This document shows, in pieces, positions 1 through 64,000 of a stretch of DNA of 64,000 nucleotides. Location of the stretch: NCBI GenBank assembly GCA_942490575.1, contig CALNYA010000069.1, positions 53,901 to 117,900 on the forward strand, read 5' to 3'. Positions within the stretch are counted from its first letter, which is position 1. Each line of letters starts with the position of its first letter. A program made the translations under genes and the position numbers. The DNA is from an uncultured Verrucomicrobiota bacterium. Its GTDB lineage: Bacteria; Verrucomicrobiota; Verrucomicrobiia; Limisphaerales; CAIMTB01. Below the pieces are notes generated by a model. It ran no database searches and had not been told where the DNA came from. It saw only the letters and a program-made list of their open reading frames with translations.

Positions 1-550
1 AATACTCTGCCAGCGTGTCGGACCACTCGACCAGCAGTCGTTCCGCCTCCTGTCGTTGGATGTACGTGGCCCGCGAACCCCCGGTGGGGAAGAAACTGAT
101 CCCGGCGACGCCACCGGCCACCGCGAGATTACCGGTGAGGCCGTCCGCCGCCACCATCTCGACCACCTCGTCAAAGGAGGTGAGAACTGCGCTGTGGACC
201 GAGCGACGCAGATTCCCCTCCACCCACTGCGTGCTCCGGTGTTCGGCAAGAGGCTGCTGCAGCGCAAACCGACGGCTCCACGGATCGAGGTTGCTTTCGA
301 TGGTGGTTCGGCTTTCTTCCATGCGGTCGGCGAGTTCCTCGTTGCTTTCGGCCAGGCGGGGGTCCGCGACCTCCTGCACGACGGTGACGATCACGGGTCC
401 GGCGTCGCGAAGCGTGAGATGAACGTGCTCGCGAACCGGGTCCTCGAAACAGCCGAAGAGGGGCAGACACAACATCAAAATGAGGGCGATCCTGCAGTCG
501 ATGCCGATATCGCATCGTCCTCGCGAGTCGCGGGCGCCCCGATTATCCAC
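1..550 (-). CDS. Putative lipoprotein, 3' end outside the window (hand-translated, not in the supplied ORF track)
   Basis: Minus-strand frame read by hand from GTG (complement of 548-550): VDNRGARDSRGRCDIGIDCRIALILMLCLPLFGC-FEDPVREHVHLTLRDAGPVIVTVVQEVADPRLAESNEELADRMEE... It has a hydrophobic stretch ending in a lipobox-like LFGC. The frame stays open to base 1. The + strand ORFs 15..422 and 56..691 look like antisense shadows. Confidence 0.35.
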   Translation of the reverse strand, partial: MDNRGARDSRGRCDIGIDCRIALILMLCLPLFGCFEDPVREHVHLTLRDAGPVIVTVVQEVADPRLAESNEELADRMEESRTTIESNLDPWSRRFALQQPLAEHRSTQWVEGNLRRSVHSAVLTSFDEVVEMVAADGLTGNLAVAGGVAGISFFPTGGSRATYIQRQEAERLLVEWSDTLAEY

Positions 551-782
551 GCAAACGGCCACGGGATGGGTAACCGTGAACCAGCGACCATACACCCGGC
601 AGCCGGGATCCGGCTGACAGCCCCGGAGGGGCGACAAGGCCGTCCTGGAGTGACGGCGTGTCCTCATGCGGGGCACTTGCGTCCCGCGTGAACCCCGGGG
701 CTGACGCGGAGTCTGTCGCCGATCGACTTGAACGATCGATGTTCGCGGAAGCAACCGATTAGAATGGACAAATGGTGAAAGC

Positions 783-1654
783 GTGACACTCATCCGCTCC
801 ATGCGCCCCGAACAGTGGCTCAAGAACGGTTTCGTGCTGGCGCCGATCGTGTTTTCAGGCCTCGTCGGCGACCCCCACGCCTGGCTCCGGAGCCTGCTCG
901 CATTCGCAGCCTTCTGTGCCGCCTCCTCGGCCACCTATCTCGTCAACGACGTCATCGATCGCGAGGCCGACCGGGCCCACCCCGAAAAATGCAGACGTCC
1001 GATCGCAGCCGGCGAGGTGTCGGTCGCGGCGGCTCTCTGGCTTTCGCGGCGTTCCTCGTGGCGGTGGCGATCGCCATCGCCCTCTGGCTCGGCGGGTGGT
1101 TCCCGGTCATCCTGATCTCCTACGTGGTCCTGGTTCTGCTGTACTCCGCCATTTTGAAACGGGCCGTGTTTCTCGACGTCCTGGTGGTGGCGGCTGGCTT
1201 CGTCCTCCGGGTCGTGGGTGGCGCCGTGGCCATCAACGTGCCGGTGTCGAGGTGGATTCTGGTGGTCACGTATCTTCTGGCCCTTTATCTCGCTCTCGGC
1301 AAGCGGCGAACCGAGCTCGCGTTGCTCGGCGAAGGTGCCGGCCACCACCGCGTGGTACTCGGCCACTACACGCTGCCGATGGTGGACAGCGCCATCAGCG
1401 TGGTGCTCGGCGCCACGGTTCTCGCCTACGCGCTCTACACGGTCGCACCCGACACGGTGGCCAAGGTGGGTTCGGAGGGGCTGCTGGCAACCGTCCCGAT
1501 CGTGCTCTACGGGCTCTTTCGCTACCTCTATCTGCTCCACAGCCACGATCTCGGCGGCAGCCCGACCAAAGCACTCCTGACCGATCGCCCGCTGCTCGTG
1601 TGCGTCGTGATCTGGCTTGTCGTGTCGGCTGTCGTGATCGGCGCGGGACGATGA
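783..1654 (+). CDS. UbiA-family prenyltransferase (decaprenyl-phosphate phosphoribosyltransferase-like), interrupted by one frameshift near 1030-1045
   Basis: ORF 783..1115 starts VTLIRSMRPEQWLKNGFVLAPIVFSG...YLVNDVIDREADRAHPEKCRRPIAAGEVS, the Asp-rich UbiA motif region. The protein continues in the frame of ORF 815..1654 (LAFAAFLVAVAIAIALWLGGWFPVILISYVV...YLALGKRRTE...), which is multi-pass membrane. Confidence 0.75.
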
Positions 1655-1660
1655 ACACAG

Positions 1661-1763
1661 TTTTGAGTTCTGAATTTTGAATTTTGAATTTCGGCCAGCC
1701 GATTCGAGACCTTCTGGGTGGTGGGATGGAATTCAAAACTCAACACTCAAAATTCAAAACTCA
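1661..1763. terminator. AT-rich imperfect palindrome with TGAATTT heptamer repeats between convergent ubiA-like and hemY genes; candidate bidirectional terminator
   Basis: The left arm is ttttgagttctgaattttgaattttgaatttc (1661-1692). The right arm is gaattcaaaactcaacactcaaaattcaaaactcag (1729-1763) and is its imperfect reverse complement. The element begins 7 nt after the ubiA stop (1652-1654) and overlaps the hemY stop (1754-1756). It is a sharp AT-rich island in high-G+C DNA. Confidence 0.4.
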
Positions 1764-3143
1764 GGCAGGCTCGAGGCGCTGCGCGATGCGTCGCGCAGCG
1801 CCTCGAGCCTGCGGATGCAATCGTTGACCGACACGCCGCGGTAGGGAGAGCCGGCGATTCGACGCCTGCGGCACCGACGGCGGCTTCGGCAGCCGCAACC
1901 CGGTCGAGGTGGCCCACCGTGTACTGCGAGATTCCGTGCTCCCAGCGCACGATCCACACCCGGTCGGGCTCGGGGTCGGCGCCGTAGACCTGCGCGAGAC
2001 CCGACCGGACCCGTGCCAGCAGGGCGTCGTCGTCGAGCGCCGCCGCCTCCGGCTCGCGGGCGCCGCCGACCATGGCGCGCAGAAGAAGAGTTCCCGCCGG
2101 TGCCTGGCCCGGGAAGATGTCGTGGCAGTAGAGCGTGCCGAGGAGGCCGACCGTTTCACCGCGCGGCACCAGGAAGCCGAAGCCCCGAACCGGCCGTCCA
2201 AAGGCATCGGCGTCGTCGTATCCGAGCATGACGACGGCGATCGGGGCGGTGGAGATCCCCGACAGCGGCGCAACCGCATCGGGCGCGAGGTCGGCCACCA
2301 GATCAGCGGTCGATCTCGCCGGCAGACACAGGAGCACGGCCTCGGTCGAGATTTCTCCGCCGTCGGTGGTCACCACGAATCCCCGGTCTTGCGCGACAGC
2401 TTCAGCGCCGAACTGTCGAGCATCAGCCGGTCGCCGAGGCGTTCGCTCAAACTCTGCGGGAGACGGACCATTCCGCCGTCAAAGGTGGTGAGCCGACCGC
2501 CGGGCCCGCCGGGCCGCCGCTCTTCTTCCCGGCCCGTTTCGCCTCGCGGATCTTGGCAAAAAGAGCTCGGGTCAATGACCCGTGTTCGGTCTCCATCGCA
2601 GCCATTTTCGGAAAGGTGGCGGCGAGCGAGAGCTGCCTCGAGTCGCCCGCAAACACCCCCGTCACCATGGCGTCGACCAGCACCTCGGCCGCCTGCGGTC
2701 CGATCCGCCGGCGCGCCGAAATCGAGCACGGTCTCGTCGTGGTCGGGGCGTTTTCGCGCAAAGGGCTCGCCGAGCAGCCGCAACCGGCCGGTGAGGGGAA
2801 GAATGTCCGACATCATGAAGGCGATCAGGGAGGTGGCCACCCGCCGCAACCGGCCGCCGCGGAGGATGAAACGATCGGCCGCGCTCTCGTCGGCCTGTAC
2901 CAGGGCGTCTTCGAGGCCGACGAGTGACGCGAGTTCGAGGGTGTCAGGTGCGTTGTCGAGGAAGCCCTGCGGCCCCTCTTCGAGGGTGGAGCCGGCGTCC
3001 ACCTTCGAGCGGATCTTGACGCCAGCGGCACTCGCCGCCTCGACGACGAGGACGTCATCGATGCCGTGATCCCGTTCGAGCCAGACGGCGGCGGCGAGCC
3101 CGGTGATGCCGCCGCCGATAATTGCGACTCGGGTTGTTCTCAT
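1754..3143 (-). pseudogene. hemY: Protoporphyrinogen oxidase (HemY-type FAD oxidase) with at least four frame changes
   Basis: The N-terminus MRTTRVAIIGGGITGLAAAVWLE is a FAD dinucleotide-binding motif (ATG = complement of 3141-3143). The reading frame moves between ORFs 2370..3788 (tail), 2447..2761, 2370..3788 again, 1747..2376 and 1754..1957. Shifts fall near 2705-2715, 2495-2510, 2380-2390 and 1855-1880. The C-terminus is ...SPYRGVSVNDCIRRLEALRD. The span is 1390 nt, not a multiple of 3. Confidence 0.8.
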
Positions 3144-3788
3144 TAATTCAAGAGGGCTGAAACCCCGGTGGACAAGATCGTCTCCGCACTTTTCTTCTGT
3201 GATCGGCTCACCACTTAACGGGTCACGTTTTTCACCACCATTGTCTGCCAGCTGGGGAATCTGCTTGCAGACTTTCCTTTGCACTCCCTGCAGTTCAATA
3301 AGCGGATGAGGCATACCTACGTTTTCAAACAACAGGTTGTTGACGCCAAATGGCCGTTTGTCGTCTTCATAAAACACGCGCATGTAAGTGTAAAGATACT
3401 CGGGACCACCCTTCAGCATTGTGTACATGGTGAGGTCTGGTGGTACTGACCCGAACCACTGCTTTGCATTCTCTACAGACAAAGCGTTTTCCATCAGAGA
3501 ACCAATCCGTACGGAAGGATCAAAAACCATGTGTTCCATCATCAGGTCTACCGGAATACCAAGGTCATCTGCGGTCCGCTGGTAACGCTGGTATTTCAGG
3601 GTGTGGCAACCCATGCAGTAATTGATGAAAGTCTTGGCACCACGCTGCAGCGATGCCTGGTCTCTTATGTCAGGTTGCATTTCATCCAACGGATAAGGTG
3701 TTTCACCACCCGCAGCAACTACATAACCAGGTAGCAGCAACAATACGGTCAACAAAACCTTCTGCAAATCGTTCAGTCCAGACTTCAT
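3144..3788 (-). CDS. petC: Cytochrome c1 of the bc1 complex, C-terminally truncated at the composition breakpoint
   Basis: This is the N-terminal 215 aa of ORF 2370..3788: a signal peptide (LLTVLLLLPGYVVAAG) and the haem-binding CMGCH motif. It overlaps the petB stop by 4 nt. The C-terminal membrane anchor expected for c1 is missing, and the sequence runs straight into the hemY ATG. Confidence 0.8.
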
Positions 3789-5047
3789 GGCATCGTCACC
3801 CTCAAAGGTACCGGCTTTGTCTTCTCAACGCTGGTGTACCAGGGCATCAGCAGGAAATAGCCGAAGTAGATGGCAGTACAGACCTGCGCAAGCAGTGTCC
3901 TTCCTGGTGTCGGATGCTGAACACCCAGGTAACCCAGGATAAAAAACGCCACAATGAACACAGCGAGGAACAACTTGCTGCCTAATCCTTTGTATCTGAT
4001 GGACTTAACCGGTGACTTGTCGAGCCATGGCAGAACTGCCGGCAGGACAATCGCACCAGCCATGACGACCAGCCCCCAGAATTTTGCATCAAGGCCAAAC
4101 AGCGGAAACGTTGCGGCTCGAAGCATCGAGTAGAAAGGTGTGTAGTACCAGACAGGTGCGATGAGATCCGGTGTCTTCAGGGGGTCAGCCGGTTCATAGT
4201 TCGGATGCTCAATCAGGTAGCCGCCACCATCAGGGAAATAGAACATGACGACACAAAAGAAGAACAGGAACGCAACAATCGCCGGCAAATCATGACCAAT
4301 AGTGTAATGGGGATGAAACGGGATGCCATCGAGAGGCTTGCCGTCTTCGTCGACAGTCTTTTTGATATCAACGCCATCCGGGTTGTTTGAGCCCACCTCA
4401 TGCAACGCCAGGATATGCAGGAAGACAAGTACAATCAGCACCAACGGAATCAGTACAACGTGCAGGGCAAAAAAGCGGTTCAGGGTTATTACGGAAATAT
4501 TGAAGTCACCACGAACCCAGGTCGCAAGCGCGTCACCAACGATAGGAATGGCACCGGCGAGAGAAACAATGACCTGGCCGGCCCACAAAGACATGTTGCC
4601 CCAGGGCAGCAGGTAACCGAAGAATCCATCCGCCATCAGTGCCACGTAAATCAGCATACCCAGAATCCAGATGAGCTCCCTTGGCTTCTGGTAAGAGCCA
4701 TAGGCAAGCCCGCGGAACATATGCAGGTAAACCACAAGGAAGAACGCCGATGCACCTGTGGAGTGCATATACCGAAGCATCCAGCCGTACTCGACGTCCC
4801 GCATGATGTATTCAACCGAGGCAAAGGCACCATCAGCCGTTGGTACGTAGCTCATCGTCAGCCAGATACCGGTCAGTAACTGATTGACCAGCACCACGAC
4901 CGACAGGACGCCAAAAAAGTACCAGAAATTGAAATTTTTTGGCGCGTAGTACTTGGAAAGATGTTTCTCGTAGGTTTCCGTAACCGGAAGCCTGGCATCC
5001 ATCCAATCCATAAAATTTTTGAATGACTGTTGTAACGCTGACATCAA
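3785..5047 (-). CDS. petB: Cytochrome b of ubiquinol-cytochrome c reductase
   Basis: A 420 aa polytopic membrane protein (…[14 protein letters not shown]…, …MSLWAGQVI…, …LPWLDKSPV…), sitting between the Rieske and c1 genes. Confidence 0.95.
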
Positions 5048-5643
5048 GCAGTCCCCTCGTCTTCTCCGATAATAATCACAGAGTCGCTTTCATAAGCATG
5101 TGGTGGCACTTCCAGATTTGACGGCGCAGGTACACCTGTGTAGACACGGCCAGCAAGATCAAACTTTGAACCATGACAGGGGCAGAAAAAGCCACCTATC
5201 CATTCAGGATCAAACTCCTCGGGTTCGATAACAGGGCGGAATTTTGGAGAGCAGGAGAGGTGTGTGCACAATCCAACCAGAACAAGAATCTCCGGCTTGT
5301 TCGATCGTGTTTCGTTTTTCGCGTAGTCGGGCTGTTGTGGCCTTTCTGATGCAGGGTCGGCCAGTCGCTCGTTTCTGGAGTTCAACCGGTCGAGCATTTC
5401 CTCGGAGCGCCTGATCACAAACACAGGTTTGTCACGCCAGGCTGGTATTGGCCCGAGCATTTCGCCAGGGGACAATTTACTGATATCTATCTTGATTGGC
5501 GCGCCTGCTGCCAACGCCTTGGCGCTCGGATTCCAGGAGCCGACAAAGGGTACGGCAACTCCCACTACTCCAGCAGCTCCAACTACAGACGTCGCACCTA
5601 TCAGGAAGTTGCGGCGCCCTGTGTTGACGCTATTCTCACTCAC
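5044..5643 (-). CDS. petA: Rieske iron-sulfur subunit of the bc1 complex
   Basis: It has a Tat-like N-terminus (RRNFLIGAT) and the Rieske 2Fe-2S boxes CTHLSCSP and CPCHGSKF. Confidence 0.95.
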
Positions 5644-5838
5644 TATGAAATCTCCTTACTATTACAACATCCAACCCCGGGTATCCCGGCCAGAAATAAC
5701 CGCGAATTCAGGGTGAGTAAGGCCCCAAAATTGGCCGAGCGGAGTTTACCACATTCCATCGAGAAAATGTTGGCGAGCCAGCGTAATATCTGGAGTTTTT
5801 CCAATTCGGGGAAGTTGAGATCCTGGCGGTAAAACCGG

Positions 5839-6225
5839 TTACCGCTTGGAAAACTGGGGCTTTTTCCGTGCCTTGCGCAGACCGACCTTTTTACGTTCCA
5901 CGGTTCTCGCATCACGGGTTACAAAACCGGCGCTTCGAAGCGCCGGGCGCAGGGTTTCATCATATTCAATCAAAGCGCGAGTGATACCGTGGCGAATCGC
6001 GCCCGCCTGGCCGAAACCGCCGCCGCCGCAGACGGTCACGTTAAAGTCAAATTTGCCATTGACGTCAGCGACTTCCAATGGCTGACGGACGATCATTCGC
6101 GCGGTTTCACGCCCGAAATATTCATCAAGAGTACGGTCATTTACCCGGATACTGCCATCACCTGCCGTCATAAAGACGCGTGCCTTGGCTGATTTTCTTC
6201 TTCCGGTTCCGTAATACTGGGTCAT
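5839..6225 (-). CDS. rpsI: 30S ribosomal protein S9
   Basis: 128 aa with [17 protein letters not shown]...[18 protein letters not shown]...[17 protein letters not shown]. Confidence 0.97.
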
Positions 6226-6271
6226 TTGCTGTTACCTGAGCGCTTGTGTGGGCTTGTGTGGGTCTGGTCGA

Positions 6272-6700
6272 TTAGATATCGAGGGGTTTGGGTTGCTGGG
6301 CTGAATGTGGATGTTCACTACCAGCGTATACCTTGAGCTTCGCCAGCATCGACTGACTGAGCTTGTTCTTCGGCATCATGCCTTTCACGGCTTTCTCAAT
6401 GATCTGTTCAGGGGACTTCTGAATCAGCTTATCGAAGCTGATGGACTTGATACCGCCTGGATAGCCTGTGTGATGGTAATACATCTTGTCGGTAGTCTTG
6501 TTGCCTGTAACAACGACCTTTTCAGCATTAACAACAACAATATAGTCACCGGTATCCACGTGTGGCGTGAACTCCGGCTTGTGCTTACCGCGCAGTCGAA
6601 TGGCGATTTCCGTGCTCAGGCGACCCAGGGTCTTGTCTGTAGCATCCACAACATACCAACTGTGTGTGGCGGTTTCTTTCTTGGCGCTAACTGTCTTCAT
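6272..6700 (-). CDS. rplM: 50S ribosomal protein L13
   Basis: 142 aa with [61 protein letters not shown]... Confidence 0.97.
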
Positions 6701-6928
6701 GCTGAATATTTAACCGTGATGTAGTGTTCAAATCCGCTTTTGACCCGATAAATACTATGGCCCGAAGCAGGATTTTGGGAGCGCGCATCTTAACCAAGCC
6801 AACACGCAGTTGCAAGGGGAAACACCTGCCAGCGCGGACTTAACTAATACCTTGATTTTCATGGTTTATTTTGTTGCTTCAGGCCGCCTCAGCAGGCCCG
6901 GAAAGACCCAAAAAGCCTGCCATGGATA

Positions 6929-8023
6929 TCAGGGCTTGTGCTCCCTGGCGAGATACTCCTTGGACTGCATTTCCTGCAGCCGGCTTTCAGTCCTCTGGAA
7001 TTCAAAGGTAAGCCGATTGCCGTGATACAGGTCCAGGATGTGGGTTTCGGCTGAAATGATCAATTTCACGTTCCTGTCATAGAACTCGTCTACCAGGCTG
7101 ATGAATCGCCGCGCCTGGTCTTCCTTTTTCTCATCCATCCGGGGGACATTACCAACCAGCACAGTCTGGAAGAGTTTTGCCAGTTCAATGTAGTCGTTCT
7201 GGCTGCGCGGGCCGTCACACAGGGCAGAAAAATCAAACCAGGCTACACCATCCCCACAGCGTCGGGTGGCGATATTCCGCCCCTCGATAGGCAGAATGAT
7301 ATCAGGCTTGCCCTCATCAGGTGAAAGGCTGCGAAACGCTGAGACAAGCCCGCTTTCCGCGGTGTCATCAAGGGGAAAGTGATAGATTTCGGCAGACTCA
7401 AGCGCCCGCAGGCGATAATCGACCCCACCGTCCAGATTATGAACACGGGTGTAGGTGTTTAACAGCTCAATGGCAGGGAGGAACTTGCGGCGCTGGAGCC
7501 CGTTTTCATACAAGTGATCCGGCGCTACATTCGACGTCGCAACGAGGGTGACACCCAATCGAAACAGTTCATCCAGCAATCCCGCCAGCAACATGGCATC
7601 GGTAATGTCACTGACAAAAAACTCATCGAAACAGATCACCTTCGCCTCTGCTGCGAAACTGGCGGCTACCTTCCTTAGGGGATTGGGTTCTCCCTGGAGA
7701 TCCCTCAACTGCCGATGGACTTCACGCATGAACCGATGAAAGTGCAGGCGTTTCTTCTGAGTCGTCTCAAGTTCCTCATAGAACAAATCCATGAGGAACG
7801 TTTTCCCTCTGCCGACACCTCCCCAGAAGTAGAGTCCTTTGATGGTCCGGGTCTGTGCTGAACGACCAAACAGCGCGAAAATACCCGCGGGAGGTGCAGC
7901 CGGGACGACGGAGAGCTCGCGATGTAGTTCCTGCAGCATCTGCAATGCCTCCAGCTGGGCAGCATCTTCGTGGTAGTCGCCTCGAGTGACTTCCTGTCGA
8001 TAGCGCGCTAGAGGTCCCGACAT
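6929..8023 (-). CDS. zapE: AFG1-family ATPase / cell division factor ZapE
   Basis: 364 aa with a Walker A motif GGVGRGKTFLMD and a Walker B-like ICFDEFFVSD. It sits upstream of rplM-rpsI, as in many Gammaproteobacteria. Confidence 0.85.
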   Translation of the reverse strand: MSGPLARYRQEVTRGDYHEDAAQLEALQMLQELHRELSVVPAAPPAGIFALFGRSAQTRTIKGLYFWGGVGRGKTFLMDLFYEELETTQKKRLHFHRFMREVHRQLRDLQGEPNPLRKVAASFAAEAKVICFDEFFVSDITDAMLLAGLLDELFRLGVTLVATSNVAPDHLYENGLQRRKFLPAIELLNTYTRVHNLDGGVDYRLRALESAEIYHFPLDDTAESGLVSAFRSLSPDEGKPDIILPIEGRNIATRRCGDGVAWFDFSALCDGPRSQNDYIELAKLFQTVLVGNVPRMDEKKEDQARRFISLVDEFYDRNVKLIISAETHILDLYHGNRLTFEFQRTESRLQEMQSKEYLAREHKP

Positions 8024-8033
8024 AAGTCCTGAA

Positions 8034-9344
8034 TCAGCCTTTTAGCCTGATACGCGCCGACTCGGCGTGAGCATCCAGGCTTTCCGCGTCTGCCAGTATT
8101 GCTGCGGCCCGGCTTAGCTCTATCGCGCCCTCTCTGGAACACTGGACCACCGAAGTCCGGGTCTGGAAGTCATAGACGCCAAGCGGTGAGGCGAAACGGG
8201 CGCTGCCACTTGTCGGTAGCACGTGGCTGGGTCCGGCGGTGTAGTCACCAACAACTTCTGCTGTATCTACACCGACAAAAATCGCGCCCGCATGCTGCAC
8301 CTTCGGCAGCCAGGCTTCAGGATCCGTCAGTGCCAGCTGCAGGTGCTCCGGCGCGATGCGATTTGAAACCGAAAACGCTTCATCCAGATCACTGACTTTT
8401 ATCAGGGCACCGCGACTGGAGATCGCCTCTGAGATGATCGACACCCTGGTCTGCTGTTTCAGCATGACTGGCAGCAGCTCATTGATGGCATCGAGCAATG
8501 CGGCGCTGGGAGAAATCACAATGGCCTGCGCCATCTCATCATGTTCAGCCTGGGCAAACATGTCCTGGACCACCCAGGCCGGGTCAGCGGCGTCATCTGC
8601 AACGATGACAACTTCCGAGGGACCGGCAATCATATCTATACCGACTTTTCCAAACACCATCTCTTTCGCGGTCGCAACAAAGATATTGCCCGGACCAACA
8701 ATCTTGTCGACGCGTGGCACAGTGTCTGTACCGAACGCCATGGCGCCCACTGCCTGCGCACCGCCCAGCGCAAAGACGCGATCAATGCCACACAGATGTG
8801 CCGCAGCAAGCAAGGTCGGGTTAAGTTCACCCCCCGGCGTCGGGACGCACAACACAATTTCCCTGACCCCCGCCACACTCGCGGGGATTGCCGTCATGAT
8901 AACTGTAGAGGGATAAGAGGCTTTGCCGCCGGGGGCATAAATACCTACCCGGTTCATCGCCCTGATGTTCTGGCCCAGCCTGTTGCCGAGGCTATCGGTA
9001 TAGTGCCAACCGCCAGCGGCACCTGTCGCTGCCATTTGTTTTTCGTGGTATTCCCTGACACGACTGGCAGACGCCTGCAGCGCCTCGCGCACCAGCGGAT
9101 CGATAGCCTCAAAGGCATCCTGCAGTTGCTGCGAGCCAATCACCAGTTCCTGCATGGTTGTTACTGACTGACCGTCGAATCGATTGGTCAGCGCTACCAA
9201 TGCTTCGTCGCCTCTCGTGCGAACATCCTCAAGTATCGCCGCCACACTGGCCCTGACTTCAACCTGGCCGGCTTCCGGGTAATCAAGAAGGGACCGCAGC
9301 GCTTCATTGAAAGCTGCTTGACTGCTATCGAGACGGGTAATCAC
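8034..9344 (-). CDS. hisD: Histidinol dehydrogenase
   Basis: 436 aa with ...QAEHDEMAQAI..., ...APEHLQL..., ...GDYTAGPSHVLPTSGSARF... Confidence 0.95.
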   Translation of the reverse strand: MITRLDSSQAAFNEALRSLLDYPEAGQVEVRASVAAILEDVRTRGDEALVALTNRFDGQSVTTMQELVIGSQQLQDAFEAIDPLVREALQASASRVREYHEKQMAATGAAGGWHYTDSLGNRLGQNIRAMNRVGIYAPGGKASYPSTVIMTAIPASVAGVREIVLCVPTPGGELNPTLLAAAHLCGIDRVFALGGAQAVGAMAFGTDTVPRVDKIVGPGNIFVATAKEMVFGKVGIDMIAGPSEVVIVADDAADPAWVVQDMFAQAEHDEMAQAIVISPSAALLDAINELLPVMLKQQTRVSIISEAISSRGALIKVSDLDEAFSVSNRIAPEHLQLALTDPEAWLPKVQHAGAIFVGVDTAEVVGDYTAGPSHVLPTSGSARFASPLGVYDFQTRTSVVQCSREGAIELSRAAAILADAESLDAHAESARIRLKG

Positions 9345-9967
9345 GTGGCCAGTTCCAGCGCATCAATGATTGACTTGATGGGTTCATACTTGGTCTTGAA
9401 GGACGATTCGTTGACGATAAGTCGGGTGCTGATATTGGTAATCAGTTCCATCGCTACAAGCCCGTTGGCTTTGAGCGTATTGCCCGTCTCAACGATGTCA
9501 ACAATCCGGTGCGCCAGCCCCGTAACAGGTGCCAGTTCCATTGCGCCGTAGAGTTTAATAATGTCTACCTGGATACCCCTGGCGGCATAATAGCGTTTGG
9601 CAGTATTGGTAATCTTGGTCGCTATTCTCAGCCGGGATGGCAAAGGTGGTTCGTCCTTTAGACCCGCCACCATAATGCGACACTGACCAAGGCCCAGATC
9701 AAGCGGTTCATAGAATCCGGTGCCCGTATGCTCAAGCAGCACATCTTTGCCCGACATACCGAGGTCTGCAATGCCATGTTCAACGTAGGTAGCCACATCC
9801 ATGCCACGCAGCACCATAATTTGCACGTCGGCGCGATTTGTTTCAAACACGAGCTTGCGTGAGGTCTGCGGGTCATCCCTGGGCTCAATGCCTATCCGAG
9901 CGAGAAGCGCGAGCTCATCGGCCAGAACTCGACCTTTAGTCAGGGCAAATACCAGGTTCCGTGACAT
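9341..9967 (-). CDS. hisG: ATP phosphoribosyltransferase, short form
   Basis: 208 aa with LVFALTKGRVLAD..., ...DLGMSGKDVLLE..., ...VDIVETGNTLKANGL... It overlaps hisD by 4 nt. Confidence 0.93.
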   Translation of the reverse strand: MSRNLVFALTKGRVLADELALLARIGIEPRDDPQTSRKLVFETNRADVQIMVLRGMDVATYVEHGIADLGMSGKDVLLEHTGTGFYEPLDLGLGQCRIMVAGLKDEPPLPSRLRIATKITNTAKRYYAARGIQVDIIKLYGAMELAPVTGLAHRIVDIVETGNTLKANGLVAMELITNISTRLIVNESSFKTKYEPIKSIIDALELAT

Positions 9968-9970
9968 TGA

Positions 9971-11245
<1,275 letters not shown>

Positions 11246-11503
11246 CTACCGGTTTGCCTCATCATAGGTCTGCGTGACCATGGTCACGGCATGAATCTCG
11301 CCGGTCTTGATCCGATCGTCGAGCAACGCATAAATCTTCTGCTGACGCTTGACCCTGTTCAGGCCAGCGAAGGCATCGGATACAATTTTGACGCTAAGTT
11401 TGTTGCCTTCTGCTGCGAGTTCGAGCTCACATTGCGGCAAACTTTCACGCAATTGCGCTTCTATGGCGGATACATCCATTGGCAGAACTCGATTGGGTGA
11501 CAA
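11246..11503 (-). CDS. ibaG: BolA-family protein (IbaG/YrbA type)
   Basis: 85 aa with ...VKIVSDAFAGLNRVKRQQKIYALL...GEIHAVTMVT. It lies between mlaB and murA, as in the enterobacterial mla-ibaG-murA arrangement. Confidence 0.75.
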   Translation of the reverse strand: MSPNRVLPMDVSAIEAQLRESLPQCELELAAEGNKLSVKIVSDAFAGLNRVKRQQKIYALLDDRIKTGEIHAVTMVTQTYDEANR

Positions 11504-11538
11504 AGGCGCGACATATTAGCACGCAAGTCGGGGTTTTC

Positions 11539-11832
11539 TTAAGCGGTGAGGCCCAGGAGTTCATCCAGCTCGGCCAGACTGGCCATTTTAACCAACCGGT
11601 CACTCGCCCCGACAAACTGCACCCGGCCACCGCCGGTTCTTGCCCGCCGGGCTATGTGTACAAGCAGGGCCAGGACAGCAGAGCCCTCAAACTCGAGTTC
11701 GCTCAGGTCAAGCGAAAGCGAGCCATCCTCCGGAAAAGATTTCTCAACTTCTCGTTTGTAGGACATCAGGGAAACCAGGTCCAGCTTCCCTGTCAGTTTC
11801 ACATCGTTGCCATCAAGCCTGATTGTCGACAT
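11539..11832 (-). CDS. mlaB: STAS-domain protein, MlaB-like
   Basis: 97 aa with an anti-sigma-antagonist-like STAS pattern (LDLSELEFEGSAVLALLV...). It is immediately downstream of and overlapping the mlaC fragment. Confidence 0.6.
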   Translation of the reverse strand: MSTIRLDGNDVKLTGKLDLVSLMSYKREVEKSFPEDGSLSLDLSELEFEGSAVLALLVHIARRARTGGGRVQFVGASDRLVKMASLAELDELLGLTA

Positions 11833-12196
11833 CTACTGACCAGTTCTCGATGACCTTATCGATGTTCTTCTTATATTTTTGCATGTAGGCGTTGAATTGA
11901 GACCTGAATTGCAACCCGATATTAATGCCGTTGATAATGACATTCCGTAGCATCCACCGCCCGTCAATCAGTTCCAACTGGTACTGTACCGGATAGATCG
12001 TGCCTGATTTAGTATGAATTTCCAGGTCAATGGTAGCCCTGTCATCCGTTTGTTCCGGCGTTGATGGAGGGACCACAACAACCTTCTCATTGTCAAACTC
12101 CACCAGTGCACTTGCATAGGTACGAACCAGCGCATTCTGGAAAGTCGTGACAAATTTTGCCTTCTGGACATCGGTGGCATCCCGGTAGTGCTTGGG
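11813..12196 (-). CDS. mlaC: MlaC-like periplasmic phospholipid-binding protein, N-terminally truncated at the poly-G joint
   Basis: The frame reads ...KHYRDATDVQKAKFVTTFQNALVRTYASALVEFDNEKVVVVPP...DGRWMLRNVIINGINIGLQFRSQF... It aligns by eye with the E. coli MlaC segment [30 protein letters not shown] onward. Roughly the first 85-90 residues are absent. Confidence 0.7.
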   Translation of the reverse strand, partial: PKHYRDATDVQKAKFVTTFQNALVRTYASALVEFDNEKVVVVPPSTPEQTDDRATIDLEIHTKSGTIYPVQYQLELIDGRWMLRNVIINGINIGLQFRSQFNAYMQKYKKNIDKVIENWSVDVDNQA

Positions 12197-12230
12197 AAAA
12201 GAGGGGGGGAGGGGGGGGGGGGGAGGAGGG
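12195..12230. other. Poly-G / G-rich tract forming the joint between the mlaC fragment and an unrelated coding fragment
   Basis: The sequence is gggaaaagagggggggagggggggggggggaggaggg. Coding homology stops on both sides of it. Confidence 0.8.
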
Positions 12231-14640
12231 CGAGAATGAAATCTACTATGCGGATGAAGGTCTTAAACTGGACCAGATCGCTGCTGGCGATGAGTTCAAC
12301 TATCTGACTGAGAGCGGCTACAACTGGATTACTGTTGTTGATGCAGTTCCCTCCAGGGAGCTGGCCGCAGCTGATTTTGCAGCCATCAGCCGTTCTGATG
12401 AGACTGGCTCCAACTTTGTGGCCTTGACTCCCCAGGATCTTTTGCAGGTTAATGTGATTGATTTTGAGGATGATCCCTACAGCCGTTATATGAAGGTCAG
12501 GTGGGAGAATCCCATTGATCGCAGTTCACAGAGAATCTCATTAAAATCATATGACCAGAATGGTTGGCAGAAGTTCAGTGACGATAATGAGTATATCAGC
12601 GGTAACAGTGAATATATTTTCTGGAACCTCGATAATATCTGGGGTGGTATCGACTCCATCCGCTTTGAACTGCAGTGCAGCGATGCATTCAATTCCAATC
12701 AGCGCTACGTAAATGTCATCGAGGCCAGTCAGGCTGATCAGCCGGTTAGCCTCAACCTGGTCAACGGCCCCTGGCAGCGTTCAGCTCCGGTCAATGAGTG
12801 GGAGCGCGCCCGCCAGATGAGCCTCAGCTTCAGGGTCAGCGGCAACACCATCTCCGAGATTCATTATGAGAGCCTGCCGTCTTATAATATTAAGGGAGAC
12901 TGTCCCGAGGTGGTAAGCATCGCGGCCGGCGGAACATTTGAGTTTCCGGTAGCCAGACTCGGTGTGATCAAGGGGCGTTTTACGGCAGGTGATAGTTGTG
13001 AAGGTTCTTTACGGGTGAATAGCGGGCTTTCACTATCATGGAAATCTGAACCCTTTGATTCGGCTGCTGTGGTTGATGAAGATATCACCAGTGGGCAGTG
13101 GCAGGGTCTGGAAACATCGACCTATGTAAAGTTTGAAGTTGTGGATGGTCAGCTGGTGGCGGTCAGGTATTCTCTAAATGGCTCAGCTGAAGTTGTGCTT
13201 GGAGATGTTGAGGTTGACGAGGACGGTAACTTTGTGGCCGGTAACGGTCAGGTAACCATCAGCGGACGTTTCATTGACGGCAGTGTTTGTAACGGTAGCA
13301 TCGAATCCGATGGAGAGACTGTTACCTGGCAGAGTGCCCCGGCTACAATGCTGACAGAGATTAAGACAATCTTGAACAGTATCAATCTGGCCTATGATGG
13401 CGGCTATCCTCAGTCTGATACGGATAAGGATCTGTTGCGCGGTATGGTAAACGATGCCTACCTGAACAGCATGATGGATAAGACTGGCGTTGTTTCGGAT
13501 GAGGGCGAATGGTTTAAGAGTAATCTTGATCCGATTTTTGTCAAGATTTATCCTGAGATGGGTATCCCGGTCGCTGATATTAAACTGAGATTGAAATCTT
13601 TGCACCGAGCCATGGGACCGGTCTACCGCAATGAGATCTATCTGGGAAATGAGCTGGAAAATGAGCACGGCCTCTATCCTGCCGGCGTTTGGGCGATTGT
13701 GGAGTTTGGGGTTGGCGATCATCAAGGTGAGTTTCTGACCAGTTTTGTTAAACCGAGCAAGATCCTTGATAAGTGGGAACTCTACGGCAACCGCTCTCCC
13801 ATGGGCGGTTTTGGCAGCCCGTTCGGAAAGGTTAATCGTATAGAAAATCTTACCACTGGCAGTGTGAACTATGAGTCTGCTCTTGCCTATATGCTGGGCT
13901 CCGGCGGCAGCGGGTTTGCTGACTTTATGGCTTATAATCCTGCCTTCAAGGGTGATTTTAAAATGTGGCCCATGCTGAGTGACGGCTGGCTGAACTTCAC
14001 CATGCAGGATTGGAGCTACACGACCTCGCCCTGGATGCCCAATGACACTGAGTTCTTTGATTATGAAGGACTCGATATTGAACTGCTCAGAGAGAATCGG
14101 GAAATTGTCTACTCGGGTATGATCAATAACAGACTGCATACCTGGACCGAGCTGCTGGCAGATGAAAAACTGCCCATTAACCGAGATGCAGCAGCCATGC
14201 TCGATTGTGGTGATATCGTCTCGCCGGTAGATGTTGCCGGGTTTGTTGTGCATGCGGACGGTTCGGTAAATGTTGAATGGCAGGAACCGGTTAATGGCTC
14301 TATGGGAGCTGTGGTTGTCAAAGCGACTACTGTTAATGGTGTTCAATATGAGGGATCGCTCTGGAATCCGGCTGCGCCTGTAATTGAAGATTATCAGGGT
14401 TGGACCAGTGCTGTGATACCTTTGGCTTTTCAGGGTGAGGCTATTGATCCGGCAGCGCAGATCGTTTCCTTTGAGATTGAACTCCTGCCCATGGTTGACG
14501 GAAATAAAAACTGGTTTAGCAGTCGCTATATATTTAGTTCGGGCACCTGGCTGACCGGCAGCGTAATTGCCGATGGACCGGTGGGTAACCTGGTTACTCT
14601 GGTGGATGCCGAAGGCGCAGTGGCTGTCTCATTCGCGATC
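12231..14640 (+). CDS. Internal fragment of a large unknown (probably extracellular) protein, with no start or stop inside the fragment
   Basis: This is the central part of ORF 12157..14778. It has a coding-like composition and an acidic/aromatic-rich sequence. Two related roughly 100-aa modules end in GRFTAGDSCEGSLRVNSGLSLSWKSEP and GRFIDGSVCNGSIESDGETVTWQSAP. The ORF is bounded only by the poly-G joint and the G+C jump near 14640. Confidence 0.5.
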
Positions 14641-15136
14641 CCCAGGTCGGATGAATCCCGGCGCCACGGAAGCTGGACGGCGAGAAGGCGTCGGCCTGAC
14701 GGATCAGACCGAACGCGATCTGGAATGTCGTGTCCGGCGACTCGGTGGCGATGTCGTCGAGGACCAAGCCGCACCTGAAGCGGAACGAATCGGCGCGGGT
14801 CAGGACCGTGGGGAGCGGGAGGTGGAAGAATGCGTTGGGACGACGTGAATCCCAGGTGACCGCCAGCCGAGCCCGGGTGGCGTCCCAGGCGAAGTGGCTC
14901 GCGTCGCCCTCGATTCGCCAACCACGGGACGAGGGGTCGGAGGAGAAGTCCTCGCGCCAGAGCACCCGCTCACCCGGCACGGATCCGGACTCGGCGGATC
15001 CGGCGACGGAGACCGGGATCCGTGCCAAGTCCAGGGCGAGGAGGATCGCGATCGCGCGGAGCAGCGCGGCGAAGGGACCCCGAACGGCGCCCGCCTGGAT
15101 ACCGGCTTGGGTGCCGGTGGACCTTCGGATTCTCAC
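14641..15136 (-). CDS. Hypothetical secreted protein, 3' end lost at the composition breakpoint
   Basis: This is the tail of ORF 14594..16180. The GTG at 15136 overlaps the upstream stop (GTGA). The sequence has a signal-like GPFAALLRAIAILLALDLA, then VLWREDFSSDPSSRGWRIEGDASHFAWDATRARLAVTWDSRRPNAFFHLPLP... The coherent sequence ends about 14630-14655. Confidence 0.45.
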
Positions 15137-16002
15137 GGGTTGGTTTCCTGGCTCGGCTTCCGGGCGAGCCTGCGACGGGCGACTCCGACGAGGACGCCGA
15201 GCAGCGTGAGAGCTTTCGCGGAAGGTTCCGGGACGGCGCTGAATCCGTCGATCTCGGCGCGGTCCTCCAGGACGTCGATGCGCACAAACTGGATCGAATC
15301 GAGGTGGGCTTGCGAGCCGTCGGGATTGCGGGCCCAGCCGATGTCGAATCCCGTGCCGCCGCCGGAACCGTCGTAGAGCGCCCGGATGCCGGCGAGATCG
15401 AGACCGTTGAAGTCGGCTTCGCCGAGGGTCGGTGGCACCGGGCGGAAGAAGTCCCCGGATCCGTCCGTTGGGAAGTACCCGTCGACCGTTGGAGCCAGCG
15501 AGAGGTCGAGGGGAAAGAACTGGGTGCCGTCGGCGCTCACCCCGACCCGGGTGGGGCCGGTCGAGTCGCCGAAGAGCGAGCCGTCGGTGATCCCACCGCC
15601 GGAGAAGTCCCCATTGGTGATGAGGAACGCGGCGGCCCCGAAGACGAGGAAATCGAGGCCGTGGGGATTCCCGGCGAGATTCAGGACGGGGTACTGGAAG
15701 CGGACGGTGAGGGAGCCTGATTCGCCGATCGAGACGATCTGGTCGGATTGCCACGGGGCGCTGAAGGGATCGACCGGGCCGCCGAATTCGCCGGGGATAA
15801 CCCGGGACGGTTGGCCGAGGGCGGACGAGGGATCCTGGTAGCCGTTGGCGGCTCCGGTGCCGGGGGAGTACCCGAGGATCTCGGCGGCGTGGTTGGCGGG
15901 CGTCTGAGCCGGGGTGGCGAGGGACAGGACGAGGGAAGTGGCGACGGCGAAGCCGGCCACCGACGGGACGGGGCGGATGGTGTTCATCGATCTGGTCTGC
16001 AT
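15133..16002 (-). CDS. PEP-CTERM-anchored secreted protein
   Basis: This is the inner part of ORF 15133..16350. The likely start is MQTRSMNTIRPVPSVAGFAVATSLVLSLATPAQT (signal peptide; alternative ATG at 15987). The C-terminus VPEPSAKALTLLGVLVGVARRRLARK gives the PEP motif, a TM helix and a basic cluster. Confidence 0.75.
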   Translation of the reverse strand: MQTRSMNTIRPVPSVAGFAVATSLVLSLATPAQTPANHAAEILGYSPGTGAANGYQDPSSALGQPSRVIPGEFGGPVDPFSAPWQSDQIVSIGESGSLTVRFQYPVLNLAGNPHGLDFLVFGAAAFLITNGDFSGGGITDGSLFGDSTGPTRVGVSADGTQFFPLDLSLAPTVDGYFPTDGSGDFFRPVPPTLGEADFNGLDLAGIRALYDGSGGGTGFDIGWARNPDGSQAHLDSIQFVRIDVLEDRAEIDGFSAVPEPSAKALTLLGVLVGVARRRLARKPSQETNP

Positions 16003-16472
16003 CACGGACACCGCGCGCCCAGGCGCGGAGTTTGGACTGCGAGACCAGCGCGGAATCGAGGGCGCCTGGGAAGGCGACCGGGACCCGGAATCGGGAGCTC
16101 CGAGGAACTCCGTGAAGACGACCGGCCGACAAGCCGGTGCCACTGGCCTCATCCTTCTCTTGGGCGGAGAAGTGTCCCAACCGACCGAACGGATGGAGTT
16201 GGGACGGACGAGCATGGATGGACCGGTCTCCTGACTCCGGGCTGCGAACCTCGCCCCCGCCTTCCCAGCGTCGCCGCTAGTGGCTTGTGGGGGTCTGTCA
16301 CCCGATACAGTGGCGCTACCGTCCCCGATTCCCACGGGGTTCCCGAGCATCTATCCATGTGGACCGGGGAAAGCCCCGGGACTTCAAAGAACGCGGTCTA
16401 CGGGTAGCGGGTCGCGCCGGGTACGCGCAAGCCATTTCCCGGAAACGCCGGATCGATCGACGGGCGGATTCC

Positions 16473-17012
16473 TCAGTAGGCGATCAGGGAACGGACCGCC
16501 TTCCCGGGCAGGCGCGCGCGGCCGTCGAGAAAACCCAGTTCGATCACGAAGGCGAGTTCGAGGACCTTGCCGCCCAGACGTTCGATGAGCTGGACGGTGG
16601 CCGCCGCGGTGCCGCCGGTGGCGAGGACGTCGTCGACGAGCAACACCCGCTCACCCGGTTGGATGGCGTCGACGTGCATGGCCAGGGTGTTGGTTCCGTA
16701 CTCGAGGCTGTAGCTCTCCTCGATGGTCTGGTAGGGCAGCTTCCCCTTCTTTCGGACGGGAACGACGCCCGTGCCGAGTCGGAGGGCGACCGCCGAGGCG
16801 AACAGGAAACCCCGCGCGTCGATACCCGCGACCACGTCGATTTCGCCGGGCTTCCAGGATCCCACCAGAAGCTGGATGCAGGACGAGAAGAGGCCGGGAT
16901 CCGCGAGCAGGGGTGTGATGTCCTTGAACTGGATGCCGGGCTTGGGGAAATCCGGGACATTCCGGATGGAGGCCTGGAGGTCGGTGGCGGAGTGCGAAGA
17001 CTGGGGAGGCAT
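16473..17012 (-). CDS. apt: Adenine phosphoribosyltransferase
   Basis: 179 aa with ...IRNVPDFPKPGIQFKDITPLL..., ...VAGIDARGF..., ...VLLVDDVLATGGTA... Confidence 0.95.
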   Translation of the reverse strand: MPPQSSHSATDLQASIRNVPDFPKPGIQFKDITPLLADPGLFSSCIQLLVGSWKPGEIDVVAGIDARGFLFASAVALRLGTGVVPVRKKGKLPYQTIEESYSLEYGTNTLAMHVDAIQPGERVLLVDDVLATGGTAAATVQLIERLGGKVLELAFVIELGFLDGRARLPGKAVRSLIAY

Positions 17013-17211
17013 GGGGGGGGATGGGTGGTGACGACGGGGAAGGGTAACCGCCGGAACCGACCGGGGTCACGCCCCTGTTGACGCCGACGGTGACGACTCG
17101 CTTCCAACGGAGCGTTCCGTGGTGGTCGCCTTCGGAGTGGAGATGGGGCTTGAACGGAGGCGGGTCGTGGCGACAGCTTGGGCGGCCATGGCCGCGCCCT
17201 TGGAGCCCGAC

Positions 17212-17490
17212 ATGAATCCGACGGGTCCAGTCAGCCGACCGGAGTCGTGTTCCCTCGCGCAGGTGAGCGCCGGGGAGTGTGTGCGGGTCCTGGAATTGAA
17301 CGCGCCTCCGGAAGTGGCGATACGCCTTCGGGAACTCGGCTTCTGCGAACAGCAGCGGATCCGGTTGCTGAGCAAGCACACCCACGTGATCTGTCAGGTC
17401 TGCAATGTGCGCCTGGGGATCAGCAAGGACCTGGCGGGCATGATCGTGGTGGAGCCGGCGGGGCCGCGGGGAAGGGAGACGAGATCATGA
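17212..17490 (+). CDS. feoA: FeoA-family protein (first of two)
   Basis: This is the tail of ORF 17119..17490: CSLAQVSAGECVRVLELNAPPEVAIRLRELGFCEQQRIRLLSK...NVRLGISKDLAGMIVVE. The start is uncertain (ATG 17212 chosen). Confidence 0.75.
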   Translation: MNPTGPVSRPESCSLAQVSAGECVRVLELNAPPEVAIRLRELGFCEQQRIRLLSKHTHVICQVCNVRLGISKDLAGMIVVEPAGPRGRETRS

Positions 17491-17726
17491 GCGGGGAGAA
17501 TCTTGTGTTGAGCGCCATGGCGGCGGGAACGCGCGGCCGGGTGGCGGAGATCCGGTTGCCCGGGCCGGACAAGTCCCGGTTGATGGAGATGGGGCTGCTG
17601 GTGGGGACGCCTGTGGAACTCGTTCGATTCGCGCCGTTGGGCGATCCCGTGGAAATCAAAGTGCGCGGCTACCACCTCACCCTTCGCAAGCACGAGGCGG
17701 ATCTGATCCTCGTCCGGCCCGCGTGA
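17487..17726 (+). CDS. feoA: FeoA-family protein (second)
   Basis: MSGENLVLSAMAAGTRGRVAEIRLPGPDKSRLMEMGLLVGTPVELVRFAPLGDPVEIKVRGYHLTLRKHEADLILV. It shares an ATGA overlap with the first feoA stop. Confidence 0.85.
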   Translation: MSGENLVLSAMAAGTRGRVAEIRLPGPDKSRLMEMGLLVGTPVELVRFAPLGDPVEIKVRGYHLTLRKHEADLILVRPA

Positions 17727-17811
17727 TGGTGGATCGGGTGCGCAAACCGCCGACAACCAAGCGCAAGCCGGCGCAAGCCCCGGGCGTCGGAACGTCCCAG
17801 ATTGGAGGGGA

Positions 17812-20052
17812 ATGACGTCCGTCCCGGCGACCGGATCCCTGCCGACGGCCCCGCGAGAGCTTCTCGTGGTGCTGACCGGCAATCCCAACTGCGGCAAGAC
17901 GACCCTGTTCAACGCCCTGACCGGGCTGCGGGCCAAGGTGGGCAATTACGCGGGCGTCACCGTCGAGCGGAAGGAAGGCCGCCTCCGGGGCACGCCGCCG
18001 CACCTGAAGATCACCCTTCTGGACCTGCCAGGATCCTACAGCCTGAGTCCCCAATCGCCCGACGAGGCGGTGGCCCGCGACGTGCTTCTCAGGCGTTCGC
18101 CCGAAGTCGGCGCGCCGTCGGTGGTCGTCATCCTGGTGGATGCCTCGAACCTCGAACGGAACCTCTATTTCGCCACCCAGGTGATCGAGTTGGGATACCC
18201 GACGGTCATCGGGCTCAACATGGTCGATGTCGCGACCGAAAACGGGACGGACGTGGATTCCGAAAGTTTGGCCGATGAGTTGGGAGTTCCCGTGGTGCCG
18301 CTGGTGGCGAGCCGCGGGGAGGGATTGGAAAAGCTGCGGGCCGAGGTCCTCCGATTGGCGTTGCACCCGCGGGAGACGACGGTTCCCGCGCCCCGCCGGT
18401 TCGTGGAGGTTCCGACGGCCATGGAACGGGAATGGACGGACCTGACGGGCCGCCGCTTGGGACCGATCGAACCGGGAATGCCCTCGCCCCGTTTGGAGGC
18501 GTTGCTGCTTCTGACCGACGACAAGGCCCTGAACGGACTGACGGCCCACTGGCCCGCCGACACCGCGGGTTGGGTGGCCTCGGCCCGGGGGCGCCTGGCG
18601 ACGGCGGACGTGGACTGGACGAGCGCGGCGATCGAGGGGCGCTACGCGAGGGTGTCGGCGATCCAGGAGGCGGTGGCGACGGCCCCTTCGATGGTGGGCG
18701 AGACCCTGAGCGACCGGCTGGACCGAGTGGTCACGCACAGGATCTGGGGGCCCGTGATCTTCGTTGGTCTGATGTTCCTCATATTCCAGACCATGTTCAC
18801 GTTGGCGGAATGGCCGATGGGCTGGATCGAAAGCGGTGTCGGATGGCTGGCCGACGCCGTTCAGGGAGCGATGCCCGAGGGGGATCTGCGGGATCTGCTG
18901 ACGGACGGTGTCGTCGCGGGCGTGGGCGCGGTGATCGTGTTCCTGCCGCAGATCCTGCTGCTGTTCCTGTTTCTGGCGTTGCTGGAGGACACCGGCTACA
19001 TGGCGCGCGCGGCGTTTCTCATGGATCGGCTGATGAGCAAGGTGGGCCTGCACGGGAAAAGTTTCATCCCGCTGCTGGGGTCCTTCGCGTGCGCCATTCC
19101 GGGAATCATGGCGACCCGGACGATCGAGACGCCCAAGGACCGGTTGGTGACGATCCTCGTGGCGCCTCTGATGAGCTGTTCGGCGCGTCTGCCCGTCTAC
19201 ACGGTGCTGATCGCGGCCTGCATCCCGAACGTGGTCTTCCTGGGGTTCCTGAAGCTCTCGGCGCTCACGATGCTGAGCATGTACCTCCTGGGGATCGTGG
19301 TGGCGCTGGGAATGGCCTGGATCTTCAAGCGGACACTCCTCAAGGGACACGCGCCACTCCTGATCATGGAACTGCCGCCGTACAAGCGCCCGGGCGTGCG
19401 GGTGGTGCTGCGCCACATGCTGGACCGGTCGATGCTCTTCCTCCGTCGGGCCGGCACGGTGATCCTGGTGATCAACATGGTGCTGTGGGTCCTGGCGACC
19501 TACCCGCGCAGCGGGGAGCGGGAGGCGGCGTTCGCGGAACAACTACGGACCGTCGCGGCGGAAGGCGGCCCGACGGCTGACGAACGGGTGGCGGCGCTCG
19601 AACGGGAGCATGCCGGGGAGCGGTTGCGGCATAGCTTCGCGGGCGTCCTCGGACGCGCGATGGAGCCGTGGATCGCCCCGCTGGGATTCGACTGGAAGAT
19701 CGGCATCGGGCTGGTGGCGTCCTTCGCGGCCCGGGAGGTTTTCGTCAGCACGATGTCGACCGTCTACAACGTCGGGGAGTTCGACGAGTCGGAGGAGGGG
19801 ACCCGCGGATTGGCGGCGGTGTTGCAATCCCAGCGACGGGAGGATGGGAGCCTGTTGTACACGCCCCTGACCGGCGTGACCCTGATGGTGTTCTACGTCT
19901 TCGCGTTGCAGTGCGTGAGCACGATCGCGGTGGTGCGGCGCGAGACCAACGCCTGGAAGTGGCCGCTGTTCCAACTGGCTTACATGACCGGGCTGGCATG
20001 GATCCTGGCGTTCGTGACCTACCAGGGCGGACGGTGGCTCGGGTTTTCGTGA
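17812..20052 (+). CDS. feoB: Ferrous iron transporter FeoB
   Basis: 746 aa with an N-terminal G domain (LTGNPNCGKTTLFNALTG, DLPGSYSL) and a polytopic membrane domain. Confidence 0.95.
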   Translation: MTSVPATGSLPTAPRELLVVLTGNPNCGKTTLFNALTGLRAKVGNYAGVTVERKEGRLRGTPPHLKITLLDLPGSYSLSPQSPDEAVARDVLLRRSPEVGAPSVVVILVDASNLERNLYFATQVIELGYPTVIGLNMVDVATENGTDVDSESLADELGVPVVPLVASRGEGLEKLRAEVLRLALHPRETTVPAPRRFVEVPTAMEREWTDLTGRRLGPIEPGMPSPRLEALLLLTDDKALNGLTAHWPADTAGWVASARGRLATADVDWTSAAIEGRYARVSAIQEAVATAPSMVGETLSDRLDRVVTHRIWGPVIFVGLMFLIFQTMFTLAEWPMGWIESGVGWLADAVQGAMPEGDLRDLLTDGVVAGVGAVIVFLPQILLLFLFLALLEDTGYMARAAFLMDRLMSKVGLHGKSFIPLLGSFACAIPGIMATRTIETPKDRLVTILVAPLMSCSARLPVYTVLIAACIPNVVFLGFLKLSALTMLSMYLLGIVVALGMAWIFKRTLLKGHAPLLIMELPPYKRPGVRVVLRHMLDRSMLFLRRAGTVILVINMVLWVLATYPRSGEREAAFAEQLRTVAAEGGPTADERVAALEREHAGERLRHSFAGVLGRAMEPWIAPLGFDWKIGIGLVASFAAREVFVSTMSTVYNVGEFDESEEGTRGLAAVLQSQRREDGSLLYTPLTGVTLMVFYVFALQCVSTIAVVRRETNAWKWPLFQLAYMTGLAWILAFVTYQGGRWLGFS

Positions 20053-20065
20053 CGTGACGACGCGG

Positions 20066-20174
20066 AAAGGGGTCGGTCAATGGTATTGGAGTATTTCGCG
20101 GTAGGGCATCGGCGGAAATCTGCCTGCCCAACCCGATATGCCAATACGCCGATACCATTGACCGACCCCTTTGC
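20066..20174. repeat. MITE-like / REP-like hairpin element, copy 1
   Basis: Sequence aaaggggtcggtcaatggtattggagtatttcgcggtagggca...tgcccaacccgatatgccaatacgccgataccattgaccgacccctttg. The termini are inverted repeats (GGGGTCGGTCAATGGTATTG / CAATACCATTGACCGACCCC). A second copy lies at 22929-23027 in the same orientation. Confidence 0.8.
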
Positions 20175-20193
20175 GGCGACCCCTTTGCGGCCC

Positions 20194-20285
20194 CCAACTG
20201 GCTTACATGACCGGGTTGGCATGGATCCTGGCGTTCGTGACCTTCCAGGGCCTACCAGGGCGGCCTTTGGCTGGGTTTCAGCTGA
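20194..20285 (+). repeat. Degenerate second copy of the last ~80 nt of feoB
   Basis: ccaactggcttacatgaccgggTtggcatggatcctggcgttcgtgacc... matches 19971-20052 with a few substitutions and an internal ~10-nt insertion (ttccagggcc). Without the insertion it reads TYQGGLWLGFS-stop, against TYQGGRWLGFS-stop in feoB. Confidence 0.85.
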
Positions 20286-20298
20286 CCTCGGCGCCCGA

Positions 20299-22920
20299 TC
20301 AGCGGCCCTGCCGCGCGAGTTCGGGCGGCGTCGACTGGAGCGCGCGAACGAAGAAATCCCCGCGAAGGCGCCGGCCGTAGTCGGATTCGATCGCGCCGTG
20401 ACCCGCCCCCGGGAATGGCAGGAACTCGAACGGCTTCCCGGCTTTGATCAGGGCGTTGACCACTTGAAAGGTGCTGGACGGATCGACGTTTCGGTCCAGT
20501 TCGCCAACGGTGAGCAGGAGTTTTCCCCGAAGCTTGTGGGCCTGGGTGACATTGGACTGCTCCGCGTAGTGCGGTCCGACCGGCCATCCCATCCACGCCT
20601 CGTTCCACCAGATCTTGTCCATGCGGTTGTCGTGGCACCCGCAGTCCGCGACGGCGGCCTGGTAGAAGTCCCCGTGGGCGAGCAGCGCGCGCAGGGCGTT
20701 TTGGCCGCCCGCCGAGCCTCCGTAGATCCCCACGCGTGAGAGATCGAGTTCGGGAAACCGAGCCGCCGCCGCCCTGAGCCAAGCGATCCGGTCTGGGAAG
20801 CCGGCGTCGCCGAGATTGCGCGATGCGACATCATGGAATCGCTTGCTCCGCCAGTTGGTTCCCATGCCGTCGATCTGCGCGACGACAAACCCTCGGTCGG
20901 CGAGCTCCTCCTGGCGTCCGTAGGTCGCGCGGAAGGACTTGGGCACGTGCTGGCCGTGGGGGCCCGCGTAAATGTGCTCGATGACGGGGTACCGGCCGGC
21001 GGGATCGAATCCTCGGGGCCGGTGCAGGATACCCCAGATGTCGGTTGTTCCGTCGCGGCCTTTGGCGACGAAGCGTTCCGGAAGGCGCCCGCGTTCGGCG
21101 ACGACCTCCGACGCGTCGGCGGTTTCCAGGAGGCACACCCGGTTGCCCGTCGCCGCGTTTCGCAACTCCGAGATCGGCGGCAGGTCCACGCGGGACCAGG
21201 TATCGATGAAGAACTCGCGGTCGGGGGACCACTCGATTTCATGGGTGCCATCGCCTTCGGTGAGCGCCACGAAGCCGCCGCCGTCGAGGTTCACCCGGGC
21301 GAGATGAACGTGGTACGGATCCTGGTTCGGCCAGATTCCGGACACGCGAATCCAAACATGCCTCGCCTTGGCATCGAGTTTGTCGACACCTCGGACCACC
21401 CAATCTCCCCGGGTGATGGGATTCCTGATCGCGCCTGAGCGGGCATCGACGAGGTGGAGGTGGTTCCATCCGCTTCGCTCGGACATCCAGACCAGCTCGC
21501 GGTCGGCGTCGAGGAATTCGAGGAACGTCTTGTTCGAATAGTCGATGAAGGTCGCGGACTTCTCCTCGACGAGGCTTGTCACCTCGCCCGTGGTTCCGTC
21601 GACGGCCAGCAGTCGGAGGACCTGATGTCCGCGCTGGTTGTGGAGGAACGTGAAACGCCCCGGGTTGTCGGGCGACCAGCGGAATTGTCCAAGGGACCAA
21701 GGATTCGGGAACAGATCCGTTTGGATGGGGATCTCGCGGGGTTCCGCTCCGTCGACGACGAAGAGGCGCGGGTTGGGAACGGGCAGTTCATCCCCCGCCT
21801 TGAGGTACGGGTACGATGAGGCCTTCGGCTGAAGCTGATCGGAGGGCGACGACTCGATGAGCTGGACGTGGCGTTCCGGGATGGTGCGAGTCTGAAGCGC
21901 CACGACCCGGATGGAATCCGGTGACCAGTGGGCGTCGGGCAGCGTGGGAGGCGCCTCGGCGGCGTCGTAATCCATGCCCACGAGGCGCGCCCTCTGGGAG
22001 TCCTTGTGGAAGGTATGACCCGGACTGCCGTCGTACGACAGTTGGGTTTCGGCGGCGGTCTTGATGTCGCGCACCCAGAGATTGTGATCTCGGACGAACA
22101 GGGCGCGGGCGCCGTCGGGGGATCGGACATCGCGTTGGAATTGGGTGGCGTCCGCCTGCCGGCGGCGTTGGCGTTGGCGCGGTTCAGGCTCGCGATCCTC
22201 GATGATGGCGCGGCCTGATGCGCGAGTGGCTTCGAAAACCCGCTGTCGGGAAGCATCCAACTCAGCGGCCCAGACGTGGCCGGCAAAGGTGTGCTGGCGG
22301 CGGGTCGAGCCCGCCTTGAGGGTTCCGTACGGCTGCCGATTGCCCTCGGCATCGATCCAGTAGAGGCGCACCTCCGCGCCGGACCGGTTGTCGAAAAGGA
22401 TGCTGGTCTCGGGTCCGTTGCCACGCGACGGACGGACCTCGGGTTCGGCGGGAAGCGAGTCGGCTTCGGACGGTTCCGCGGCTTCGAGTTCGTAGCTTGC
22501 GAGATTGAGGCGCCAGCTGCCGTCGGGGCCCGAGAGGGTGACGACGGCGAGGTCTTCCGAGAACTCCAGGCGATCGACGGGAAGACGGTCCTGGGAGATC
22601 TCACGATCGAGCCGGATCGAAAGGGCCGCGGCCGCGCGGACGTGGTCGAAGGCGGATTGGCGGGAGCCGTTCCGGGTATCGATCAGGATGAACTCGAGGG
22701 TTTCGGCGGGGAGGCTGTTGCGGTACCAAAACATCGAGTTCGTCGCGAACCAGTTGGGTTCGATCTTGTCGCCATAGACCCGTGGCGCGGCTGAAAGGGC
22801 CGACAAGGATATCAACCCGACGAAGGCGGCCCAGGGGATGATCTGGAGGAGCCGGCGGCTCGGGGGGATGGGTGGGCGCATACGGGGAGCGTGCTCGAAA
22901 GCCGTGCCGGGGGGAAGCAC
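20299..22920 (-). CDS. S9-family serine peptidase (dipeptidyl-peptidase IV-like beta-propeller plus alpha/beta hydrolase)
   Basis: 873 aa with a catalytic Ser in IYGGSAGGQNAL, a later Asp (GELDRNVD) and His (GAGHG). A long N-terminal propeller-like region is present. The likely start is MRPPIPPSRRLLQIIPWAAFVGLISLSALSA (22881). Confidence 0.9.
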   Translation of the reverse strand: MLPPGTAFEHAPRMRPPIPPSRRLLQIIPWAAFVGLISLSALSAAPRVYGDKIEPNWFATNSMFWYRNSLPAETLEFILIDTRNGSRQSAFDHVRAAAALSIRLDREISQDRLPVDRLEFSEDLAVVTLSGPDGSWRLNLASYELEAAEPSEADSLPAEPEVRPSRGNGPETSILFDNRSGAEVRLYWIDAEGNRQPYGTLKAGSTRRQHTFAGHVWAAELDASRQRVFEATRASGRAIIEDREPEPRQRQRRRQADATQFQRDVRSPDGARALFVRDHNLWVRDIKTAAETQLSYDGSPGHTFHKDSQRARLVGMDYDAAEAPPTLPDAHWSPDSIRVVALQTRTIPERHVQLIESSPSDQLQPKASSYPYLKAGDELPVPNPRLFVVDGAEPREIPIQTDLFPNPWSLGQFRWSPDNPGRFTFLHNQRGHQVLRLLAVDGTTGEVTSLVEEKSATFIDYSNKTFLEFLDADRELVWMSERSGWNHLHLVDARSGAIRNPITRGDWVVRGVDKLDAKARHVWIRVSGIWPNQDPYHVHLARVNLDGGGFVALTEGDGTHEIEWSPDREFFIDTWSRVDLPPISELRNAATGNRVCLLETADASEVVAERGRLPERFVAKGRDGTTDIWGILHRPRGFDPAGRYPVIEHIYAGPHGQHVPKSFRATYGRQEELADRGFVVAQIDGMGTNWRSKRFHDVASRNLGDAGFPDRIAWLRAAAARFPELDLSRVGIYGGSAGGQNALRALLAHGDFYQAAVADCGCHDNRMDKIWWNEAWMGWPVGPHYAEQSNVTQAHKLRGKLLLTVGELDRNVDPSSTFQVVNALIKAGKPFEFLPFPGAGHGAIESDYGRRLRGDFFVRALQSTPPELARQGR

Positions 22921-22928
22921 CCGGGGGT

Positions 22929-23027
22929 TAGGGGTCAGTCAATGGTATTGGAGTATTTGGCGGTAGGGCATCGGCGAGAATCCGCGTGCCCAACCCGATA
23001 CTTCAATACCATTGACCGACCCCTTTG
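22929..23027. repeat. MITE-like / REP-like hairpin element, copy 2
   Basis: Sequence taggggtcagtcaatggtattggagtatttggcggtagggcatcggcgagaatccgcgtgcccaacccgatacttcaataccattgaccgacccctttg. The arms of about 38-41 nt are mutually complementary and surround a roughly 16-nt loop. Confidence 0.8.
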
Positions 23028-23084
23028 CCGCAATCACCGGAATGGGGCTTCGCCCGTGTTGGGGAAGAGGCTAGGATCGTTGTC

Positions 23085-23333
23085 ATGGAACGGGTGGTCA
23101 GGCGATTTGGGTCCCACGCGGAAGCGGAAGCGGCGGATGCGGAATACTACAGGAACTTGACCCCCGAGGAGCGGCTTGACCTGTTGCTCCAGATGGTTAG
23201 TCGGGAGACCTCGAATGAACCTGAGCAAAGACTTGAGCGAGTTTATCGGATTGCTCCGCTCCACGGGGGTGAACTACCTGATCGTCGGGGGGCACGCGGT
23301 GGCGTTTCATGGTCACCCGAGGTTCACCGGTGA
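23085..23333 (+). CDS. Small hypothetical protein, possible partner of the downstream nucleotidyltransferase-fold protein
   Basis: The inner start of ORF 23025..23333 reads MERVVRRFGSHAEAEAADAEYYRNLTPEERLDLLLQMV... Its 3' end overlaps the next gene by more than 100 nt, so the true stop or frame is uncertain. Confidence 0.4.
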   Translation: MERVVRRFGSHAEAEAADAEYYRNLTPEERLDLLLQMVSRETSNEPEQRLERVYRIAPLHGGELPDRRGARGGVSWSPEVHR

Positions 23334-23691
23334 CATTGATTTTTTCGTCGAGCGTACCGAGGCCAATGCCGCCAAGCTGGAGGCAGTCCTTCGGGATTTC
23401 GGATTTGGCGGGCTTGGTCTGAAGGCGTCGGATTTTCTGGAGCCTTCGGTCGTCATTCAGCTGGGGCGCCCGCCCGGGAGGATTGACCTGCTGACATCGA
23501 TCGACGGGGTGGAGTTCGGGGCCGCCTGGGCGAGCCGTGTCTCGACTGAGATGGGAGGGCTACCTGTTTGGGTCATCGGGAAGGAGCACCTGATTCTCAA
23601 CAAACGAGCCACGGGCCGGGCCCAGGATCTGGCGGACCTTGAGAAGATCGAGGGCGTCGGGCCGACCGGGTTCAAGCCAGGAGTTCCTTGA
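23215..23691 (+). CDS. Nucleotidyltransferase-fold protein of unknown function
   Basis: MNLSKDLSEFIGLLRSTGVNYLIVGGHAVAFHGHPRFTGDIDFFVERTE... The GG...G...T-GDID pattern resembles a minimal nucleotidyltransferase, and the C-terminus reads KRATGRAQDLADLEKI. Confidence 0.5.
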   Translation: MNLSKDLSEFIGLLRSTGVNYLIVGGHAVAFHGHPRFTGDIDFFVERTEANAAKLEAVLRDFGFGGLGLKASDFLEPSVVIQLGRPPGRIDLLTSIDGVEFGAAWASRVSTEMGGLPVWVIGKEHLILNKRATGRAQDLADLEKIEGVGPTGFKPGVP

Positions 23692-25132
23692 CCACTCGGG
23701 CGGGTTCGACGCCGGTCAGGCGGCCGTCGAGGCCCTGGTACTTGAAGGTGAAGCGTTGGTGATCGATTCCGAGGAGGTGGAGGATGGTGGCGTGGAAGTC
23801 GCGCACGTGGACGGGGTCCCGGACGATGTTGTAGGAGAAGTCGTCGGTTTCTCCGTGGACGGTTCCACCCTTGGCGCCGCCTCCCGCCATCCACAGGGTG
23901 AAACAGCGTGGATGATGATCACGTCCGTAGTTGTCCTTGGTGAGGCCGCCCTGGCTGTAGATGGTCCGTCCGAATTCGCCGCCCCAGATGATGAGCGTGT
24001 CCTCGAAGAGGCCTCGTGACTTGAGATCCTGGATGAGGCCGTGGATGGGTTGGTCGACGTCCCTGCATTGGGACGGCATGCGACCGTTGACGTTGGCGTG
24101 GTGATCCCAGTTGTTGTGGTAGATCTGGACGAAACGGACCCCGCGTTCGAGGAGGCGCCGGGCCAGGATGGAGGTGTACCCGAACGAGCCGGGGTTGCGG
24201 GCGTCGTCGCCGTAGAGCTTGTAGGTGGATTCCGGCTCGTTCCGCACTTCCATGAGTTCGGGGACGCTGGCCTGCATGCGGTAGGCCATTTCGAACTGCT
24301 GGATGCGCGTGTGGGTTTCGGGGTCGCCGACGGCGGCGTAGTTCGATTCGTTGAGGCGGCGGAGGCCGTCGAGTTGGCGGCGCCGGAGGGCGGTGGGGAC
24401 ACCCGGCGGGTTGTTGATGAAGAGGATGGGATCGCCGCTGCTGCGGAACGAGACGCCGGCATGTTCGCCGGAGAGGTAGCCGCTGGACCAGAGGCGGGCG
24501 GAGATGGCCTGGAGCTGTTCCTTGTTGGTGGGTTCGGCGACGAGGACGACGAACGTCGGGAGGTTGGCGTTGATCGAGCCGAGGCCGTAGCCGACCCACG
24601 AACCGAGGCACGGCCGGCCCCCGATCTGGTTGCCGGTCTGCATGTGGGTGATGGCCGGTTCGTGGTTGATCGCCTCGGTGTGCATCGACCGGATGAAGCA
24701 CAGGTCATCGACGCACCGGGCGGTGTGCGGAAGAAGCTCGGTGTTCATCCACAGTCCGCACTGGCCGGCGGGACTGAACTTGTATTTCGAGGGTGCGATG
24801 GGGAAACGGGCCTGGCCGGAGGTCATCGTGGTCAGGCGCTGACCCATGCGAATCGAGTCGGGGAGATCCTTGTCGTACCACTCGGCCATTCCGGGCTTGT
24901 GGTCGAAGAGATCCATCTGGGAGGGGCCGCCGACCATGTGGAGGTAGAGAACCCTCCGGGCTTTGGGAGCGAAGTGCGGAAGGAGTGGACGGGAACCTGA
25001 GTCCTCGCCGGCCCAGGCGTTGAGCCGGTTGCCGAGAAGGGAGGTGAGGGCGGCGTAGCCGAGCGCGTTTTTGCCTCGGGCGAAGAATTGCCGGCGGGTT
25101 TCCAGGAGGCGGTTTTCTTGGATCGGGTTCAT
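23672..25132 (-). CDS. DUF1501-family (sulfatase-like) protein
   Basis: It starts at MNPIQENRLLETRRQFFARGKNALGYAAL (Tat-like). It then has ...VLYLHMVGGPSQMDLFDHKP..., ...IIWGGEFGRT..., ...GRDHHPRCFTLWMAGGG... It lies immediately downstream of a DUF1549/DUF1553 gene, the standard pairing in Planctomycetes and Verrucomicrobia. Confidence 0.9.
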   Translation of the reverse strand: MNPIQENRLLETRRQFFARGKNALGYAALTSLLGNRLNAWAGEDSGSRPLLPHFAPKARRVLYLHMVGGPSQMDLFDHKPGMAEWYDKDLPDSIRMGQRLTTMTSGQARFPIAPSKYKFSPAGQCGLWMNTELLPHTARCVDDLCFIRSMHTEAINHEPAITHMQTGNQIGGRPCLGSWVGYGLGSINANLPTFVVLVAEPTNKEQLQAISARLWSSGYLSGEHAGVSFRSSGDPILFINNPPGVPTALRRRQLDGLRRLNESNYAAVGDPETHTRIQQFEMAYRMQASVPELMEVRNEPESTYKLYGDDARNPGSFGYTSILARRLLERGVRFVQIYHNNWDHHANVNGRMPSQCRDVDQPIHGLIQDLKSRGLFEDTLIIWGGEFGRTIYSQGGLTKDNYGRDHHPRCFTLWMAGGGAKGGTVHGETDDFSYNIVRDPVHVRDFHATILHLLGIDHQRFTFKYQGLDGRLTGVEPARVVKELLA

Positions 25133-25172
25133 GGCGGGTGGACGGTGGAGGTGGGCGTCGTGGGGCCGCCCC

Positions 25173-28100
25173 TCACTTGGTGAGGGCTTCGTCGAGGTTG
25201 AAGAGTTGGTTCGCCACGAGAGTGAGGGCGGCGAGTTGGGCTGGTGGAACGGACGGATCCGGAGCCGATTCACCGACATGGAGGAACTGGGCGGCCTCAT
25301 CGGGATGCTCGGCGTAGAACGTCTGGGCCGCGTCGAGCATGGAGGCCACCTCGGCGAGTTCGCCGGGCTGAAGCGGGCGGACGAGGATGCGATCGGCGAG
25401 CGCATCGAGCGCCCCCGCGAGTCGGCCGTTGGCCCCGGTGTAGGCGTGTTCGGCGAGGACGCGGGCGGCCTCGATGAACTGGGGATCGTTGAGGGTGGCG
25501 AGGGCCTGGAGGGGGGTGTTGGTGCGCTCGCGACGGACCGTGCAGGACTCCCGGCTCGGGGCGTTGAAAAGGTCGAGAAAAGCCGGCGGCGCCGAGCGCT
25601 TCCAGAACGTGTAGAGGCTCCGCCGGTACAGGTCGGGTCCCGAGTCGCGTTTGTAGTCGCGGGTATTGCTCTCGCGCATGGCGACGGCTTCCCACACGCC
25701 GTCGGGTTGGTACGGCTTGACGCTGGGGCCGCCGATCCGGTCGCCGAGGAGTCCGGAGGCCTGAAGCGCGTAGTCCCGGAGCATTTCCGCGTCCATCCGG
25801 AATCTTGGACCGCGGCTGAGCAGGCGGTTTTCCGGGTCTTTTTCGGCCTTCTCCGGCGTGATGACCTCGCTTTGCCGGTAGGTGGAGGACAGGACGAACA
25901 TTTCGAAGAGGCGCTTCACGTCCCACCCGCTCGCGGTGAATTCGACGGCGAGCCAGTCGAGCAACTCGGGATTCACCGGGGGTTCGCCCATCACGCCGAA
26001 GTCCTCGGCGGTCTTCACGAGGCCCACTCCGAAGACCTCCTGCCAGAACCGGTTGACGGTGACGCGGGCGATGAGCGGGTTCCCCGGGGACACCAGCCAT
26101 TGGGCGAGGCCGAGACGATTGGTGGGGGCGTTCGACGGGAATGGATGGAGGGCCGAGGGCGTGCCCGCGACCACCTTGTCGGTGGGACGATCGTATTGTC
26201 CGCGGGCCAGCATCGCGGTCATGGGGATCGAGTCTGGTTTTTCGCGCTGCACGTGGGTGACCGGGTACCGCAGGCGAATGCCCTCGCTCTCGCTTTCGAG
26301 TGCGGCGAGGTGTTTCCGCGCATCCTGAAAGGGTGCGTGGTGGAGGAGGAAGTAGTCGAAGGCCTCCTGACGGGCTTCGGGTTTCCAATCGGCCAGCGGA
26401 GTCGCCAGGAGCTGGCGGACGTCGTCGATCTTGGCGAGGGTCCGCACTTCGGGGGGAGCCAGGACCCGGGTGTGGATTCGGAGATCCTGAATCGAGCCAC
26501 CCACAAAGGAGGATCCCGTGCTGCGCCCGCCGAGTCGGAGCGGCGTCTTGGTCCGAAACGATTCGCGGACGCGACCCGGCCCGTCCCGTTCGGTCTCGGC
26601 GGCGGTTCCGTCGACGAAGATCCGGACGCCTTCGGGACGGCCCGTGCCGTCGTGGGTGACGGTCACGTGCTGCCATTCGCCTTTCCGGGCGACGCGTTTC
26701 TTGGTGCGGACCTTGACGGCGTCGTCGGGCCAGCGATGCACGAGGTGGGTGGCGAACTGTCCCTGCTGAATCCAGAGGTCCCAGCCGCGGTGATCGTCGG
26801 CCTCGTCCATGCGGGCGACGAGCGCGGCCGATTCGTTGTAGGAGGGTGGAACAAAAACCCAGGCGGAGACGGAGAATGGTTGGCCGAGGTCGAAGTCCCC
26901 GACATCGCCCAGGTTGACCGTGCCCTCCTTTTCGAAATGGAGGGAGGATCCCAAGTGGCCGTTCGTGGCCCAATGCACATCGCCCTCGGTGGTTGCCGTC
27001 ACCCGGGTTCCGTTGGTTGTGATGTGGATCGGATGGTCCGACCCGTCATGGAGTGGGGCGTGGACGGCGAGGTCGGATTGGAGATCGCGCTCGATATCGG
27101 CGAGTGTGAGATGGCCGACCCAAGCTTCAAACGGCGTTTCGGCGTCCTTCCGACGGGCGTCGACGTCGGCCTTGGCGGTGTGGATCAGGGGCGGGAGGGC
27201 GCTCCAACGGGCGCGGTCGGTGGGATCCGTGATCACGGACATGTTGGCGTTCGCGCCGTCCTTCACGTTGCCGTCGAAGCCGGACTGGGTCGTGTTCCGG
27301 AAGAACGCGGCCATGGAGTAGAAGTCGCGCATCGTGATCGGGTCGAACTTGTGATCGTGGCACGCGGCGCAGTTGGCGGTCAGGCCGAGCCAGACCCAGG
27401 AGGTGGTGGTGACCCGATCGTTGGCGTAGTTGACTTGGTTCTCCTCCTCGATGGTGCCGCCTTCGTTGGTGGTGGCGTTGCAGCGATGAAAGCCGGTGGC
27501 GACGAGTTGGTCGTCGGTGGGATCCGGGAGGAGATCCCCGGCGATCTGTTCGATGGAGAACCTGTCGAAGGGAAGGTTGCGGTTGAACGCCCGGATGACC
27601 CAGTCGCGGTAGGGCCACATTTCGCGGTAGTTGTCGAAGTGCAGTCCGTGGGTATCGGCGTAACGGGCGGCATCGAGCCAAGCCCGCGCCCGCGCCTCGC
27701 CCCAGCGGTCGGATGCGAGGAGCTTTCGGACCGCCCGTTCGTAGGCGTCGGGGCTGGTGTCGTTCGCGAAGGCTTCGACTTCGGCGGGGGATGGGGGAAG
27801 TCCGGTCAGGTCGAGGGCCACGCGGCGGAAGAGCCTGCGCCGATCCGATTCGGGGGCTGGTGAGAGTCCGCCGGCATCGAGGCGCGCCAGAACGAAGGCG
27901 TCGATGGGACTGCGGATCGTGAAATGGGGATGGCGTTTGGCGAGTTCGATGGTGTCGGGCACGGCGGGCCGGCTGGGAGCGTCGAAGGACCAGTGGCCCT
28001 GCCACGGAGCGCCTTCGAGGATCCAGCGTTTCAGCAGGTCCCGCTGGGCTGGTTTGAGGTCCTTGTGGGAATCCGGGGGCGGCATGACATCGTCGGGGTC

Positions 28101-28376
28101 CGTGGTGACGATGCGTTTCCAGAGTTCGCTGGACTCGGGTTTTCCTGGAAGGACGATGGCGGGGCGCTTGGGAGTGGCTTCCAGGAGGCCTTCCCGGGTG
28201 TCGAGCCGCAGGCCGCCCTTGCGGGTGCCCGGGTCGGGGCCGTGGCACGCGAAGCACTGGTCGGAGAGGATCGGCTTGATGTCGCGATGGAAGGCGATGT
28301 CGGCGGACGAGGCGGCCGGGACGATCGCGGCGAGCATCGCCGCGAGGAGGAGGGTGGCGGCCGGTGGTGTGCGCAT
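25173..28376 (-). CDS. PSCyt/DUF1549/LamG/DUF1553 multidomain protein
   Basis: It starts at MRTPPAATLLLAAMLAAIVPAASSA. A cytochrome-c-like CFACHGPD motif is followed by a DUF1549-like region (…RRVALDLTGLPPSPAEV…), a central LamG-like segment and a DUF1553-like C-terminus (…NRFWQEVFGVGLV…). Confidence 0.9.
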   Translation of the reverse strand: MRTPPAATLLLAAMLAAIVPAASSADIAFHRDIKPILSDQCFACHGPDPGTRKGGLRLDTREGLLEATPKRPAIVLPGKPESSELWKRIVTTDPDDVMPPPDSHKDLKPAQRDLLKRWILEGAPWQGHWSFDAPSRPAVPDTIELAKRHPHFTIRSPIDAFVLARLDAGGLSPAPESDRRRLFRRVALDLTGLPPSPAEVEAFANDTSPDAYERAVRKLLASDRWGEARARAWLDAARYADTHGLHFDNYREMWPYRDWVIRAFNRNLPFDRFSIEQIAGDLLPDPTDDQLVATGFHRCNATTNEGGTIEEENQVNYANDRVTTTSWVWLGLTANCAACHDHKFDPITMRDFYSMAAFFRNTTQSGFDGNVKDGANANMSVITDPTDRARWSALPPLIHTAKADVDARRKDAETPFEAWVGHLTLADIERDLQSDLAVHAPLHDGSDHPIHITTNGTRVTATTEGDVHWATNGHLGSSLHFEKEGTVNLGDVGDFDLGQPFSVSAWVFVPPSYNESAALVARMDEADDHRGWDLWIQQGQFATHLVHRWPDDAVKVRTKKRVARKGEWQHVTVTHDGTGRPEGVRIFVDGTAAETERDGPGRVRESFRTKTPLRLGGRSTGSSFVGGSIQDLRIHTRVLAPPEVRTLAKIDDVRQLLATPLADWKPEARQEAFDYFLLHHAPFQDARKHLAALESESEGIRLRYPVTHVQREKPDSIPMTAMLARGQYDRPTDKVVAGTPSALHPFPSNAPTNRLGLAQWLVSPGNPLIARVTVNRFWQEVFGVGLVKTAEDFGVMGEPPVNPELLDWLAVEFTASGWDVKRLFEMFVLSSTYRQSEVITPEKAEKDPENRLLSRGPRFRMDAEMLRDYALQASGLLGDRIGGPSVKPYQPDGVWEAVAMRESNTRDYKRDSGPDLYRRSLYTFWKRSAPPAFLDLFNAPSRESCTVRRERTNTPLQALATLNDPQFIEAARVLAEHAYTGANGRLAGALDALADRILVRPLQPGELAEVASMLDAAQTFYAEHPDEAAQFLHVGESAPDPSVPPAQLAALTLVANQLFNLDEALTK

Positions 28377-28538
28377 GAGAATTTGGGGGTGGACCGGGGC
28401 TTTCGGGATGGTTAGCCGCCTGACGAATCTCCGCAAGGGCGCGCAGGAGGCCCGCATTGCGGGAACAGGGCTTGGCATCAGCCTCCCTGGCGTGTAAGTC
28501 GTGGCGCATGGAGGCGAGCATTAGCCAGGCCGGGGCGT

Positions 28539-28626
28539 TGTCCCATGTGTCCCATGTGTCCCATTGGACCCGGCAAGACCCGCAGCCCCAATGAGACCTA
28601 TGAGACCTATGGGACATATGAGACTT
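28539..28626. promoter_or_regulatory. Inverted arrays of 9-bp repeats in a divergent intergenic region
   Basis: The left array is 3 x TGTCCCATG/T (28539-28565). After a 25-nt spacer the right array is 4 x ATGAGACCT / ATGGGACAT / ATGAGACTT (28591-28626). ATGGGACA is the reverse complement of TGTCCCAT. Every right-hand unit carries an in-frame ATG of the downstream ORF. Confidence 0.6.
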
Positions 28627-29076
28627 GGAGTGGCGGTTTGGGCTTTGAGTGTCGGGGCTTGGGCGCAGGCCTTGGGCGAGGGCTATCGAATGACCGCCCA
28701 AGTCACGGGCGGCGGAGGGGTGTCGCACGGGGGATCCTACCGAGTCCGAGGTTCGGTCGCGCAGCCGGTGATGGGACGCTCCAGGGGGGGCTCGGGGGAA
28801 GGTGAAGCCGCGGTCTCGTACACGCTGGTCGGGGGCTGGCTGGGACAGATATTCCCGTCAGGGGATCCGGTCCAGCCGAGCCTACGAGTCCGCATCACCG
28901 AGGACTGGCTCATGGAGTTGTCATGGGACGGAAACGTCGTGGGTTTCGTCCTCGAATTCTCGGGGTCGATCGGACCCGACGCGGACTGGCAGCCCGTGAG
29001 TCCGCAGCCGACGGGCTCCGGGTATACGACGCTTTGCGAGCAGCCGACCTGTTACTTCCGACTGCGTCGCCTCTGA
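28618..29076 (+). CDS. Small secreted protein of unknown function
   Basis: MRLGVAVWALSVGAWAQA is a signal peptide. It is followed by GGGGVSHGGSYRVRGSVAQP...YTLVGGWLGQ and a C-terminal beta-sandwich-like domain ending CYFRLRRL. The start is ambiguous among four ATGs spaced 9 nt apart. Confidence 0.45.
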   Translation: MRLGVAVWALSVGAWAQALGEGYRMTAQVTGGGGVSHGGSYRVRGSVAQPVMGRSRGGSGEGEAAVSYTLVGGWLGQIFPSGDPVQPSLRVRITEDWLMELSWDGNVVGFVLEFSGSIGPDADWQPVSPQPTGSGYTTLCEQPTCYFRLRRL

Positions 29077-29148
29077 GGCGCGCGCGCTCAGGTGGGACGG
29101 GACTCCCGGAATCGGGCCGGTGCGGGCCGGTGGTTTCTTTTGGCGCGG

Positions 29149-30084
29149 CTACTTGGTCATCGCCGGGCGGGGGCGGGGTTTGTGGAGGGCCAGGACGTCG
29201 GTCTGGTGCCGATCGCCATGTCGGTGTCCGCCATTCTTGGCGTGGCTGAAATACGGTGAATTGTCCGTGTCGGAGGGTTTGCCGGTTCTCACCTCGTCGA
29301 CCAATTCGGCGACGCTGTGGAGGATGCGGCTGGGTTGGTAGACGTAGTCGCCGACATCTTCGAGTTGGGTCGAGCCGGTAAGGACGAGGTAGGCGAGCAG
29401 CCCGGTTTCCACGGCGCCGCGGATGTCGGTTTCCATCGTGTCCCCGATCATGGCGACGTTCTCGATCCGGTTGAGGGCGGTATCGGAGAGGCGCTGGCGG
29501 GCGCGGTGGAACATGTAGGCGTTCGGCTTGCCAAGGTAATAGGCGCGGCGCCCCGTGCTGGATTCCAGGTAGGCGGCGATCGCGCCCGCGCCGGGCCGGG
29601 TTTTCTGGCTGGCGACCGGGCACCAGTTGTCGGGGTTGGTGGCCACGAGTCGCGCGCCTTTCTCGATGAGCTCGTGGGCCTTGGTGAGCCTCTCGGTGGT
29701 GGCGGCGCCCTCGCCGACGACGACGTAGTTCGGGTGGATGCCGTCGCTGGCGATCTTGCGCTCGTGGAGGGCGGCGAGCAGGCCGCCTTCGCCGACCACG
29801 AAGGCGGTGCAATTCGGGTGTGTTTCGCCGAGGAAATCGGCGGTGTTCATGGCGGATGTGTAGAAGTGCCTCGGGGTGAGACCCTGCACGCCGAGATGCT
29901 TCAATCGGACGGTCAAGTCCTCGCCGGTGGGAGCGGAATTGTTCGTGAGGAAGAGAAACGGCGTGGCCGTCGTTACGAGCGCCGTGACGAAATCGGCGGC
30001 CCCGGGAATGAGTTGATTCTCCCGGTAGATCACGCCGTCCATGTCGATCAAGTATCCAATCTTCATAAGCAAGTGCTTCTCCAT
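29149..30084 (-). CDS. HAD-IIA family sugar-phosphatase (NagD-like)
   Basis: YLIDMDGVIY (DxDG motif), ...FLTNNS..., ...GKPN..., ...MIGDTMETDIRGA... The alternative start is MKIGYLID at 30066. Confidence 0.85.
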   Translation of the reverse strand: MEKHLLMKIGYLIDMDGVIYRENQLIPGAADFVTALVTTATPFLFLTNNSAPTGEDLTVRLKHLGVQGLTPRHFYTSAMNTADFLGETHPNCTAFVVGEGGLLAALHERKIASDGIHPNYVVVGEGAATTERLTKAHELIEKGARLVATNPDNWCPVASQKTRPGAGAIAAYLESSTGRRAYYLGKPNAYMFHRARQRLSDTALNRIENVAMIGDTMETDIRGAVETGLLAYLVLTGSTQLEDVGDYVYQPSRILHSVAELVDEVRTGKPSDTDNSPYFSHAKNGGHRHGDRHQTDVLALHKPRPRPAMTK

Positions 30085-30220
30085 GCGAGACGGGGGGTGG
30101 GGCGATCACCTCGAACTTGGAATCGGGTGAGCGGCCGGGCCAGCGGGATTGGCGCCCGGCGCGGGGAAGATGGCGGCTCGGAGGCGGGGATGCAACCGAC
30201 GATCTCGCGATGGTGAGTGA

Positions 30221-31165
30221 CTATCCGGAATCACCAGCGCGTCGAGGGCGGAACAGCGCCGCGGCGCCGACGATCCCGGCGGTGTTCCCCAGGCGGGCGG
30301 GGACGATCTCCACAGCCGAGGAGGTGAACTGAGTGGCACGAGCGAGGCGTTCCCGCATCGGGCCCGCGAATCGCTCGAACTCGGTGTCCATGATGCCGCC
30401 GCCCAGGATAAGTCGCCTTGGAAGCAAGGCGTGGAAGATCGTCCAACCGGCGGTGCGGGCGGCGTCCACGGCGCGTCCCACGATGGTTTGCGCCGCCGCG
30501 ACGCCCGCGTCGGCGGCGGCGAAGACTTCGCGCGCGTCTTTCATTCCCAGCGCCTTTCCGGCTTCGCCGATCGCGGAGCCCGAGGCGATGGATTCGAGGC
30601 AGCCCGGGCTGCCGCAGTAGCAGGCTGGACCCTGGGGATCGACGGAGACGTGTCCGAGTTCCGGGTGTTCGCCCGCGACACCGCGCGCGATTCGGCCTTC
30701 CACGACGGTGGCGCCGCCGACGCCGGTTCCGAAGGTGAGCATCACGACCGGAGAAGCCTCCCGGCCGGCTCCGACCCAGCACTCGCCCAGGGCCGCGGCA
30801 TCGGCGTCGTTTTCGAGACGCACGGGAACGCCGAATCGCTCCTTGAGGGGACCGACGATGTCGCACCGATCCCAGCCGGTGAGGGTGAAAGGGTTGTTGA
30901 TCAAGCCCCGGAGGGGATCGACCGGGCCTGCGCATCCGATGCCGATGCCGGCGATGGGGCCCACCTCGGCGGAGCCCGCGGCTTGGGCGGCCACGTCGCT
31001 GATCGTTTCGGAAAGGCGGCGGACCGCCCTGTCGAAACCCAGTTCCGCCTCGGTGGCGAACTCCGCGCGGGCGAGAATCAGGCCCGAGGGATCCACGGCG
31101 GCGACGGCGATCTTGGTGCCGCCGATGTCGACGCCGATGAGGGGGCTGATGGGTCCGGTATTCAT
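30221..31165 (-). CDS. ROK-family sugar kinase
   Basis: IGVDIGGTKIAVAAV..., ...GIGCAGPVD..., ...LENDADAAALGE..., a GHVSVDPQGPACYCGSPGCLE zinc motif. It shares an ATGA overlap with the upstream stop. Confidence 0.85.
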   Translation of the reverse strand: MNTGPISPLIGVDIGGTKIAVAAVDPSGLILARAEFATEAELGFDRAVRRLSETISDVAAQAAGSAEVGPIAGIGIGCAGPVDPLRGLINNPFTLTGWDRCDIVGPLKERFGVPVRLENDADAAALGECWVGAGREASPVVMLTFGTGVGGATVVEGRIARGVAGEHPELGHVSVDPQGPACYCGSPGCLESIASGSAIGEAGKALGMKDAREVFAAADAGVAAAQTIVGRAVDAARTAGWTIFHALLPRRLILGGGIMDTEFERFAGPMRERLARATQFTSSAVEIVPARLGNTAGIVGAAALFRPRRAGDSG

Positions 31166-33549
31166 GGGATTGGCGCCTCGATGAAATGCCGTCGGTCGGC
31201 TTCCAAGTCGAGAACCCGGGTGATTTGTCCGCCGGGCCAGCGGACCTCGACTTCATCCACCCGGGTCGCGTCGCCCAGGCCGAATCGCGCCACCAGGGGC
31301 GCCTGGGACCGGTACCCGACGCCGGTGACCAAAGTCCGCGCCTGCCGACCGGCCGCGTCCCGGATTTGGACGGTGGCTCCGACGATGGCGGGCGAACCCC
31401 GGGGGGCGCGCGGTTGGATTTCCATCCAGTGTCCATCGCGCGGCAGGGTGTTCTCCAGGAGTCGGAGGGTCTGGCGAGGCGTGGGCCAGACTTCGAAAGT
31501 GCTGACCAGAAGGTCCATGTCGCCGTCGCCGTCGAAATCGTCGGCCAGCACGTTGCGGCAGTCGTTTTCCAACGCCAGGCCGAGGACATGCGATGCGTCG
31601 ACGAAACGCGTCCCGCCGAGGTTGAGGTAGAGCCGGTTCTTCTCGTAGCCGCCGTACGACCAGCCTTGGGCGCGGGTGGTGGCGAATTTGGAGGAGAAAT
31701 AGGCGTCGACGGACGGTTTCGGCGTGGAATCGCCCACGTAGATGTCGTGCAGCCAGAATTCCCGTTCGTAGTCCCGCACCGACGGCCGGGTTTCATGTCC
31801 ATTGACCACGTGGATCTCGGGGAAGCGGTCGTTGTTGAGGTCGATGTCGGCGGCGCTCCAGGCCCACCCCGCCCGGGCGACTTGGGCGCTCACGTCGCGT
31901 TGGCGGAGCCCGTGGCCGTCACCGAAATAGAGACGATTGCCGAACGTGCTGCGCGCGCGTTCCGCCCGCCACGATTCGCGCCCCGGACGTTCGGCACCCA
32001 GCGCTTCGAGCCGGTCCGCGGTGGGTTGCGGCATGCCCGCCACGAAGCAGTCCAGCGCGCCGTCCGCGTCGAAATCGGAGAACAGATGGGACATTCCGAA
32101 GGCGCGCGGATCGTCGATCCAGGTCGAGGAACGATCGGTGAAACGGCCGAGTCCGTTGTTTTCGTGGATATCCACTCCGGCGAAATCGCTCGTGACCAGG
32201 AGATCGAGGTCTCCGTCGGAGTCGAGGTCGACGAAGGACGCGGCGTAACTGCGCCGGTGCCTCTTGGGGGAGAGTCCGGACTCCGAGGTGGCGTCATCGA
32301 AAGTTCCGTCGCCCCGATTGCGAAGCAGGAAGGCGGGAGGCCCGTCGAGGGCGTCGAAGAAGGGGCGGGGCATCTGCCCGCTTTCGTAGGGCGTCCGGTA
32401 CTGGCCCAGGAAAACGTCGAGGTCGCCGTCGTGATCGATGTCGCCGCAGGTGATGGCCTGGGCGTAGAGGAGGCGCGCGGGCGCGGTCCAGGCGCGTAGG
32501 GCGGGTTGTTCGAATGCGAGCCCCGGGCCGCCGGGCAGGATGACGATGCCGCCGCGCACCACGCAAAGGAGGTCGTCCTGGCCGTCTCCGGTGAAGTCGG
32601 CGAGGAGCGCGGTGAAGATCAGGCCCGGATGGTGAGGGCTTAGTGGAACGGCCGCCCAGGCGCCATCCGCGCCGCGGAAGACGCGCAGATTGCGGGCGGC
32701 GAGGAGGAATTGGTTTGGAGCGCGGGAGTCGGGGAACGGGGATGCGGCGATGAGCGGATCGATCCAGGTGGTCTTGGGGAAGGGCGGGATTTCGAGGAGG
32801 GCGGATTCCTGAAAGGCCGCTTCGCCGTCGCGGCGGAGGACTTCCCAATGTTCGACCGTCCAGTCGCCCACCGGCGGGATGTCGGGCGCCGGGGCGGCGG
32901 CGGGCCAGTCGATGCGAAGCCTGGCGTCGATCTGGACCCGCGCCGGCGGCAATGGCCGGGTGAAGTGGAGCCTCACATCGAAGTGGCTCGCGGGGTTCCG
33001 GGAATCGGTTGCGGGTTGGAAACGGACGTGGCGCCACTCGCTTTGGTCGAGGCCCCAGCCTTCGGCGCGCCATTCGGCGATGCGCGGGTCCGAGGGGGAA
33101 AGGGGCGACGGCGGAGTGTTGGAGGCGGACGTCCAGCTGTTGATGCCCAGTGGCAGGGAAACTGGTGTGTTCGAGGATGGCACGGCCAGCGAACGGGCCG
33201 GCAATTCGAGGAAGGGTCCGAGTTCCCCGCGATGCCGATTGAGCCGGTCCCAAAAGGACTCGATCCCGGTGGCCCACGCCTGGCCGGCTTCCTCGGCGGC
33301 CCAGGTGGTGAGTTTCACCTCGTTTTCGCGAGTCTCGATGGCGAGGAAATCCTTGAGCACCTCGGGTGACAGCGTGGACGCGGGCGTGGACGCGGTGGGG
33401 GCGAGCGGACCCGGGGCGCCGGTCGCGGGCGTGGCCTGCCGGCGGAGGACGGCTCTCGCGCCGAGGAACGCCAGGATGAGGAGGACGACCAGGATGGGAA
33501 ATCTGGGGGAATACCGGTCGTGCGGCGTCGTTGGGCGTCGGTCGCGCAT
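31162..33549 (-). CDS. CRTAC1-family protein (FG-GAP/VCBS repeats plus ASPIC/UnbV C-terminal domain)
   Basis: It has repeated DxDxDGDxD segments (CGDIDHDGDLDVF, FVDLDSDGDLDLL, FSDFDADGALDCF, DDFDGDGDMDLL). The C-terminus reads ...GVGYRSQAPLVARFGLGDATRVDEVEVRWPGGQ. The likely start is MRDRRPTTPH...FPILVVLLILAFLGA (33549). Confidence 0.85.
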   Translation of the reverse strand: MRDRRPTTPHDRYSPRFPILVVLLILAFLGARAVLRRQATPATGAPGPLAPTASTPASTLSPEVLKDFLAIETRENEVKLTTWAAEEAGQAWATGIESFWDRLNRHRGELGPFLELPARSLAVPSSNTPVSLPLGINSWTSASNTPPSPLSPSDPRIAEWRAEGWGLDQSEWRHVRFQPATDSRNPASHFDVRLHFTRPLPPARVQIDARLRIDWPAAAPAPDIPPVGDWTVEHWEVLRRDGEAAFQESALLEIPPFPKTTWIDPLIAASPFPDSRAPNQFLLAARNLRVFRGADGAWAAVPLSPHHPGLIFTALLADFTGDGQDDLLCVVRGGIVILPGGPGLAFEQPALRAWTAPARLLYAQAITCGDIDHDGDLDVFLGQYRTPYESGQMPRPFFDALDGPPAFLLRNRGDGTFDDATSESGLSPKRHRRSYAASFVDLDSDGDLDLLVTSDFAGVDIHENNGLGRFTDRSSTWIDDPRAFGMSHLFSDFDADGALDCFVAGMPQPTADRLEALGAERPGRESWRAERARSTFGNRLYFGDGHGLRQRDVSAQVARAGWAWSAADIDLNNDRFPEIHVVNGHETRPSVRDYEREFWLHDIYVGDSTPKPSVDAYFSSKFATTRAQGWSYGGYEKNRLYLNLGGTRFVDASHVLGLALENDCRNVLADDFDGDGDMDLLVSTFEVWPTPRQTLRLLENTLPRDGHWMEIQPRAPRGSPAIVGATVQIRDAAGRQARTLVTGVGYRSQAPLVARFGLGDATRVDEVEVRWPGGQITRVLDLEADRRHFIEAPIP

Positions 33550-33572
33550 GGGACCTCGCGGGGCGGGCGAAT

Positions 33573-34268
33573 TCAGGCGGCGGACGCGGGTTTGGGAAGT
33601 CGGTTGGGCACCCGGACGACATCGACGGCGCGACGGAGCTTCCGGACGGCCGCGGTCATGTTGGGTTGGGCGAACAAACCGGTGCCGCTCACGAAGGTGT
33701 CGGCGCCGGCGAGCGCGCATTCACGCGCGGTTTCGGGAACGATTCCGCCGTCGACCTCGATTCGGTAGGCGAGTCCGAGCTCCTCCCGCCAACGCGCCGC
33801 CTGTTGGATCTTGGGCACCGTCTCATGGATGAAGGACTGTCCGCCGAAACCGGGATTGACCGTCATGACGAGGATCAGGTCGGCGAGCCGGAGGAACGGC
33901 TGCGCCATGCGCATCGGGGTGGGAGGGTTGACCGCCACGCCGCATTGGAGGCCGAGCGATTTGATCTTCCAGAGGAGCGGTTCGACGAGGTCGTTGAGTT
34001 CGGCGTGGACGGTGATGAGGTTGGCGCCGGCGCGGGCGAACGGTTCCAAAAGGATTTCCGGCCGCGAACACATCAGGTGGACGTCGAAGAACAGGCGGGT
34101 GAAGGGGCGGATGGAGCGGACGATTCCAGGTCCAAACGAGATATTCGGGACGAAGTGCCCGTCCATGATGTCGAGGTGGAGCCAGTCGGCACCGGAACGC
34201 GACGCGCGGGTGACTTCGCGTTCGAGTCGGGAGAACCGGGCGGCGAGGAGGGATGGGGCGACGATCAC
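33573..34268 (-). CDS. rpe: Ribulose-phosphate 3-epimerase
   Basis: PSLLAARFSRLEREV...ADWLHLDIMDGHFVPNISFGP...DVHLM...VMTVNPGFGGQSF...EVDGG. Confidence 0.95.
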   Translation of the reverse strand: MIVAPSLLAARFSRLEREVTRASRSGADWLHLDIMDGHFVPNISFGPGIVRSIRPFTRLFFDVHLMCSRPEILLEPFARAGANLITVHAELNDLVEPLLWKIKSLGLQCGVAVNPPTPMRMAQPFLRLADLILVMTVNPGFGGQSFIHETVPKIQQAARWREELGLAYRIEVDGGIVPETARECALAGADTFVSGTGLFAQPNMTAAVRKLRRAVDVVRVPNRLPKPASAA

Positions 34269-34278
34269 CGGCGTCAGG

Positions 34279-35397
34279 CTAGGGGCGGGGGCGGCGGGGG
34301 GTCAATCGGGCCTTCCGAGTGGGCGCCTTTCGCGCGCCGGACGACCCGAGGATGGCGCCGAAGTCTTCGACGAAGGCATCGACGTCGCCGGCTTGGGTAT
34401 CCCAGGAGCACATGAGGCGGCAGCCCGTTTCGCCTTCGAACACATAGAAATGCCAGCCCAGTTGGCGGAGAGGCCCGATGGCGCGGGCCGGGAGGTCGAC
34501 GAACACGCCGTTGGCCTGGGGTTGGTGAAGGAACTTGATTCCTGGAAACCGGCGGAGGGCGCGCGCGAGGCGGGAGGCCGTGGCGTTGGCGTGACGGGCA
34601 TTCCGGAGCCAGGCGCCGGTCCCCAGAAGTCCGATCCAGGCGGCGGCCGCGAAGCGCATCTTCGAGGCCAGTTGCCCGGACTGTTTGATGCGGTAATCGA
34701 GTTCGGTCGCGAGATCGGGCTGAAACACGACGAGGGCCTCGCTCGCCAGACCTCCGTTTTTGGTGCCGCCAAGGCTGAGGACGTCAATGCCCGCCTGCCA
34801 GGTGAGGGTCTTGGGCGCGACGTCCAGGGCCGCGACCGCATTGGCGAAGCGGGCGCCGTCGAGGTGGGTGCGGAGTCCGTGGCTTCGCGCGATCTCGGAG
34901 AGCTCCTCCGTCTCCCGGGGTGTGTAGACGGTGCCGCATTCCGTGGACTGAGTGAGGCTGAGGGCGGCGGGTTTCGAGGCGTGGAGCGGAAAGTGATCCC
35001 GGATCCGGGCGTCGACGGCGCGGGGGGTGAGCTTGCCGTGCGAGCCCGCGATGGGGATGAGTTTGGCGCCGCCGCTGAAGAACTCCGGCGCTCCGCATTC
35101 GTCGAGATCGACGTGGGCCGAGGCGTGGCAGAGGACGGCGTGGAACGGACGGCAGATCGACGCGAGGGCGAGGGCGTTGGCGGCGGTTCCGTTGAAGACG
35201 AAAAAGACGGCGCAATCGGTCTCGAACCACTCCCGGATGAGATCGCAGGCGCGGGCGGTCCAGGGGTCCTCGCCGTAGCCGGCGACGTGACCGGCGTTGG
35301 CTTCGGCGAGGGCGTTCCAGACCTCGGGACAGATTCCCGAGTTGTTGTCGCTGGCGAATTGGCGCGGGCGATGGGTGGGGGCGGGGGCGGGGCTCAC
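34279..35397 (-). CDS. ltaE: Low-specificity threonine aldolase / beta-eliminating lyase family (PLP)
   Basis: FASDNNSGICPEVWNAL..., ...FNGTAANALAL..., ...GLRTHLDGARFANA..., ...SLGGTKNGG... Confidence 0.8.
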   Translation of the reverse strand: MSPAPAPTHRPRQFASDNNSGICPEVWNALAEANAGHVAGYGEDPWTARACDLIREWFETDCAVFFVFNGTAANALALASICRPFHAVLCHASAHVDLDECGAPEFFSGGAKLIPIAGSHGKLTPRAVDARIRDHFPLHASKPAALSLTQSTECGTVYTPRETEELSEIARSHGLRTHLDGARFANAVAALDVAPKTLTWQAGIDVLSLGGTKNGGLASEALVVFQPDLATELDYRIKQSGQLASKMRFAAAAWIGLLGTGAWLRNARHANATASRLARALRRFPGIKFLHQPQANGVFVDLPARAIGPLRQLGWHFYVFEGETGCRLMCSWDTQAGDVDAFVEDFGAILGSSGARKAPTRKARLTPRRPRP

Positions 35398-35685
35398 GAT
35401 GCTGGGGTTCGCGGCCGCGACGCCGTGTGGACCGGGTCGCAGCCTGCGGCGGGGTCATTCTGGAGGGTGCGGCCATGAAGGAAAACTCTGGAGTGCACGA
35501 GGCGAACATCCGGTGGAGGAACGAATTTGAGGGAACAAATGGATTGCGCTGGCCCGTCCGTTTGGGCTACTTGCGAATTCAGATTCCCGTGGTTTGCGTG
35601 CTAGGACGCGATCATCGCGGAAAGGTTGGCCCTCGGTCGGGTTGGCGATTTGGAAACTTCATTCGATGCCGGGAAACCGAACAAC

Positions 35686-37965
35686 ATGATGATACAAAGA
35701 CGATCGACACCTTGGATCATTTCCTTCCTGTTCACGTTGAACCTGGCCGCGAACGGCGCCGTGCCCGGCCTCCTCGGCTACGAAGGGCGGGTGTCCGTCG
35801 CGGGAGTGCCGTTCAGTGGCGTCGGGCAATTTCGGTTCGCGCTGGTGAATTCGGCGGGGGATCAAACGCACTGGAGCCACGACGGGACGAGCACCCTGGG
35901 GCAGGCGCCCACATCCTCGGTGGCGATCGATGTGGTGGACGGCGCCTATTCGATACTCCTTGGGGCTTCCTCGGTGGCCAACATGACCGAGCCGCTGACG
36001 GCGGGCGTCTTTGCGAACCGACCTGTCTCCTTGCGGATCTGGTTCGACGATGGTGTGGGCGGCATGGAACGACTCGTGCCCGACCAGCGGCTCACTGATG
36101 TCGGTTTCGCGCTGGTGGCGGGGTCGGTCCTTCCCGGTTCGGTGACAGCGGAGTCGTTGGGTGAGGATCCCCGATTTTTCGGGCGGGTGACCGCGGACGC
36201 CGCTCGGGTGACCCGGCTTTCGGTGGGTACCGACCGGGCGGATGCGCCGGTTCACGTGGCGGCGCGGGTCGCGGCGGGTTCGACGCCCGCGCCGGGCAAC
36301 CATGTCGTGTACATCGAGAACACGAACGACGGCGACAACACCCACGGGATGGCGATCCGTCTGAACAATTCCCCCACGAAAACCTTCGCCGAACTGCTGG
36401 CGAACCCCGACACGCCGCGCCAGATCCTGGCCATCGTCCGGGCGCTGGCTTCGGGGGATCTGACGGCGATTTTCGATTACCAATCGCTGACGGTGGAGGA
36501 ATTGACCCGGAGGGACGTGGAGGCGTTCGACACGGTGAATCGCAGCAACAACTACATCACGTTCTTCAACAACACACGGGGCTTCGCCAACACCGAGATC
36601 GCGGGCCGGATCGAGGGGTTCTCGCCGCTCGATTTCAACCGGCTCCAGGAGGAATTCGCCGCCAGTCGTTGGCGCGCGTTCACAGGGCTTTTCGGACTCT
36701 ATCGGGTGGGAATCACGCTGGATCTGAACGACGACTGGTTCCACCCAGGCCGGTTGCCGGCCTTCGACTTCAATCCGGGACAGTTCCCGGTTTTGAGCGT
36801 CACGCGGGGCCAGTCGCCGTCCGTTGATTTCGATCCCGGAGCTCCGCCTTCGCTCGCGTTCAACGGCGGGGAGAATCCCGATTTCGACCACTCCTTCACC
36901 CGCGGTTCGCTGCCTTCGATCAATTTCGCCACCGCCACCTTCAACCCGGGATCCCTGCCTGGTCTTTCGGTGGACTTCGATCCTGGCGCGGCGCCTTCCG
37001 CCACCCTGAACGCGGGAAGATTGCCGGAACTGGAACTGAACCCCGGCGTGTTTCCCGTGCCGACGCTCGCGGGCGGTCGCCTTCCGAGCCTGGCCGCGAC
37101 CCAGCCTGGGCAGTTGCCGTCCGTCGACGGGCTTCCGGTCACGGTGGAATCGGTGGCGATCGCGTTGGACGAGGAACGGCTCCGTCAGGTTCTGATGGAT
37201 GTGAATCTCACTTTGGAGACCATGCCGATCCAGCATCGTCTCAACCAGGATCCGGCCTACGCGCGTCTTTGGGGTGGCATCACGCTGTTTCAGGGGGGTG
37301 GCGTCACCTACGAGTCCGGCGCGGGCGACTACGCCGAGTGGGTCGAACGACGGGACCCAGGCGAGGAGATCCGGGCGGGCGACGTGGTCGGCCTGCATGG
37401 CGGCAAGGTCAGTCGAGTCACGAAGGGAGCCGACCATCTTCATGTCGTCTCCTGGAATCCCATCGTGCTCGGCAACATGCCTCCCGGTGAGCGCAGGGAA
37501 GCCTACGAGAAGGTGGCCTTCATGGGGCAGGTGCCGGTTCGCGTGCGAGGCGTCGTGCTGGAGGGCGATTTCCTCGTGGCCAGCGGCGAGGATGACGGCG
37601 TCGCCCGGGCCGTGGGCGGGGATTCATTGACGCCCACCCTGCTGGATCAGGTGATCGGGCGCGCCTGGGAGACGTCGACGGAGGAGGGCGAACGGTTTGT
37701 GCGCGCCATGCTGGGCCTTCGACCGAACGAGGTCGCGCCGATGCTGGTTCGTCAGGAGGACGCCATCCGGAGACTCCGGCGGGAGACGGACGAATTAAGA
37801 AATGAGCTGCGATCCAGCCAGGCCCAATTGGTGTCCGTTCTTCAACGGCAGGACGCCCTGCTCGAACGCCTCGCGCGATTCGCCCCGGACCGGTCCGGAG
37901 AGCCCGAACCCACGGAATTCGCCCAAGGCGGCGAAGAGGTCTCCAACCTTCAGGACAACCCGTGA
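35686..37965 (+). CDS. Secreted tail-fibre-like / adhesin-like protein with degenerate PG-x-LP repeats and a C-terminal coiled coil
   Basis: This is the inner start of ORF 35626..37965. MMIQRRSTPWIISFLFTLNLAANG is a signal peptide. The N-terminal LLGYEGRVSVAGVPFSGVGQFRFALVN recalls bacterial tail-fibre-domain proteins. The central region has HPGRLPAFDFNPGQFPVLSVTRGQSPSVDFDPGAPPSLAFNGGENPDF...NPGSLPGLSVDFDPGAAPSATLNAGRLPELELNPGVFPVPTLAGGRLPSLAATQPGQLPSV. The heptad-like C-terminus reads RRLRRETDELRNELRSSQAQLVSVLQRQDALLERL. Confidence 0.5.
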   Translation: MMIQRRSTPWIISFLFTLNLAANGAVPGLLGYEGRVSVAGVPFSGVGQFRFALVNSAGDQTHWSHDGTSTLGQAPTSSVAIDVVDGAYSILLGASSVANMTEPLTAGVFANRPVSLRIWFDDGVGGMERLVPDQRLTDVGFALVAGSVLPGSVTAESLGEDPRFFGRVTADAARVTRLSVGTDRADAPVHVAARVAAGSTPAPGNHVVYIENTNDGDNTHGMAIRLNNSPTKTFAELLANPDTPRQILAIVRALASGDLTAIFDYQSLTVEELTRRDVEAFDTVNRSNNYITFFNNTRGFANTEIAGRIEGFSPLDFNRLQEEFAASRWRAFTGLFGLYRVGITLDLNDDWFHPGRLPAFDFNPGQFPVLSVTRGQSPSVDFDPGAPPSLAFNGGENPDFDHSFTRGSLPSINFATATFNPGSLPGLSVDFDPGAAPSATLNAGRLPELELNPGVFPVPTLAGGRLPSLAATQPGQLPSVDGLPVTVESVAIALDEERLRQVLMDVNLTLETMPIQHRLNQDPAYARLWGGITLFQGGGVTYESGAGDYAEWVERRDPGEEIRAGDVVGLHGGKVSRVTKGADHLHVVSWNPIVLGNMPPGERREAYEKVAFMGQVPVRVRGVVLEGDFLVASGEDDGVARAVGGDSLTPTLLDQVIGRAWETSTEEGERFVRAMLGLRPNEVAPMLVRQEDAIRRLRRETDELRNELRSSQAQLVSVLQRQDALLERLARFAPDRSGEPEPTEFAQGGEEVSNLQDNP

Positions 37966-38627
37966 GCCGCGTGAATTCATTATCTGGAACCAGGAACAGA
38001 GGAACCGCGACGGCATCCGGTTGGAGCGGGGATCACCCCGCCCAACCGTCCGCGACTCCGAAGCCTGCGAACCCTCTTTCCGCCCAATCCGTCCTCCGGC
38101 ACGCCGGCCGTTTTCGACGCGGGCCCGTCCTCCACGGTTTGGCGTGCGGCGCGATGGCGCTCGCGGCCTGGCTGGGGCCAGGCGCCTCCGGACACGCCGC
38201 CTCCTACGGACACTCCGGAAGCGTGGTTCTCAGCGCACCCCGCCGGCAGGCTTCGTCGGGGGGCGGTGTCACGCACTCGGGCGCCGTCGCGCTGGCCAGG
38301 AAACGCGCTCAGGCCAGTCGGACCTACTCCCAGGATGGACATGTCACACCGTCCCCCGCGCAGGACTCCATCGTGCTGCCGGTCGCCGCCCGCGAGTCGT
38401 TCCAGATCGTGTTCCCTTTGGTTCGAGCGTGGGAGGGGCGCACCGAATTCAGGCTCTGGCTGACGACGAAGCCGGGCGTTGGCTACCAACTCCATCGGAG
38501 CGAGGACTACAACGTGTGGACGGCGGTGCGGGAATTCATCGGACGGTCGGGGGCGGTGGAGGTGCATGATTTTCCACCCGCGGGGGGGAGGGCCTTTTTT
38601 TACCGGGCGATCGAGCGACCTGATTGA
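37962..38627 (+). CDS. Hypothetical secreted protein coupled to the tail-fibre-like gene
   Basis: The GTG at 37962 overlaps the upstream TGA (GTGA). The protein has a hydrophobic segment LHGLACGAMALAAWLGPGA and a C-terminal domain ending GGRAFFYRAIERPD. Confidence 0.4.
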   Translation: MSRVNSLSGTRNRGTATASGWSGDHPAQPSATPKPANPLSAQSVLRHAGRFRRGPVLHGLACGAMALAAWLGPGASGHAASYGHSGSVVLSAPRRQASSGGGVTHSGAVALARKRAQASRTYSQDGHVTPSPAQDSIVLPVAARESFQIVFPLVRAWEGRTEFRLWLTTKPGVGYQLHRSEDYNVWTAVREFIGRSGAVEVHDFPPAGGRAFFYRAIERPD

Positions 38628-38872
38628 AGGCTCCCGGATTCATTCGCCGGATTGAGTTCGGGACCACGCCGTACTTTCCGGAAAGTCCCGGGTAGCCGGC
38701 GGGATCGGATGACGACTCCCCGTCGGAGCGCGTGCCTGGCCGCCTGGTCAGCCGTGGCGTCCGCGCCGATGGGTGCCCCGCCGTCGACGGGTATCTTGCG
38801 GGCTTGGGGCGGGGCGTCGCCCCGTGGATGTCCTCGGCGCTCGGGAGTGACGGGCGCGCCGTCGCGCATTTC

Positions 38873-39790
38873 TCACTCGACCAGATAGCTTCGCCGTTCC
38901 AGGGCGACGCTGCCGGTCGGATCGATCGAATAGACGGCGACATCGTCCAATCCGGGCGTGTCGGGGTGGTAGATCAGAACCTCTCCGTCCGACGAAACGT
39001 CGCCTAGCCTGGAAAAGACCTTGCGCATGACGCGGGGTCCTTCGGGCGGAGGAGCAAAGGATGCTTTCAGGGCTCCCGCGCGGGAACGCGTCCCGGGCGC
39101 GGCGGACGATGAGAGTGAAACGGCGTCGCCGACTTTGACCTTGGTTGCTGAAGCGCGGGCGCCGCGGGTCGAACGGGGCGAACGGGTGGAACGGGTGGAA
39201 GGCGTTGCCGGGGCCCCTGGGAGCGGGGTCGAGGTCGAGGGCTCCAGAACGATCCGCCGGTCGAGGCAGGTGGCGATCGGGCTCAACTCCGAGAGGGTCG
39301 CGCCCGTTTGCCGCAGCAGGAACACGAGATTGGCGCGGGCGAAGGAAACGACTCCATCACCGGGGCCGGAGAAGTAGACATCCCCGCTGGAGGACCGCTC
39401 CTTCAGCGTCATTCCCGGCAGTTGGAACTCGCCCAGCAACCGGATCAGAAGGTCGTGAGCCGACCCGCGGGAATCGCACTCGAAACAATCCGTGTGCAGC
39501 ACAAGGGGAGGGTCGTCGCGCATCGGTCGGGAGGGGGGGGCAGCCAGCATTCCAGGCGGGCTCGCCGCGCGGGTCCGCGGCTGCCATACCGATTGGATAT
39601 GGGGCGGGAATTCGGCCAGTCGAACGGGGCGGATTCGCAGGGGCGCCCAGCCTGGGATCTCGGATCCGGAAAGATGGAAATCGCGAACGAAGATTCGCCG
39701 TTCCGACCGGGTGCGATTCCGCCACTGATTGAAGGCATGGGCCGCCTTCAACGCATCGATCAATGGGGATTGAGGTGGGAGTGGCATCAT
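38873..39790 (-). CDS. Orphan protein, last gene of the NRPS operon
   Basis: A 305 aa ORF starting 6 nt after the upstream stop. I recognise no motif. A central low-complexity linker (PATPSTRSTRSPRSTRGARAS) is encoded by short tandem repeats near 39170-39210. Confidence 0.55.
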   Translation of the reverse strand: MMPLPPQSPLIDALKAAHAFNQWRNRTRSERRIFVRDFHLSGSEIPGWAPLRIRPVRLAEFPPHIQSVWQPRTRAASPPGMLAAPPSRPMRDDPPLVLHTDCFECDSRGSAHDLLIRLLGEFQLPGMTLKERSSSGDVYFSGPGDGVVSFARANLVFLLRQTGATLSELSPIATCLDRRIVLEPSTSTPLPGAPATPSTRSTRSPRSTRGARASATKVKVGDAVSLSSSAAPGTRSRAGALKASFAPPPEGPRVMRKVFSRLGDVSSDGEVLIYHPDTPGLDDVAVYSIDPTGSVALERRSYLVE

Positions 39791-39796
39791 GGCGGA

Positions 39797-41059
39797 CTAG
39801 ATGAGCATCCGGCGCTGACGGGTCAATGGCTGCGGGACGCAGTTGAGTAGGGAATCCGGCGCGGCGAGGCGCCCACGGTAGTCGTAGCCAAAGGTCCCGG
39901 CGAAGGGAAGATCGGCTGGGAGAAGGGGGAGATAAGGTGGGAGCGATGGATTGAAGGAGGCGCTGACCAGCACGCAAGCGTCCCAGATGGGGTCGTCGAA
40001 GCCGCATTCCCGTCCCCACGCCACCTCGTGAAACTGAAAACCCGTGGCGATGCCGCAGGGCAGGCTGAAATCCGGGTAGCCGATGACTCGAATGGGGTTG
40101 GTGTTGAAAAAGGTCCCGATGGCCGGCCCGATGCGGGACTGCCAGAGATCGCATCCCAGGATATTGGCGAACGAGGAGACGATCGTCGCGCAATCGCTGC
40201 AATTGACGTAGGGACCGTTGCCATACCCCCCCGCCAACCGATCGAGGAAGGCGGTGCAATCGAAATAGATCAGGGAATACTGCGTCAGCGCGAAAATGGG
40301 ACAGCCGTAGGAAACGACCTTCGGACCCAGGCGGAAGACCGATTCCGTGATCAATCGCAGAGCGTCCTTGCGACGACGCGCTCCCTGGGCCCAATGACAG
40401 GCGTGATCGAGGACGTCGGTCCAGGGGAGCTGGGTGTTCGCGACGGAGAACGGGGTTTGAAGCCAGGGAAGCTTGGGCACCTCCAGGATGAGGTAGACGC
40501 GATGCCGGCTGACGGCGAAGTCGGTCCACGCGAGGCTGGTTGCCTCCCGGTATTGCCAGCGCCACGTGATGGTGTGGATTCCCACGCCCGCCGACCAAAG
40601 GCGGTGATTGACCAGCCTGAACGTCTCGAATCCGGTTTCGCCGCCTGTGGGGAAGGTGATCCAGCGTGGCTGCGCCTCTCCTAGAACATGGTCGTTCGCC
40701 GTGACGAGCGCCCGAAGCGCACGCACCCGCGGGTCCAGGGAAGGAGGGGTTCCCGTGGTCGGCAGCCACCGGTCCACCTCGGCCCACCGCGAACGCGCGG
40801 GTGAATCAGGAATGGCGCGGACCTCGACGGCGCGCACGCCGGGGCGGGGTGGGCGGAATCGAGCCTGGATCAAGATGGGCAGGCCCCATGTGCCGGACGT
40901 CGCATAGGCCACGGGGCTATGGACGCCGCCCGGGGTGGCGCCGGCCTGCCATTCCGGGAGCGGTAGGATCGTGGACGCGTTCCTGCGCAGGTTCAGGGCG
41001 GTGATTCCGGCGACGCCCGGCTGGCAATTGAAGAGAACGGCATCGAGGGTGATGCTCAC
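39797..41059 (-). CDS. Uncharacterised protein with a transglutaminase/papain-like Cys-His-Asp motif set, translationally coupled to the last NRPS gene
   Basis: The GTG at 41059 overlaps the NRPS TGA at 41056-41058 (GTGA), giving 420 aa. The N-terminal region looks beta-rich. The C-terminal half has GPYVNCSDCATIVSSFANILGCDL (Cys287, codon 40199-40201), GFQFHEVAWGR (His344) and IWDACV (Asp360). Their order and spacing echo the GQCWVFAGV...LG / FHVWNE.W / DATPQ core of transglutaminases. Confidence 0.5.
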   Translation of the reverse strand: MSITLDAVLFNCQPGVAGITALNLRRNASTILPLPEWQAGATPGGVHSPVAYATSGTWGLPILIQARFRPPRPGVRAVEVRAIPDSPARSRWAEVDRWLPTTGTPPSLDPRVRALRALVTANDHVLGEAQPRWITFPTGGETGFETFRLVNHRLWSAGVGIHTITWRWQYREATSLAWTDFAVSRHRVYLILEVPKLPWLQTPFSVANTQLPWTDVLDHACHWAQGARRRKDALRLITESVFRLGPKVVSYGCPIFALTQYSLIYFDCTAFLDRLAGGYGNGPYVNCSDCATIVSSFANILGCDLWQSRIGPAIGTFFNTNPIRVIGYPDFSLPCGIATGFQFHEVAWGRECGFDDPIWDACVLVSASFNPSLPPYLPLLPADLPFAGTFGYDYRGRLAAPDSLLNCVPQPLTRQRRMLI

Positions 41060-44000
41060 GCGGGGCCCTCGGTTGGAATTCGGTATTCGTTTCGCGGCAG
41101 CGGGACCAATGCGGGCCCGTCGGCGACGGGCGCGGACCGGAGTCGGTCCACCTCGAGGGCGAGCGCCCCGACGGTGGGCGACTGAAACAGGCATCGCAGC
41201 GGCAATTCCACGCGGAATTCATCGCGGATCCGCGAGACCAGCTGCGTCGCCATGAGGGAATGGCCTCCCAGGTCGCGGAAGAAATGGTCATGAACTCCCA
41301 CGGGTCGCGCCTTGAACAATTCCGTCCACAATCTGGCCATCACCACTTCGGTCGGAGTTTGTGGAGGCGCATACGCCACCTTCCTGGCCGGCTCGGGCGC
41401 GCCGAGCCTCCCGATCGCGTCGCGGTCAACCTTTCCATTGGGAAGCAACGGCAGGGATTCAAGGATCCGGAACGTGGGGGGGACGAGATGCGCCGGGATT
41501 CGACTCCCCAGCCAGGCGCCCCAGTCAATGGCGCCAAGATCGTCCCCGTTTCGGGGAATCAGGAAGGCGACCAGCGTGTCGGCCTCCCCGCTTGCATCCC
41601 GCGCCCCGGAGACCACGGCCGCGCCCAGGGAGGGATGCGTCGCCAGCACATTCTCCACCTCGGCGGGCTCGACCCGGTAGCCCCGGATCTTGAGTTGCTG
41701 ATCGAGCCTTCCCAGGAATTCCAGGTTTCCATCGGCTCGAAAACGCGCAAGGTCGCCGGTCCGGTAAAGGCGCGCGCCGGGCCGACTTGAGAACGGGTGC
41801 GGCGCGAAACGCTCCGCCGTGAGTCCAGGCTGGTGAAGATAGCCGCGCGCGAGACCGTCGCCCCCGACCCAGAGCTCGCCCGGGACGCCCATGGGGGTGG
41901 GTCGGCGTTCGCCGTCGAGGACGTAGACTTCGAGATTCGGGATGGGGCGTCCGATCGGGACCGTGTCCGAGACGGGCGGTTCCCGCCGGGGATCAAACCA
42001 CGTGACGTCCCAGGTTTCGGAGGTTCCGTAGAGGTTGAAGAGGGTGGCCGCCGGCAGCTGAGCCGTGAATCGGCCGTAGAGTTCGGCGCCGAGGGCTTCG
42101 CCGCTGCTCACCCAGAAGCGAAGATGCGGCAGCTGCTCGGCCAGGTCGGTTCCGGTATCCAGCATCGCGCGCAGCAGGGAAGGCACGAGCCACAGGCGGG
42201 TCACCCGCCGGCGGTTGAGTAGGTCGATGAGACTCCAAGGGTCCCTGACAATCTCATCGGGAACGATCACCGTCGGAATGCCGCGGAGCAAGGGGCCGAG
42301 CCATTCCCAGAGGGAGTCCACGAAATTCAGGGAGGTCTTTTGGCATCCGACTTCACCGGGTTCGAATGGGTACTCCTCCCACATCCAGGCCAGGCGGTTG
42401 AGGATCTGCCGGTGCTCAACGGCGACTCCTTTGGGCTGTCCGGTCGATCCGGAGGTGAAGATGACATACGCCAGCTGATCGGGCCGGATCCGGGAGGACG
42501 CCGAGGGCGGCGGCGGACGGCTCCGCGGTCTCCTGATCCACGAGGATGAGAGTCGCCCCCGAGGGACAAAGTGGCCGCAGGGACGCGCGCGAAAGGATCC
42601 GCTGGACGCGCGCCTCGACCGCCATGGACGCGAGGCGCGCGGCGGGATACGACGGATCGAGCGGCAGGTAGACACCTCCCACCATCCAGATGGCGAAGAG
42701 CGCGACGGGAACGTCCAGACCCCGCTCAAGGCAGACGCCAACGGGCTCCTCCGGGTTCACTCCATGTCGCCGCAGTTCACCCGCCAGACGCCTCGCCCGG
42801 CGATGGAGTTCCGCGATCGTGATCGAGGCCTCGCCATCCTCGAAAGCGATGGATTCGGGGGTCCTCGCGGCCTGGTCCTCGAGCCTCTCCACGACGCTTC
42901 GCTCATCCGGCCGGGATTCGCGTTCCCCGTTCCATTCGGTGAGCAGGAGGCGTTCCTCATCCGGCGTGAGGAGGTTGCATTTCGAAATGGGTTGGTCGGG
43001 GTCGGCGGCCATCGCCTCCAGGAGGCTCAGGTAGTGGGCCGCCATGCGTTCGATGGTGGGAGGGTCGAAAAGATCGCAACTGTACTCCATCTGGGCGGTG
43101 AGCCCGGCTCCGCTCTCCCAAAGGCTCACCGACAAGTCGAAGATGGCGGAGGGTGGTTTGACGTCGAGCAACGTCGTCGCGGCGGATTCCCCGGGGGCGG
43201 AGCGCGACGCGGTCGGTCCGGTCGGCATTTGGAAGACGACCTGAAAGAGTGGATTGAGACCGAGGTCGCGATCCGGCTGAAGCTTTTCGACCAGCATCTC
43301 AAAGGGCAGATCCTGATGGGCGTAGGCGGCCAGGGCGGATTCCCGCACGCGCCCCAGCAGTTCGCGAAATGTCGGCGAGCCGGAGGCGTCGGTGCGAAGA
43401 ACGAGGGTGTTGACGAAGAAGCCGATGATGCCCTCCAACTCCGCGCGGTTGCGATTGGCGATGTAGGTCCCCACGACGAGGTCCTCCTGGCGCGTGTAAC
43501 GGACGAGGAGCGCTTCGAAGGCGGTGAGCGTCGCGATGAAGAGCGTCACCCCCGCGGATTCACTCAGGCGTTTCAACGCCAGCGCCAAGGCGCGCGGACC
43601 ATGAAATGTGTGCGTCGCACCGCGGTACGACTGCGCAGGCGGTCGCGAACGGTCGGTCGGCAGGCGAAGAATGGGCGGGTTCGAAAGCGCGCGAGTCCAG
43701 AATTCCAGTTGGCGGTCGAGGGTTTCGCCCCGCAGCCAGCGCCGCTGCCACACGGCGAAATCGGAGTATTGCAGCGACGGTTCGGGCAGGGGGGATGGGC
43801 GGCCATACGCGAAGGCGGTGTAGAGCGCCGTCAACTCCCGCGAGAAGATCCCCATCGACCAGCCGTCGCTGATGATGTGGTGTTGCGAGAGGAGGAAGAG
43901 GTGGTCGGCGGGCCCCAACCGCAGGAGCGACGCCCGCAGCAACGGGCCCGTCGCCAGGTCGAAGGGCCGCCCGGCATCCTCCTGGGCGAGTCGAAGGGCC

Positions 44001-44377
44001 TCCCCTTCGCGCGCTTCCGGCGGAAGGGCGCGAAGGTCGACCACCGCCAGTGACAGTCGGGCCTCGGGGGAGACGATCTGGACCGGTTGCCCGTCGACCA
44101 CGCCGAACGTCGTGCGCAGGGACTCGTGACGACGCACGATTTCATTCAGGCACCGATCCAGGACCGAAACCTCGATGGGAACATTCAATCGTACCGCGAT
44201 CGCGACATTGTAGAACGGGTTGCCCGGAGTGAGTTGATCCAGAAACCAGAGGCGCTGCTGCGCGAAGGAAACCGGGTGGGCGCGGCGCTGGCCCGATCGC
44301 TGTTCAAGCATTCGGGCGAGCAAGGCCCGCCGGTCGCCGGGGGAACCATTCGGCGGTTCGGCTTCGGAGGGGTTCAT
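41056..44377 (-). CDS. NRPS module 4, C-A-T, with no release domain; interrupted by one frame change near 42470-42500
   Basis: The ATG at 44377 overlaps the upstream stop (ATGA). The C domain has SFAQQRLWFLDQLTPGNPFYNV and HHIISDGWS (tail of ORF 42416..47380). The A domain continues in ORF 41056..42741 with LAYVIFTSGSTGQPKG, an unusual NLYGTSE, YRTGDLARFRADGNLEFLGRLDQQLKIRGYRVE and LPNGKVDR. The T domain has DLGGHSLMATQL, followed by only about 40 aa. The span is 3322 nt, not a multiple of 3. Confidence 0.9.
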
Positions 44378-47300
44378 GACGTGGCTTCGTCGAGTTCCGT
44401 TGTTCCCAATTCCGCGAGGAGCGCTTCCACCTCGGCGTCGGAAAGACCCGCGAGGGCCTCCGGTGTGAGGCGATCGGCGACCGGGCGGATGGCCGGCGGA
44501 ACGGCCGTTGAATCGGCGGGTTCCGCGCGCGCCGCCTCGACCGCCGCCGCCATGCCCGCGACGGTCGGCGTCTCGAAGAGGGCCCGGAGCGGAATCTCGA
44601 CCTGAAACCGCTCGCGGATGCGTGAGATCAGCTGGGTTGCCAGGAGGGAGTGCCCTCCGAGTTCGGTGAAGAAGTGATCGAACGCGCCCACCCGTGGCAC
44701 GCCCAAGAGGTCCGACCAAACCCCGGCGAGGGACGCCTCCAACGGGGTCCGCGGCGTCACACTCGCGGCTCCCGCCCGGTTGTGCGCGAAATCCGGCTCG
44801 GGAAGGGCCCGGCGGTCCACCTTTCCATGAGCCGTGACCGGCAAGGCCTCGAGGACCACGAAAGTCGCGGGGACCATGTGTTCGGGAAGTCGCTCCTGAA
44901 GACCACGCCGCAGACTGGGAACGAGTCGACGGCCGTGAAGTCCCTGCAAGGGCTGATTGGCGTAGGCGCCCCAGGGGCGCCTCGGGAGTCGCTGCGCCGC
45001 GGGCCACCAGGAAGGCGAGGCTTTCCCACCGGCCGCGCTGGTGAACCAGACATCGAGGCGGTCGTCGTTCCCCGACCCGGACCATCCCACCTCGGCCGTT
45101 CGGCCGAGGTCCGCGCCGAGTCGCCAAAGGGATTCCGGTTGGATGGCGATCGACGCGGGGCGGGTCCCTTCCCACGCACGCAGTTCGGCCACGGTGCGGA
45201 TCTCCGACGCATCCTGAAGTCCCGCGAGTCGGATCACGTCCGGCCACACCAGGGCGTTCGGGATGCGACGGACGCCGATGCCATCCGGCCCCGCCTCCCG
45301 CACGCGCTCGCGAAGCCGATCGAGGTTGAGATCCGCCGATTCCCAGTCCAGCCATGGGCAATCGACGGTTTGGACTTCCGAATCTGCGTCTCCGACGGTC
45401 AGCGTGACGTCGTACCGGTATTGGCTGAGTTCGTTGAGGTAGCCGCCGCGTTTGGGTTCGATCCGGACGCTCCGAATCAGGGGGAAGGCCTGTCGCAACG
45501 CCACGAAGAACGCGGGGTCGAGCACCAGTTCCTCCTCGATCGCCGTGCGACGCCGCACCGCCTCGCGGACCGCTGCCAGCGTGGTTGTCGCCCCGCCTCG
45601 CTCCAATTCGATCGCCGCATGGAAGGGTTCCAGAAGGCAGCGGTTCCGGATATCCCCGAGGAAGACCGTCCCGCCGGGTCGCACCAGCTTCACGACCCCT
45701 TCGAGCACGCGCACCAGGTACTCGATGGTGGGGAAGTACTGGATCACCGAATTGAGGATCACCTGGTCGAATCCCGGTTCGAGAGCGTCGAGGTTTTCGG
45801 CGGTCCGCTCGAGGACGCGAACATGACGCCAGCGATCCGCCTGGCGATTCAGAATCCGGGACACGTATCCAAGCGCGGTGGCCGAAAAGTCCGTGCCGAT
45901 GTACTCGCGACACGTCGGCGCCACGCGAAAAAGGAGCAAGCCGGTCCCGCACCCGATTTCCAGGATGCGTTGGGCCTCCGCCGAGCGGACGCGCTGGACG
46001 GTGCGCTCGACCCATTCCTTCATTTCGGAAGGGGGGATGGGTCGCCCCGTGTAGCTGCTGTTCCATCCGATGATGTTGAATGTCGGATCGGTTTCGGGCT
46101 CGGGGCCGGAATAAGTCGCCTCGTAGAGCGACCTCCAATGGTTCACGTGTTCGGCCACAAGCGCCGCGTCGTTCCCATCCTTTTCCGGGGATTCGACGGA
46201 GCGGGGAACCACGTAGGCCACCAACCGCTTCTCGCCGGACGGTTCGGACGACGCGGCCGCCACCGCCTCCTTGACGAGTGGATGCGCCCTGATGGCGGAT
46301 TCGACTTCGCCGAGTTCGATCCGAAATCCCCGCACCTTCACCTGCTGGTCGAGTCGTCCGAGGAACTCGATGTCGCCGTCGGCCCGGTACCGGGCCAGGT
46401 CGCCGGTGCGATACAGGCGTTGTCCCGGCCGTTCGGCGAAGGGATTCGGGATGAACCGTTCCGCCGTGAGTTCGGCGCGACCCAGGTAGCCGCGGGCCAA
46501 GCCGACACCGCCGAGGCAGAGTTCGCCGGGCACACCAATGGGAACCGGTTGTCCGTGGGAATCCACGATATAAACCCGCGTGTTGGCGATGGGACGGCCG
46601 ATGGAGGGCTTGCGTCCGTCGTCCGAGGGCCGGATCACGCCAGCCGTGCTCACGACCGTATCCTCGGTGGGGCCGTAATGATTCACGACATCGAAAGGCA
46701 GGCCGGTCCTGGGCGGGTGGTGCATTTCGTCGCCACCGGTCAGCAGATGTCGCAAAGCCAGCGTCGATGGCCAGGTTCGTTCGAGGGCGGCTTCGGCGAG
46801 AGGGGTGGGAAGAAACGCCACCGTGATCCGCTCGCGCGCCAGCCACGCCACCAAGGCTCCAGGATCGACGCGCACGTCGTCCGGCACCACATGCACGCTC
46901 GCGCCGGCGCAGAGATACGGCCAGATCTCCCAGACCACGGCGTCGTAGGAGGGCGCGGCCAGTTGCGTCGCGCGATCGGCCCCCGTGATCCCGTAAGTCC
47001 GGTTGTGCCACGCCACCAGATTGACCAGGCCATCGTGGCAAATCTCGGCGCCCTTCGGCCGGCCCGTGGAACCCGAGGTGTAGAGGACGTAGGCGATATC
47101 CTGGGGAGTGGGTCTTCCTTCCGGCGCCTCGGGACGCGTTCCGGCGGGCGGTTCCGGCGCACCGTCCAGTTCGACCACGCGAGCCGGACCGCCCGTCAGA
47201 ATCGCCGCGCCGGTCGCGTCCGTTGCCACCAGTAGGGATCGACTGTCCCCCAGCGTGTACCACTGGCGGTCCTTGGGATTGTCGGGGTCGAGCGGAAGAT

Positions 47301-49038
47301 ACGCCGCGCCTGTTTTCCAGACCGCCCAGAGAGCGACCACCAACTCCACACTTCGGGGGAGACAGACGGCGACGACACACTCGGGACCCGCGCCCAAGGC
47401 CCGCAGACGGACGGCCAGGCGCGCCGATTCCGCGTCAAGTTCCGCATAGGTCAACCGTCGGCGGGTGTCGGCGACCGCGAGCGCCTCGGGCGTCCGCGCG
47501 GCCTGGGCGGCGACGAGGGAGGGCGTCGCCTGATCGCGGGGGTAGTCGGCGTTGGTCTGATTCCATTCCACCAGAACCTGCCGGCGTTCAGCCGGCGGAA
47601 GGCATGGAATCCTGGACAAGGGCAGATCCGGTTCGGCGGCGATGCCCCGCAGCAGCTGAAGATAATGCGTCGCGAGGCGGGCGATGGTCGACGTCTCGAA
47701 CAGCGCCGTGCTGAATTCGATCTCCCCTTCGATCCCTCGTGGGCCCTGCGACAGGTTGAACGCCAAATCGAAGATCGCCGTGCCCTTCTGAAGCATCAGG
47801 GAGGCGCCGCCGCCGGCCCCCGTCGCGGTCGCCGGAGAGGTGCCCGCGAAGAGTTGAAAGGTGACCTGGAAGAGCGGATTCCGACTCAGGTCGCGTTCCG
47901 GTTGCAGTTCCTCGACCAGTCTCTCGAAGGGAAGGTCCTGGTGGGCGTAGGCGCCGAGGGCGACCTCGTTCACCCGCCGCAGGAGTTCGCGGAAAGGAGG
48001 GTCGCCGGAGAGGTCGGTCCGCAGGACGAGCGTGTTGACGAAGAACCCGATGAGGTTCTCCAACTCGGAGCGGCTTCGACCCGCGACAGGCGCTCCCACG
48101 GCGACGTCGTCCTGCCGGGTGTAGCGATGGAGAAGCGTCTTGAAGGCGGCGAGCAGGAGCACGAAGAGGGTGACTCCCTCCCGGCGAGCGAGACTCTGGA
48201 GCCCGGCGCTGAGCAATGGAGGCGCCTCGAATCGATGGGTCGCCCCGACGTAGCTGGAAACATCGGGGCGGGGCCGGTCGGTGGGCAGGTCGAGCCTGGG
48301 AAGATCGCGCAGGTGCCCCCGCCAATAGTCGAGTTGACGGTTCAGGGCGTCCCCCTCCAGCGAGCGCCGCTGCCAAAGGGCGAAATCGGGGTATTGCACG
48401 ACCAATTCCTCCAGGGGAGAACCCCGACCCAGCGCCAAGGCGCCGTAGAGCGCGTTGAGTTCCCTTGCGAAAACCCCCATGGACCAGCCGTCGCTGATGA
48501 TGTGATGAAGGGTCAGAAGGAAGAACTGATCGCGGTCGTCGAGGCGGAGGAGTTTGGCTCGAAGGAGGGGACCCGTCGTCAGATCGAACGGATGCCGGGC
48601 CTCCTCCGTGGCGAGGCGCATGGCCTCCGATTCGCGCGAGGCGCTCGGGAGGGATCGAAGGTCGACGACGGGCAGGGACAGGGTGAGCGTCGGAGCCACC
48701 ACCTGTTCGGGCTCCCCGTCGGCGTGGCGGAAGGATGTCCGGAGCGCCTCGTGTCTGCGCACGATTTCATTCAGGCAGCGCTCGAGGATTCCCGGATGCA
48801 TCGGCATCGAGATCCGGATGGCGCTGGTGACGTTGTAGAATGGGTTGCCCGGCGACAGTTGATTCAGGAACCAAAGGCGCTGTTGCGCGCAGGAAAGGGG
48901 GAGGCGCGCATCGGGGGATCGGCGGGGAATCACCTCCGGAGCATGGGCGGCCAATCCCTCCTTCCGCAGGAGGGAGGCCACCAGGGCCTGTCGGCGCGAG
49001 AGGTTGATTTCGCTTCGTGGGTTCCGGGGGGAAGTCAT
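44374..49038 (-). CDS. NRPS module 3, C-A(N-MT)-T
   Basis: 1554 aa. The C domain has HHIISDGWS. The A domain has AYVLYTSGSTGRPKG, NHYGPTE and YRTGDLARYRADGDIEFLGRLDQQVKVRGFRIE. A methyltransferase is inserted before LPEHMVP/AHGKVDR. The T domain has ELGGHSLLATQL. Confidence 0.95.
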   Translation of the reverse strand: MTSPRNPRSEINLSRRQALVASLLRKEGLAAHAPEVIPRRSPDARLPLSCAQQRLWFLNQLSPGNPFYNVTSAIRISMPMHPGILERCLNEIVRRHEALRTSFRHADGEPEQVVAPTLTLSLPVVDLRSLPSASRESEAMRLATEEARHPFDLTTGPLLRAKLLRLDDRDQFFLLTLHHIISDGWSMGVFARELNALYGALALGRGSPLEELVVQYPDFALWQRRSLEGDALNRQLDYWRGHLRDLPRLDLPTDRPRPDVSSYVGATHRFEAPPLLSAGLQSLARREGVTLFVLLLAAFKTLLHRYTRQDDVAVGAPVAGRSRSELENLIGFFVNTLVLRTDLSGDPPFRELLRRVNEVALGAYAHQDLPFERLVEELQPERDLSRNPLFQVTFQLFAGTSPATATGAGGGASLMLQKGTAIFDLAFNLSQGPRGIEGEIEFSTALFETSTIARLATHYLQLLRGIAAEPDLPLSRIPCLPPAERRQVLVEWNQTNADYPRDQATPSLVAAQAARTPEALAVADTRRRLTYAELDAESARLAVRLRALGAGPECVVAVCLPRSVELVVALWAVWKTGAAYLPLDPDNPKDRQWYTLGDSRSLLVATDATGAAILTGGPARVVELDGAPEPPAGTRPEAPEGRPTPQDIAYVLYTSGSTGRPKGAEICHDGLVNLVAWHNRTYGITGADRATQLAAPSYDAVVWEIWPYLCAGASVHVVPDDVRVDPGALVAWLARERITVAFLPTPLAEAALERTWPSTLALRHLLTGGDEMHHPPRTGLPFDVVNHYGPTEDTVVSTAGVIRPSDDGRKPSIGRPIANTRVYIVDSHGQPVPIGVPGELCLGGVGLARGYLGRAELTAERFIPNPFAERPGQRLYRTGDLARYRADGDIEFLGRLDQQVKVRGFRIELGEVESAIRAHPLVKEAVAAASSEPSGEKRLVAYVVPRSVESPEKDGNDAALVAEHVNHWRSLYEATYSGPEPETDPTFNIIGWNSSYTGRPIPPSEMKEWVERTVQRVRSAEAQRILEIGCGTGLLLFRVAPTCREYIGTDFSATALGYVSRILNRQADRWRHVRVLERTAENLDALEPGFDQVILNSVIQYFPTIEYLVRVLEGVVKLVRPGGTVFLGDIRNRCLLEPFHAAIELERGGATTTLAAVREAVRRRTAIEEELVLDPAFFVALRQAFPLIRSVRIEPKRGGYLNELSQYRYDVTLTVGDADSEVQTVDCPWLDWESADLNLDRLRERVREAGPDGIGVRRIPNALVWPDVIRLAGLQDASEIRTVAELRAWEGTRPASIAIQPESLWRLGADLGRTAEVGWSGSGNDDRLDVWFTSAAGGKASPSWWPAAQRLPRRPWGAYANQPLQGLHGRRLVPSLRRGLQERLPEHMVPATFVVLEALPVTAHGKVDRRALPEPDFAHNRAGAASVTPRTPLEASLAGVWSDLLGVPRVGAFDHFFTELGGHSLLATQLISRIRERFQVEIPLRALFETPTVAGMAAAVEAARAEPADSTAVPPAIRPVADRLTPEALAGLSDAEVEALLAELGTTELDEATS
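44900..46230 (-). other. Embedded SAM-dependent N-methyltransferase-type domain of module 3 (approximate bounds)
   Basis: The motifs are ILEIGCGTGLLLFRVAP (around 45935-45975), VILNSVIQYFP and PGGTVFLGDIR. It sits between the A8 and A9 core motifs. Confidence 0.8.
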
Positions 49039-52000
49039 GGTCGGTCGTTTTCCGCGAGCAGGCGCTCCACTTCGTCATCCGACATTCCTTCGACGGCCAG
49101 CAGCAGCTCCGAAGTCCGCGTCAGGCGCCGTTCGGTTTCGGGATCCGTCGCCAACCGGACGGCGAGTTGGGCGACGGTTGGGGCCTCGAAAACGCGCCGC
49201 AAGGGGAGCTCGATCCGAAAGGTGTCGCGAATGCGCGACGCCAACTGGGTGGCCAGCAGGGAATGGCCGCCGAGTTCCGCGAACAGGTCGTCGTGGAGGC
49301 CCACCTGGCGCAGGCCGAGCACCCCGGCCCAGATTCCAGCGAGGACCCGCTCCACGGGGGTATTCGGTGCCACGAAGGACCTGGCTAGTTCGGGTCGGTC
49401 CGGGCTCGGCGAGGGCAAGGCGTGTCGATCGATCTTTCCATTCGGGGTCAACGGAAGGGCATCCAGCAACACCATGGCGGAAGGCACCATGTACTCCGGC
49501 AGATTCCCGCCGAGGAATTCACGAAGCAGGGGAACGAGGCGCTGCGAAAAAGCCGCCTGCATTGGGTTGTTGGCGTAGCTGGACCAGGGCTTCGCGGGCA
49601 CGGCCTCGACAGGAAACAGGGCCGCGTGGCCGTCCCCTTCGGCGTCGTCCCGCCGACGGAGCATCAGCACGTCAAAGGCGCCAGGTTCACCCGCGTGGGA
49701 CCACCGAATGTCGGTGTCATAGCTCAAGGCCCGTCCCAGCTCCCAGAAGTCCTCGGGGTCCGCGCCCCCGCCGTCGGAGTCGGAGGGTTCCGAGCCGTCC
49801 CGCGTCCCGGCCACGGTGTCGCCGTCCCCGGACTCGGCGAGTTCCCTCATCCGTCGCACCGCCTCGGCCAGGCGCGCGTTGGGAACCCCGCGGAACCCCA
49901 CGAGAGGGGGTCGTTCACGCACCAGGTGTTGTCGAAGGGCGTCCAGGTTCGCCTGGGGGCCGGGCCAATTCCTCCAGGGAATCCCGTCGCCGGATTCCAT
50001 TCCCGCCGTCGCTTCCGAACGGAGGATCACATCGGTCCGAAACCGGCTCAGTTCGTTGAGATACCGGCCGCGTTTGGGCCGGGTCTGAATCGCCGTGAGG
50101 TTGGGGAAGCGCCGCCGCAAAGCGTGGAAGAAGAGGGGATCGATCACCAACTCCTCGTCCCGCCCGATGGCGTTGGTGATCCGCCGTCGAAGTTCAGGAA
50201 CCGCGAGGGAGGACGGAGCCTTGTCCCATTGGATGGCGGTGTGGAGGCATGGAAGGAGCGGCAACAATCGCACATCGCCCAGGAACAGGTTTCCTCCGGG
50301 GGCCAGGCGGGCCATGGCGCGGTCCAGGACCCGGATGAGGTAGGCGATATTGGGGAAGTACTGAACCACGGAGTTGAGAATGATCGTGTCGAAGGGGCCC
50401 TCCCCGACGCCTTCGAGATCCTCGGCCGCCCGGTGGGACACGCGGACGCGTTGGGTCCACGCTCCCTGGGCGGCCAGTTCGTTCCGGAGGTACTCGACCG
50501 CGACCTCCGAGAAGTCGAGCGCCGCGTACTCCTGGCAGTGGGGCGCCAGACGAAACAGGAGGAGTCCCGTTCCGCATCCGATCTCCAACACGCGGGAGGG
50601 ATTCAGGGAGGCGATCGCCTCCACGGTTCGATCCACCCATTCCCGCATCTCCCCCGCGGGGATCGGATCGCCCGTGAAGGAGCTTGTCCATCCCGTGAAA
50701 TCCGACTTCGCGTCCTGGGCGGGCGACCGTTTTTCCAATCCCTCGTAGACCACTTCGTCGTAGACCTTCCGCCATTGCCGCACCTGCTGGCGGCTCCAGG
50801 ACTCCATCTCGAGTTCGGAGTTGGGATCGCTGGAATCCTCCCGCGCCCGCACGACATAGGCCACCAGCCTGCGGTCGTGGGACGGGTCGTCCGTCACGGT
50901 CGCGACCGCGTCCCCGACCGCCGGATGTCGCCGCAGCATCGCCTCGATCTCCCCGAGTTCGATGCGGAACCCGCGCAGCTTGACCTGATGATCGACGCGA
51001 CCGAGGAACTCGATCTGGCCGTCCGCTCGGTACCGGGCCCGATCCCCCGTTCGGTAGAGCGGATCGCCCGTGGTCGGCTGGAATGGATCCGGAACGAAGC
51101 GTTCGGCGGTCAAGTCCGGGCGATGGAGGTAGCCGCGCCCGACGCACGCTCCGCCGATGTGCAATTCGCCCGGAACCCCGATGGGTACCGGTTGCCCGCG
51201 CCGATCCAGGATGTAGTTGCGGACGTTGGCGATGGGGCGACCGATGGGGACCCATCCCCGGCATCCTTCCGCCGACCACGTGAAGGTGGTGGAGTTGATC
51301 GTGCATTCGGTCGGTCCGTAGAGATTCGTGACGGCGACCGGGAGACGGGCGAGGAGCGCCTCGACGACCTCGGCGGAGAGCGCCTCGCCGCCGCAGAAAA
51401 TCCGGCGCAACCGGCGGCACTCCGCCAGCCCGGGCTCCTCCAACAGGATCCTCAACAAGGACGGCACCAATTGGAGAACGCTGATCTCGCGCCGGAGGAG
51501 CGACTCGATCAGCCGCGCCGGATCGGGGTGGTCCTCCTGCGGATGCAGGACCAGGCGCGCTCCCGCCAGCAATGGCGCCCACACCTCCCAGACCGAGGCG
51601 TCGAAACTGGTCGCCGTGCGCTGAAGCACGCGATCCTCGGGGGTCAATGGGAAGTCCGCCTGCATCCAGAGCATGTGGTTGCAGATCGCGCGATGCGGTA
51701 CCACGGCGCCCCGAGGTCGGCCGGTGGATCCGGAGGTGAATATCACATACGCGGCATCCTCGGGCGCGCTTTCGCCCTCGAGGTTTTCGTCCGGGGTATC
51801 GGCCCAGGAACGGGCATCCCGATCGAGGCAAACCGGGAGAGCGCCCCCGGGGGCGAAGCGAACGACCAGACGTTCGTGGGTCAGCAGGACGCCGACCCGC
51901 GCCTCGGCGACCATGAGTTCAAGCCTCCGCTTCGGATACGCGGGATCCAGGGGCAGGTAGGCGCCACCGGCCTTGAGCACGGCCAGGAAGGCGATCACGA

Positions 52001-53774
52001 GATCGGGACTTCTCTCCAGGCAGACGCCCACCACTTCATCCGCGCCGACGCCCAACCCCTTCAAGTGCCGCGCCAGTCGGTTCGCCCGGGCGTTCAACTC
52101 GGCGAAGGAGAGGAACTCGTCCCCCCACTCGACGGCCGGAAGATCCGGGGTCCTCTCCACTTGCGCCTCCACCAACCGGTGGAGCGTCGCATCGGGGGGA
52201 TGGGGGCGGTGGGTCTGATTCCACTCGACCAGAATTCGCCGCCGCTCGGCGGGTCCGATCAACGGATACTCGTCGACGCCGCGGTCCGGATCCGCGGCGA
52301 CGCCTTCCAGGAGCAATCGGTATTGTCCGGCCATTCGCTCGATCGTCGTCGCGTCGAAAAGGTCCGTGTCGTATTCCCACGTACCGACGAGGTCATCGCC
52401 GCCGTCGAAGAGACTGAACGCGATGTCGAAAATGGACGTTTGGCGTTGGATATCGACGGGTCGGACTTGCGCGGCACCGGATGGGGAAACCGCCGTGGGC
52501 GCGTTGAACAACTGAAACGTGACCTGGAAAAGCGGGTTTCGGCTGAGGTGCCGCTCGGGCCGCAGTTCGTCCACGAGCGTTTCGAAGGGCAAGTCCTGGT
52601 GCGCGAAGGCTTCCAGCGCCACCCGCCGCACCCTCTGGAGACATTCCCGAAACGTCGGTTCCCCCTCGAATCCGACGCGGAAAACCAGGGAGTTCACAAA
52701 GAAGCCGATCAGCCCCTCCAATTCGCGTCGGTTGCGCCCGGCGATGGGCGTCCCCACGACGACGTCGTCCTGTCCGGAATGCCGGTGGAGCAGCACCAGG
52801 AACGTCGCCATGAGGGTCATGAACAGCGTGGCATCCTCCGCCCCGCTCAATCGCCTGAGGGGCGCCACAAGGGAGGCGGGAAGGCGCATGGGCAGCGTCG
52901 CTCCCCGGTACCGCTGAACGTCGCTCCTGGGACGGTCGGTGGGTAGTTGAAGGACGGGCAGGTCGGCGAGTTGGCGCTTCCAATAGTCCACCTGGGCCCG
53001 CAGGACGTCTCCCCGCAGCCATCCCCTCTGCCAGACGGCGAAATCGGGGTACTGGATGGGAAGCTCCTCGAGCGGCGACGGACGTCCATAGGCGAACGCC
53101 GAGTAGAGTTCGGTGAGCTCCCGCGCGAAGATCCCCATGGACCAGCCATCCGCCACCACGTGATGCAAGGTGAGCGTGAAGATGAAGTCGGTCTCTCCCA
53201 GGCGCAGCAATCCGGCGCGCAACAGGGGTCCTGTCGCCAGGTCGAAAGGCTGGCGCGCCTCCTCCGTAATCCGCCGCGTCGCCTCCGCTTCGCGTTCCGT
53301 CTCCGCCAGTCCGCGCAGGTCCACGACGGGCACGGCGACCTTCAGCTCCGGCGCCACCACCTGCGCGGGGTCTCCGTCCGTCGACACAAGGGTCGTCCTC
53401 AGGCTCGCGTGCCGCCGGACGATCTCGTTCACGCAGCGCTCCATCAGGGGCGCGCTGACGGGGAAGGAGAAGCGCAGGGCCGACGGGATGTTGTAGAAGG
53501 CGTTTCCAGGCGCCAGTTGGTCCAGAAACCAAAGGCGCTGTTGGGCGAACGAGAGGACGGCGGGACCATCCTCCCGCCGGCACGGAATGCCGGGGTCGCG
53601 CGTGGCGCGCGCGGACCGCCCCTGGAGTCGCCGTTGAAGCAGCGCCTGCTTCTCGGAACTCAGGGCGGACCGGCGGGCTTCCGCGGGAATCGGTGGAATG
53701 GAGGGGGAGGCGTTCATGTTTTGGGGTCTCAAGATTCGGACGCGCCTCGTTCCGTTCTCGCGGGTTGATCTCAA
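49035..53774 (-). CDS. NRPS module 2, C-A(N-MT)-T
   Basis: 1579 aa from the TTG at 53774 (alternative ATG at 53717, MNASPSIPP). The C domain has HHVVADGWS. The A domain has AYVIFTSGSTGRPRG, NLYGPTE and YRTGDRARYRADGQIEFLGRVDHQVKLRGFRIE. A methyltransferase is inserted before LPEYMVP/PNGKIDR. The T domain has ELGGHSLLATQL. It shares an ATGA overlap with the module 3 gene. Confidence 0.95.
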   Translation of the reverse strand: MRSTRENGTRRVRILRPQNMNASPSIPPIPAEARRSALSSEKQALLQRRLQGRSARATRDPGIPCRREDGPAVLSFAQQRLWFLDQLAPGNAFYNIPSALRFSFPVSAPLMERCVNEIVRRHASLRTTLVSTDGDPAQVVAPELKVAVPVVDLRGLAETEREAEATRRITEEARQPFDLATGPLLRAGLLRLGETDFIFTLTLHHVVADGWSMGIFARELTELYSAFAYGRPSPLEELPIQYPDFAVWQRGWLRGDVLRAQVDYWKRQLADLPVLQLPTDRPRSDVQRYRGATLPMRLPASLVAPLRRLSGAEDATLFMTLMATFLVLLHRHSGQDDVVVGTPIAGRNRRELEGLIGFFVNSLVFRVGFEGEPTFRECLQRVRRVALEAFAHQDLPFETLVDELRPERHLSRNPLFQVTFQLFNAPTAVSPSGAAQVRPVDIQRQTSIFDIAFSLFDGGDDLVGTWEYDTDLFDATTIERMAGQYRLLLEGVAADPDRGVDEYPLIGPAERRRILVEWNQTHRPHPPDATLHRLVEAQVERTPDLPAVEWGDEFLSFAELNARANRLARHLKGLGVGADEVVGVCLERSPDLVIAFLAVLKAGGAYLPLDPAYPKRRLELMVAEARVGVLLTHERLVVRFAPGGALPVCLDRDARSWADTPDENLEGESAPEDAAYVIFTSGSTGRPRGAVVPHRAICNHMLWMQADFPLTPEDRVLQRTATSFDASVWEVWAPLLAGARLVLHPQEDHPDPARLIESLLRREISVLQLVPSLLRILLEEPGLAECRRLRRIFCGGEALSAEVVEALLARLPVAVTNLYGPTECTINSTTFTWSAEGCRGWVPIGRPIANVRNYILDRRGQPVPIGVPGELHIGGACVGRGYLHRPDLTAERFVPDPFQPTTGDPLYRTGDRARYRADGQIEFLGRVDHQVKLRGFRIELGEIEAMLRRHPAVGDAVATVTDDPSHDRRLVAYVVRAREDSSDPNSELEMESWSRQQVRQWRKVYDEVVYEGLEKRSPAQDAKSDFTGWTSSFTGDPIPAGEMREWVDRTVEAIASLNPSRVLEIGCGTGLLLFRLAPHCQEYAALDFSEVAVEYLRNELAAQGAWTQRVRVSHRAAEDLEGVGEGPFDTIILNSVVQYFPNIAYLIRVLDRAMARLAPGGNLFLGDVRLLPLLPCLHTAIQWDKAPSSLAVPELRRRITNAIGRDEELVIDPLFFHALRRRFPNLTAIQTRPKRGRYLNELSRFRTDVILRSEATAGMESGDGIPWRNWPGPQANLDALRQHLVRERPPLVGFRGVPNARLAEAVRRMRELAESGDGDTVAGTRDGSEPSDSDGGGADPEDFWELGRALSYDTDIRWSHAGEPGAFDVLMLRRRDDAEGDGHAALFPVEAVPAKPWSSYANNPMQAAFSQRLVPLLREFLGGNLPEYMVPSAMVLLDALPLTPNGKIDRHALPSPSPDRPELARSFVAPNTPVERVLAGIWAGVLGLRQVGLHDDLFAELGGHSLLATQLASRIRDTFRIELPLRRVFEAPTVAQLAVRLATDPETERRLTRTSELLLAVEGMSDDEVERLLAENDRP
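49560..50860 (-). other. Embedded SAM-dependent N-methyltransferase-type domain of module 2 (approximate bounds)
   Basis: The motifs are VLEIGCGTGLLLFRLAP (around 50565-50600), IILNSVVQYFP and PGGNLFLGDVR. It sits between the A8 and A9 core motifs. Confidence 0.8.
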
Positions 53775-56700
53775 ACCACCAGTTGCGCCTCCGCCTCGGC
53801 ATCGGACAGCGATTCGATCTCGCGGAGCACCAGTTCTTCAATCAGCACAGCCAAGCCCGCGACCGTCGGCGCGTCGAAGACCGCGCGAAGCGGCAGGTCG
53901 ATGTCGAACGATTCCCGGATCCGCGAAACCAATTGGGTCGCGCGCAACGAATGGCCGCCCAAGTCCGCGAAGAAGTGGTCGTGAATCCCGACGCGCTCAA
54001 GACCCAGCACTTCCCGAAAAATGAGCGCCAAGCGCTCCTCGGGCTCCGAGCGGGGCGCGACCAAGGCGGACGTCCGCGCGATCGCGTGGTCCGGGTCCGG
54101 CAGCGCCCCGCGATCCAGCTTCCCGTTGGGGTTCAGGGGCATCGCCTCGAGCCTGAGAAGGCGCGACGGCACCATGAACTCCGGCAGATGTCCGCGCGCG
54201 AATTCACGCAGCCCCGCCAGCCACGCGTCGACCGTCGGGTCCGCCGTCCCGCCATCCACCGCGCGGCCGGCGGAGGCGTCGCCGACGACATACGCGACGA
54301 GGACTTTGTCGCCATCCGGACGCCGGTGAAGGACCACGGCCGCATCGCGGACGCCTTCCCGCCGTCGGAGCACGGCCTCCACTTCGCCGGGTTCGATCCG
54401 GTAACCGCGAATCTTCGCCTGATGATCCAACCGCCCCAGGAACTCGATCGCGCCGTCGGGTCGGTGGCGTGCCAGGTCGCCGGTCCGATAGAGCCGAGCG
54501 GCGGGGTCCGGCGAAAAGGGGTCGCGAATGAAACGTTCCCGAGTGAGGTCCGGTTGGCCCAGATAACCTAGGGCCAGTCCGTCGCCGCCCGTGAGCAATT
54601 CCCCCGGCACTCCGACCGGCACGGGTTGCAGGTGACGATCGACGACATGGACCCGGGTATTCCCGATGGGCCGTCCGATGGGCACCGTCGCTCCCACATC
54701 CTCCTCCCGCGTCAATCGATGGCAGCACGTGAACGTGGTGTTCTCCGTGGGCCCGTACCCATTGATCAGAACGTGACCGGGAAAGCGCCTTAGGAATCTC
54801 CGAACGTGTTCCGGGGACAGCACGTCGCCACCGGCGAGGAGTTGGCGCACGCCGGCAAGGCTTTCGATCGGACCATCCACCATCTGTTGGAAAAGGCTCG
54901 AGGTCAGCCACAGCGTGGTGACGCGGTGCTCGACGATGAACCGGCCCAGATCCTCCAGGGATGGCGTGTCCGGGGGGTGGACGACCAAACGCCCGCCGTT
55001 GAGAAGCGCGCCCCAGATCTCGAAGGTGGACGCGTCGAATGAGATCGGCGCGAATTGAAGGAAAGTCTCCTCCTCCGGCGCGTCGACGACGCCCCCATCG
55101 CAGACCAGGCGCAGAACTCCGCGATGCGGAATGGCGGCGCCCTTGGGCCTGCCGGTGGATCCGGAGGTGTACATCACGTAGGCGATGGAATCGGGAGCCG
55201 CGTCGGGTGGCGGAGGGAGCGGGGTCCCCTGTTCGTCCTCGAATTCCGCATCCTCGCCGTCCAGTGCCAACCAGGGTATCCGCGACTCGGCGAAGAGCGG
55301 CGACCCGCGCGAACTCGCGACCACCAGGACGGGTGAACTGTCCGCCGTCATGAACCGCAGGCGTTCGGCCGGGTACCCGGGATCCAGGGGCACATAGGCC
55401 GCTCCCGCCTTGAGGATCGCCAACAGCGCCACGACCATTTCGGCGCCGCGCTCCAGGCAGACTCCCACCAACGATTCCGGGCCGACGCCCCTCTTCCGCA
55501 GGCGGCGCGCCAGGCGATCGGCCCGAGCGTCGAGTTCGGAATACGTTAGCCGCTCGTCTTCGAACTGAACCGCAACGCGTTCCGGGAAGCGCCGGGCGAT
55601 CTCCATGAAACGGGCGGGGATGCAGAGGTCCCGCGGGTAGGGCGTCGCGGTCCGGTTCCACTCCACCACGGCCCTGTGGCGTTCGGCCGCGGAGAGCATG
55701 GCCATGCGGGACACCGCGAGGTCGGGGTTGGCGACCGCGCCCTCAAGCAAGCGGAGGAAGTGCCCCGACAGTCTCGTGATCGTTTCCGCATCAAACAGCG
55801 CCGTGCTGAATTCGATCTGGCCCAGCAGGCGGTCCGCCGCTTCCCAAAGATTGACCGCCAGATCGAAGACGGCCGCGCCCCGCTCGACGCCGGGCACCGA
55901 TTCCGAGTTGGCGGCCGGCGCCAGCGGCACACCCAGGTTGCTGAACAGTTGAAAAGTCACCTGAAACAGCGGGTTGCGGCTGGGATCGCGCCTCGGTTGG
56001 AGTTCCTCCACCAGCTTCTCGAAGGGAACGTCCTGATGGGCGTACGCGTCGCTTGTCGTCTCCCGCACCCGTCGAAGGAGTTCGCGGAACGACGGGTCTC
56101 CGCGGAGGTCGAGACGCAACACCAGCGTGTTGACGAAGAAACCGATGAGCGGTTCGAGTTCGCTGCGGTTCCTCCCGGCGGTGGGAGCGCCGACAACGAC
56201 GTCATCCTGTCCCGAGTACCGGTGAAGCAACGCCACGAAACCCGCTAGCAGGGTCATGAAGAGGGTCGCCTCCTCCCTCCTCCCCAACTCGCGCAACCGC
56301 GCGCAGAGGACGGGTGGAATCACCAGAGATCGCGCGGCCCCTTCATAGGTGGCGATCGGCGGTCGTGGACGGTCCGTGGGCAGTCGAAGCACCGGCAGGT
56401 CCGCCAGTCGCTGGCGCCACCACGAAAGCTCCGAAGCCAGCCGGTCGCCCGTGAGAAACGAACGCTGCCAGACCGCGAAGTCCGCGTACTGGATCGGAAT
56501 GGCCGGCAGGGGCGAAGGCCGTTCGAGCCCAAACGCCGTGTAGAGGGCGGTCAGTTCGCGCGAGAAAACGACCATCGACCAGCCGTCGCTGATGATGTGA
56601 TGCAGGGTCAACAGGAAGATGTAGTCCGCGTCGCCCATCCGAAGAAGGGACGCCCGCACGAGGGGACCCTGAGCCAGGTCGAACGGGCGGCGCGCCTCCT

Positions 56701-57046
56701 CCTGGGTGAGACGGAGCGCCTCGGCGTCGCGCTCCGCGGGGGGCATGGTTCGGAGATCCATCACCGGGAGGTTGACCGGGGCCGGGGCCTCGACCTTCTG
56801 AACAGGAGCGCCATTCACCGCCACGAACCGTGTGCGCAACGATTCGTGGCGCCGCACCATCTCGGTGAGGCTCAGCTCCAGCACCCCCACGTTGAGCGCG
56901 AAGGCGAAGCGGAAGGACGCGGGGATGTTGTAGAAGGCGTTGCCGGGCGCCAGTTGGTCGAGGAACCAGAGGCGCTGTTGCGCGAAAGAGGGCGGGAAGG
57001 CGAAGGATTCGCCCGCCATCTCGGGACTCTTGGAGGAGGGAGGCAT
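53771..57046 (-). CDS. NRPS module 1, C-A-T (begins with a condensation domain)
   Basis: 1091 aa. The N-terminus is MPPSSKSPEMAGESFAFPPSFAQQRLWFLDQLAPGNAFYNIP, with HHIISDGWS. The A domain has AYVMYTSGSTGRPKG, NGYGPTE, YRTGDLARHRPDGAIEFLGRLDHQAKIRGYRIE and PNGKLDR. The T domain has DLGGHSLRATQL. Confidence 0.95.
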   Translation of the reverse strand: MPPSSKSPEMAGESFAFPPSFAQQRLWFLDQLAPGNAFYNIPASFRFAFALNVGVLELSLTEMVRRHESLRTRFVAVNGAPVQKVEAPAPVNLPVMDLRTMPPAERDAEALRLTQEEARRPFDLAQGPLVRASLLRMGDADYIFLLTLHHIISDGWSMVVFSRELTALYTAFGLERPSPLPAIPIQYADFAVWQRSFLTGDRLASELSWWRQRLADLPVLRLPTDRPRPPIATYEGAARSLVIPPVLCARLRELGRREEATLFMTLLAGFVALLHRYSGQDDVVVGAPTAGRNRSELEPLIGFFVNTLVLRLDLRGDPSFRELLRRVRETTSDAYAHQDVPFEKLVEELQPRRDPSRNPLFQVTFQLFSNLGVPLAPAANSESVPGVERGAAVFDLAVNLWEAADRLLGQIEFSTALFDAETITRLSGHFLRLLEGAVANPDLAVSRMAMLSAAERHRAVVEWNRTATPYPRDLCIPARFMEIARRFPERVAVQFEDERLTYSELDARADRLARRLRKRGVGPESLVGVCLERGAEMVVALLAILKAGAAYVPLDPGYPAERLRFMTADSSPVLVVASSRGSPLFAESRIPWLALDGEDAEFEDEQGTPLPPPPDAAPDSIAYVMYTSGSTGRPKGAAIPHRGVLRLVCDGGVVDAPEEETFLQFAPISFDASTFEIWGALLNGGRLVVHPPDTPSLEDLGRFIVEHRVTTLWLTSSLFQQMVDGPIESLAGVRQLLAGGDVLSPEHVRRFLRRFPGHVLINGYGPTENTTFTCCHRLTREEDVGATVPIGRPIGNTRVHVVDRHLQPVPVGVPGELLTGGDGLALGYLGQPDLTRERFIRDPFSPDPAARLYRTGDLARHRPDGAIEFLGRLDHQAKIRGYRIEPGEVEAVLRRREGVRDAAVVLHRRPDGDKVLVAYVVGDASAGRAVDGGTADPTVDAWLAGLREFARGHLPEFMVPSRLLRLEAMPLNPNGKLDRGALPDPDHAIARTSALVAPRSEPEERLALIFREVLGLERVGIHDHFFADLGGHSLRATQLVSRIRESFDIDLPLRAVFDAPTVAGLAVLIEELVLREIESLSDAEAEAQLVV

Positions 57047-57063
57047 GGGCGGAAGCGGGGTTG

Positions 57064-58689
57064 CTAACGTTCGCCGTCGACCTGGTCCAGGGAGGCTCCG
57101 ATCGCGGCCTGGTCCTCCAGAATGAAGCGCACCTCGGCGTCCCCGGTGGCCGGGTGGGTGATGACGGCCCGCAACGCCAAGACGGGGAGCCCCGGGTGTC
57201 GGGCCGTGTGATGAAGCGTCGTCCGCGAGACAACGCCATCCCCCGCCCTTTCCTGCGCCCGCTGGAGCTTGGCATTGTGCTCGTTGATCCGCGGCAGATC
57301 GAACGGGGTCGATCCGTTCCGGGACGCCGTCCGTCCCGCCCGGGCGGGGAGGCGACGATAGACCACGATGTTCGTTTCCGGCTCCGCCAGGAGCTCGAAT
57401 TCGGGCATTTCGCGAATCATCCGCGCCATCGTTCCGGCCGTTTCGATGCGCCGATCAATCAGTCGCTCATAACCCTGTCGACCCATCAGGTTCAGGGCGG
57501 CGTGAAGATACAGGGCGCACGCCGGACGCGATCCCTCCAGCGAACGGCGCCCCAGGTCGAAGGAATCGCGATGGAGCATGTACGGAGCCTCCTTCTCGAT
57601 GCATCCGGCGGCCGCGGGGTCGCGGCAGAGCAGCAGATTGCTCCCGGCCGGCAGGTGCAGCTGCTTGTGCCCGTCCAGCGTCACCGTGTCGGCCCGTTCG
57701 ATCCCCTCCAGGCGACTTCGATGGCGGCGCGAGAAAAGCAGCGCCGTCCCCCAGGCGGCGTCCACATGGAAATGGATGCCTTCCTCCTTGGCGATGTCCG
57801 CCAGCGCCGCGATCGGGTCGATGCTTCCGCAATCCGTCGTCCCGGCGGTTCCAACGATCGCCACCACCTGCCGGCCGCGCTCCCGCGTCTCGCGTATGGT
57901 CCGGCGAACTTCCTTCGGCATCAGGCGTTGGGCCGGATCCACACCCAGCTTCAAAACCTGGTTCGTTCCCAATCCCAGCACCCCCGCCGCTTTGTCGATC
58001 GAATAGTGCATCAGGCTGGAACCGACAATCACGCCGGCGCGAAGGCCCTCGCGCCTCAGCGCCCATCCAATCCCGGACCTTTCCGTCGCCTCGGAGTTCG
58101 CCCCTCCGAACGCCCGGTTCCGCGCCACCCACAGGGCCGTGATATTGGCCACCGTGCTCCCGGCGGCCATGATCCCCAGGGTGCGCGAGGGATTCTGGAC
58201 GCATTCCTCGTAGAACCCGTCCGACCGCTCGAAGACAAGCCGATGGAGGGTGCCGAGAACCTGTCGTTCAAGAAGGGTGAAGCTGCGCGACGCCTCGTGC
58301 TTCACCATGTTCTGGTTCAGGGCGAGCACCACCTCCCCGATCACTCGCACCCAGGGTGGCTGCCAGCCGCTCATGTGGCCCAGGGCCCGGGGGGAGTTCA
58401 TGTTCACGCAATGCGGAACAAGGTCCCGCAACAATCGTCCGACGTATCCTTTCGGCGGAAGCGGTTCACTCGGCAGGCGGGTCTCCAAGAAGTGGGCGAC
58501 ACACCCCTCCGCCGCGGCTTGCGTGCTGACCCTCCCCGATCCCGTGAGCCGCCCCACGCCTTCCATGAGTTCGTCACGCAGCCGGCCCCAATCCGCTTCG
58601 GACTCGTTCGCGACGGGCGTCGTCGGGGTCGGCTCCCGCTTCCCTGAGACGCGCAACTCCTCCGTGGCACCTTGGATACCGGCGATCAT
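57064..58689 (-). CDS. Group II PLP-dependent amino-acid decarboxylase (substrate unknown; resembles PLP-type aspartate 1-decarboxylase / diaminobutyrate decarboxylase classes)
   Basis: This is the inner start of ORF 57064..58923 (MIAGIQGATEEL, ATG 58689). It has ...MAAGSTVANITALWVARN..., ...HFHVDAAWGTALLFS..., and a PLP-lysine motif TVTLDGHKQLHLPAG. Its stop lies 17 nt upstream of the NRPS module 1 start. Confidence 0.8.
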   Translation of the reverse strand: MIAGIQGATEELRVSGKREPTPTTPVANESEADWGRLRDELMEGVGRLTGSGRVSTQAAAEGCVAHFLETRLPSEPLPPKGYVGRLLRDLVPHCVNMNSPRALGHMSGWQPPWVRVIGEVVLALNQNMVKHEASRSFTLLERQVLGTLHRLVFERSDGFYEECVQNPSRTLGIMAAGSTVANITALWVARNRAFGGANSEATERSGIGWALRREGLRAGVIVGSSLMHYSIDKAAGVLGLGTNQVLKLGVDPAQRLMPKEVRRTIRETRERGRQVVAIVGTAGTTDCGSIDPIAALADIAKEEGIHFHVDAAWGTALLFSRRHRSRLEGIERADTVTLDGHKQLHLPAGSNLLLCRDPAAAGCIEKEAPYMLHRDSFDLGRRSLEGSRPACALYLHAALNLMGRQGYERLIDRRIETAGTMARMIREMPEFELLAEPETNIVVYRRLPARAGRTASRNGSTPFDLPRINEHNAKLQRAQERAGDGVVSRTTLHHTARHPGLPVLALRAVITHPATGDAEVRFILEDQAAIGASLDQVDGER

Positions 58690-58691
58690 TC

Positions 58692-58714
58692 GTGGAAGTG
58701 GAAGTGGAAGTGGA
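58692..58714. repeat. Tandem hexamer (GTGGAA)x3 plus a partial unit, immediately upstream of the decarboxylase start codon
   Basis: The + strand reads gtggaagtggaagtggaagtgga. On the coding (minus) strand this is TCCACTTCCACTTCCACTTCCAC, ending 2 nt before the ATG at 58689. Confidence 0.7.
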
Positions 58715-58814
58715 TTTGTCGCCCCCTTGGATTGTCGACTCGCGCCGCGTGCATCCCGACGACGGGACGATGCCGCGGATCCGAAACGGATGGATCGAAC
58801 CGATGGGTCCCGGG

Positions 58815-59327
58815 CTAGCCGGACTTGGTGATCCCCGCGCACGCCGCGACCACTCCATCGATATCCAGGCCCGCCCAGGCGGCCTGCAGACCCTTCAGGT
58901 AGCCGGCGTACAATTCGGCCCATTCCGAGGAGGCTTCCGCGCTCAACTTGTTCGCGCCTTCGACATACTGTCGCGCCGCCTCTTCATAGCGCTTCTGGGC
59001 CTCCGCGCGGGCCTCTTGAATGAGTTGCGCGTATTGGGAGTAGGCTTCCGTCCGCGATCGGGGTCCTCCTTGCGACCCCTCGATGTCAGTCAGCGCGGCG
59101 GTGTAGGCTCCCTGCGCCTCCTCGACATGTTTCCCGGTCTGCTCGACCAGGGTTTGCGTCGTCGCCAGGAAGATTTGGTACTCTTCGGTCCAACCCTTCA
59201 GCATCCTCTCCCCTATTCCGTACATGCCGCGGACAAAGGTATCCCGCGGCTCACGAAAACACTCCGCGGCCTGCTTCAGGACGGAATCAGGATTCCGCGC
59301 GTCGACGGTGGTTGGGGACGATTCCAT
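58815..59327 (-). CDS. Hypothetical alpha-helical protein
   Basis: A 170 aa ORF with coding-like composition, rich in A/E/Q/K (…YAQLIQEARAEAQKRYEEAARQYVEGANKLSAEASSEWAELYAGYLKGLQAAWAG…). No diagnostic motif was recognised. Confidence 0.4.
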   Translation of the reverse strand: MESSPTTVDARNPDSVLKQAAECFREPRDTFVRGMYGIGERMLKGWTEEYQIFLATTQTLVEQTGKHVEEAQGAYTAALTDIEGSQGGPRSRTEAYSQYAQLIQEARAEAQKRYEEAARQYVEGANKLSAEASSEWAELYAGYLKGLQAAWAGLDIDGVVAACAGITKSG

Positions 59328-59693
59328 GGCGTGATTGGTGGATCAATTAAGAGGATGGATAGTGACGGAATTACCTCACGGCATTCTCTGTTCGGAAGTC
59401 TCCTAGGCTTGGCTGCTTATAGGGGACAAAGAATCGTGGCGCAAGCCAAAATCTTGAAGCCAAAATCTCGCCTGCGCGACGACGTCGACGCTCTAGCGGG
59501 TGTTCGAGGTGATCGAATCGGACGAAGCCGATGCCACTCGGTTGCTGGAGTTGAGCCAAGGGTACTGGGTCATCGAGACCCGGCAGCATGGTCGGCCCAA
59601 CCTCCGCTTTTGTGGGGGGGCCGCGGGAAGGGAACCTGGCGCGGCCGTCGAGGGGTGGAGAGGGACCCGACGGCCGTCACCGGGGCGGGGGAC

Positions 59694-59731
59694 GCGAAAA
59701 AGCCGCCGGAGTGGAGGCCACTCCGGCGGCT
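59694..59731 (-). terminator. Rho-independent terminator downstream of the giant surface-protein gene
   Basis: A perfect 14-bp stem pairs agccgccggagtgg (59701-14) with ccactccggcggct (59718-31) across a 3-nt loop. On the minus strand it is followed by TTTTT (59696-59700). It lies about 60 nt after the stop at 59794. Confidence 0.75.
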
Positions 59732-59793
59732 TCGTGAAGGATCGCCGAACGGATCGGCGCGGCGTCCCGGTACTGGGACGCCCAAAGGAACGA

Positions 59794-62700
59794 TCAGTAG
59801 CCGATCACCAGGTTCGCGCCTTGGAGGGTGACGGACTTGATGGTCACGGCGGTGGTTCCGCGGATGCGGTAGAACATCGCGTTGCCCGAGCGCGGGACGG
59901 TGATGGTCTTGGCGGTGTCGTTGATCACCGCGTTGGCCTGAACGGTGTACGGGCCGGTGACGGCGGCCGCGCCGTGCAGTTCGATGGACGGGGCGGGGCC
60001 GGACAGCGGGAGGCAGGCGCCCGCGCCACCGCCTGTGAGGGGCGGTCCGTCCGGCGTGGGTCCGCCGAGGGCCGCGACTTCCTCATCCGAGAGCGCGACG
60101 TCCCGGAACTGGAGCGCGCTGATGTGGACGGTGCTCTGCTCGTTGTCGTCGCCGTCGTTGAACATGAGGATCTCGGACGGGAGCGAGTAGCGGCCGTCGA
60201 TGTTGGCGCCGTCGCCGGCGGGGTCCTCCCGGTGTTTGACGCCGTTGACGTATTTGGCGAAGCGCTTGGGCGTGGAGGTCATGTCCGCGACGAACACGAT
60301 GCGGCCCCAGGCGAGTCGCTGATGGCTGTTGGCGGGGTTGATGCCGTCGTAGAGCGAGCAGCAGCCCTTGCCGTAGGAGCCGTCGGACGCGCGCCAGAAG
60401 AGGTCGGCGTCGTTGTTCTGGTTGAGGTCATGGGTGCGGAAGACGCTGCCGAAGCCGTGGCCTTCGCCCCAGTAGACATCCATCACCATGGACCAGACGT
60501 TCGCATTCTGTCCGCCGCCGCTGGCCGCGAGGCCGGGTTTCACGCGGATACCGGTCTTCTTGAAGTCCTCGCCGTTGTCGTTGCGGGGAACGGTGAGGAA
60601 TCGGGTGGTTTGCCCGTTGATTCCGGGGACGTCGGCGGCGTTGCCCTGGCCGCTCGTGTCGAGGGAGTAGAACGACGCGATCGAATTGTCGAGGTACGTG
60701 ATCGGGGCGCCCACCGTGGCGTCGAGGTTGCCGTCGAAGGCCCAGTGACCCTTGACGCTGGGCGAAACGGTTTCGGGCTCCGGGATCCCCGCGGCGGATG
60801 GGCCGCCCAGGGCGGCGACCTCCGAGTCCGTGAGGGCGAGGGGCTGGAACTGGATGGAGTTCACCAGCACCGTGCTCTGTTCGTTGTCGTCGGCGTCATT
60901 GAACAGGAAGATCTCGGACGGGAGCGAGTAGCGGCCGTCGATGTTGGCGCCGTCGCCCGCCGGGTCTTCGCGGTGTTTGACGCCGTTGACGTACTTGGCG
61001 AATCGCTTGGGCGTGGAGGTCATGTCCGCGACGAACACGATGCGGGCCCAGGTGAGGCGCTGATGGCTGTTGGCGGGGTTGATGCCGTCGTAGAGCGAGC
61101 AGCAGCCCTTGCCGTAGGAGCCGTCGGACGCGCGCCAGAAAAGGTCGGCGTCGTTGTTTTGGTTCAGATCATGGGTGCGGAGGACGCCACCGAAGCCGTG
61201 CCCTTCGCCCCAGTAAACGTCCATGACCATGGTCCAGACGTTGGCGTTTTGTCCGCCGCCGCTCGCCGCGATGCCGGGTTTGACGCGGAGACCGGTCTTT
61301 TTGAAGTCCTCGCCATTGTCGTTGCGGGGAATCTCGATGAACTGGGTGGGTTGCCCGTCGATCGACGGGATGTCGGCGTAGTTCCCTTGGCCGCTGGTTC
61401 CGAAGGAATAGTGGGCGGACAGGGCCGGGTCGATGTACTCGGCGGCGGCGCCGGTCTTGGCGGTCAGGTTGCCGTTGAATTCCCACTGGGCGGAGACACC
61501 GGTTGGAGCGGCGCTGGCGGGAACCGGGATTCCGTCGGCGGAAGGTCCGCCGAGGGCGGCGACTTCGTCGTCGGTCAGGGCGCCTTCGCGCACCTGGATG
61601 GCGCTGACGGCCGCCGTGCTCTGCTCGTTGTCGTCGCCGTCGTTGAAGACGAAGATTTCGGAGGGCAGTGAGAATCGGCCGTCGATGTTGGCGCCGTCGC
61701 CGCTGACGTCATCCCGGTGTTTCACGCCGTTGACGTACTTGGCGAGCCGCTTCGGATTGGAGGTCATGTCGGCGACGATCACGATGCGGGCCCACGCGGC
61801 GCGCTGGTGGCTGTTGATGGGGTTGATCCCGTCGTAGTTGGAGCAGCAGCCCTTGCCGTAGGAGCCGTCGGAGGCGCGCCAGAAGAGGTCGCCGTCGTTG
61901 GCCTGTTCGAGATCGTGGGTGCGCAGGAGCGTCCCGTTGCCGGTGCCGTCGCCCCAGTAAAGGTCGAAGATCATCGTCCACTGGTTGGCGTTCTGCCCGC
62001 CGCCGCTCGGAGCGAGGCCGGTTTTGAGGCGGAGACCGGTCTGTTTGAAGTCCTCCCCGTTCTGGGTGTACGGGATGTAGATGACTTTCGCGGGCTTGCC
62101 GTCGATGCCGGGAACGTCGGCGAGGGCGCCTTGGCCGGTCGTCCCGAACGTGTAGTTCGCGGAGAGCGAACTATCGATGTAGGCGAGGTCGCCGCCGACG
62201 GAGGCTTTCAGCGAGCCGTCGTCGAAGGTCCAGTAGCCGGTGGCCGCGGGGCCGGCGACATTTTCGCAGGCGCCGGGCGCGGTCGAGAACGACCACGATG
62301 AGGACACGGAATTGCCCGAGCCATCCGAGAACGAGAGGTCCACGGGGTACTCCCCAGCCGGGAGGCTGCCCGGGTGTTGGTAGCTGATGGTGGTGATCTT
62401 GCCGCTCTTGGTGACGGTCGGTTTCAGGATCGTGTCCTGGATTTTCAGGATGATCGACGCCTCCGTCACGGTGGTGGAGTCCTCGGTGATGGTGATGACG
62501 AGGTCGAGGTTCGCATTCGCTCCGGTCTCGCCCGGGCTGGGTTTCGCGCTGCTGACGTAGGGGGCCGGGGCGCCGCTGCGGTCGCGGTAGGCCTTGATGT
62601 GACCGGCGGTATCGCGGTCGTTGATGAGGATTCGAGTTCCGCTGGCGTTGACGGAGAAGAGTTCGCAGTGCGCATCGCCGGCGGCTTCGTACCAGACCAG

Positions 62701-64000
62701 GCGGATGCCGTAGATGCCGGCTTCCTCGACGACGAAGGAGAAGGTGGAGTTGGCCACGCCGTTCACGTTGCCGACCAGTTGGTTGCTGATGTCGCGGGCG
62801 TCGCCGCCGATGTAGACGCCGAAGCCGTCATCGCTTTGGACGCCGAGGGTCACCAGACCCGCGGGGAGGTCGATATAGGCGGTGCTTTCGATGGCGACGT
62901 TGTCGTAGGACTCGAGCCCGTCGGCGTTGTACCCGGGGTAGCCGGGGATCGGGTCGTCATTGGGGAACGTGCCGACGCCGGCCTGGTCATCGTCGAAATT
63001 GACGGTGACGAGGTTGAAAAGGCCGCCGGTCGCGGCGGTGAGATCGGCGATATTCGGTCCGGAGAGGCCGGCGAGTTGGCGTTCCGCGGTGGTGAGGCTG
63101 CTGGGGGAGGGCGCCTGCACCTGGTACACCTTGGCTTTGAACCCGCTGGAGCCGGTGTTGACGGTGCCGGGTTGGGCCTTGGCGGACGCGGGGATGGTGG
63201 CGTACCGGGCGACGGCGAAGTCGAAGGCGAAGGTCTTCGACGTGTCGTAGGTGAGTTCGACCTTGTGGGAGGTCCCGGAGGCGAGGAGTCCGGGCGGATC
63301 GTAGGTGACGGTCCGGGTGTTTCCCTGGCTGGTGACGGTGGGAGTGACGGCCGCGCCGTCGAAGGTCATCGAGACGGTGGCCGAGGCGAGGTTCTCGACG
63401 GTGATCGAGACCACCGCGTTGGCGGGCGCGTTCTGGGCCGCCGGCGATTTGGCGGAAACGTAGGCGCCCGTGCCGACCGTGGCCGTGGTGATGTTGACGT
63501 CGTCGATCCAATGGTTGTTTCGGATCGCGGCGGTCAGTTCGGCGGTTCCAGCGCCAAAGCCGAAGAGACCGGCGATGGGCGTGTAGCCGATACCGACGTT
63601 GTCATACACCTTCACGCCGTCGTAGGTGACGTCGAGGGTTCCGTCCGGGTCGATCCGGACTTCGACATCGGCGAATCGGGCCGCGGTGGAATTGGGCGGG
63701 TACGTTTGGAGGCCCTTGAAGGAGCGGGCGGCGACCTTGGCGCCTCCGATTTTGACGATGATGCCGGGGGCGTCGCCGGGGGCGTTCCCTTCGGCGTTGA
63801 AACCTTCGAGGTTGTCGATGGTGTCGAAGGAAATGATGAGCCCCTGGAGGTTGGCGCCGCCCTCGCGGAAGATGGTTTCGCCGATGTTGTCGTCGAGGAC
63901 GAAGCTGAAGCCCTGGGCGCCGAGCGAGCTGCCGCCGCCGACCGCCGCCTTGAACGTCGCGGTGAAACTCTGGACGGCCGCGCCGTTGTTGAAGTCGGGC
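59794..64000 (-). CDS. Giant secreted/surface protein (lectin-like jelly-roll, Ig-like modules, PA14-like domain, three LamG-like repeats); 5' end outside the window
   Basis: This is ORF 59794..63615, and the frame stays open upstream to base 64000. The hand-translated upstream part reads ...GFSFVLDDNIGETIFREGGANLQGLIISFDTIDN..., which is legume-lectin-like. The PA14-like part is …SDDGFGVYIGGDARD…YGIRLVWYEAAGDAHCELFSV. Three roughly 247-aa LamG-like units each carry GGGQNAN.W.M..D.YWG...LFWRASDGSYGKGCC...ALTD.EVAALGGP. The C-terminal domain ends NAMFYRIRG... Confidence 0.8.
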   Translation of the reverse strand, partial: PDFNNGAAVQSFTATFKAAVGGGSSLGAQGFSFVLDDNIGETIFREGGANLQGLIISFDTIDNLEGFNAEGNAPGDAPGIIVKIGGAKVAARSFKGLQTYPPNSTAARFADVEVRIDPDGTLDVTYDGVKVYDNVGIGYTPIAGLFGFGAGTAELTAAIRNNHWIDDVNITTATVGTGAYVSAKSPAAQNAPANAVVSITVENLASATVSMTFDGAAVTPTVTSQGNTRTVTYDPPGLLASGTSHKVELTYDTSKTFAFDFAVARYATIPASAKAQPGTVNTGSSGFKAKVYQVQAPSPSSLTTAERQLAGLSGPNIADLTAATGGLFNLVTVNFDDDQAGVGTFPNDDPIPGYPGYNADGLESYDNVAIESTAYIDLPAGLVTLGVQSDDGFGVYIGGDARDISNQLVGNVNGVANSTFSFVVEEAGIYGIRLVWYEAAGDAHCELFSVNASGTRILINDRDTAGHIKAYRDRSGAPAPYVSSAKPSPGETGANANLDLVITITEDSTTVTEASIILKIQDTILKPTVTKSGKITTISYQHPGSLPAGEYPVDLSFSDGSGNSVSSSWSFSTAPGACENVAGPAATGYWTFDDGSLKASVGGDLAYIDSSLSANYTFGTTGQGALADVPGIDGKPAKVIYIPYTQNGEDFKQTGLRLKTGLAPSGGGQNANQWTMIFDLYWGDGTGNGTLLRTHDLEQANDGDLFWRASDGSYGKGCCSNYDGINPINSHQRAAWARIVIVADMTSNPKRLAKYVNGVKHRDDVSGDGANIDGRFSLPSEIFVFNDGDDNEQSTAAVSAIQVREGALTDDEVAALGGPSADGIPVPASAAPTGVSAQWEFNGNLTAKTGAAAEYIDPALSAHYSFGTSGQGNYADIPSIDGQPTQFIEIPRNDNGEDFKKTGLRVKPGIAASGGGQNANVWTMVMDVYWGEGHGFGGVLRTHDLNQNNDADLFWRASDGSYGKGCCSLYDGINPANSHQRLTWARIVFVADMTSTPKRFAKYVNGVKHREDPAGDGANIDGRYSLPSEIFLFNDADDNEQSTVLVNSIQFQPLALTDSEVAALGGPSAAGIPEPETVSPSVKGHWAFDGNLDATVGAPITYLDNSIASFYSLDTSGQGNAADVPGINGQTTRFLTVPRNDNGEDFKKTGIRVKPGLAASGGGQNANVWSMVMDVYWGEGHGFGSVFRTHDLNQNNDADLFWRASDGSYGKGCCSLYDGINPANSHQRLAWGRIVFVADMTSTPKRFAKYVNGVKHREDPAGDGANIDGRYSLPSEILMFNDGDDNEQSTVHISALQFRDVALSDEEVAALGGPTPDGPPLTGGGAGACLPLSGPAPSIELHGAAAVTGPYTVQANAVINDTAKTITVPRSGNAMFYRIRGTTAVTIKSVTLQGANLVIGY
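60050..62250 (-). repeat. Three tandem ~743-nt coding repeats (LamG-like units)
   Basis: The units are about 60050-60800, 60800-61545 and 61545-62250. The first two are near-identical at nucleotide level over long stretches (for example 60181-60600 against 60921-61340). The third is clearly related but more diverged. Confidence 0.9.

Follow-up and report, generated by a model that had tools for sequence, protein, structure and literature searches.

Metagenomic contigs that combine DNA of several genomes ("interspecies translocations") are recognized by an abrupt change of composition or taxon, by genes cut at the break and by native synteny elsewhere. In benchmarks, every assembler built low-coverage species into chimeric contigs most often, and metaFlye produced interspecies translocations (PMC7881036). 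The window described here, a stretch of 64,000 nucleotides, has the same three marks and probably likewise involves an organism of low coverage, as reported for all assembler types (PMC7881036). It differs from typical chimeric contigs in having at least three breaks within 11.5 kb (A/B, B/C, and C/D, see below) and at least three source organisms.

Two further kinds of described systems resemble parts of this locus. As in genomic islands, a block of deviating G+C content lies between stretches of higher-G+C DNA; unlike genomic islands, the window has no matches to mobility genes among the ORFs profiled with Pfam, no tRNA target and no flanking repeats, and its two flanks belong to different organisms. 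Natural fusions of respiratory and heme-pathway proteins are similar to it in that a single ORF carries cytochrome c1 and the N-terminal FAD-binding domain of HemY, but here both domains are incomplete, and the architecture is found in no other sequence among the matches listed.

Judging from the sequence and its relatives, we consider this c1::HemY "gene" to be very probably a product of assembly, in which pieces of different genomes were joined end to end in the deposited contig. The first-pass annotation had read the locus as a chimeric join rather than biology, a reading upheld by the truncated c1, the lost hemY operon, the different phyla of the two sides, the further joins and the uneven sequence quality. 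The window has the following segments and joins.

Segment A, 1..3143: high G+C, Acidobacteriota (Thermoanaerobaculales-like), indel-rich, collinear with the relative L001
A/B join, 3144..3147: blunt, ambiguous by 4 nt at most, no common repeat, taken from blastn alignment end points
Segment B, 3144..12196, minus strand: gammaproteobacterial housekeeping block, both ends inside genes
G-rich run at the B/C join, 12197..12228: low-complexity
Segment C, 12229..14630 (end approximate), plus strand: about 50% G+C, piece of an orphan ORF
C/D join, 14630..14660: position known to about 30 nt only
Segment D, 14661..64000 (start about 14631-14661): 66% G+C, Verrucomicrobiota-like (PVC group), long intact ORFs

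The closest relatives of segment B are MAGs of Gammaproteobacteria/Pseudomonadales, those of segment A are Thermoanaerobaculales/Acidobacteria-type contigs, and those of segment D are Verrucomicrobiota; the mosaic contains at least three source organisms and probably a fourth. Genes are truncated on both sides at the B/C and C/D joins. At the A/B join the native neighbors of each side are missing, the c1 gene being without sspAB and hemY without its Peptidase_M20 operon partners.

The A/B join and the hybrid reading frame

The features on the two sides of the A/B join are as follows.

Hybrid c1::HemY ORF, 2370..3788, minus strand: 472 aa, starting with c1 residues 1-215, followed by the first 144 or so residues of HemY and by hemY sequence read out of frame
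Truncated petC (cytochrome c1), 3144..3788, minus strand: 215 of about 279 codons, heme motif CMGCH present
hemY (protoporphyrinogen oxidase), 1754..3143, minus strand: broken by five single-base indels, N-terminus intact
UbiA-family prenyltransferase gene, 783..1654, plus strand: 2-base indel near 1038

In blastn comparisons, the similarity to L002, a gammaproteobacterial relative, extends down to window position 3147, and that to the hemY relative L001 runs from 3144 down to 1 (85.7% DNA identity to L001:10000-13108), which places the join at 3144-3147. The minus strand reads CAC CGG GGT TTC AGC CCT CTT GAA TTA / ATG AGA ACA ACC CGA GTC GCA ATT ATC GGC GGC GGC at this point, the slash marking the break. 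The ATG, which had been assigned to the complement of 3141-3143, is confirmed by the sequence, and it is the true hemY start, since the N-termini of the HemY homologs agree with it (MK.TRVAI(I/V)GGGITGLAAA).

A switch of composition had been noted exactly at this start codon, and the G+C content does fall there from about 0.69 to 0.50, with the fitted point 26 nt away from 3143. In particular, a two-segment G+C likelihood fit over 2000-4500 puts the change at 3117 (0.694 versus 0.500, gain 48 nats), and 300-nt windows have a G+C of 0.66-0.69 to the left of the join and 0.48-0.51 to the right. The 26-nt offset is in agreement with the AT-rich composition of the first 27 nt (nine codons) of hemY. 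That the two sides differ in origin, as was also proposed, follows from best matches in different phyla and from the tetranucleotide correlation between segments A and B (r = 0.48).

The earlier observation that the ORF 2370..3788 runs in frame through both genes holds: its 472-aa translation over the join, ...VHRGFSPLEL/MRTTRVAIIGGGITGLAAA..., is stop-free. Pfam recognizes Cytochrom_C1 at residues 43-157 and NAD_binding_8/Amino_oxidase/DAO from residue 219 on. Both domains are nevertheless incomplete, c1 being without its C-terminal 64 residues and hemY going out of frame after about 144 codons. The ORF forms a one-member protein cluster (P0246), and none of 240 homologs among the matches listed (120 of c1 and 120 of HemY) has both domains. 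The c1 part begins with a hydrophobic, signal-like N-terminal leader. Cytochrome c1 faces the periplasm; in HemY the extreme N-terminus lies in the cytoplasm, where it binds FAD. A functional c1-HemY fusion is ruled out by the incomplete c1, the frameshifted hemY, the conflicting topology and the lack of recurrence among the homologs listed.

The 36-nt sequence across the A/B junction has no match in two DNA collections (one of genomes, one of metagenome contigs), neither of which contains the source contig. Its absence would suit a mosaic that arose when the 64-kb window was cut, for example from concatenated contigs of a bin, and that does not exist in public records. Blunt joins with genes cut on either side, which is what contig ends would produce, and a G-run where a fragment ends, again typical of contig ends, would suit it as well. 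We give this reading practically no weight, because the 472-aa ORF and an 873-aa ORF across the other two joins are both public NCBI-derived gene calls on a contig of 200,589 bp, from which proteins of segments B and D are also reported. As both join-crossing ORFs are in the public protein collection, the joins are part of the sequence as deposited. The submitter may have concatenated pieces without spacers before deposition, which would be a sub-case of chimeric assembly.

Gene fragments and synteny in segments A and B

The c1 fragment is cut right after the invariant RGFSPLEL. The first-pass annotation had described it as lacking the C-terminal anchor; compared with all close homologs, its last 64 residues, including this membrane anchor, are indeed absent. 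Homologous c1 proteins (about 80% identity, 269-287 aa) continue after RGFSPLEL with VEGTGSLTPEEYDQ...FLAFFFVFTWLLGREYTKEFH, also given as VEGTGSLTPEEYDQVIYDLANFLYYTVDPSRL...FLAFFFVFTWLLGREYTKEFH, and in place of this C-terminus the window has MRTTRVAIIGGG. The closest c1 proteins among the matches listed are about 80% identical and come from uncultured Gammaproteobacteria/Pseudomonadales. The fragment scores 29.6 bits against the Pfam profile PF02167 (cut-off 22.8), with the CxxCH site present as CMGCH and the anchor absent. The gene from which this fragment derives is a genuine member of the cytochrome c1 family.

Segment B contains an mlaC fragment, mlaB, bolA/ibaG, murA, hisG, hisD, zapE, rplM, rpsI, petA, petB, and the petC fragment; these assignments, all of housekeeping genes, follow from collinearity with the Pfam-annotated L002. 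The order of genes on this 117.8-kb contig is mlaE, mlaC, STAS, bolA, murA, hisG, hisD, AFG1/zapE, rplM, rpsI, petA, petB, petC, sspA, sspB. Read from 12196 down to 3144, segment B is the same series, with most gene lengths identical and sspAB, the native continuation after c1 in L002, absent. The similarity to L002 in blastn and tblastx ends at 3147 and at about 12193. All internal genes are intact, and at the far end mlaC has lost about 78 N-terminal codons, matching positions 80-164 of the 166 in the MlaC Pfam profile. A second boundary had been placed at 12196, in agreement with the MlaC homology, which stops at about 12193-12196, and with the G-rich run that starts there.

The intact foreign genes, the in-frame join and the position of the AT-richer block (3144 to about 14630) between high-G+C stretches of similar overall G+C are what one might expect of a very recent horizontal transfer, in which a gammaproteobacterial piece and a second foreign fragment were inserted upstream of hemY by illegitimate recombination, leaving a true in-frame fusion. 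We regard such a transfer as very unlikely: the high-G+C flanks come from different organisms and are not neighbors in the relatives, which leaves no one genome as the recipient; the transferred DNA would consist of core housekeeping genes (rplM, rpsI, murA, hisGD, and the bc1 complex) that are cut at both ends; B and C are joined by a junk run of 13 G; and the recipient-side genes, otherwise conserved at 89-95% amino-acid identity, carry six indels. The joins have no direct or inverted repeats and no target duplications, only short matches at chance level. No tRNA genes occur in the 64-kb window, and the window ORFs profiled with Pfam include no match to integrase or transposase families. If the joins were real, which we consider most improbable, a bacterium or a population variant would carry a fresh cross-phylum patchwork including a complete gammaproteobacterial block of ribosomal-protein, bc1, murA, and his genes, and the in-frame c1::HemY would be a by-product of illegitimate recombination before any amelioration.

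On the other side of the A/B join, the native context of hemY is known from three relatives (L001, L083, and L084), in the order purH / SBP_bac_5, permease, permease, Peptidase_M20, hemY / UbiA. In all three the stop codon of the Peptidase_M20 gene overlaps the hemY ATG by 4 nt (ATGA), and UbiA converges downstream. The window retains the arrangement of hemY and UbiA, the latter with 90-95% identity in tblastn and placed and oriented as it is in the hemY relatives; from 3144-3147 onward the native upstream context is gone, and alignment with the relatives detected no remnant of the Peptidase_M20 gene upstream of hemY in the window. The absence of intergenic DNA and of a stop between the two genes had been listed among the signs of chimerism. 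The absence itself is seen, but on the hemY side it is native, since the ATG overlaps the upstream Peptidase_M20 stop in the relatives.

The HemY homologs that are named come from Thermoanaerobaculales/Acidobacteria MAGs. After correction of its reading frame, which was repaired by hand for the comparison, HemY shares 89% identity with homologs of 460-462 aa among the matches listed, in alignments that cover 98% of the protein. The N-terminal GxGxxG region of this PF01593 protein is present as GGGITG; the reading frame downstream is broken by five indels, which relative to L001 lie at 2716, 2499, 2388, 1857, and 1812. The Pfam Amino_oxidase match of the hemY region is found in two separate ORFs, and the Pfam UbiA match is split between two overlapping ORFs. 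Tetranucleotide correlations of segment A with non-homologous DNA of L001, L083, and L084 are 0.95-0.96.

Sequence quality changes at the join as well. Compared with L001, the coding DNA of segment A, some 2.3 kb, contains six indels that break the frame (five single-base ones in hemY and one 2-base indel in UbiA), whereas the internal genes of segment B have no frame break; at the rate of A, about 20 indels would be expected in B. Such a step is what one would predict if the two pieces had very different read support. The repaired HemY has no internal stops and keeps every column that is invariant in the homologs. As the amino-acid sequence is otherwise conserved (89-95%), the indels of segment A look like errors of the reads or the consensus rather than decay of the genes. 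Several of them shorten short runs (GGG to GG, AAA to AA), and shortening of short homopolymer runs is a typical read error.

Five frame-breaking indels in hemY and one in UbiA could also mean that the contig is otherwise correct and that segment A has truly decayed into pseudogenes. This seems very unlikely, since decay would also substitute conserved sites, whereas internal stops are absent after frame correction and invariant columns are kept; moreover, two adjacent unrelated genes are hit at an equal rate, and several indels shorten short runs as read errors typically do. In any case decay would leave the join unexplained.

The joins of segments C and D

Two features cross or adjoin the remaining joins.

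Second hybrid ORF, 12157..14778, plus strand: 873 aa, running from antisense mlaC through the G-run and segment C into antisense segment D
First gene of segment D, truncated, 14594..15136, minus strand: the first 135-150 or so residues of a protein of about 330 aa, followed by 13 antisense-C codons to the stop

The run at the B/C join, AGGGGGGGAGGGGGGGGGGGGGAGGAGGGCGAG, includes 13 consecutive G; no other homopolymer in the window exceeds 8 bases. The G-rich run suggests two-color Illumina chemistry, whose poly-G read tails create false joins or contig ends. The B/C join, a G-rich run with a 13-G homopolymer, resembles artefacts of poly-G tails; unlike these, the A/B join has no G-run, and the indel-rich segment A is unlike Illumina-only assemblies. 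The run was also considered as a garbled sequencing adapter, but the resemblance by eye is unconvincing.

Segment C comprises 2.4 kb with one open frame that has neither its own start nor its own stop. Among 5.8 billion proteins its sole match is the gene call of the source itself, and no Pfam or NCBIfam family matches it. Its tetranucleotide correlation with segment D is 0.04. The 873-aa ORF that includes it is identical to the NCBI protein P0241.

The first gene of segment D has 307 homologs, typically of 310-350 aa, in which the match is confined to residues 20-150 or so; with one of them, P0261, it shares 61% identity over residues 36-135 of 338. On the D side, homology ends at query residues 196-207 of window:14594-15250(-), and the change point of G+C at the C/D join was found at 14539. 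FeoB and FeoA encoded in D have their best matches in Verrucomicrobiota MAGs (59-71% identity, compared with 46-50% for acidobacterial matches), and D also encodes a PSCyt1/PSCyt2/PSD1 protein, whose domains are typical of the PVC group. The assignment of D to a phylum, as Verrucomicrobiota-like, depends mainly on one locus (feoAB) and on PVC-typical domains. Relatives with FeoB-related loci, at 70% identity or less, are too distant to reveal the native left neighbors of D and have only feoA-feoB in common with it. ORFs of 1115-1600 aa occur in D, the longest being 1600 aa, and the tetranucleotide signature is uniform across the segment (r 0.91-0.97).

Segments A and D are both rich in G+C. 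A single genome around one insert was considered; it is ruled out by the signature test and by their differing phylum affinities. The tetranucleotide correlation between A and D is 0.891, which falls below all values obtained for 200 random 3143-nt pieces of D against the rest of D (0.960 +/- 0.012, minimum 0.919). The native neighbors of A were not found in D. As A and D come from different organisms, the window is a mosaic rather than one DNA with a foreign insert.

Consequences for databases and the route of assembly

With the pieces joined by assembly, the public 200,589-bp (200.6-kb) NCBI contig contains cross-phylum chimeric joins, and protein collections contain its hybrid products as singletons, namely the 472-aa c1::HemY and the 873-aa orphan. 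Any genome that includes this contig would contain ribosomal and respiratory genes of gammaproteobacterial origin, and wrong core genes of this kind can mislead taxonomy, estimates of completeness and contamination, screens for horizontal gene transfer, and domain-architecture searches. Neither a fusion protein nor a transfer event should be inferred from the c1::HemY ORF. The contig is to be split at 3144-3147, 12197-12228, and about 14630-14660, and both hybrid proteins are to be disregarded. The c1::HemY fusion does not represent real biology; its value is that of a warning of database contamination.

In the proposed chimeric assembly, the A/B join would have linked the first bases of an acidobacterial hemY to an internal part of a cytochrome c1 gene from a gammaproteobacterium. 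Because the join is in frame and right at the ATG, gene callers read a single 472-aa ORF, and no fusion protein is expected to exist. One point against this reading is where the break lies: a random break would land within 4 nt of a start codon with a chance of about 0.4% per fragment end, or a few percent for all six ends of the window together, and nothing beyond chance was found to account for the coincidence.

By the likeliest route, a single chimeric long read or a few of them, or else an incorrect bridge made during hybrid assembly or scaffolding, would have attached fragments of about 3 kb or more, 9 kb, and 2.4 kb to a contig of verrucomicrobial origin. Each fragment would then have been polished to a differing degree by whatever reads mapped to it, and such differential polishing would account for a low-coverage, indel-rich hemY piece beside a clean gammaproteobacterial one. 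A misjoin in a de Bruijn graph runs through a common repeat or k-mer, whereas the joins observed here are blunt, with at most 4 nt in common, which points to chimeric reads, bridging or scaffolding. The candidate routes are a chimeric long read, bridging in a hybrid assembly, a long-read assembly polished with short reads, unspaced scaffolding, and amplification chimeras. The indels hint at long reads and the G-run at two-color short reads, thus no single simple pipeline covers both. Finally, the contigs of the relatives, with names of the type contig_NNNNN, also have split genes, which suggests long-read assemblies of similar habitats.

Second artificial join and the hybrid ORF across it

The G-rich junk run AGGGGGGGAGGGGGGGGGGGGGAGGAGGGCGAG (12197-12228), which includes a 13-G homopolymer, is placed exactly at the end of the gammaproteobacterial block, inside the mlaC gene, and marks a second artificial join in the window. 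The adjoining orphan segment (12229-14630) has a G+C content of approximately 50%. Two coding features are concerned:

12229-14630, plus strand: the orphan segment, about 800 aa as a fragment of a large ORF, without a start or stop of its own
12157-14778, plus strand: second hybrid ORF, 873 aa, spanning two joins

The latter has been deposited as a protein (P0241, in the public protein collection) from an NCBI contig of 200,589 bp. Among 5.8 billion proteins, the sole match of the orphan protein was its own entry, and searches with Pfam and NCBIfam profiles produced no match.

When a collection of 15 billion proteins is clustered at 90% identity, the ribosomal proteins L13 and S9 of the gammaproteobacterial block (5839-6700, minus strand) each stand alone in their cluster. 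The donor organism of this block is otherwise unsampled at the 90% identity level.

Sequence quality of the acidobacterial segment and of related contigs

Five single-base indels in hemY and one 2-base indel in UbiA were identified at 783-3143. Apart from these indels, the products of both genes are 89-95% identical to their relatives, and the indels are probably uncorrected sequencing errors in a low-coverage piece. The assemblies of two related public contigs, L001 (carrying the acidobacterial hemY relative) and L002 (the gammaproteobacterial relative), probably contain indel errors as well. In these contigs Peptidase_M20, MlaE, LppC, and RsmH genes are broken into two or three ORFs, at the following sites:

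L001, 8792-10004
L002, 10-787
L002, 13748-15441
L002, 17237-18628

The convergent UbiA and hemY genes are separated by an AT-rich, imperfect inverted repeat with TTTTGAA/TTCAAAA units (1655-1765), one arm of which was found again at an unrelated intergenic site of L001 (2818-2855; 89% over 38 nt). It may be an intergenic or terminator-like element that occurs repeatedly and is specific to the lineage.

Genes of the Verrucomicrobiota-like segment

The first gene of this segment is truncated:

14594-15136, minus strand: truncated gene with homologs P0255-P0403 in the public protein collection

Its family comprises 307 representatives, usually 310-350 aa in length, and a Pfam search with three members gave no match. 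Further along, very large ORFs of 566, 1566, 1600, 1227, and 639 aa lie in a row (41059-59000, minus strand). This run is a non-ribosomal peptide synthetase cluster, with two of the five ORFs profiled: the 566-aa ORF matched adenylation/PP-binding models and the 1566-aa ORF matched non-ribosomal peptide synthetase models. Finally, the DPP IV/prolyl-oligopeptidase S9 protein (20302-22938, minus strand) gives an additional Pfam match to the VHL beta domain (PF01847, residues 178-224, E = 2e-9), an unusual domain for a bacterial peptidase.

Follow-up and report, generated by a model that had tools for sequence, protein, structure and literature searches.

Two hairpins in an uncultured Limisphaerales-like genome are likely dimers of a terminal repeat associated with Y1 transposases

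Two hairpins of ~100 nt in a 64-kb stretch of DNA from an uncultured Limisphaerales-like genome (hereafter, the window) are likely non-autonomous members of the terminal inverted repeat (TIR) family of Y1 (HUH, RAYT-like) transposase units ("TIRtrons," "TIRYT"). The repeats that form the hairpin arms are also the TIRs of Y1 units in other Verrucomicrobiota, where this transposase element is common, and both hairpins are absent from syntenic relatives. These observations support the non-autonomous mobile element family, one of the three options in the original prediction, and narrow it down to a specific kind. Because the arms match both the TIRs of Y1 units and the features of the TIRtron/TIRYT class, we interpret the window elements as putative TIR dimers, analogous to REPINs; the transposase that probably mobilizes them in trans would be encoded elsewhere than in the window.

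Architecture, genomic context, and folding of the hairpins

The hairpins, their arms and internal duplications, and the adjacent genes are as follows.

17812-20052, plus strand: feoB, intact, with the stop at 20052
20066-20172, plus strand: hairpin copy 1 (AAAGGGG...CCCCTTT), two TIR motifs facing inward as a dimer
20066-20088, plus strand: left arm of copy 1, TIR motif AAAGGGGTCGGTCAATGGTATTG
20140-20155, plus strand: 8-nt tandem duplication in copy 1 (GCCAATAC/GCCGATAC), a bulge in the fold
20150-20172, minus strand: right arm of copy 1, TIR motif with one mismatch (ATCG for ATTG)
20163-20190, plus strand: 14-nt tandem duplication, cgacccctttgcgg twice (equivalently, CGACCCCTTTGCGG twice), made of the last 10 nt of copy 1 and 4 nt of flank
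20299-22920, minus strand: S9/DPP-IV-type peptidase gene, probable start ATG 22881 (alternative 22920)
22928-23026, plus strand: hairpin copy 2 (TTAGGGG...CCCCTTT), a TIR dimer in a divergent intergenic region
22928-22950, plus strand: left arm of copy 2, TIR motif
23004-23026, minus strand: right arm of copy 2, TIR motif

The 20-mer GGGGTCRGTCAATGGTATTG has four matches in the window with at most three mismatches (20069 and 22931 on the plus strand, 20169 and 23023 on the minus strand), compared to 0.00 expected from shuffled sequences, and the two copies align in direct orientation with 89% identity over 80 nt, which places both where they had been predicted and in the same orientation. The ~20-nt terminal inverted repeats are present but are not perfect as had been claimed, with 19 of 20 positions complementary in each arm pair. 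The extended complementary arms, expected to span ~40 nt, measured 33 nt (91%) in copy 1 and 27 nt (93%) in copy 2, and ~45 positions are paired in each hairpin fold. The extra internal segment noticed in copy 1 corresponds to the 8-nt tandem duplication, and the 14-nt tandem duplication at its right end was confirmed. Each hairpin is a head-to-head dimer of a ~21- to 23-nt repeat with a palindromic interior of ~25 nt and no coding capacity.

The genomic context also agrees with the original prediction. Copy 1 begins 14 nt past the feoB stop codon and lies between the convergent ends of feoB (stop at 20052) and the peptidase gene (stop at 20299), whereas copy 2 lies in the divergent region bounded by the peptidase start (22881 or 22920) and by that of a small gene (23085). 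The window contains no recognizable transposase: a search of its six-frame translation over the entire 64 kb found no Y1-transposase motif. Copy 1 could provide two convergent mRNAs with a hairpin at their 3' ends, and copy 2 widens the divergent promoter region from 88 to 203 nt; any present-day effect of either copy would be secondary and remains putative.

When folded, as had been proposed, both hairpins were found to be far more stable than shuffled sequence. The RNA folds have energies of -79.9 kcal/mol (z = -8.4) for copy 1 and -65.6 kcal/mol (z = -8.6) for copy 2, and the single-stranded DNA folds have energies of -44.7 kcal/mol (z = -11.9) and -32.7 kcal/mol (z = -7.7), respectively. 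Highly stable RNA folds and the location of copy 1 at the 3' ends of two convergent genes would fit a structured RNA (an sRNA, a 3'-UTR stabilizer, or a terminator) that is kept for its fold; in Escherichia coli, REP-like hairpins at 3' ends stabilize mRNA. We nevertheless consider this interpretation very unlikely. The Rfam search that had been suggested, run on the whole window at gathering and relaxed thresholds, found nothing overlapping the hairpins at E <= 10, and neither hairpin showed an intrinsic terminator (no U-tract terminator was called) or a promoter signature. Furthermore, the two copies differ by one-sided rather than compensatory changes, the element is missing at the orthologous sites of close relatives, and what is conserved across genomes is the DNA repeat alone, in single, tandem, inward-facing, and outward-facing arrangements. 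The structured sRNA family, one of the options in the original prediction, thus gained nothing from these analyses. At gathering score, the window has a single Rfam match, a cobalamin riboswitch (16204-16369).

The arm motif in other genomes

The consensus of the 20- to 23-nt arm is AAAGGGGTC(A/G)GTCAATGGTATTG. Genome contigs were scanned with a loose 15-mer, and the 120 loci fetched in this way, mostly chance matches, were then sorted by the 20-mer. The full 20-mer was found in 12 of these loci, 11 of them from Verrucomicrobiota metagenome-assembled genomes (MAGs), and three further Verrucomicrobiota loci contain it with one or two mismatches; the arm motif recurs in at least 14 Verrucomicrobiota MAG loci. 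Conservation across genomes is limited to the ~21-nt DNA repeat and does not extend to the hairpin interior. A metagenome scan with the window-specific arm extension GTCAATGGTATTGGAGTAT yielded six low-GC chance matches and no relatives, the 20-mer had no match in viral contigs, and a literature search with the motif string retrieved only unrelated STAT3 primers.

RAYT-like genes flanked by TIRs that share the sequence GGGGWSAS have been described, with the TIR repeats occurring as singles, dimers, and groups (Di Nocera et al. 2013, PMC3733652). The left arm of copy 2 and 24 of the 31 collected TIR instances start with GGGGTCAG, which fits GGGGWSAS; the remaining three arms in the window have GGGGTCGG, which departs from this pattern at one position (G for A at motif position 7). 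The arrangements are similarly diverse, including singles (L006, L027, L049, and L084), inward-facing dimers (both window copies, L107, and L077), an outward-facing pair (L065), a tandem pair (L113), and seven copies within 21 kb in L132. A single motif folds weakly (-0.8 to -0.9 kcal/mol) and lacks a GTAG or CGTC tag; a 6-bp stem is formed only by the transposase-proximal variant GTCAATGGTATTGAC.

A number of single copies precede start codons by 20-70 nt in the sense orientation (L049, L065, L101, L113, and L132), the transposase-proximal version of the motif includes TTGACA, and copy 2 is located within a divergent promoter region. The motif might therefore be primarily a protein-binding regulatory site or a promoter element, in which case the hairpins would represent two such sites back to back. 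This appears quite unlikely, considering that at least six copies, copy 1 included, are found 11-43 nt past a stop codon between convergent or tandem genes, that no sigma-70-like promoter was called at either hairpin, and that TTGACA is degraded to TTGGAG, TTGAAG, or TCGGCG in the window arms. The inverted pairing of the motif around Y1 genes has the appearance of a transposon end and, together with the many copies located just past stops between convergent genes, led us to drop a promoter as the primary role.

Y1 transposase units flanked by the motif

In four independent intact loci, the motif is the terminal inverted repeat of a Y1 HUH transposase unit of ~1.05 kb.

L101: upstream TIR at 2556 (minus strand), downstream TIR at ~1530
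L135/136: TIR at 4966, gene at 5018-5977, TIR at 6005
L137: TIR at 551, gene at 602-1588, TIR at 1591
L138-140: TIR at 9951, gene at 10001-10972, TIR at 10979

The motif was also found upstream of two transposase pseudogene copies in L018, and a sister subfamily, with TCTTG in place of CAATG, has the same architecture (L132 and L133/134). The transposase genes encode products of ~310-330 aa with a C-terminal extension and are flanked by the inverted TIRs at a short fixed distance. The protein matches the Pfam Y1_Tnp family (49.2 bits, with the cut-off at 23) and the NCBIfam REP-associated tyrosine transposase model (E = 8.6e-12, which is below the cut-off of that model), and its HUH (N-H-F-H) and D-Y-V-H-L-N-P motifs do not vary among 27 homologues. 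The best PDB match of the transposase structure model (pLDDT 80) is TnpA-REP from E. coli (4ER8; TM-score 0.68, normalized to the target), followed by the TnpA proteins of ISDra2 and IS608. Searches of the PDB by single sequence and by profile returned nothing useful, and the link to TnpA-REP comes from fold comparison only. The family is very large, with at least 7,963 protein clusters at E <= 1e-20 and ~64-85% identity among the matches listed; most of the homologues are encoded on contigs of 1-2 kb. The TIRtron/TIRYT class corresponds to TnpA-Y1 subclass 2.1, members of which contain a C-terminal HTH or DnaA-like domain (Quentin et al. 2018, PMC6006769).

Several points go against the assignment of the hairpins to TIRYT-associated repeats, among them the one-position deviation of three window arms from GGGGWSAS, the metagenome scan that yielded only chance matches, and the feoB-tail repeat described below. 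The 64-kb window is transposase-free and contains just two copies, and no sampled unit matches the hairpin interior as a parent element, the comparison of the interior with the subterminal parts of the sampled transposase units showing no significant similarity (z <= 1.4).

Empty sites in syntenic relatives

In the syntenic relatives L127, L128-131, and L142, feoB and the peptidase gene are convergent. Comparison of the locus among relatives, which had been proposed as a check, showed that all four relatives covering the position are without copy 1 and identified, in L127, an empty site for copy 2 with flanks that align on both sides. Copy 1 is absent in L127 (in which FeoB is 88% identical), L128-131, and L142. 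Given their absence from syntenic relatives, both copies are lineage-specific insertions.

The bracketing of one gene by two copies in the same orientation had suggested a composite unit in which the copies jointly mobilize the peptidase gene. This proposal is almost certainly wrong and was rejected because the peptidase gene adjoins feoB convergently, at the same place, in L127, L128-131, and L142, all of which lack the element. In addition, nucleotide identity to L127 is the same on either side of copy 1 (82.5% and 82.0%). At this locus, the peptidase gene represents the ancestral state rather than cargo of the repeats. The equal identity to L127 on both sides of copy 1 also led us to reject a large recombination chimera there.

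No target-site duplication was detected for copy 2 in the comparison with the empty site of L127, and no abutting direct repeats were found at 17 other motif sites or at the full transposase units. In the original prediction, a lack of flanking duplications was to count against a mobile element, but this test is invalid because Y1 HUH transposition produces no target-site duplication. Another possible origin of the hairpins is a classical MITE: a DDE-type insertion sequence with an internal deletion, whose TIRs are recognized by a DDE transposase that moves it by cut-and-paste on double-stranded DNA. The ~20-nt terminal inverted repeats, the ~100-nt size, the lack of coding capacity, and an imperfect CACC(C)GG on either side of copy 2 all resemble such an element. 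However, the CACC(C)GG motifs are 5 and 10 nt off the TIR ends rather than abutting them, no unit has a direct repeat abutting its ends, and the gene between the TIRs is of the Y1 HUH type, never DDE, in all full-length units sampled, leaving the MITE origin with only a slight chance of being correct.

A direct repeat of the feoB 3' end around copy 1

The 3' end of feoB occurs on both sides of copy 1 as a direct repeat with 223-nt spacing, a feature missed in the original prediction.

19971-20052, plus strand: repeat A, the last 82 nt of feoB (the last 27 codons and the stop)
20194-20285, plus strand: repeat A', a second, decayed copy of the 3' end of feoB

The FeoB C-terminus encoded by repeat A is identical to that of the closest homologue. 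Repeat A' consists of 49 nt with one mismatch, a 10-nt tandem duplication (20243-20252), 11 identical nt, and a 22-nt tail with nine differences; its TGA is 13 nt from the peptidase stop. Three small tandem duplications are located near copy 1. No flanking gene-end duplications were found at the 17 other motif sites examined. The TIR-dimer model does not predict the feoB-tail repeat.

For copy 1 only, and in a manner compatible with the main explanation, the "feoB tail + hairpin" segment might be a remnant of DNA that recombined into the 3' end of feoB, carrying a substitute for the gene end. Prophage e14 of E. coli enters the 3' end of icd and supplies a replacement end. Consistent with such an event, the direct repeat of the feoB end has a 223-nt period, ~60 near-identical nt are followed by tails with nine differences in 22 nt, six of these nine are at third codon positions, including a TCG/AGC serine switch, and the decayed copy directly adjoins the peptidase stop, the position occupied by the single feoB end in the relatives. 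We consider the event unlikely, however: the inserted segment is only ~165 nt and contains neither an integrase nor other cargo, such a repeat is present at 0 of 17 other motif sites, and an old local duplication followed by gene conversion would yield the same pattern. It is highly doubtful that the feoB-tail repeat is no accident, that is, that the TIR-dimer element was carried into the gene 3' end along with the replacement gene end. Possible routes would be transposase read-through transducing flanking DNA or recombination of an excised "tail + hairpin" circle. If this were the case, Y1-associated hairpins could become established between convergent genes that closely adjoin each other and leave both of them functional.

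Discussion

In the TIR-dimer model, the element would fold back when single stranded, for example, on the lagging-strand template, so that its two repeats form a duplex stem recognized by the transposase. A TIRYT encoded elsewhere in the genome would then cut and re-join the folded dimer without target duplication. RAYTs are thought to cut and re-join REPINs likewise, without target duplication. We infer mobilization in trans, recognition of single-stranded DNA, and a cognate transposase in this genome, the cognate TIRYT being assumed for this organism, and we know of no experimental demonstration of TIR-repeat transposition by TIRYTs.

The window hairpins add a new case to a type of repeat that has been described before; the connection between REP/REPIN-like repeats and HUH transposases is already established, and the advance is incremental. 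An anonymous hairpin of an uncultured Limisphaerales-like genome is now linked to a defined transposase family, and a single 21-nt TIR was found nearly unchanged across several Verrucomicrobiota lineages, along with a very large Y1-transposase family. The natural pairs of filled and empty sites are direct evidence, though of a comparative nature only, for the insertion of TIR dimers as discrete units that leave no target duplication; to our knowledge, such pairs are largely missing from the published accounts of TIRYT repeats. Annotators should not label hairpins of this type sRNAs or terminators by default, and the hairpins mark spots where short-read assemblies tend to break.

Bacterial MITEs, such as RUP, NEMIS/Correia, and ERIC, resemble the window hairpins in size, terminal inverted repeats, lack of coding capacity, and intergenic location, but derive from DDE insertion sequences and have target-site duplications, neither of which applies here. 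IS200/IS605 elements and their palindrome-associated miniatures share the transposase fold, the HUH and Tyr motifs, a chemistry that is inferred to act on single-stranded DNA, and the lack of target duplication. Their ends are differing subterminal hairpins, whereas here the ends are inverted copies of one sequence.

REPINs and RAYTs, reportedly described by Bertels and Rainey in 2011, are closer. In both cases, two inverted short repeats make up a ~100-nt hairpin that is extragenic, often located between convergent genes, associated with a Y1 HUH protein (the best structural match here being TnpA-REP, PDB 4ER8), and free of target duplications. Unlike a REP, the single window-type repeat is not a palindrome and lacks the GTAG or CGTC tag, and the associated genes are IS-like, with many on 1- to 2-kb contigs and pseudogenes in L018, whereas RAYTs are single-copy, vertically inherited domesticated genes, accompanied by tens to hundreds of REPINs in each genome.

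The TIRtron/TIRYT repeats differ in host, Verrucomicrobiota (Limisphaerales-like) in the present case, and in the specific 21-nt TIR, which the literature sequence search did not find; the window, moreover, contains dimers only, with arms extended to ~45 bp and G for A at position 7 in three of the four arms. The two agree in the GGGGWSAS-type start (GGGGTCAG), the inverted flanking, at a short fixed distance, of a RAYT-like Y1 gene seen in other genomes, the occurrence as singles, dimers, and groups, and insertion without target duplication.

Two related hairpins flank the S9 peptidase gene

The 20-mer GGGGTCRGTCAATGGTATTG, which forms the hairpin arm, matches the 64-kb window (63.9% G+C) at four places with three or fewer mismatches (20069+, 20169-, 22931+, and 23023-), and shuffled sequence yielded no matches. 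These arms delimit two copies that lie in the same orientation, as in the original prediction, and align directly with 89% identity over 80 nt. The locus contains the following features:

16204-16369, minus strand, cobalamin riboswitch (Rfam, 81 bits vs gathering score 31.5)
17812-20052, plus strand, feoB
19971-20052, repeat A, the true feoB end
20066-20172, copy 1, including the conserved AAA/TTT outside GGGG...CCCC
20140-20155, 8-nt tandem duplication GCCAATAC GCCGATAC inside copy 1
20163-20190, 14-nt tandem repeat at the right end of copy 1
20194-20285, repeat A', a decayed second copy adjoining the peptidase stop
20243-20262, 10-nt tandem duplication beside copy 1, within repeat A'
20299-22881 or 22920, minus strand, S9/DPP-IV peptidase gene
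22928-23026, copy 2, bounded as copy 1
23085-23333, plus strand, small gene (82 aa, no Pfam match) downstream of copy 2
23176-23691, plus strand, DUF2204/DUF6036/AbiEii-like nucleotidyltransferase gene, overlapping the small gene

Both copies form hairpins, each pairing about 45 positions; the folding energies are -79.9 kcal/mol (z -8.4) for copy 1 and -65.6 kcal/mol (z -8.6) for copy 2 as RNA, and -44.7 (z -11.9) and -32.7 kcal/mol (z -7.7), respectively, as single-stranded DNA. The terminal repeats, originally described as perfect over about 20 nt, are indeed inverted repeats but are complementary at 19 of 20 positions. The extra internal segment noted in copy 1 corresponds to the 8-nt duplication, and the 14-nt duplication was found where expected; together with the 10-nt duplication, these cluster within ~120 nt in or beside copy 1, which suggests that replication at this hairpin is slippage-prone.

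The structured-sRNA reading gained nothing from Rfam: at gathering thresholds, the cobalamin riboswitch was the sole match in the whole window, and a relaxed search of 19900-23200 gave no match at either hairpin. A consensus scan called no promoters or intrinsic terminators at copy 1 or copy 2. The hairpins may have secondary effects on the mRNA ends of feoB or the peptidase gene, or, at copy 2, on the divergent promoters. The S9 peptidase contains an N-terminal match to the VHL beta-domain (PF01847, 37.8 bits), as do its orthologs in four of the syntenic relatives (L128-131). The overlapping small gene and nucleotidyltransferase gene beside copy 2 are a possible toxin-antitoxin pair, of which the version in the closest relative (L127) carries an internal ~250-nt deletion.

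Both hairpins are absent from syntenic relatives

The window FeoB is 88% identical to P0002 from a Limisphaerales MAG and 83% identical to P0003 from a second lineage, and the contigs of both share synteny with the window across more than 10 kb. In the relatives, the feoB and peptidase stops overlap (L128-131) or lie 6 nt (L142) or 66 nt (L127) apart, and neither the hairpin nor any motif copy is present in these loci. At copy 2, both flanks of the window align with L127, leaving a ~117-nt gap that matches the element; the spacer between the peptidase gene and the small gene is 88 nt in L127 vs 203 nt in the window. The missing copies mark both hairpins as lineage-specific insertions. The 66-nt spacer of L127 (12242-12307) consists of GGATCG-like repeats that show partial dyad symmetry; it is a small insert of another kind in the place of copy 1. 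In another assembly (L141, GCA_038325245.1 JBBQIU010000054.1), the contig stops one base past the feoB stop codon; this break exactly at the feoB junction could be the sign of a repeat there.

The same comparison bears on the suggestion that the pair forms a composite transposon able to move the peptidase gene. Relatives without hairpins carry this gene, which is thus ancestral at the locus, and the composite unit is excluded. No direct repeats abut the TIR ends at copy 2, in the full units described below, or at 17 other sites, which argues against a DDE-type MITE. The original prediction held that missing target duplications would speak against mobility, but this does not apply to Y1 HUH transposition, of which the lack of a target duplication is the expected signature.

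The last 82 nt of feoB form a direct repeat, with a period of 223 nt, whose two copies lie on either side of copy 1. Repeat A' consists of 49 nt (one mismatch to A), the 10-nt tandem duplication, 11 nt that match A throughout, and a 22-nt tail with nine differences from A, six of them at third codon positions; the tail closes with a separate TGA that lies 13 nt from the peptidase stop. None of the 17 other motif sites has a comparable gene-end repeat. A large recombination chimera is excluded because identity to L127 is equal on the two sides of copy 1 (82.5% and 82.0%). The repeat fits a local duplication of old date, with A kept under selection, A' decaying, and the 5' part homogenized by gene conversion; it also fits, by analogy with e14 at icd, a small patch from a diverged allele carrying the feoB tail and hairpin. 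This repeat and the pairs of filled and empty sites are the only points that merit more attention.

The arm recurs across the phylum

With a loose 15-mer as the query, one genome per species was scanned; this returned 120 loci, mostly chance matches, of which 12 passed a filter for the full 20-mer. All but one come from Verrucomicrobiota MAGs (labeled Pedosphaera, Akkermansia, Verrucomicrobiales, and similar); the remaining locus, from a Chloroflexia MAG, is a chance match in coding sequence. Three further Verrucomicrobiota loci (L006, L077, and L096) contain the motif with one or two mismatches. On this distribution, the arm is a phylum-wide repeat. The consensus of 31 collected instances is (A)AAGGGGTCAGTCAATGGTATTG, with 84-100% conservation at nearly all core positions, 77% at the R position (A or G), and a weakly conserved T-rich stretch 3' of the motif. 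The motif occurs as single copies, inward-facing pairs (L077 and L107, the latter a 60-nt hairpin), a tandem pair (L113), and an outward-facing pair (L065 1557-1603), set tail to tail 7 nt apart, as would be expected at a circle junction or where right and left ends abut. In L096, ~150-nt near-identical segments with the motif (6260-6420 and 7400-7560) lie in the same orientation 1.1 kb apart.

Y1 transposase units carry the repeat at their ends

One locus (L101) has the motif 31 nt upstream of a gene for a protein that starts with MGRKIRLEYPGAIYHVMNRGD, and an inverted copy (CAATACC-TTGACTGACACC) lies 6 nt past its stop codon. With this protein as a query, contigs of homologs were fetched and inspected for TIRs; every one examined shares the TIR-gene-inverted TIR architecture, in units of about 1.05 kb:

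L135/136: left TIR 4966, gene 5018-5977, right TIR 6005
L137: left TIR 551, gene 602-1588, right TIR 1591
L138-140: left TIR 9951, gene 10001-10972, right TIR 10979; solo copy at 11432

L018 contains two pseudogene copies, both with the motif upstream. In a sister subfamily (L132 and L133/134), the repeat center is TCTTG instead of CAATG. L132, a 2.8-Mb contig, has seven TCTTG-type TIRs within 21 kb (9889-20585); two of these lie 10-12 nt upstream of paralogous pairs of a 94-aa gene and a TPR gene (starts 11983 and 16148), which makes the repeat part of a larger duplicated module as well.

The L101-type protein matches Pfam Y1_Tnp (49.2 bits, cut-off 23) and, under the model's cut-off, the NCBIfam "REP-associated tyrosine transposase" (E 8.6e-12). 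All 27 homologs compared keep the HUH motif (N-H-F-H) and D-Y-V-H-L-N-P unchanged. PDB searches by sequence alone found nothing; for a structure model (pLDDT 80), the best PDB match was 4ER8 (TM 0.68 on target), the complex of E. coli TnpA-REP with a REP hairpin, followed by the ISDra2 and IS608 transposases. The family is very large, comprising at least 7963 clusters at E <= 1e-20 (7963 of 8000 scored), with ~64-85% identity among those listed; many homologs sit on 1-2-kb contigs, often under the JGI name RayT. None of the window's reading frames contains a RAYT/IS200 N-terminal motif, in line with the initial report of no transposase. From the shared architecture of the units elsewhere, the repeat is the end of a Y1 transposase unit. 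The transposase-proximal TIR GTCAATGGTATTGAC (L101 2541-2555; left ends of L135, L137, and L138) forms a perfect 6-bp stem with a 3-nt loop, a plausible candidate for the transposase recognition hairpin; its 3' half is lost in solo copies and in the window arms, where the stem is degraded. This TIR contains TTGACA.

Relationship to TIRtrons and REPINs

RAYT-like genes that have long terminal inverted repeats on either side, instead of REPs, form units named TIRtrons, which encode proteins named TIRYTs; many TIRtron TIRs share a GGGGWSAS motif, and these repeat families are moderately abundant, with members found singly, as dimers, or in clusters (Di Nocera et al. 2013, PMC3733652). TIRYTs constitute subclass 2.1 of TnpA-Y1, whose members carry an HTH or DnaA-like domain at the C terminus (Quentin et al. 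2018, PMC6006769). GGGGTCAG agrees with GGGGWSAS, which places the window elements among TIR dimers of this class. With arms that are TIRs of Y1 units elsewhere and both copies missing from syntenic relatives, the best explanation of the window repeat is that a Limisphaerales-like verrucomicrobium carries here a non-autonomous element, a TIR dimer of the TIRYT/TIRtron (Y1 transposase) class, which upholds the mobile-element reading.

The substrate of Y1 transposases is single-stranded DNA, and they recognize small hairpins. In the probable mechanism, a TIR dimer can fold back such that the two repeats pair as a duplex stem, and this stem could be bound and cut by a TIRYT provided in trans. Functionally, the window elements correspond to REPINs (Bertels & Rainey 2011). 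In REPINs in the strict sense, however, the repeat is a tagged palindrome, whereas the single window-type repeat is not and folds at -0.8 to -0.9 kcal/mol; furthermore, RAYT genes are domesticated and single-copy, whereas the transposase genes tied to the window-type repeat appear to be multi-copy.

Follow-up and report, generated by a model that had tools for sequence, protein, structure and literature searches.

Which building block is added by the last module of an NRPS line whose adenylation (A) domain lacks the aspartate expected at position 235? The operon that raises this question lies on one strand of a 64,000-nucleotide stretch of DNA (the window). It comprises a decarboxylase gene, four single-module NRPS genes and a pair of downstream genes (Table 1). 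A first-pass annotation had proposed a beta- or otherwise decarboxylation-derived amino acid as the last unit. Our comparison of sequences and gene neighbourhoods supports a beta-amino acid and narrows the proposal to beta-alanine as the probable substrate.

Results

Organization of the module-4 gene

Table 1. Features of the operon in the window (positions counted from the first nucleotide of the window).
Feature	Position	Strand	Remarks
PLP-dependent group II decarboxylase, PanP-like	57064..58923	-	Pfam PF00282, 155 bits
NRPS module 1, C-A-T	53771..57046	-	code DAFWLGGTFK
NRPS module 2, C-A(MT)-T	49035..53774	-	code DAWQFGLINK
NRPS module 3, C-A(MT)-T	44374..49038	-	code DAWFLGHVVK
NRPS module 4, C-A-T	41056..44377	-	without TE or R domain; repaired product 1106 aa
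Module-4 condensation domain	42941..44281	-	Pfam PF00668, 361.9 bits
Module-4 adenylation domain	41422..42883	-	Pfam PF00501 and PF13193
+1 frameshift in module 4	42480..42482	-	one surplus base in GGCCCGAT, between LPDPA and DQLAYVIF
A4 motif FVDSLWE, module 4	42304..42324	-	ungapped against GrsA FDASVWE
A5 motif NLYGTSE, then T-WD, module 4	42016..42036	-	one residue shorter than canonical relatives
Module-4 carrier (T) domain	41158..41331	-	Pfam PF00550
420-aa transglutaminase-fold protein	39797..41059	-	candidate off-loading enzyme
305-aa conserved partner of the 420-aa protein	38873..39790	-	starts 6 nt past the previous gene

The start of the module-4 gene overlaps the stop of module 3. 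The reading frame is shifted just upstream of motif A3, where the junction near 42481 reads LPDPA followed by DQLAYVIFTSGSTG and the surplus base falls within a short C/G run. The frameshift is carried by the deposited assembly, in which the public gene call P0001 begins downstream of the shift. The open reading frame past this point (41056..42741) contains motifs A3-A10 and the T domain; its coordinates had been assigned to the terminal A domain in the first-pass annotation, but the domain extends beyond them, within a gene that runs from 44377 to 41056. The limits given in Table 1 run from where the AMP-binding match of Pfam begins, upstream of A3, to A10. Motifs A3, A6, A7, A8 and A10 are intact, as are the C-domain motif HHIISDGWS (43882-43856) and the serine motif LGGHSL of the T domain (41271-41254). 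An intact orthologue of 1114 aa, present in metagenome locus L122, shares 62% identity with repaired module 4, and the alignment of the two passes straight across the junction, end to end. Both halves of the gene are open frames in which every motif is preserved. The frameshift is thus either an assembly error or the sign of a very recent pseudogene, and a 1-nt correction is needed for read-through.

Binding-pocket code of the module-4 A domain

Specificity codes were read against GrsA-PheA, whose sequence was checked against PDB 1AMU and is identical over residues 1-528 save residue 2; as a control, the reference yielded DAWTIAAICK at the ten canonical positions. MAFFT alignment to this reference gave the codes listed in Table 1 for modules 1-3 and VDWWVSLDVK for module 4, exactly the code that had been derived by hand. 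Modules 1-3 carry Asp235 and YGPTE, whereas module 4 combines Val235 and Asp236 (equivalents encoded at 42321-42319 and 42318-42316, reverse strand) with NLYGTSE, as the first-pass annotation had noticed. The A4 region of module 4 likewise aligned without gaps to both LgrA A domains by HMMER, and Asp was placed at 236, not 235, in the MAFFT as in the HMMER alignment.

The register beyond A5 depends on the alignment. When canonical relatives (YGSSEVAAD) were included, a one-residue deletion appeared in the subfamily to which module 4 belongs (YGTSEx-WD), and the deletion-aware register places W and D at 330 and 331. The aspartate of this WD pair is at 331 in the family-aware alignment, whereas alignment to GrsA without gaps puts it at 330. 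The hand-derived code therefore matches one alignment, but the family-aware alignment prefers VDWWVSLWDK as the predicted code. Code positions 6, 7 and 10 of module 4 read S301, L322 and K517 whichever alignment is used.

Val235/Asp236 without Pro325 is a family trait and not a chance occurrence. Among the 120 nearest database homologues, Asp236 is found in 119 and Asp331 in 118; none carries Asp235, which is replaced by V, L, I, A, S or G, and none carries Pro325, where S, T, A, L, M or C is found. W330 occurs together with the one-residue deletion in 27 of the 120. A neighbour-joining (NJ) tree was built, with no bootstrap values, from 93 A-domain cores, its Asp235 domains being taken from the same operon and from related loci. 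In this tree, module 4 sits within the clade of domains with Asp236 (x-D clade), apart from all Asp235 alpha-amino-acid domains, and the subfamily with W278, W330 and the deletion clusters separately. The identity of module 4 is 50-58% to x-D homologues versus 39-45% to modules 1-3.

Comparison with beta-alanine codes

VDWVISLADK had been given in the first-pass annotation as the published beta-alanine code. This string or VDWVVSLADK is borne verbatim by many of the nearest homologues, and its template matches that of published codes, but no published assignment for VDWVISLADK was found in the searchable literature; VDWV[IV]SLADK is the beta-alanine code of prediction tools. Domains with this code are the closest sequence relatives of module 4 (about 50-56% identity) and share with it V235, D236, W239, V/I299, S301, L322, K517, a YG[ST]SE A5 motif that has no Pro and, in the family-aware register, D331. 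The module-4 subfamily differs from them at 278 (W, not V) and at 330 (W, not A) and has one residue less after A5; no characterised domain with W278/W330 or with this deletion was found in the searchable literature.

Codes of modules that load beta-alanine or beta-aminoisobutyrate (BAIBA) have been published for CahD (IDVTISLADK; PMC4757757) and for KasE (LDGTISLADK), SurC (LDTTVSLADK), CdeI (LDTTVSLGDK) and CrpD (GDAVFSLADK; PMC12305651 supplement). The codes found share the template x-D-x-x-[IVF]-S-L-[AG]-D-K, in which KasE, SurC-A1, CdeI-A1 and CrpD-A1 are like module 4. All have Ala or Gly at 330; the small residue looked for at this position in module 4 is replaced by Trp in the family-aware alignment. 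In the latter four domains, positions 239 and 278 are also occupied by small residues, in keeping with a methyl-branched substrate, whereas module 4 has Trp at both.

CahD, from Streptomyces gandocaensis, resembles module 4 in being a terminal C-A-T module without TE or R domain, with a hydrophobic residue at 235 followed by Asp236, and in that chain release in trans has been proposed for it. Cahuitamycin ends in beta-alanine and, as in the window, its cluster holds a candidate gene for beta-alanine supply, cahF, whose product was proposed to form it from L-Asp (PMC4757757). CahD and module 4 differ at 239, 278 and 330, and the deletion after A5 is a feature of module 4 that CahD lacks. The candidate supply enzyme of the window, PLP-dependent and PanP-like, also differs from the CahD/CahF/CahG system, and an alpha/beta hydrolase has been proposed for cahuitamycin release, whereas the adjacent candidate in the window has a transglutaminase fold.

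Decarboxylase genes in the operon and in related loci

The decarboxylase gene is the first of the operon, and its true start is likely near 58689 (public call P0241, 541 aa). Its best NCBIfam family by a wide margin is PanP (TIGR03799), matched end to end with 455.5 bits against 183.6 bits for the next family. This score lies below the equivalog cut-off of 606.1, so that PanP is the best family rather than an equivalog assignment and the substrate is uncertain. Homologues at 46-47% identity bear the NCBI name PanP. PanP and archaeal MfnA are reported to be aspartate decarboxylases. Unlike PanP, which is found in a pantothenate context, the gene stands first in the NRPS operons of four or more related clusters. 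The best score of a PLP-dependent aspartate 1-decarboxylase family agrees with the earlier suggestion that the operon decarboxylase points to a beta- or otherwise decarboxylation-derived amino acid.

Metagenomes were scanned with a DNA pattern for N-[LVIMF]-Y-G-T-S-E-x-W-D. Of the 117 loci obtained, 115 matched the module-4 A domain at 36-58% identity (tblastn); the core was matched in 113, which form 95 clusters at 95% identity over 0.9 Mb. Three non-homologous types of candidate aspartate decarboxylase recur beside these loci: PanD (L012, L022, L063 and L098, with a degraded copy in L055/L119), PanP-like (L092, 486.6 bits, and L104) and MfnA-like (L022, L048/L112, L100 and L102, 238-247 bits). 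Among the PanD genes, the copy in L022 was scored by NCBIfam (TIGR00223, 168.8 bits, above the cut-off of 106), and the remaining copies were identified as PanD because they cluster with it in BLAST. A decarboxylase of one of these types adjoins 12 loci, corresponding to 10 clusters at 95% identity; it is visible in only about 10% of non-redundant loci, which are short (median 8 kb). A JGI contig (L125+L123) repeats this operon plan: a PanP-like gene accompanies four single-module NRPS genes with the codes DAFWLGGTF, DAWQFGLID, DAWFLGHVI and VDWWVSLWD, followed by genes for 392-aa and 282-aa proteins. Related plans occur in L126+L128, L127 and L122.

A transglutaminase-fold protein encoded downstream of module 4

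The gene for the 420-aa protein begins with a GTG that shares bases with the module-4 stop codon TGA (GTGA). In at least nine loci, a TE-less module is followed by a transglutaminase-fold gene and a partner gene; for at least one member of the family, no NRPS lies closer than 10 kb. The 420-aa protein has no match in Pfam or NCBIfam, and no family match was obtained for its 305-aa partner. The AF2 model of the former (pLDDT 91) retrieved TG3, FXIIIa and TG2 as the top 30 Foldseek matches, with a probability of up to 1.0 and a TM of about 0.37. Its family comprises 691 or more proteins, every one annotated as hypothetical, and C290, H344 and D360 are invariant across 45 of its sequences.

AdmF (andrimid) and CtaJ (closthioamide) are transglutaminase homologues whose substrates are thioesters or thioamides bound to a carrier, and both handle carrier-bound chains containing beta-amino acids (PMC7898593). 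By its modelled fold the 420-aa protein appears to be like them, and it carries the invariant Cys/His/Asp trio; it differs by an N-terminal beta-sandwich like that of animal transglutaminases and by its conserved partner of about 290 aa. The protein and its partner may perform chain release.

Discussion

Combined, the position of the domain in the x-D clade, the matching codes and the PanP-like gene indicate that the module-4 A domain probably activates beta-alanine, the best-supported substrate; GABA, Dab and keto or hydroxy acids are supported by nothing here. The PanP-like decarboxylase encoded at the head of the operon would convert free L-aspartate to beta-alanine, which the A domain would adenylate and load onto its own T domain. 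The anchor of the substrate amine would be shifted, with Asp236 taking over from Asp235 and a second conserved Asp at or near 331. An anchor at 236 would suit an amine one carbon further from the carboxylate, and Trp at 239, 278 and 329/330 would admit only an unsubstituted beta-amino acid. The C domain, in which HHxxxDG is intact, would then join beta-alanine to the upstream tripeptide, which, going by published codes, is presumably roughly Val, N-Me-Gln and N-Me-Leu. As module 4 has no TE or R domain, the chain must leave in trans, and the translationally coupled transglutaminase-fold protein would be the best candidate for its release.

Beta-alanine might instead arise on the carrier, with the A domain loading L-aspartate via its beta-carboxyl (isoaspartyl-S-T) and the PLP decarboxylase of the operon converting it to beta-alanyl-S-T. 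On-carrier pathways are documented for beta-alanine-derived units (VinN/VinO, BolO/BolN and AfcQ/AfcP; PMC7756342, PMC12186527). However, they rely on stand-alone adenylating enzymes and discrete carriers, whereas the A domain of the window is embedded in a C-A-T module, and beta-aminoacyl-ACP synthetases of the PDB match it much more weakly than NRPS A domains do (3.8e-45 for 6m01 versus 2e-174). Moreover, the decarboxylase is of the PF00282 group II, PanP-like type and not of the BtrK/VinO type, which belongs to a different PLP fold family. Pyruvoyl PanD, which acts on free aspartate, adjoins subfamily members in several loci, and the three Trp of the pocket would argue for a substrate smaller than L-Asp; we consider this route improbable. 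There is a similarly small chance that the subfamily with W278, W330 and the deletion has diverged towards another small non-alpha substrate (beta-aminoisobutyrate, isoserine, 2,3-diaminopropionate bound via its beta-amine, or GABA), the decarboxylase making that substrate or else an amine with another role, such as that of nucleophile in chain release. Its separate clustering in the unbootstrapped tree would fit such a divergence, as would the two pocket substitutions and the indel that set it apart from the VDWV[IV]SLADK group and the decarboxylase score below the PanP cut-off; the template alone is not discriminating, since x-D...SL[AG]DK is also that of known BAIBA codes. Against it, BAIBA codes have small residues at 239/278 (T/T, G/T, A/V), and W/W in module 4 would leave less room for a methyl branch. 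Also, PanD (TIGR00223, aspartate 1-decarboxylase) adjoins members of the same subfamily in loci that have no transglutaminase-like gene, a pattern that links the decarboxylase with both the A domain and aspartate.

Activation of a 2-hydroxy or 2-keto acid, giving a product that would end in an ester-linked unit, is very hard to credit. Substitution of Asp235 has been described also for hydroxy- and carboxy-acid-activating domains (PMC11356792), but the near-invariance of D236 and D331 fits an amine-bearing substrate, Pfam finds only C, A, A_C and T in module 4 with no KR domain, and the known members of the x-D domains that group with it load beta-amino acids. Finally, module 4 may be dead, the frameshift being real and the cluster making a truncated product or nothing. 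A pseudogene is suggested by the frameshift, present in the assembly as deposited, and by the public gene call that starts past it; we nonetheless regard this reading as rather unlikely given a single surplus base in a short C/G run, two open halves with intact motifs that align end to end with the orthologue, and three other NRPS genes (about 3.3-4.7 kb each) that are uninterrupted. The question is in any case one of expression and not of domain identity.

Beta-alanine modules supplied by an aspartate decarboxylase from within the cluster have known precedents among antibiotic and siderophore clusters. If module 4 loads beta-alanine, the product predicted for this uncharacterised planctomycete-type cluster is a short peptide, N-methylated in part, with beta-alanine as its last unit. 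The code VDWWVSLWDK, together with the one-residue deletion, probably denotes beta-alanine; if so, this variant would be a distinct and very common beta-alanine code, not found in the searchable literature, and its frequency in metagenomes from soil and freshwater could make it useful to specificity predictors. Of greater interest is the conserved, unannotated gene pair after TE-less modules, which may explain chain release. Tentatively, the transglutaminase-fold protein and its partner of about 300 aa might constitute a release system of a kind previously undescribed, serving TE-less lines whose final intermediate is a beta-alanyl thioester; its transglutaminase-like Cys would accept the peptidyl-beta-alanyl chain carried by the last T domain and transfer it to an amine or water. 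If this is true, the family would be a third, and much larger, example of transglutaminases that act on thiotemplated intermediates, after AdmF and CtaJ.

Organization of the NRPS operon

The operon is compact and lies on the minus strand of the window, with a decarboxylase gene followed by four single-module NRPS genes (m1 to m4), a 420-aa gene and a 305-aa gene, in that order. Stops and starts overlap among the four NRPS genes. One extra base near 42481 (42480-42482), in GGCCCGAT, interrupts m4 inside its A domain, just ahead of motif A3, and leaves 41056-42741 as the ORF after the frameshift, the segment described in the first-pass annotation. The public gene call P0001 (442 aa) begins beyond the frameshift, so the deposited assembly contains it as well. 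The repaired m4 protein of 1106 aa aligns end to end, through the junction, with the intact 1114-aa orthologue of the metagenome locus L122 (62% identity). L122, L127 and L128 each have an intact m4 orthologue, and the window NRPS operon (~16 kb) is otherwise uninterrupted; the extra base is either an error of the assembly or the mark of a gene inactivated very recently.

Features of the operon and its surroundings in the window
Feature	Position	Strand	Description
PLP-dependent decarboxylase	58923-57064	-	PF00282; first gene of operon
m1 C-A-T	57046-53771	-	single-module NRPS gene
m2 C-A(MT)-T	53774-49035	-	single-module NRPS gene
m3 C-A(MT)-T	49038-44374	-	single-module NRPS gene
m4 C-A-T	44377-41056	-	terminal single-module NRPS gene, TE-less
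420-aa gene	41059-39797	-	GTG start overlaps m4 TGA stop
305-aa gene	39790-38873	-	starts six bases beyond 420-aa gene
1273-aa protein	63615-59794	-	directly upstream of operon; three long internal repeats
873-aa ORF	12157-14778	+	no Pfam match; crosses G+C change boundary
405-aa ORF	16350-15133	-	no Pfam match
low-GC stretch	4001-14000		G+C 0.50-0.57

The first domain of m1 is a condensation domain without a loading A-T ahead of it; it may be a starter C domain, in which case the product would be N-acylated. The genes around the operon are housekeeping or of planctomycete type (PSCyt1, PSCyt2, PSD1, DUF1501, FeoB, ROK kinase), and no thioesterase, reductase, MbtH-like protein or PPTase was found among those surrounding it in the window. 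Each repeat of the 1273-aa protein carries a 'GGGQNAN...WTM...DLFWRASDGSYGKGCC' block, and the protein looks like a repeated secreted-protein module. The low-GC stretch (G+C ~0.66 elsewhere) encodes a cytochrome b, an AFG1-like ATPase, a histidinol dehydrogenase and an EPSP-synthase-family enzyme, all housekeeping functions; the sign of the GC skew flips near 12 kb. A composition island or a chimeric join in the assembly might account for the stretch.

The terminal A domain has lost Asp235

To read the A-domain codes, the GrsA-PheA reference was rebuilt; across residues 1-528 it differs from PDB 1AMU at residue 2 only, and it yields DAWTIAAICK at the ten canonical positions. MAFFT alignment to this reference gave DAFWLGGTFK for m1, DAWQFGLINK for m2 and DAWFLGHVVK for m3, which by published codes would specify a tripeptide resembling Val-(NMe)Gln-(NMe)Leu. 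For m4, alignment to GrsA-PheA alone gave VDWWVSLDVK. As FVDSLWE aligns ungapped to FDASVWE, Val occupies position 235 and Asp position 236, and HMMER alignment to both LgrA A domains placed m4 in the same register. The loss of Asp235 and the GTSE core motif reported in the first-pass annotation are thus both borne out: neither alignment puts Asp at 235, and motif A5 is NLYGTSE in m4 compared to YGPTE in m1 to m3. The remaining m4 core motifs are intact: A3, A6, A7, A8 and A10, together with HHxxxDG in the C domain and GGHS in the T domain.

The displacement is shared by the relatives of m4. Among the 120 nearest homologues of its A domain in the protein collection, 119 have Asp at position 236 and 118 have Asp at 331. 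At position 235, 96 have V, 15 have L, 5 have I and the rest A, S or G; none has Asp there. Pro is likewise absent from position 325, which is occupied by S, T, A, L, M or C. The x-D pattern (non-Asp at 235, Asp at 236) is therefore a family trait and not a chance substitution. A neighbour-joining tree of 93 A-domain cores, built without bootstrap, gathers all x-D domains in one clade, apart from m1 to m3, GrsA and every Asp235 domain of related loci. Clustering of m4 with ordinary alpha-amino-acid A domains was not observed; it falls inside the x-D clade.

Two subfamilies are found among these homologues. The larger one has VDWV[IV]SLADK, many members carrying exactly VDWVISLADK, and YGSSEVAAD after A5. 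The smaller one, which includes m4 and is called here the WD subfamily, has YGTSEx-WD, is one residue shorter, and shows Trp for Val at 278 and Trp for Ala at 330; m4 lies within it in the tree. The VDWWVSLDVK derived by hand in the first-pass annotation matches the GrsA alignment exactly, but once both subfamilies are co-aligned the predicted code becomes, by sequence alignment only, VDWWVSLWDK, identical to VDWVISLADK at 7/10 positions and to VDWVVSLADK at 8/10. VDWWVSLWDK is a code variant common in metagenomes, and no description of it was found in the searchable literature. A search of genome contigs yielded only two distant loci (36-42% identity), in which one A domain is V-initial (VAWFTSFNAK) and lacks Asp236; the other codes start with D.

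Some VDWW-type relatives have an embedded methyltransferase, C-A(MT)-T (L001 7266-10998 and L123 5362-9981), from which an N-methyl-beta-alanine unit would result. The subfamily A domain adjoins PKS modules in 33 pattern-derived metagenome loci (34 PKS-positive loci including L001/L002).

The m4 code resembles those of beta-amino-acid modules

VDWVISLADK is presumably the beta-alanine code, as in the first-pass annotation; neither this string nor VDWVVSLADK, nor fragments of them, were found in the searchable literature. Published codes were available for modules whose products are known. CahD has IDVTISLADK; it is the last module of the synthetase for cahuitamycin, a product with beta-alanine at its end (PMC4757757). 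Four further codes come from beta-alanine or beta-aminoisobutyrate modules: KasE (LDGTISLADK), SurC-A1 (LDTTVSLADK), CdeI-A1 (LDTTVSLGDK) and CrpD-A1 (GDAVFSLADK) (PMC12305651 supplement). The template x-D-x-x-[IVF]-S-L-[AG]-D-K is common to all five, and m4 matches it except for Trp at 330. Positions 239 and 278 are small residues in the beta-aminoisobutyrate codes and Trp in m4, and for this reason we infer that unbranched beta-alanine is favoured.

Cahuitamycin is the closest described case: the terminal C-A-T module of its synthetase lacks a TE and has an x-D...SLADK code, the product carries beta-alanine at its C terminus, and this unit is proposed to derive from L-Asp via the cluster gene cahF (PMC4757757). 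The present operon and cahuitamycin would belong to a known kind of system. In the destruxin (DtxS4), kirromycin (KirD) and cryptophycin (CrpG) clusters, an encoded aspartate decarboxylase reportedly feeds a beta-alanine or methyl-beta-alanine module. Given these precedents, the operon would add one more member.

Aspartate-decarboxylase-type genes beside loci of the WD subfamily

The operon decarboxylase scores 455.5 bits against the NCBIfam model of PanP, the PLP-dependent aspartate 1-decarboxylase, which is below the equivalog cut-off of 606.1 and far above the next family (183.6); homologues at 46-47% identity carry the NCBI name PanP. This best family fits the earlier suggestion that the enzyme may provide a decarboxylation-derived last unit.

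A DNA pattern encoding N-[LVIMF]-Y-G-T-S-E-x-W-D returned 117 loci from the metagenome collection. All but L006 and L034 matched the m4 A domain by tblastn (115/117, 36-58% identity); 113 loci gave a core match and fall into 95 clusters at 95% identity, for a total of 0.9 Mb (median locus 8 kb). Flanking ORFs were clustered after masking NRPS and PKS sequence. Judging by eye from cluster representatives, ABC transporters, type II thioesterases, PPTases and reductases are among the neighbours that recur. So are decarboxylases of three unrelated kinds: pyruvoyl PanD (L012, L022, L063, L098, and a degraded copy in L055/L119), PanP-like genes (L092, 486.6 bits, and L104) and MfnA-like genes (L022, L048/L112, L100 and L102; 238-247 bits). 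The PanD of L022 was the copy compared with NCBIfam (TIGR00223, 168.8 bits, above the cut-off of 106), and the remaining copies were identified by their clustering with it in BLAST. PanD has the same orientation as the NRPS in L012, L063 and L098, where it is adjacent or a short distance upstream. PanD was observed in five non-redundant loci, compared to ~0.2 expected by chance in 0.9 Mb of random genome (a rough estimate for a single-copy gene). In the near-identical loci L055 (3923-4306) and L119 (7439-7822) it appears degraded, the Gly-Ser self-cleavage region being lost; the related L022 has an intact PanD plus the MfnA-like decarboxylase.

PanD is an aspartate decarboxylase, and PanP and archaeal MfnA have also been reported to decarboxylate aspartate. 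This shared activity points to beta-alanine. GABA and Dab were rejected as substrates because the operon decarboxylase fits PanP far better than the glutamate or Dab decarboxylase models and because PanD recurs beside the subfamily.

Substrate of m4 and alternative routes

Combined, these results make beta-alanine the best supported and the probable substrate of the m4 A domain, and support the earlier interpretation that a beta-type amino acid comes last. The decarboxylase would produce free beta-alanine from L-Asp; m4 would adenylate it, its beta-amine being held by the displaced Asp and perhaps by the second one too; the m4 C domain would join it to the tripeptide predicted for m1 to m3, and the chain would be released in trans.

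L-Asp could instead be loaded through its beta-carboxyl and decarboxylated on the carrier, a route that is real in other systems. We consider it improbable here: those systems use stand-alone adenylating enzymes and a decarboxylase of a different family, and the presence of PanD beside the WD subfamily argues for the free substrate. A hydroxy or keto acid, in turn, is an unlikely substrate since the family has two conserved Asp residues and m4 has no KR domain. Less probably, the domain may take a different small beta-amino acid. The decarboxylase might also serve only as an amine source for transglutaminase-mediated release; this was considered less likely, since loci that lack a transglutaminase-like gene also have aspartate decarboxylases beside the subfamily A domain.

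A candidate release protein with a transglutaminase fold

The 420-aa protein has no Pfam or NCBIfam match; its family counts at least 691 members, annotated 'hypothetical'. Its AlphaFold model (pLDDT 91) gave transglutaminases 3 and 2 and factor XIIIa as top Foldseek PDB matches (probability up to 1.0, TM ~0.37), and the protein is accordingly modelled as having a transglutaminase fold. Cys290, His344 and Asp360 are invariant in 45/45 sequences, in the contexts C-x-x-[IV]-[VA]-S, H-E-V-A-W and D-A-C. The partner encoded next (~290 aa in the family) has no family match.

The pair follows a TE-less terminal VDWWVSLWDK module in at least nine loci, among them the window, L122, L123, L127, L128, L064, L088 and L111. 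The plan of the window operon recurs on the JGI contig L125+L123, with a PanP-like gene 56% identical, four single-module genes (DAFWLGGTF, DAWQFGLID, DAWFLGHVI, VDWWVSLWD) and then a 392-aa and a 282-aa gene. L126+L128 and L127 are related clusters with a PKS module that end in the TE-less C-A-T module (VDWWVSLWDK) and two unannotated genes; the PanP-like P0261 is also on the L127 contig. In L122, L064, L088, L111 and the P0079 locus the terminal module is likewise followed by the gene pair.

The transglutaminase-fold gene is translationally coupled to the TE-less m4 in the window, an arrangement that at least nine loci conserve, and its product is therefore a plausible candidate for releasing the chain. 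In L124, a family member and its partner have no NRPS within 10 kb, so the family is not limited to such a role. AdmF and CtaJ, the only two transglutaminase homologues reported on thiotemplated intermediates as of 2020, both handle chains with beta-amino acids (PMC7898593).
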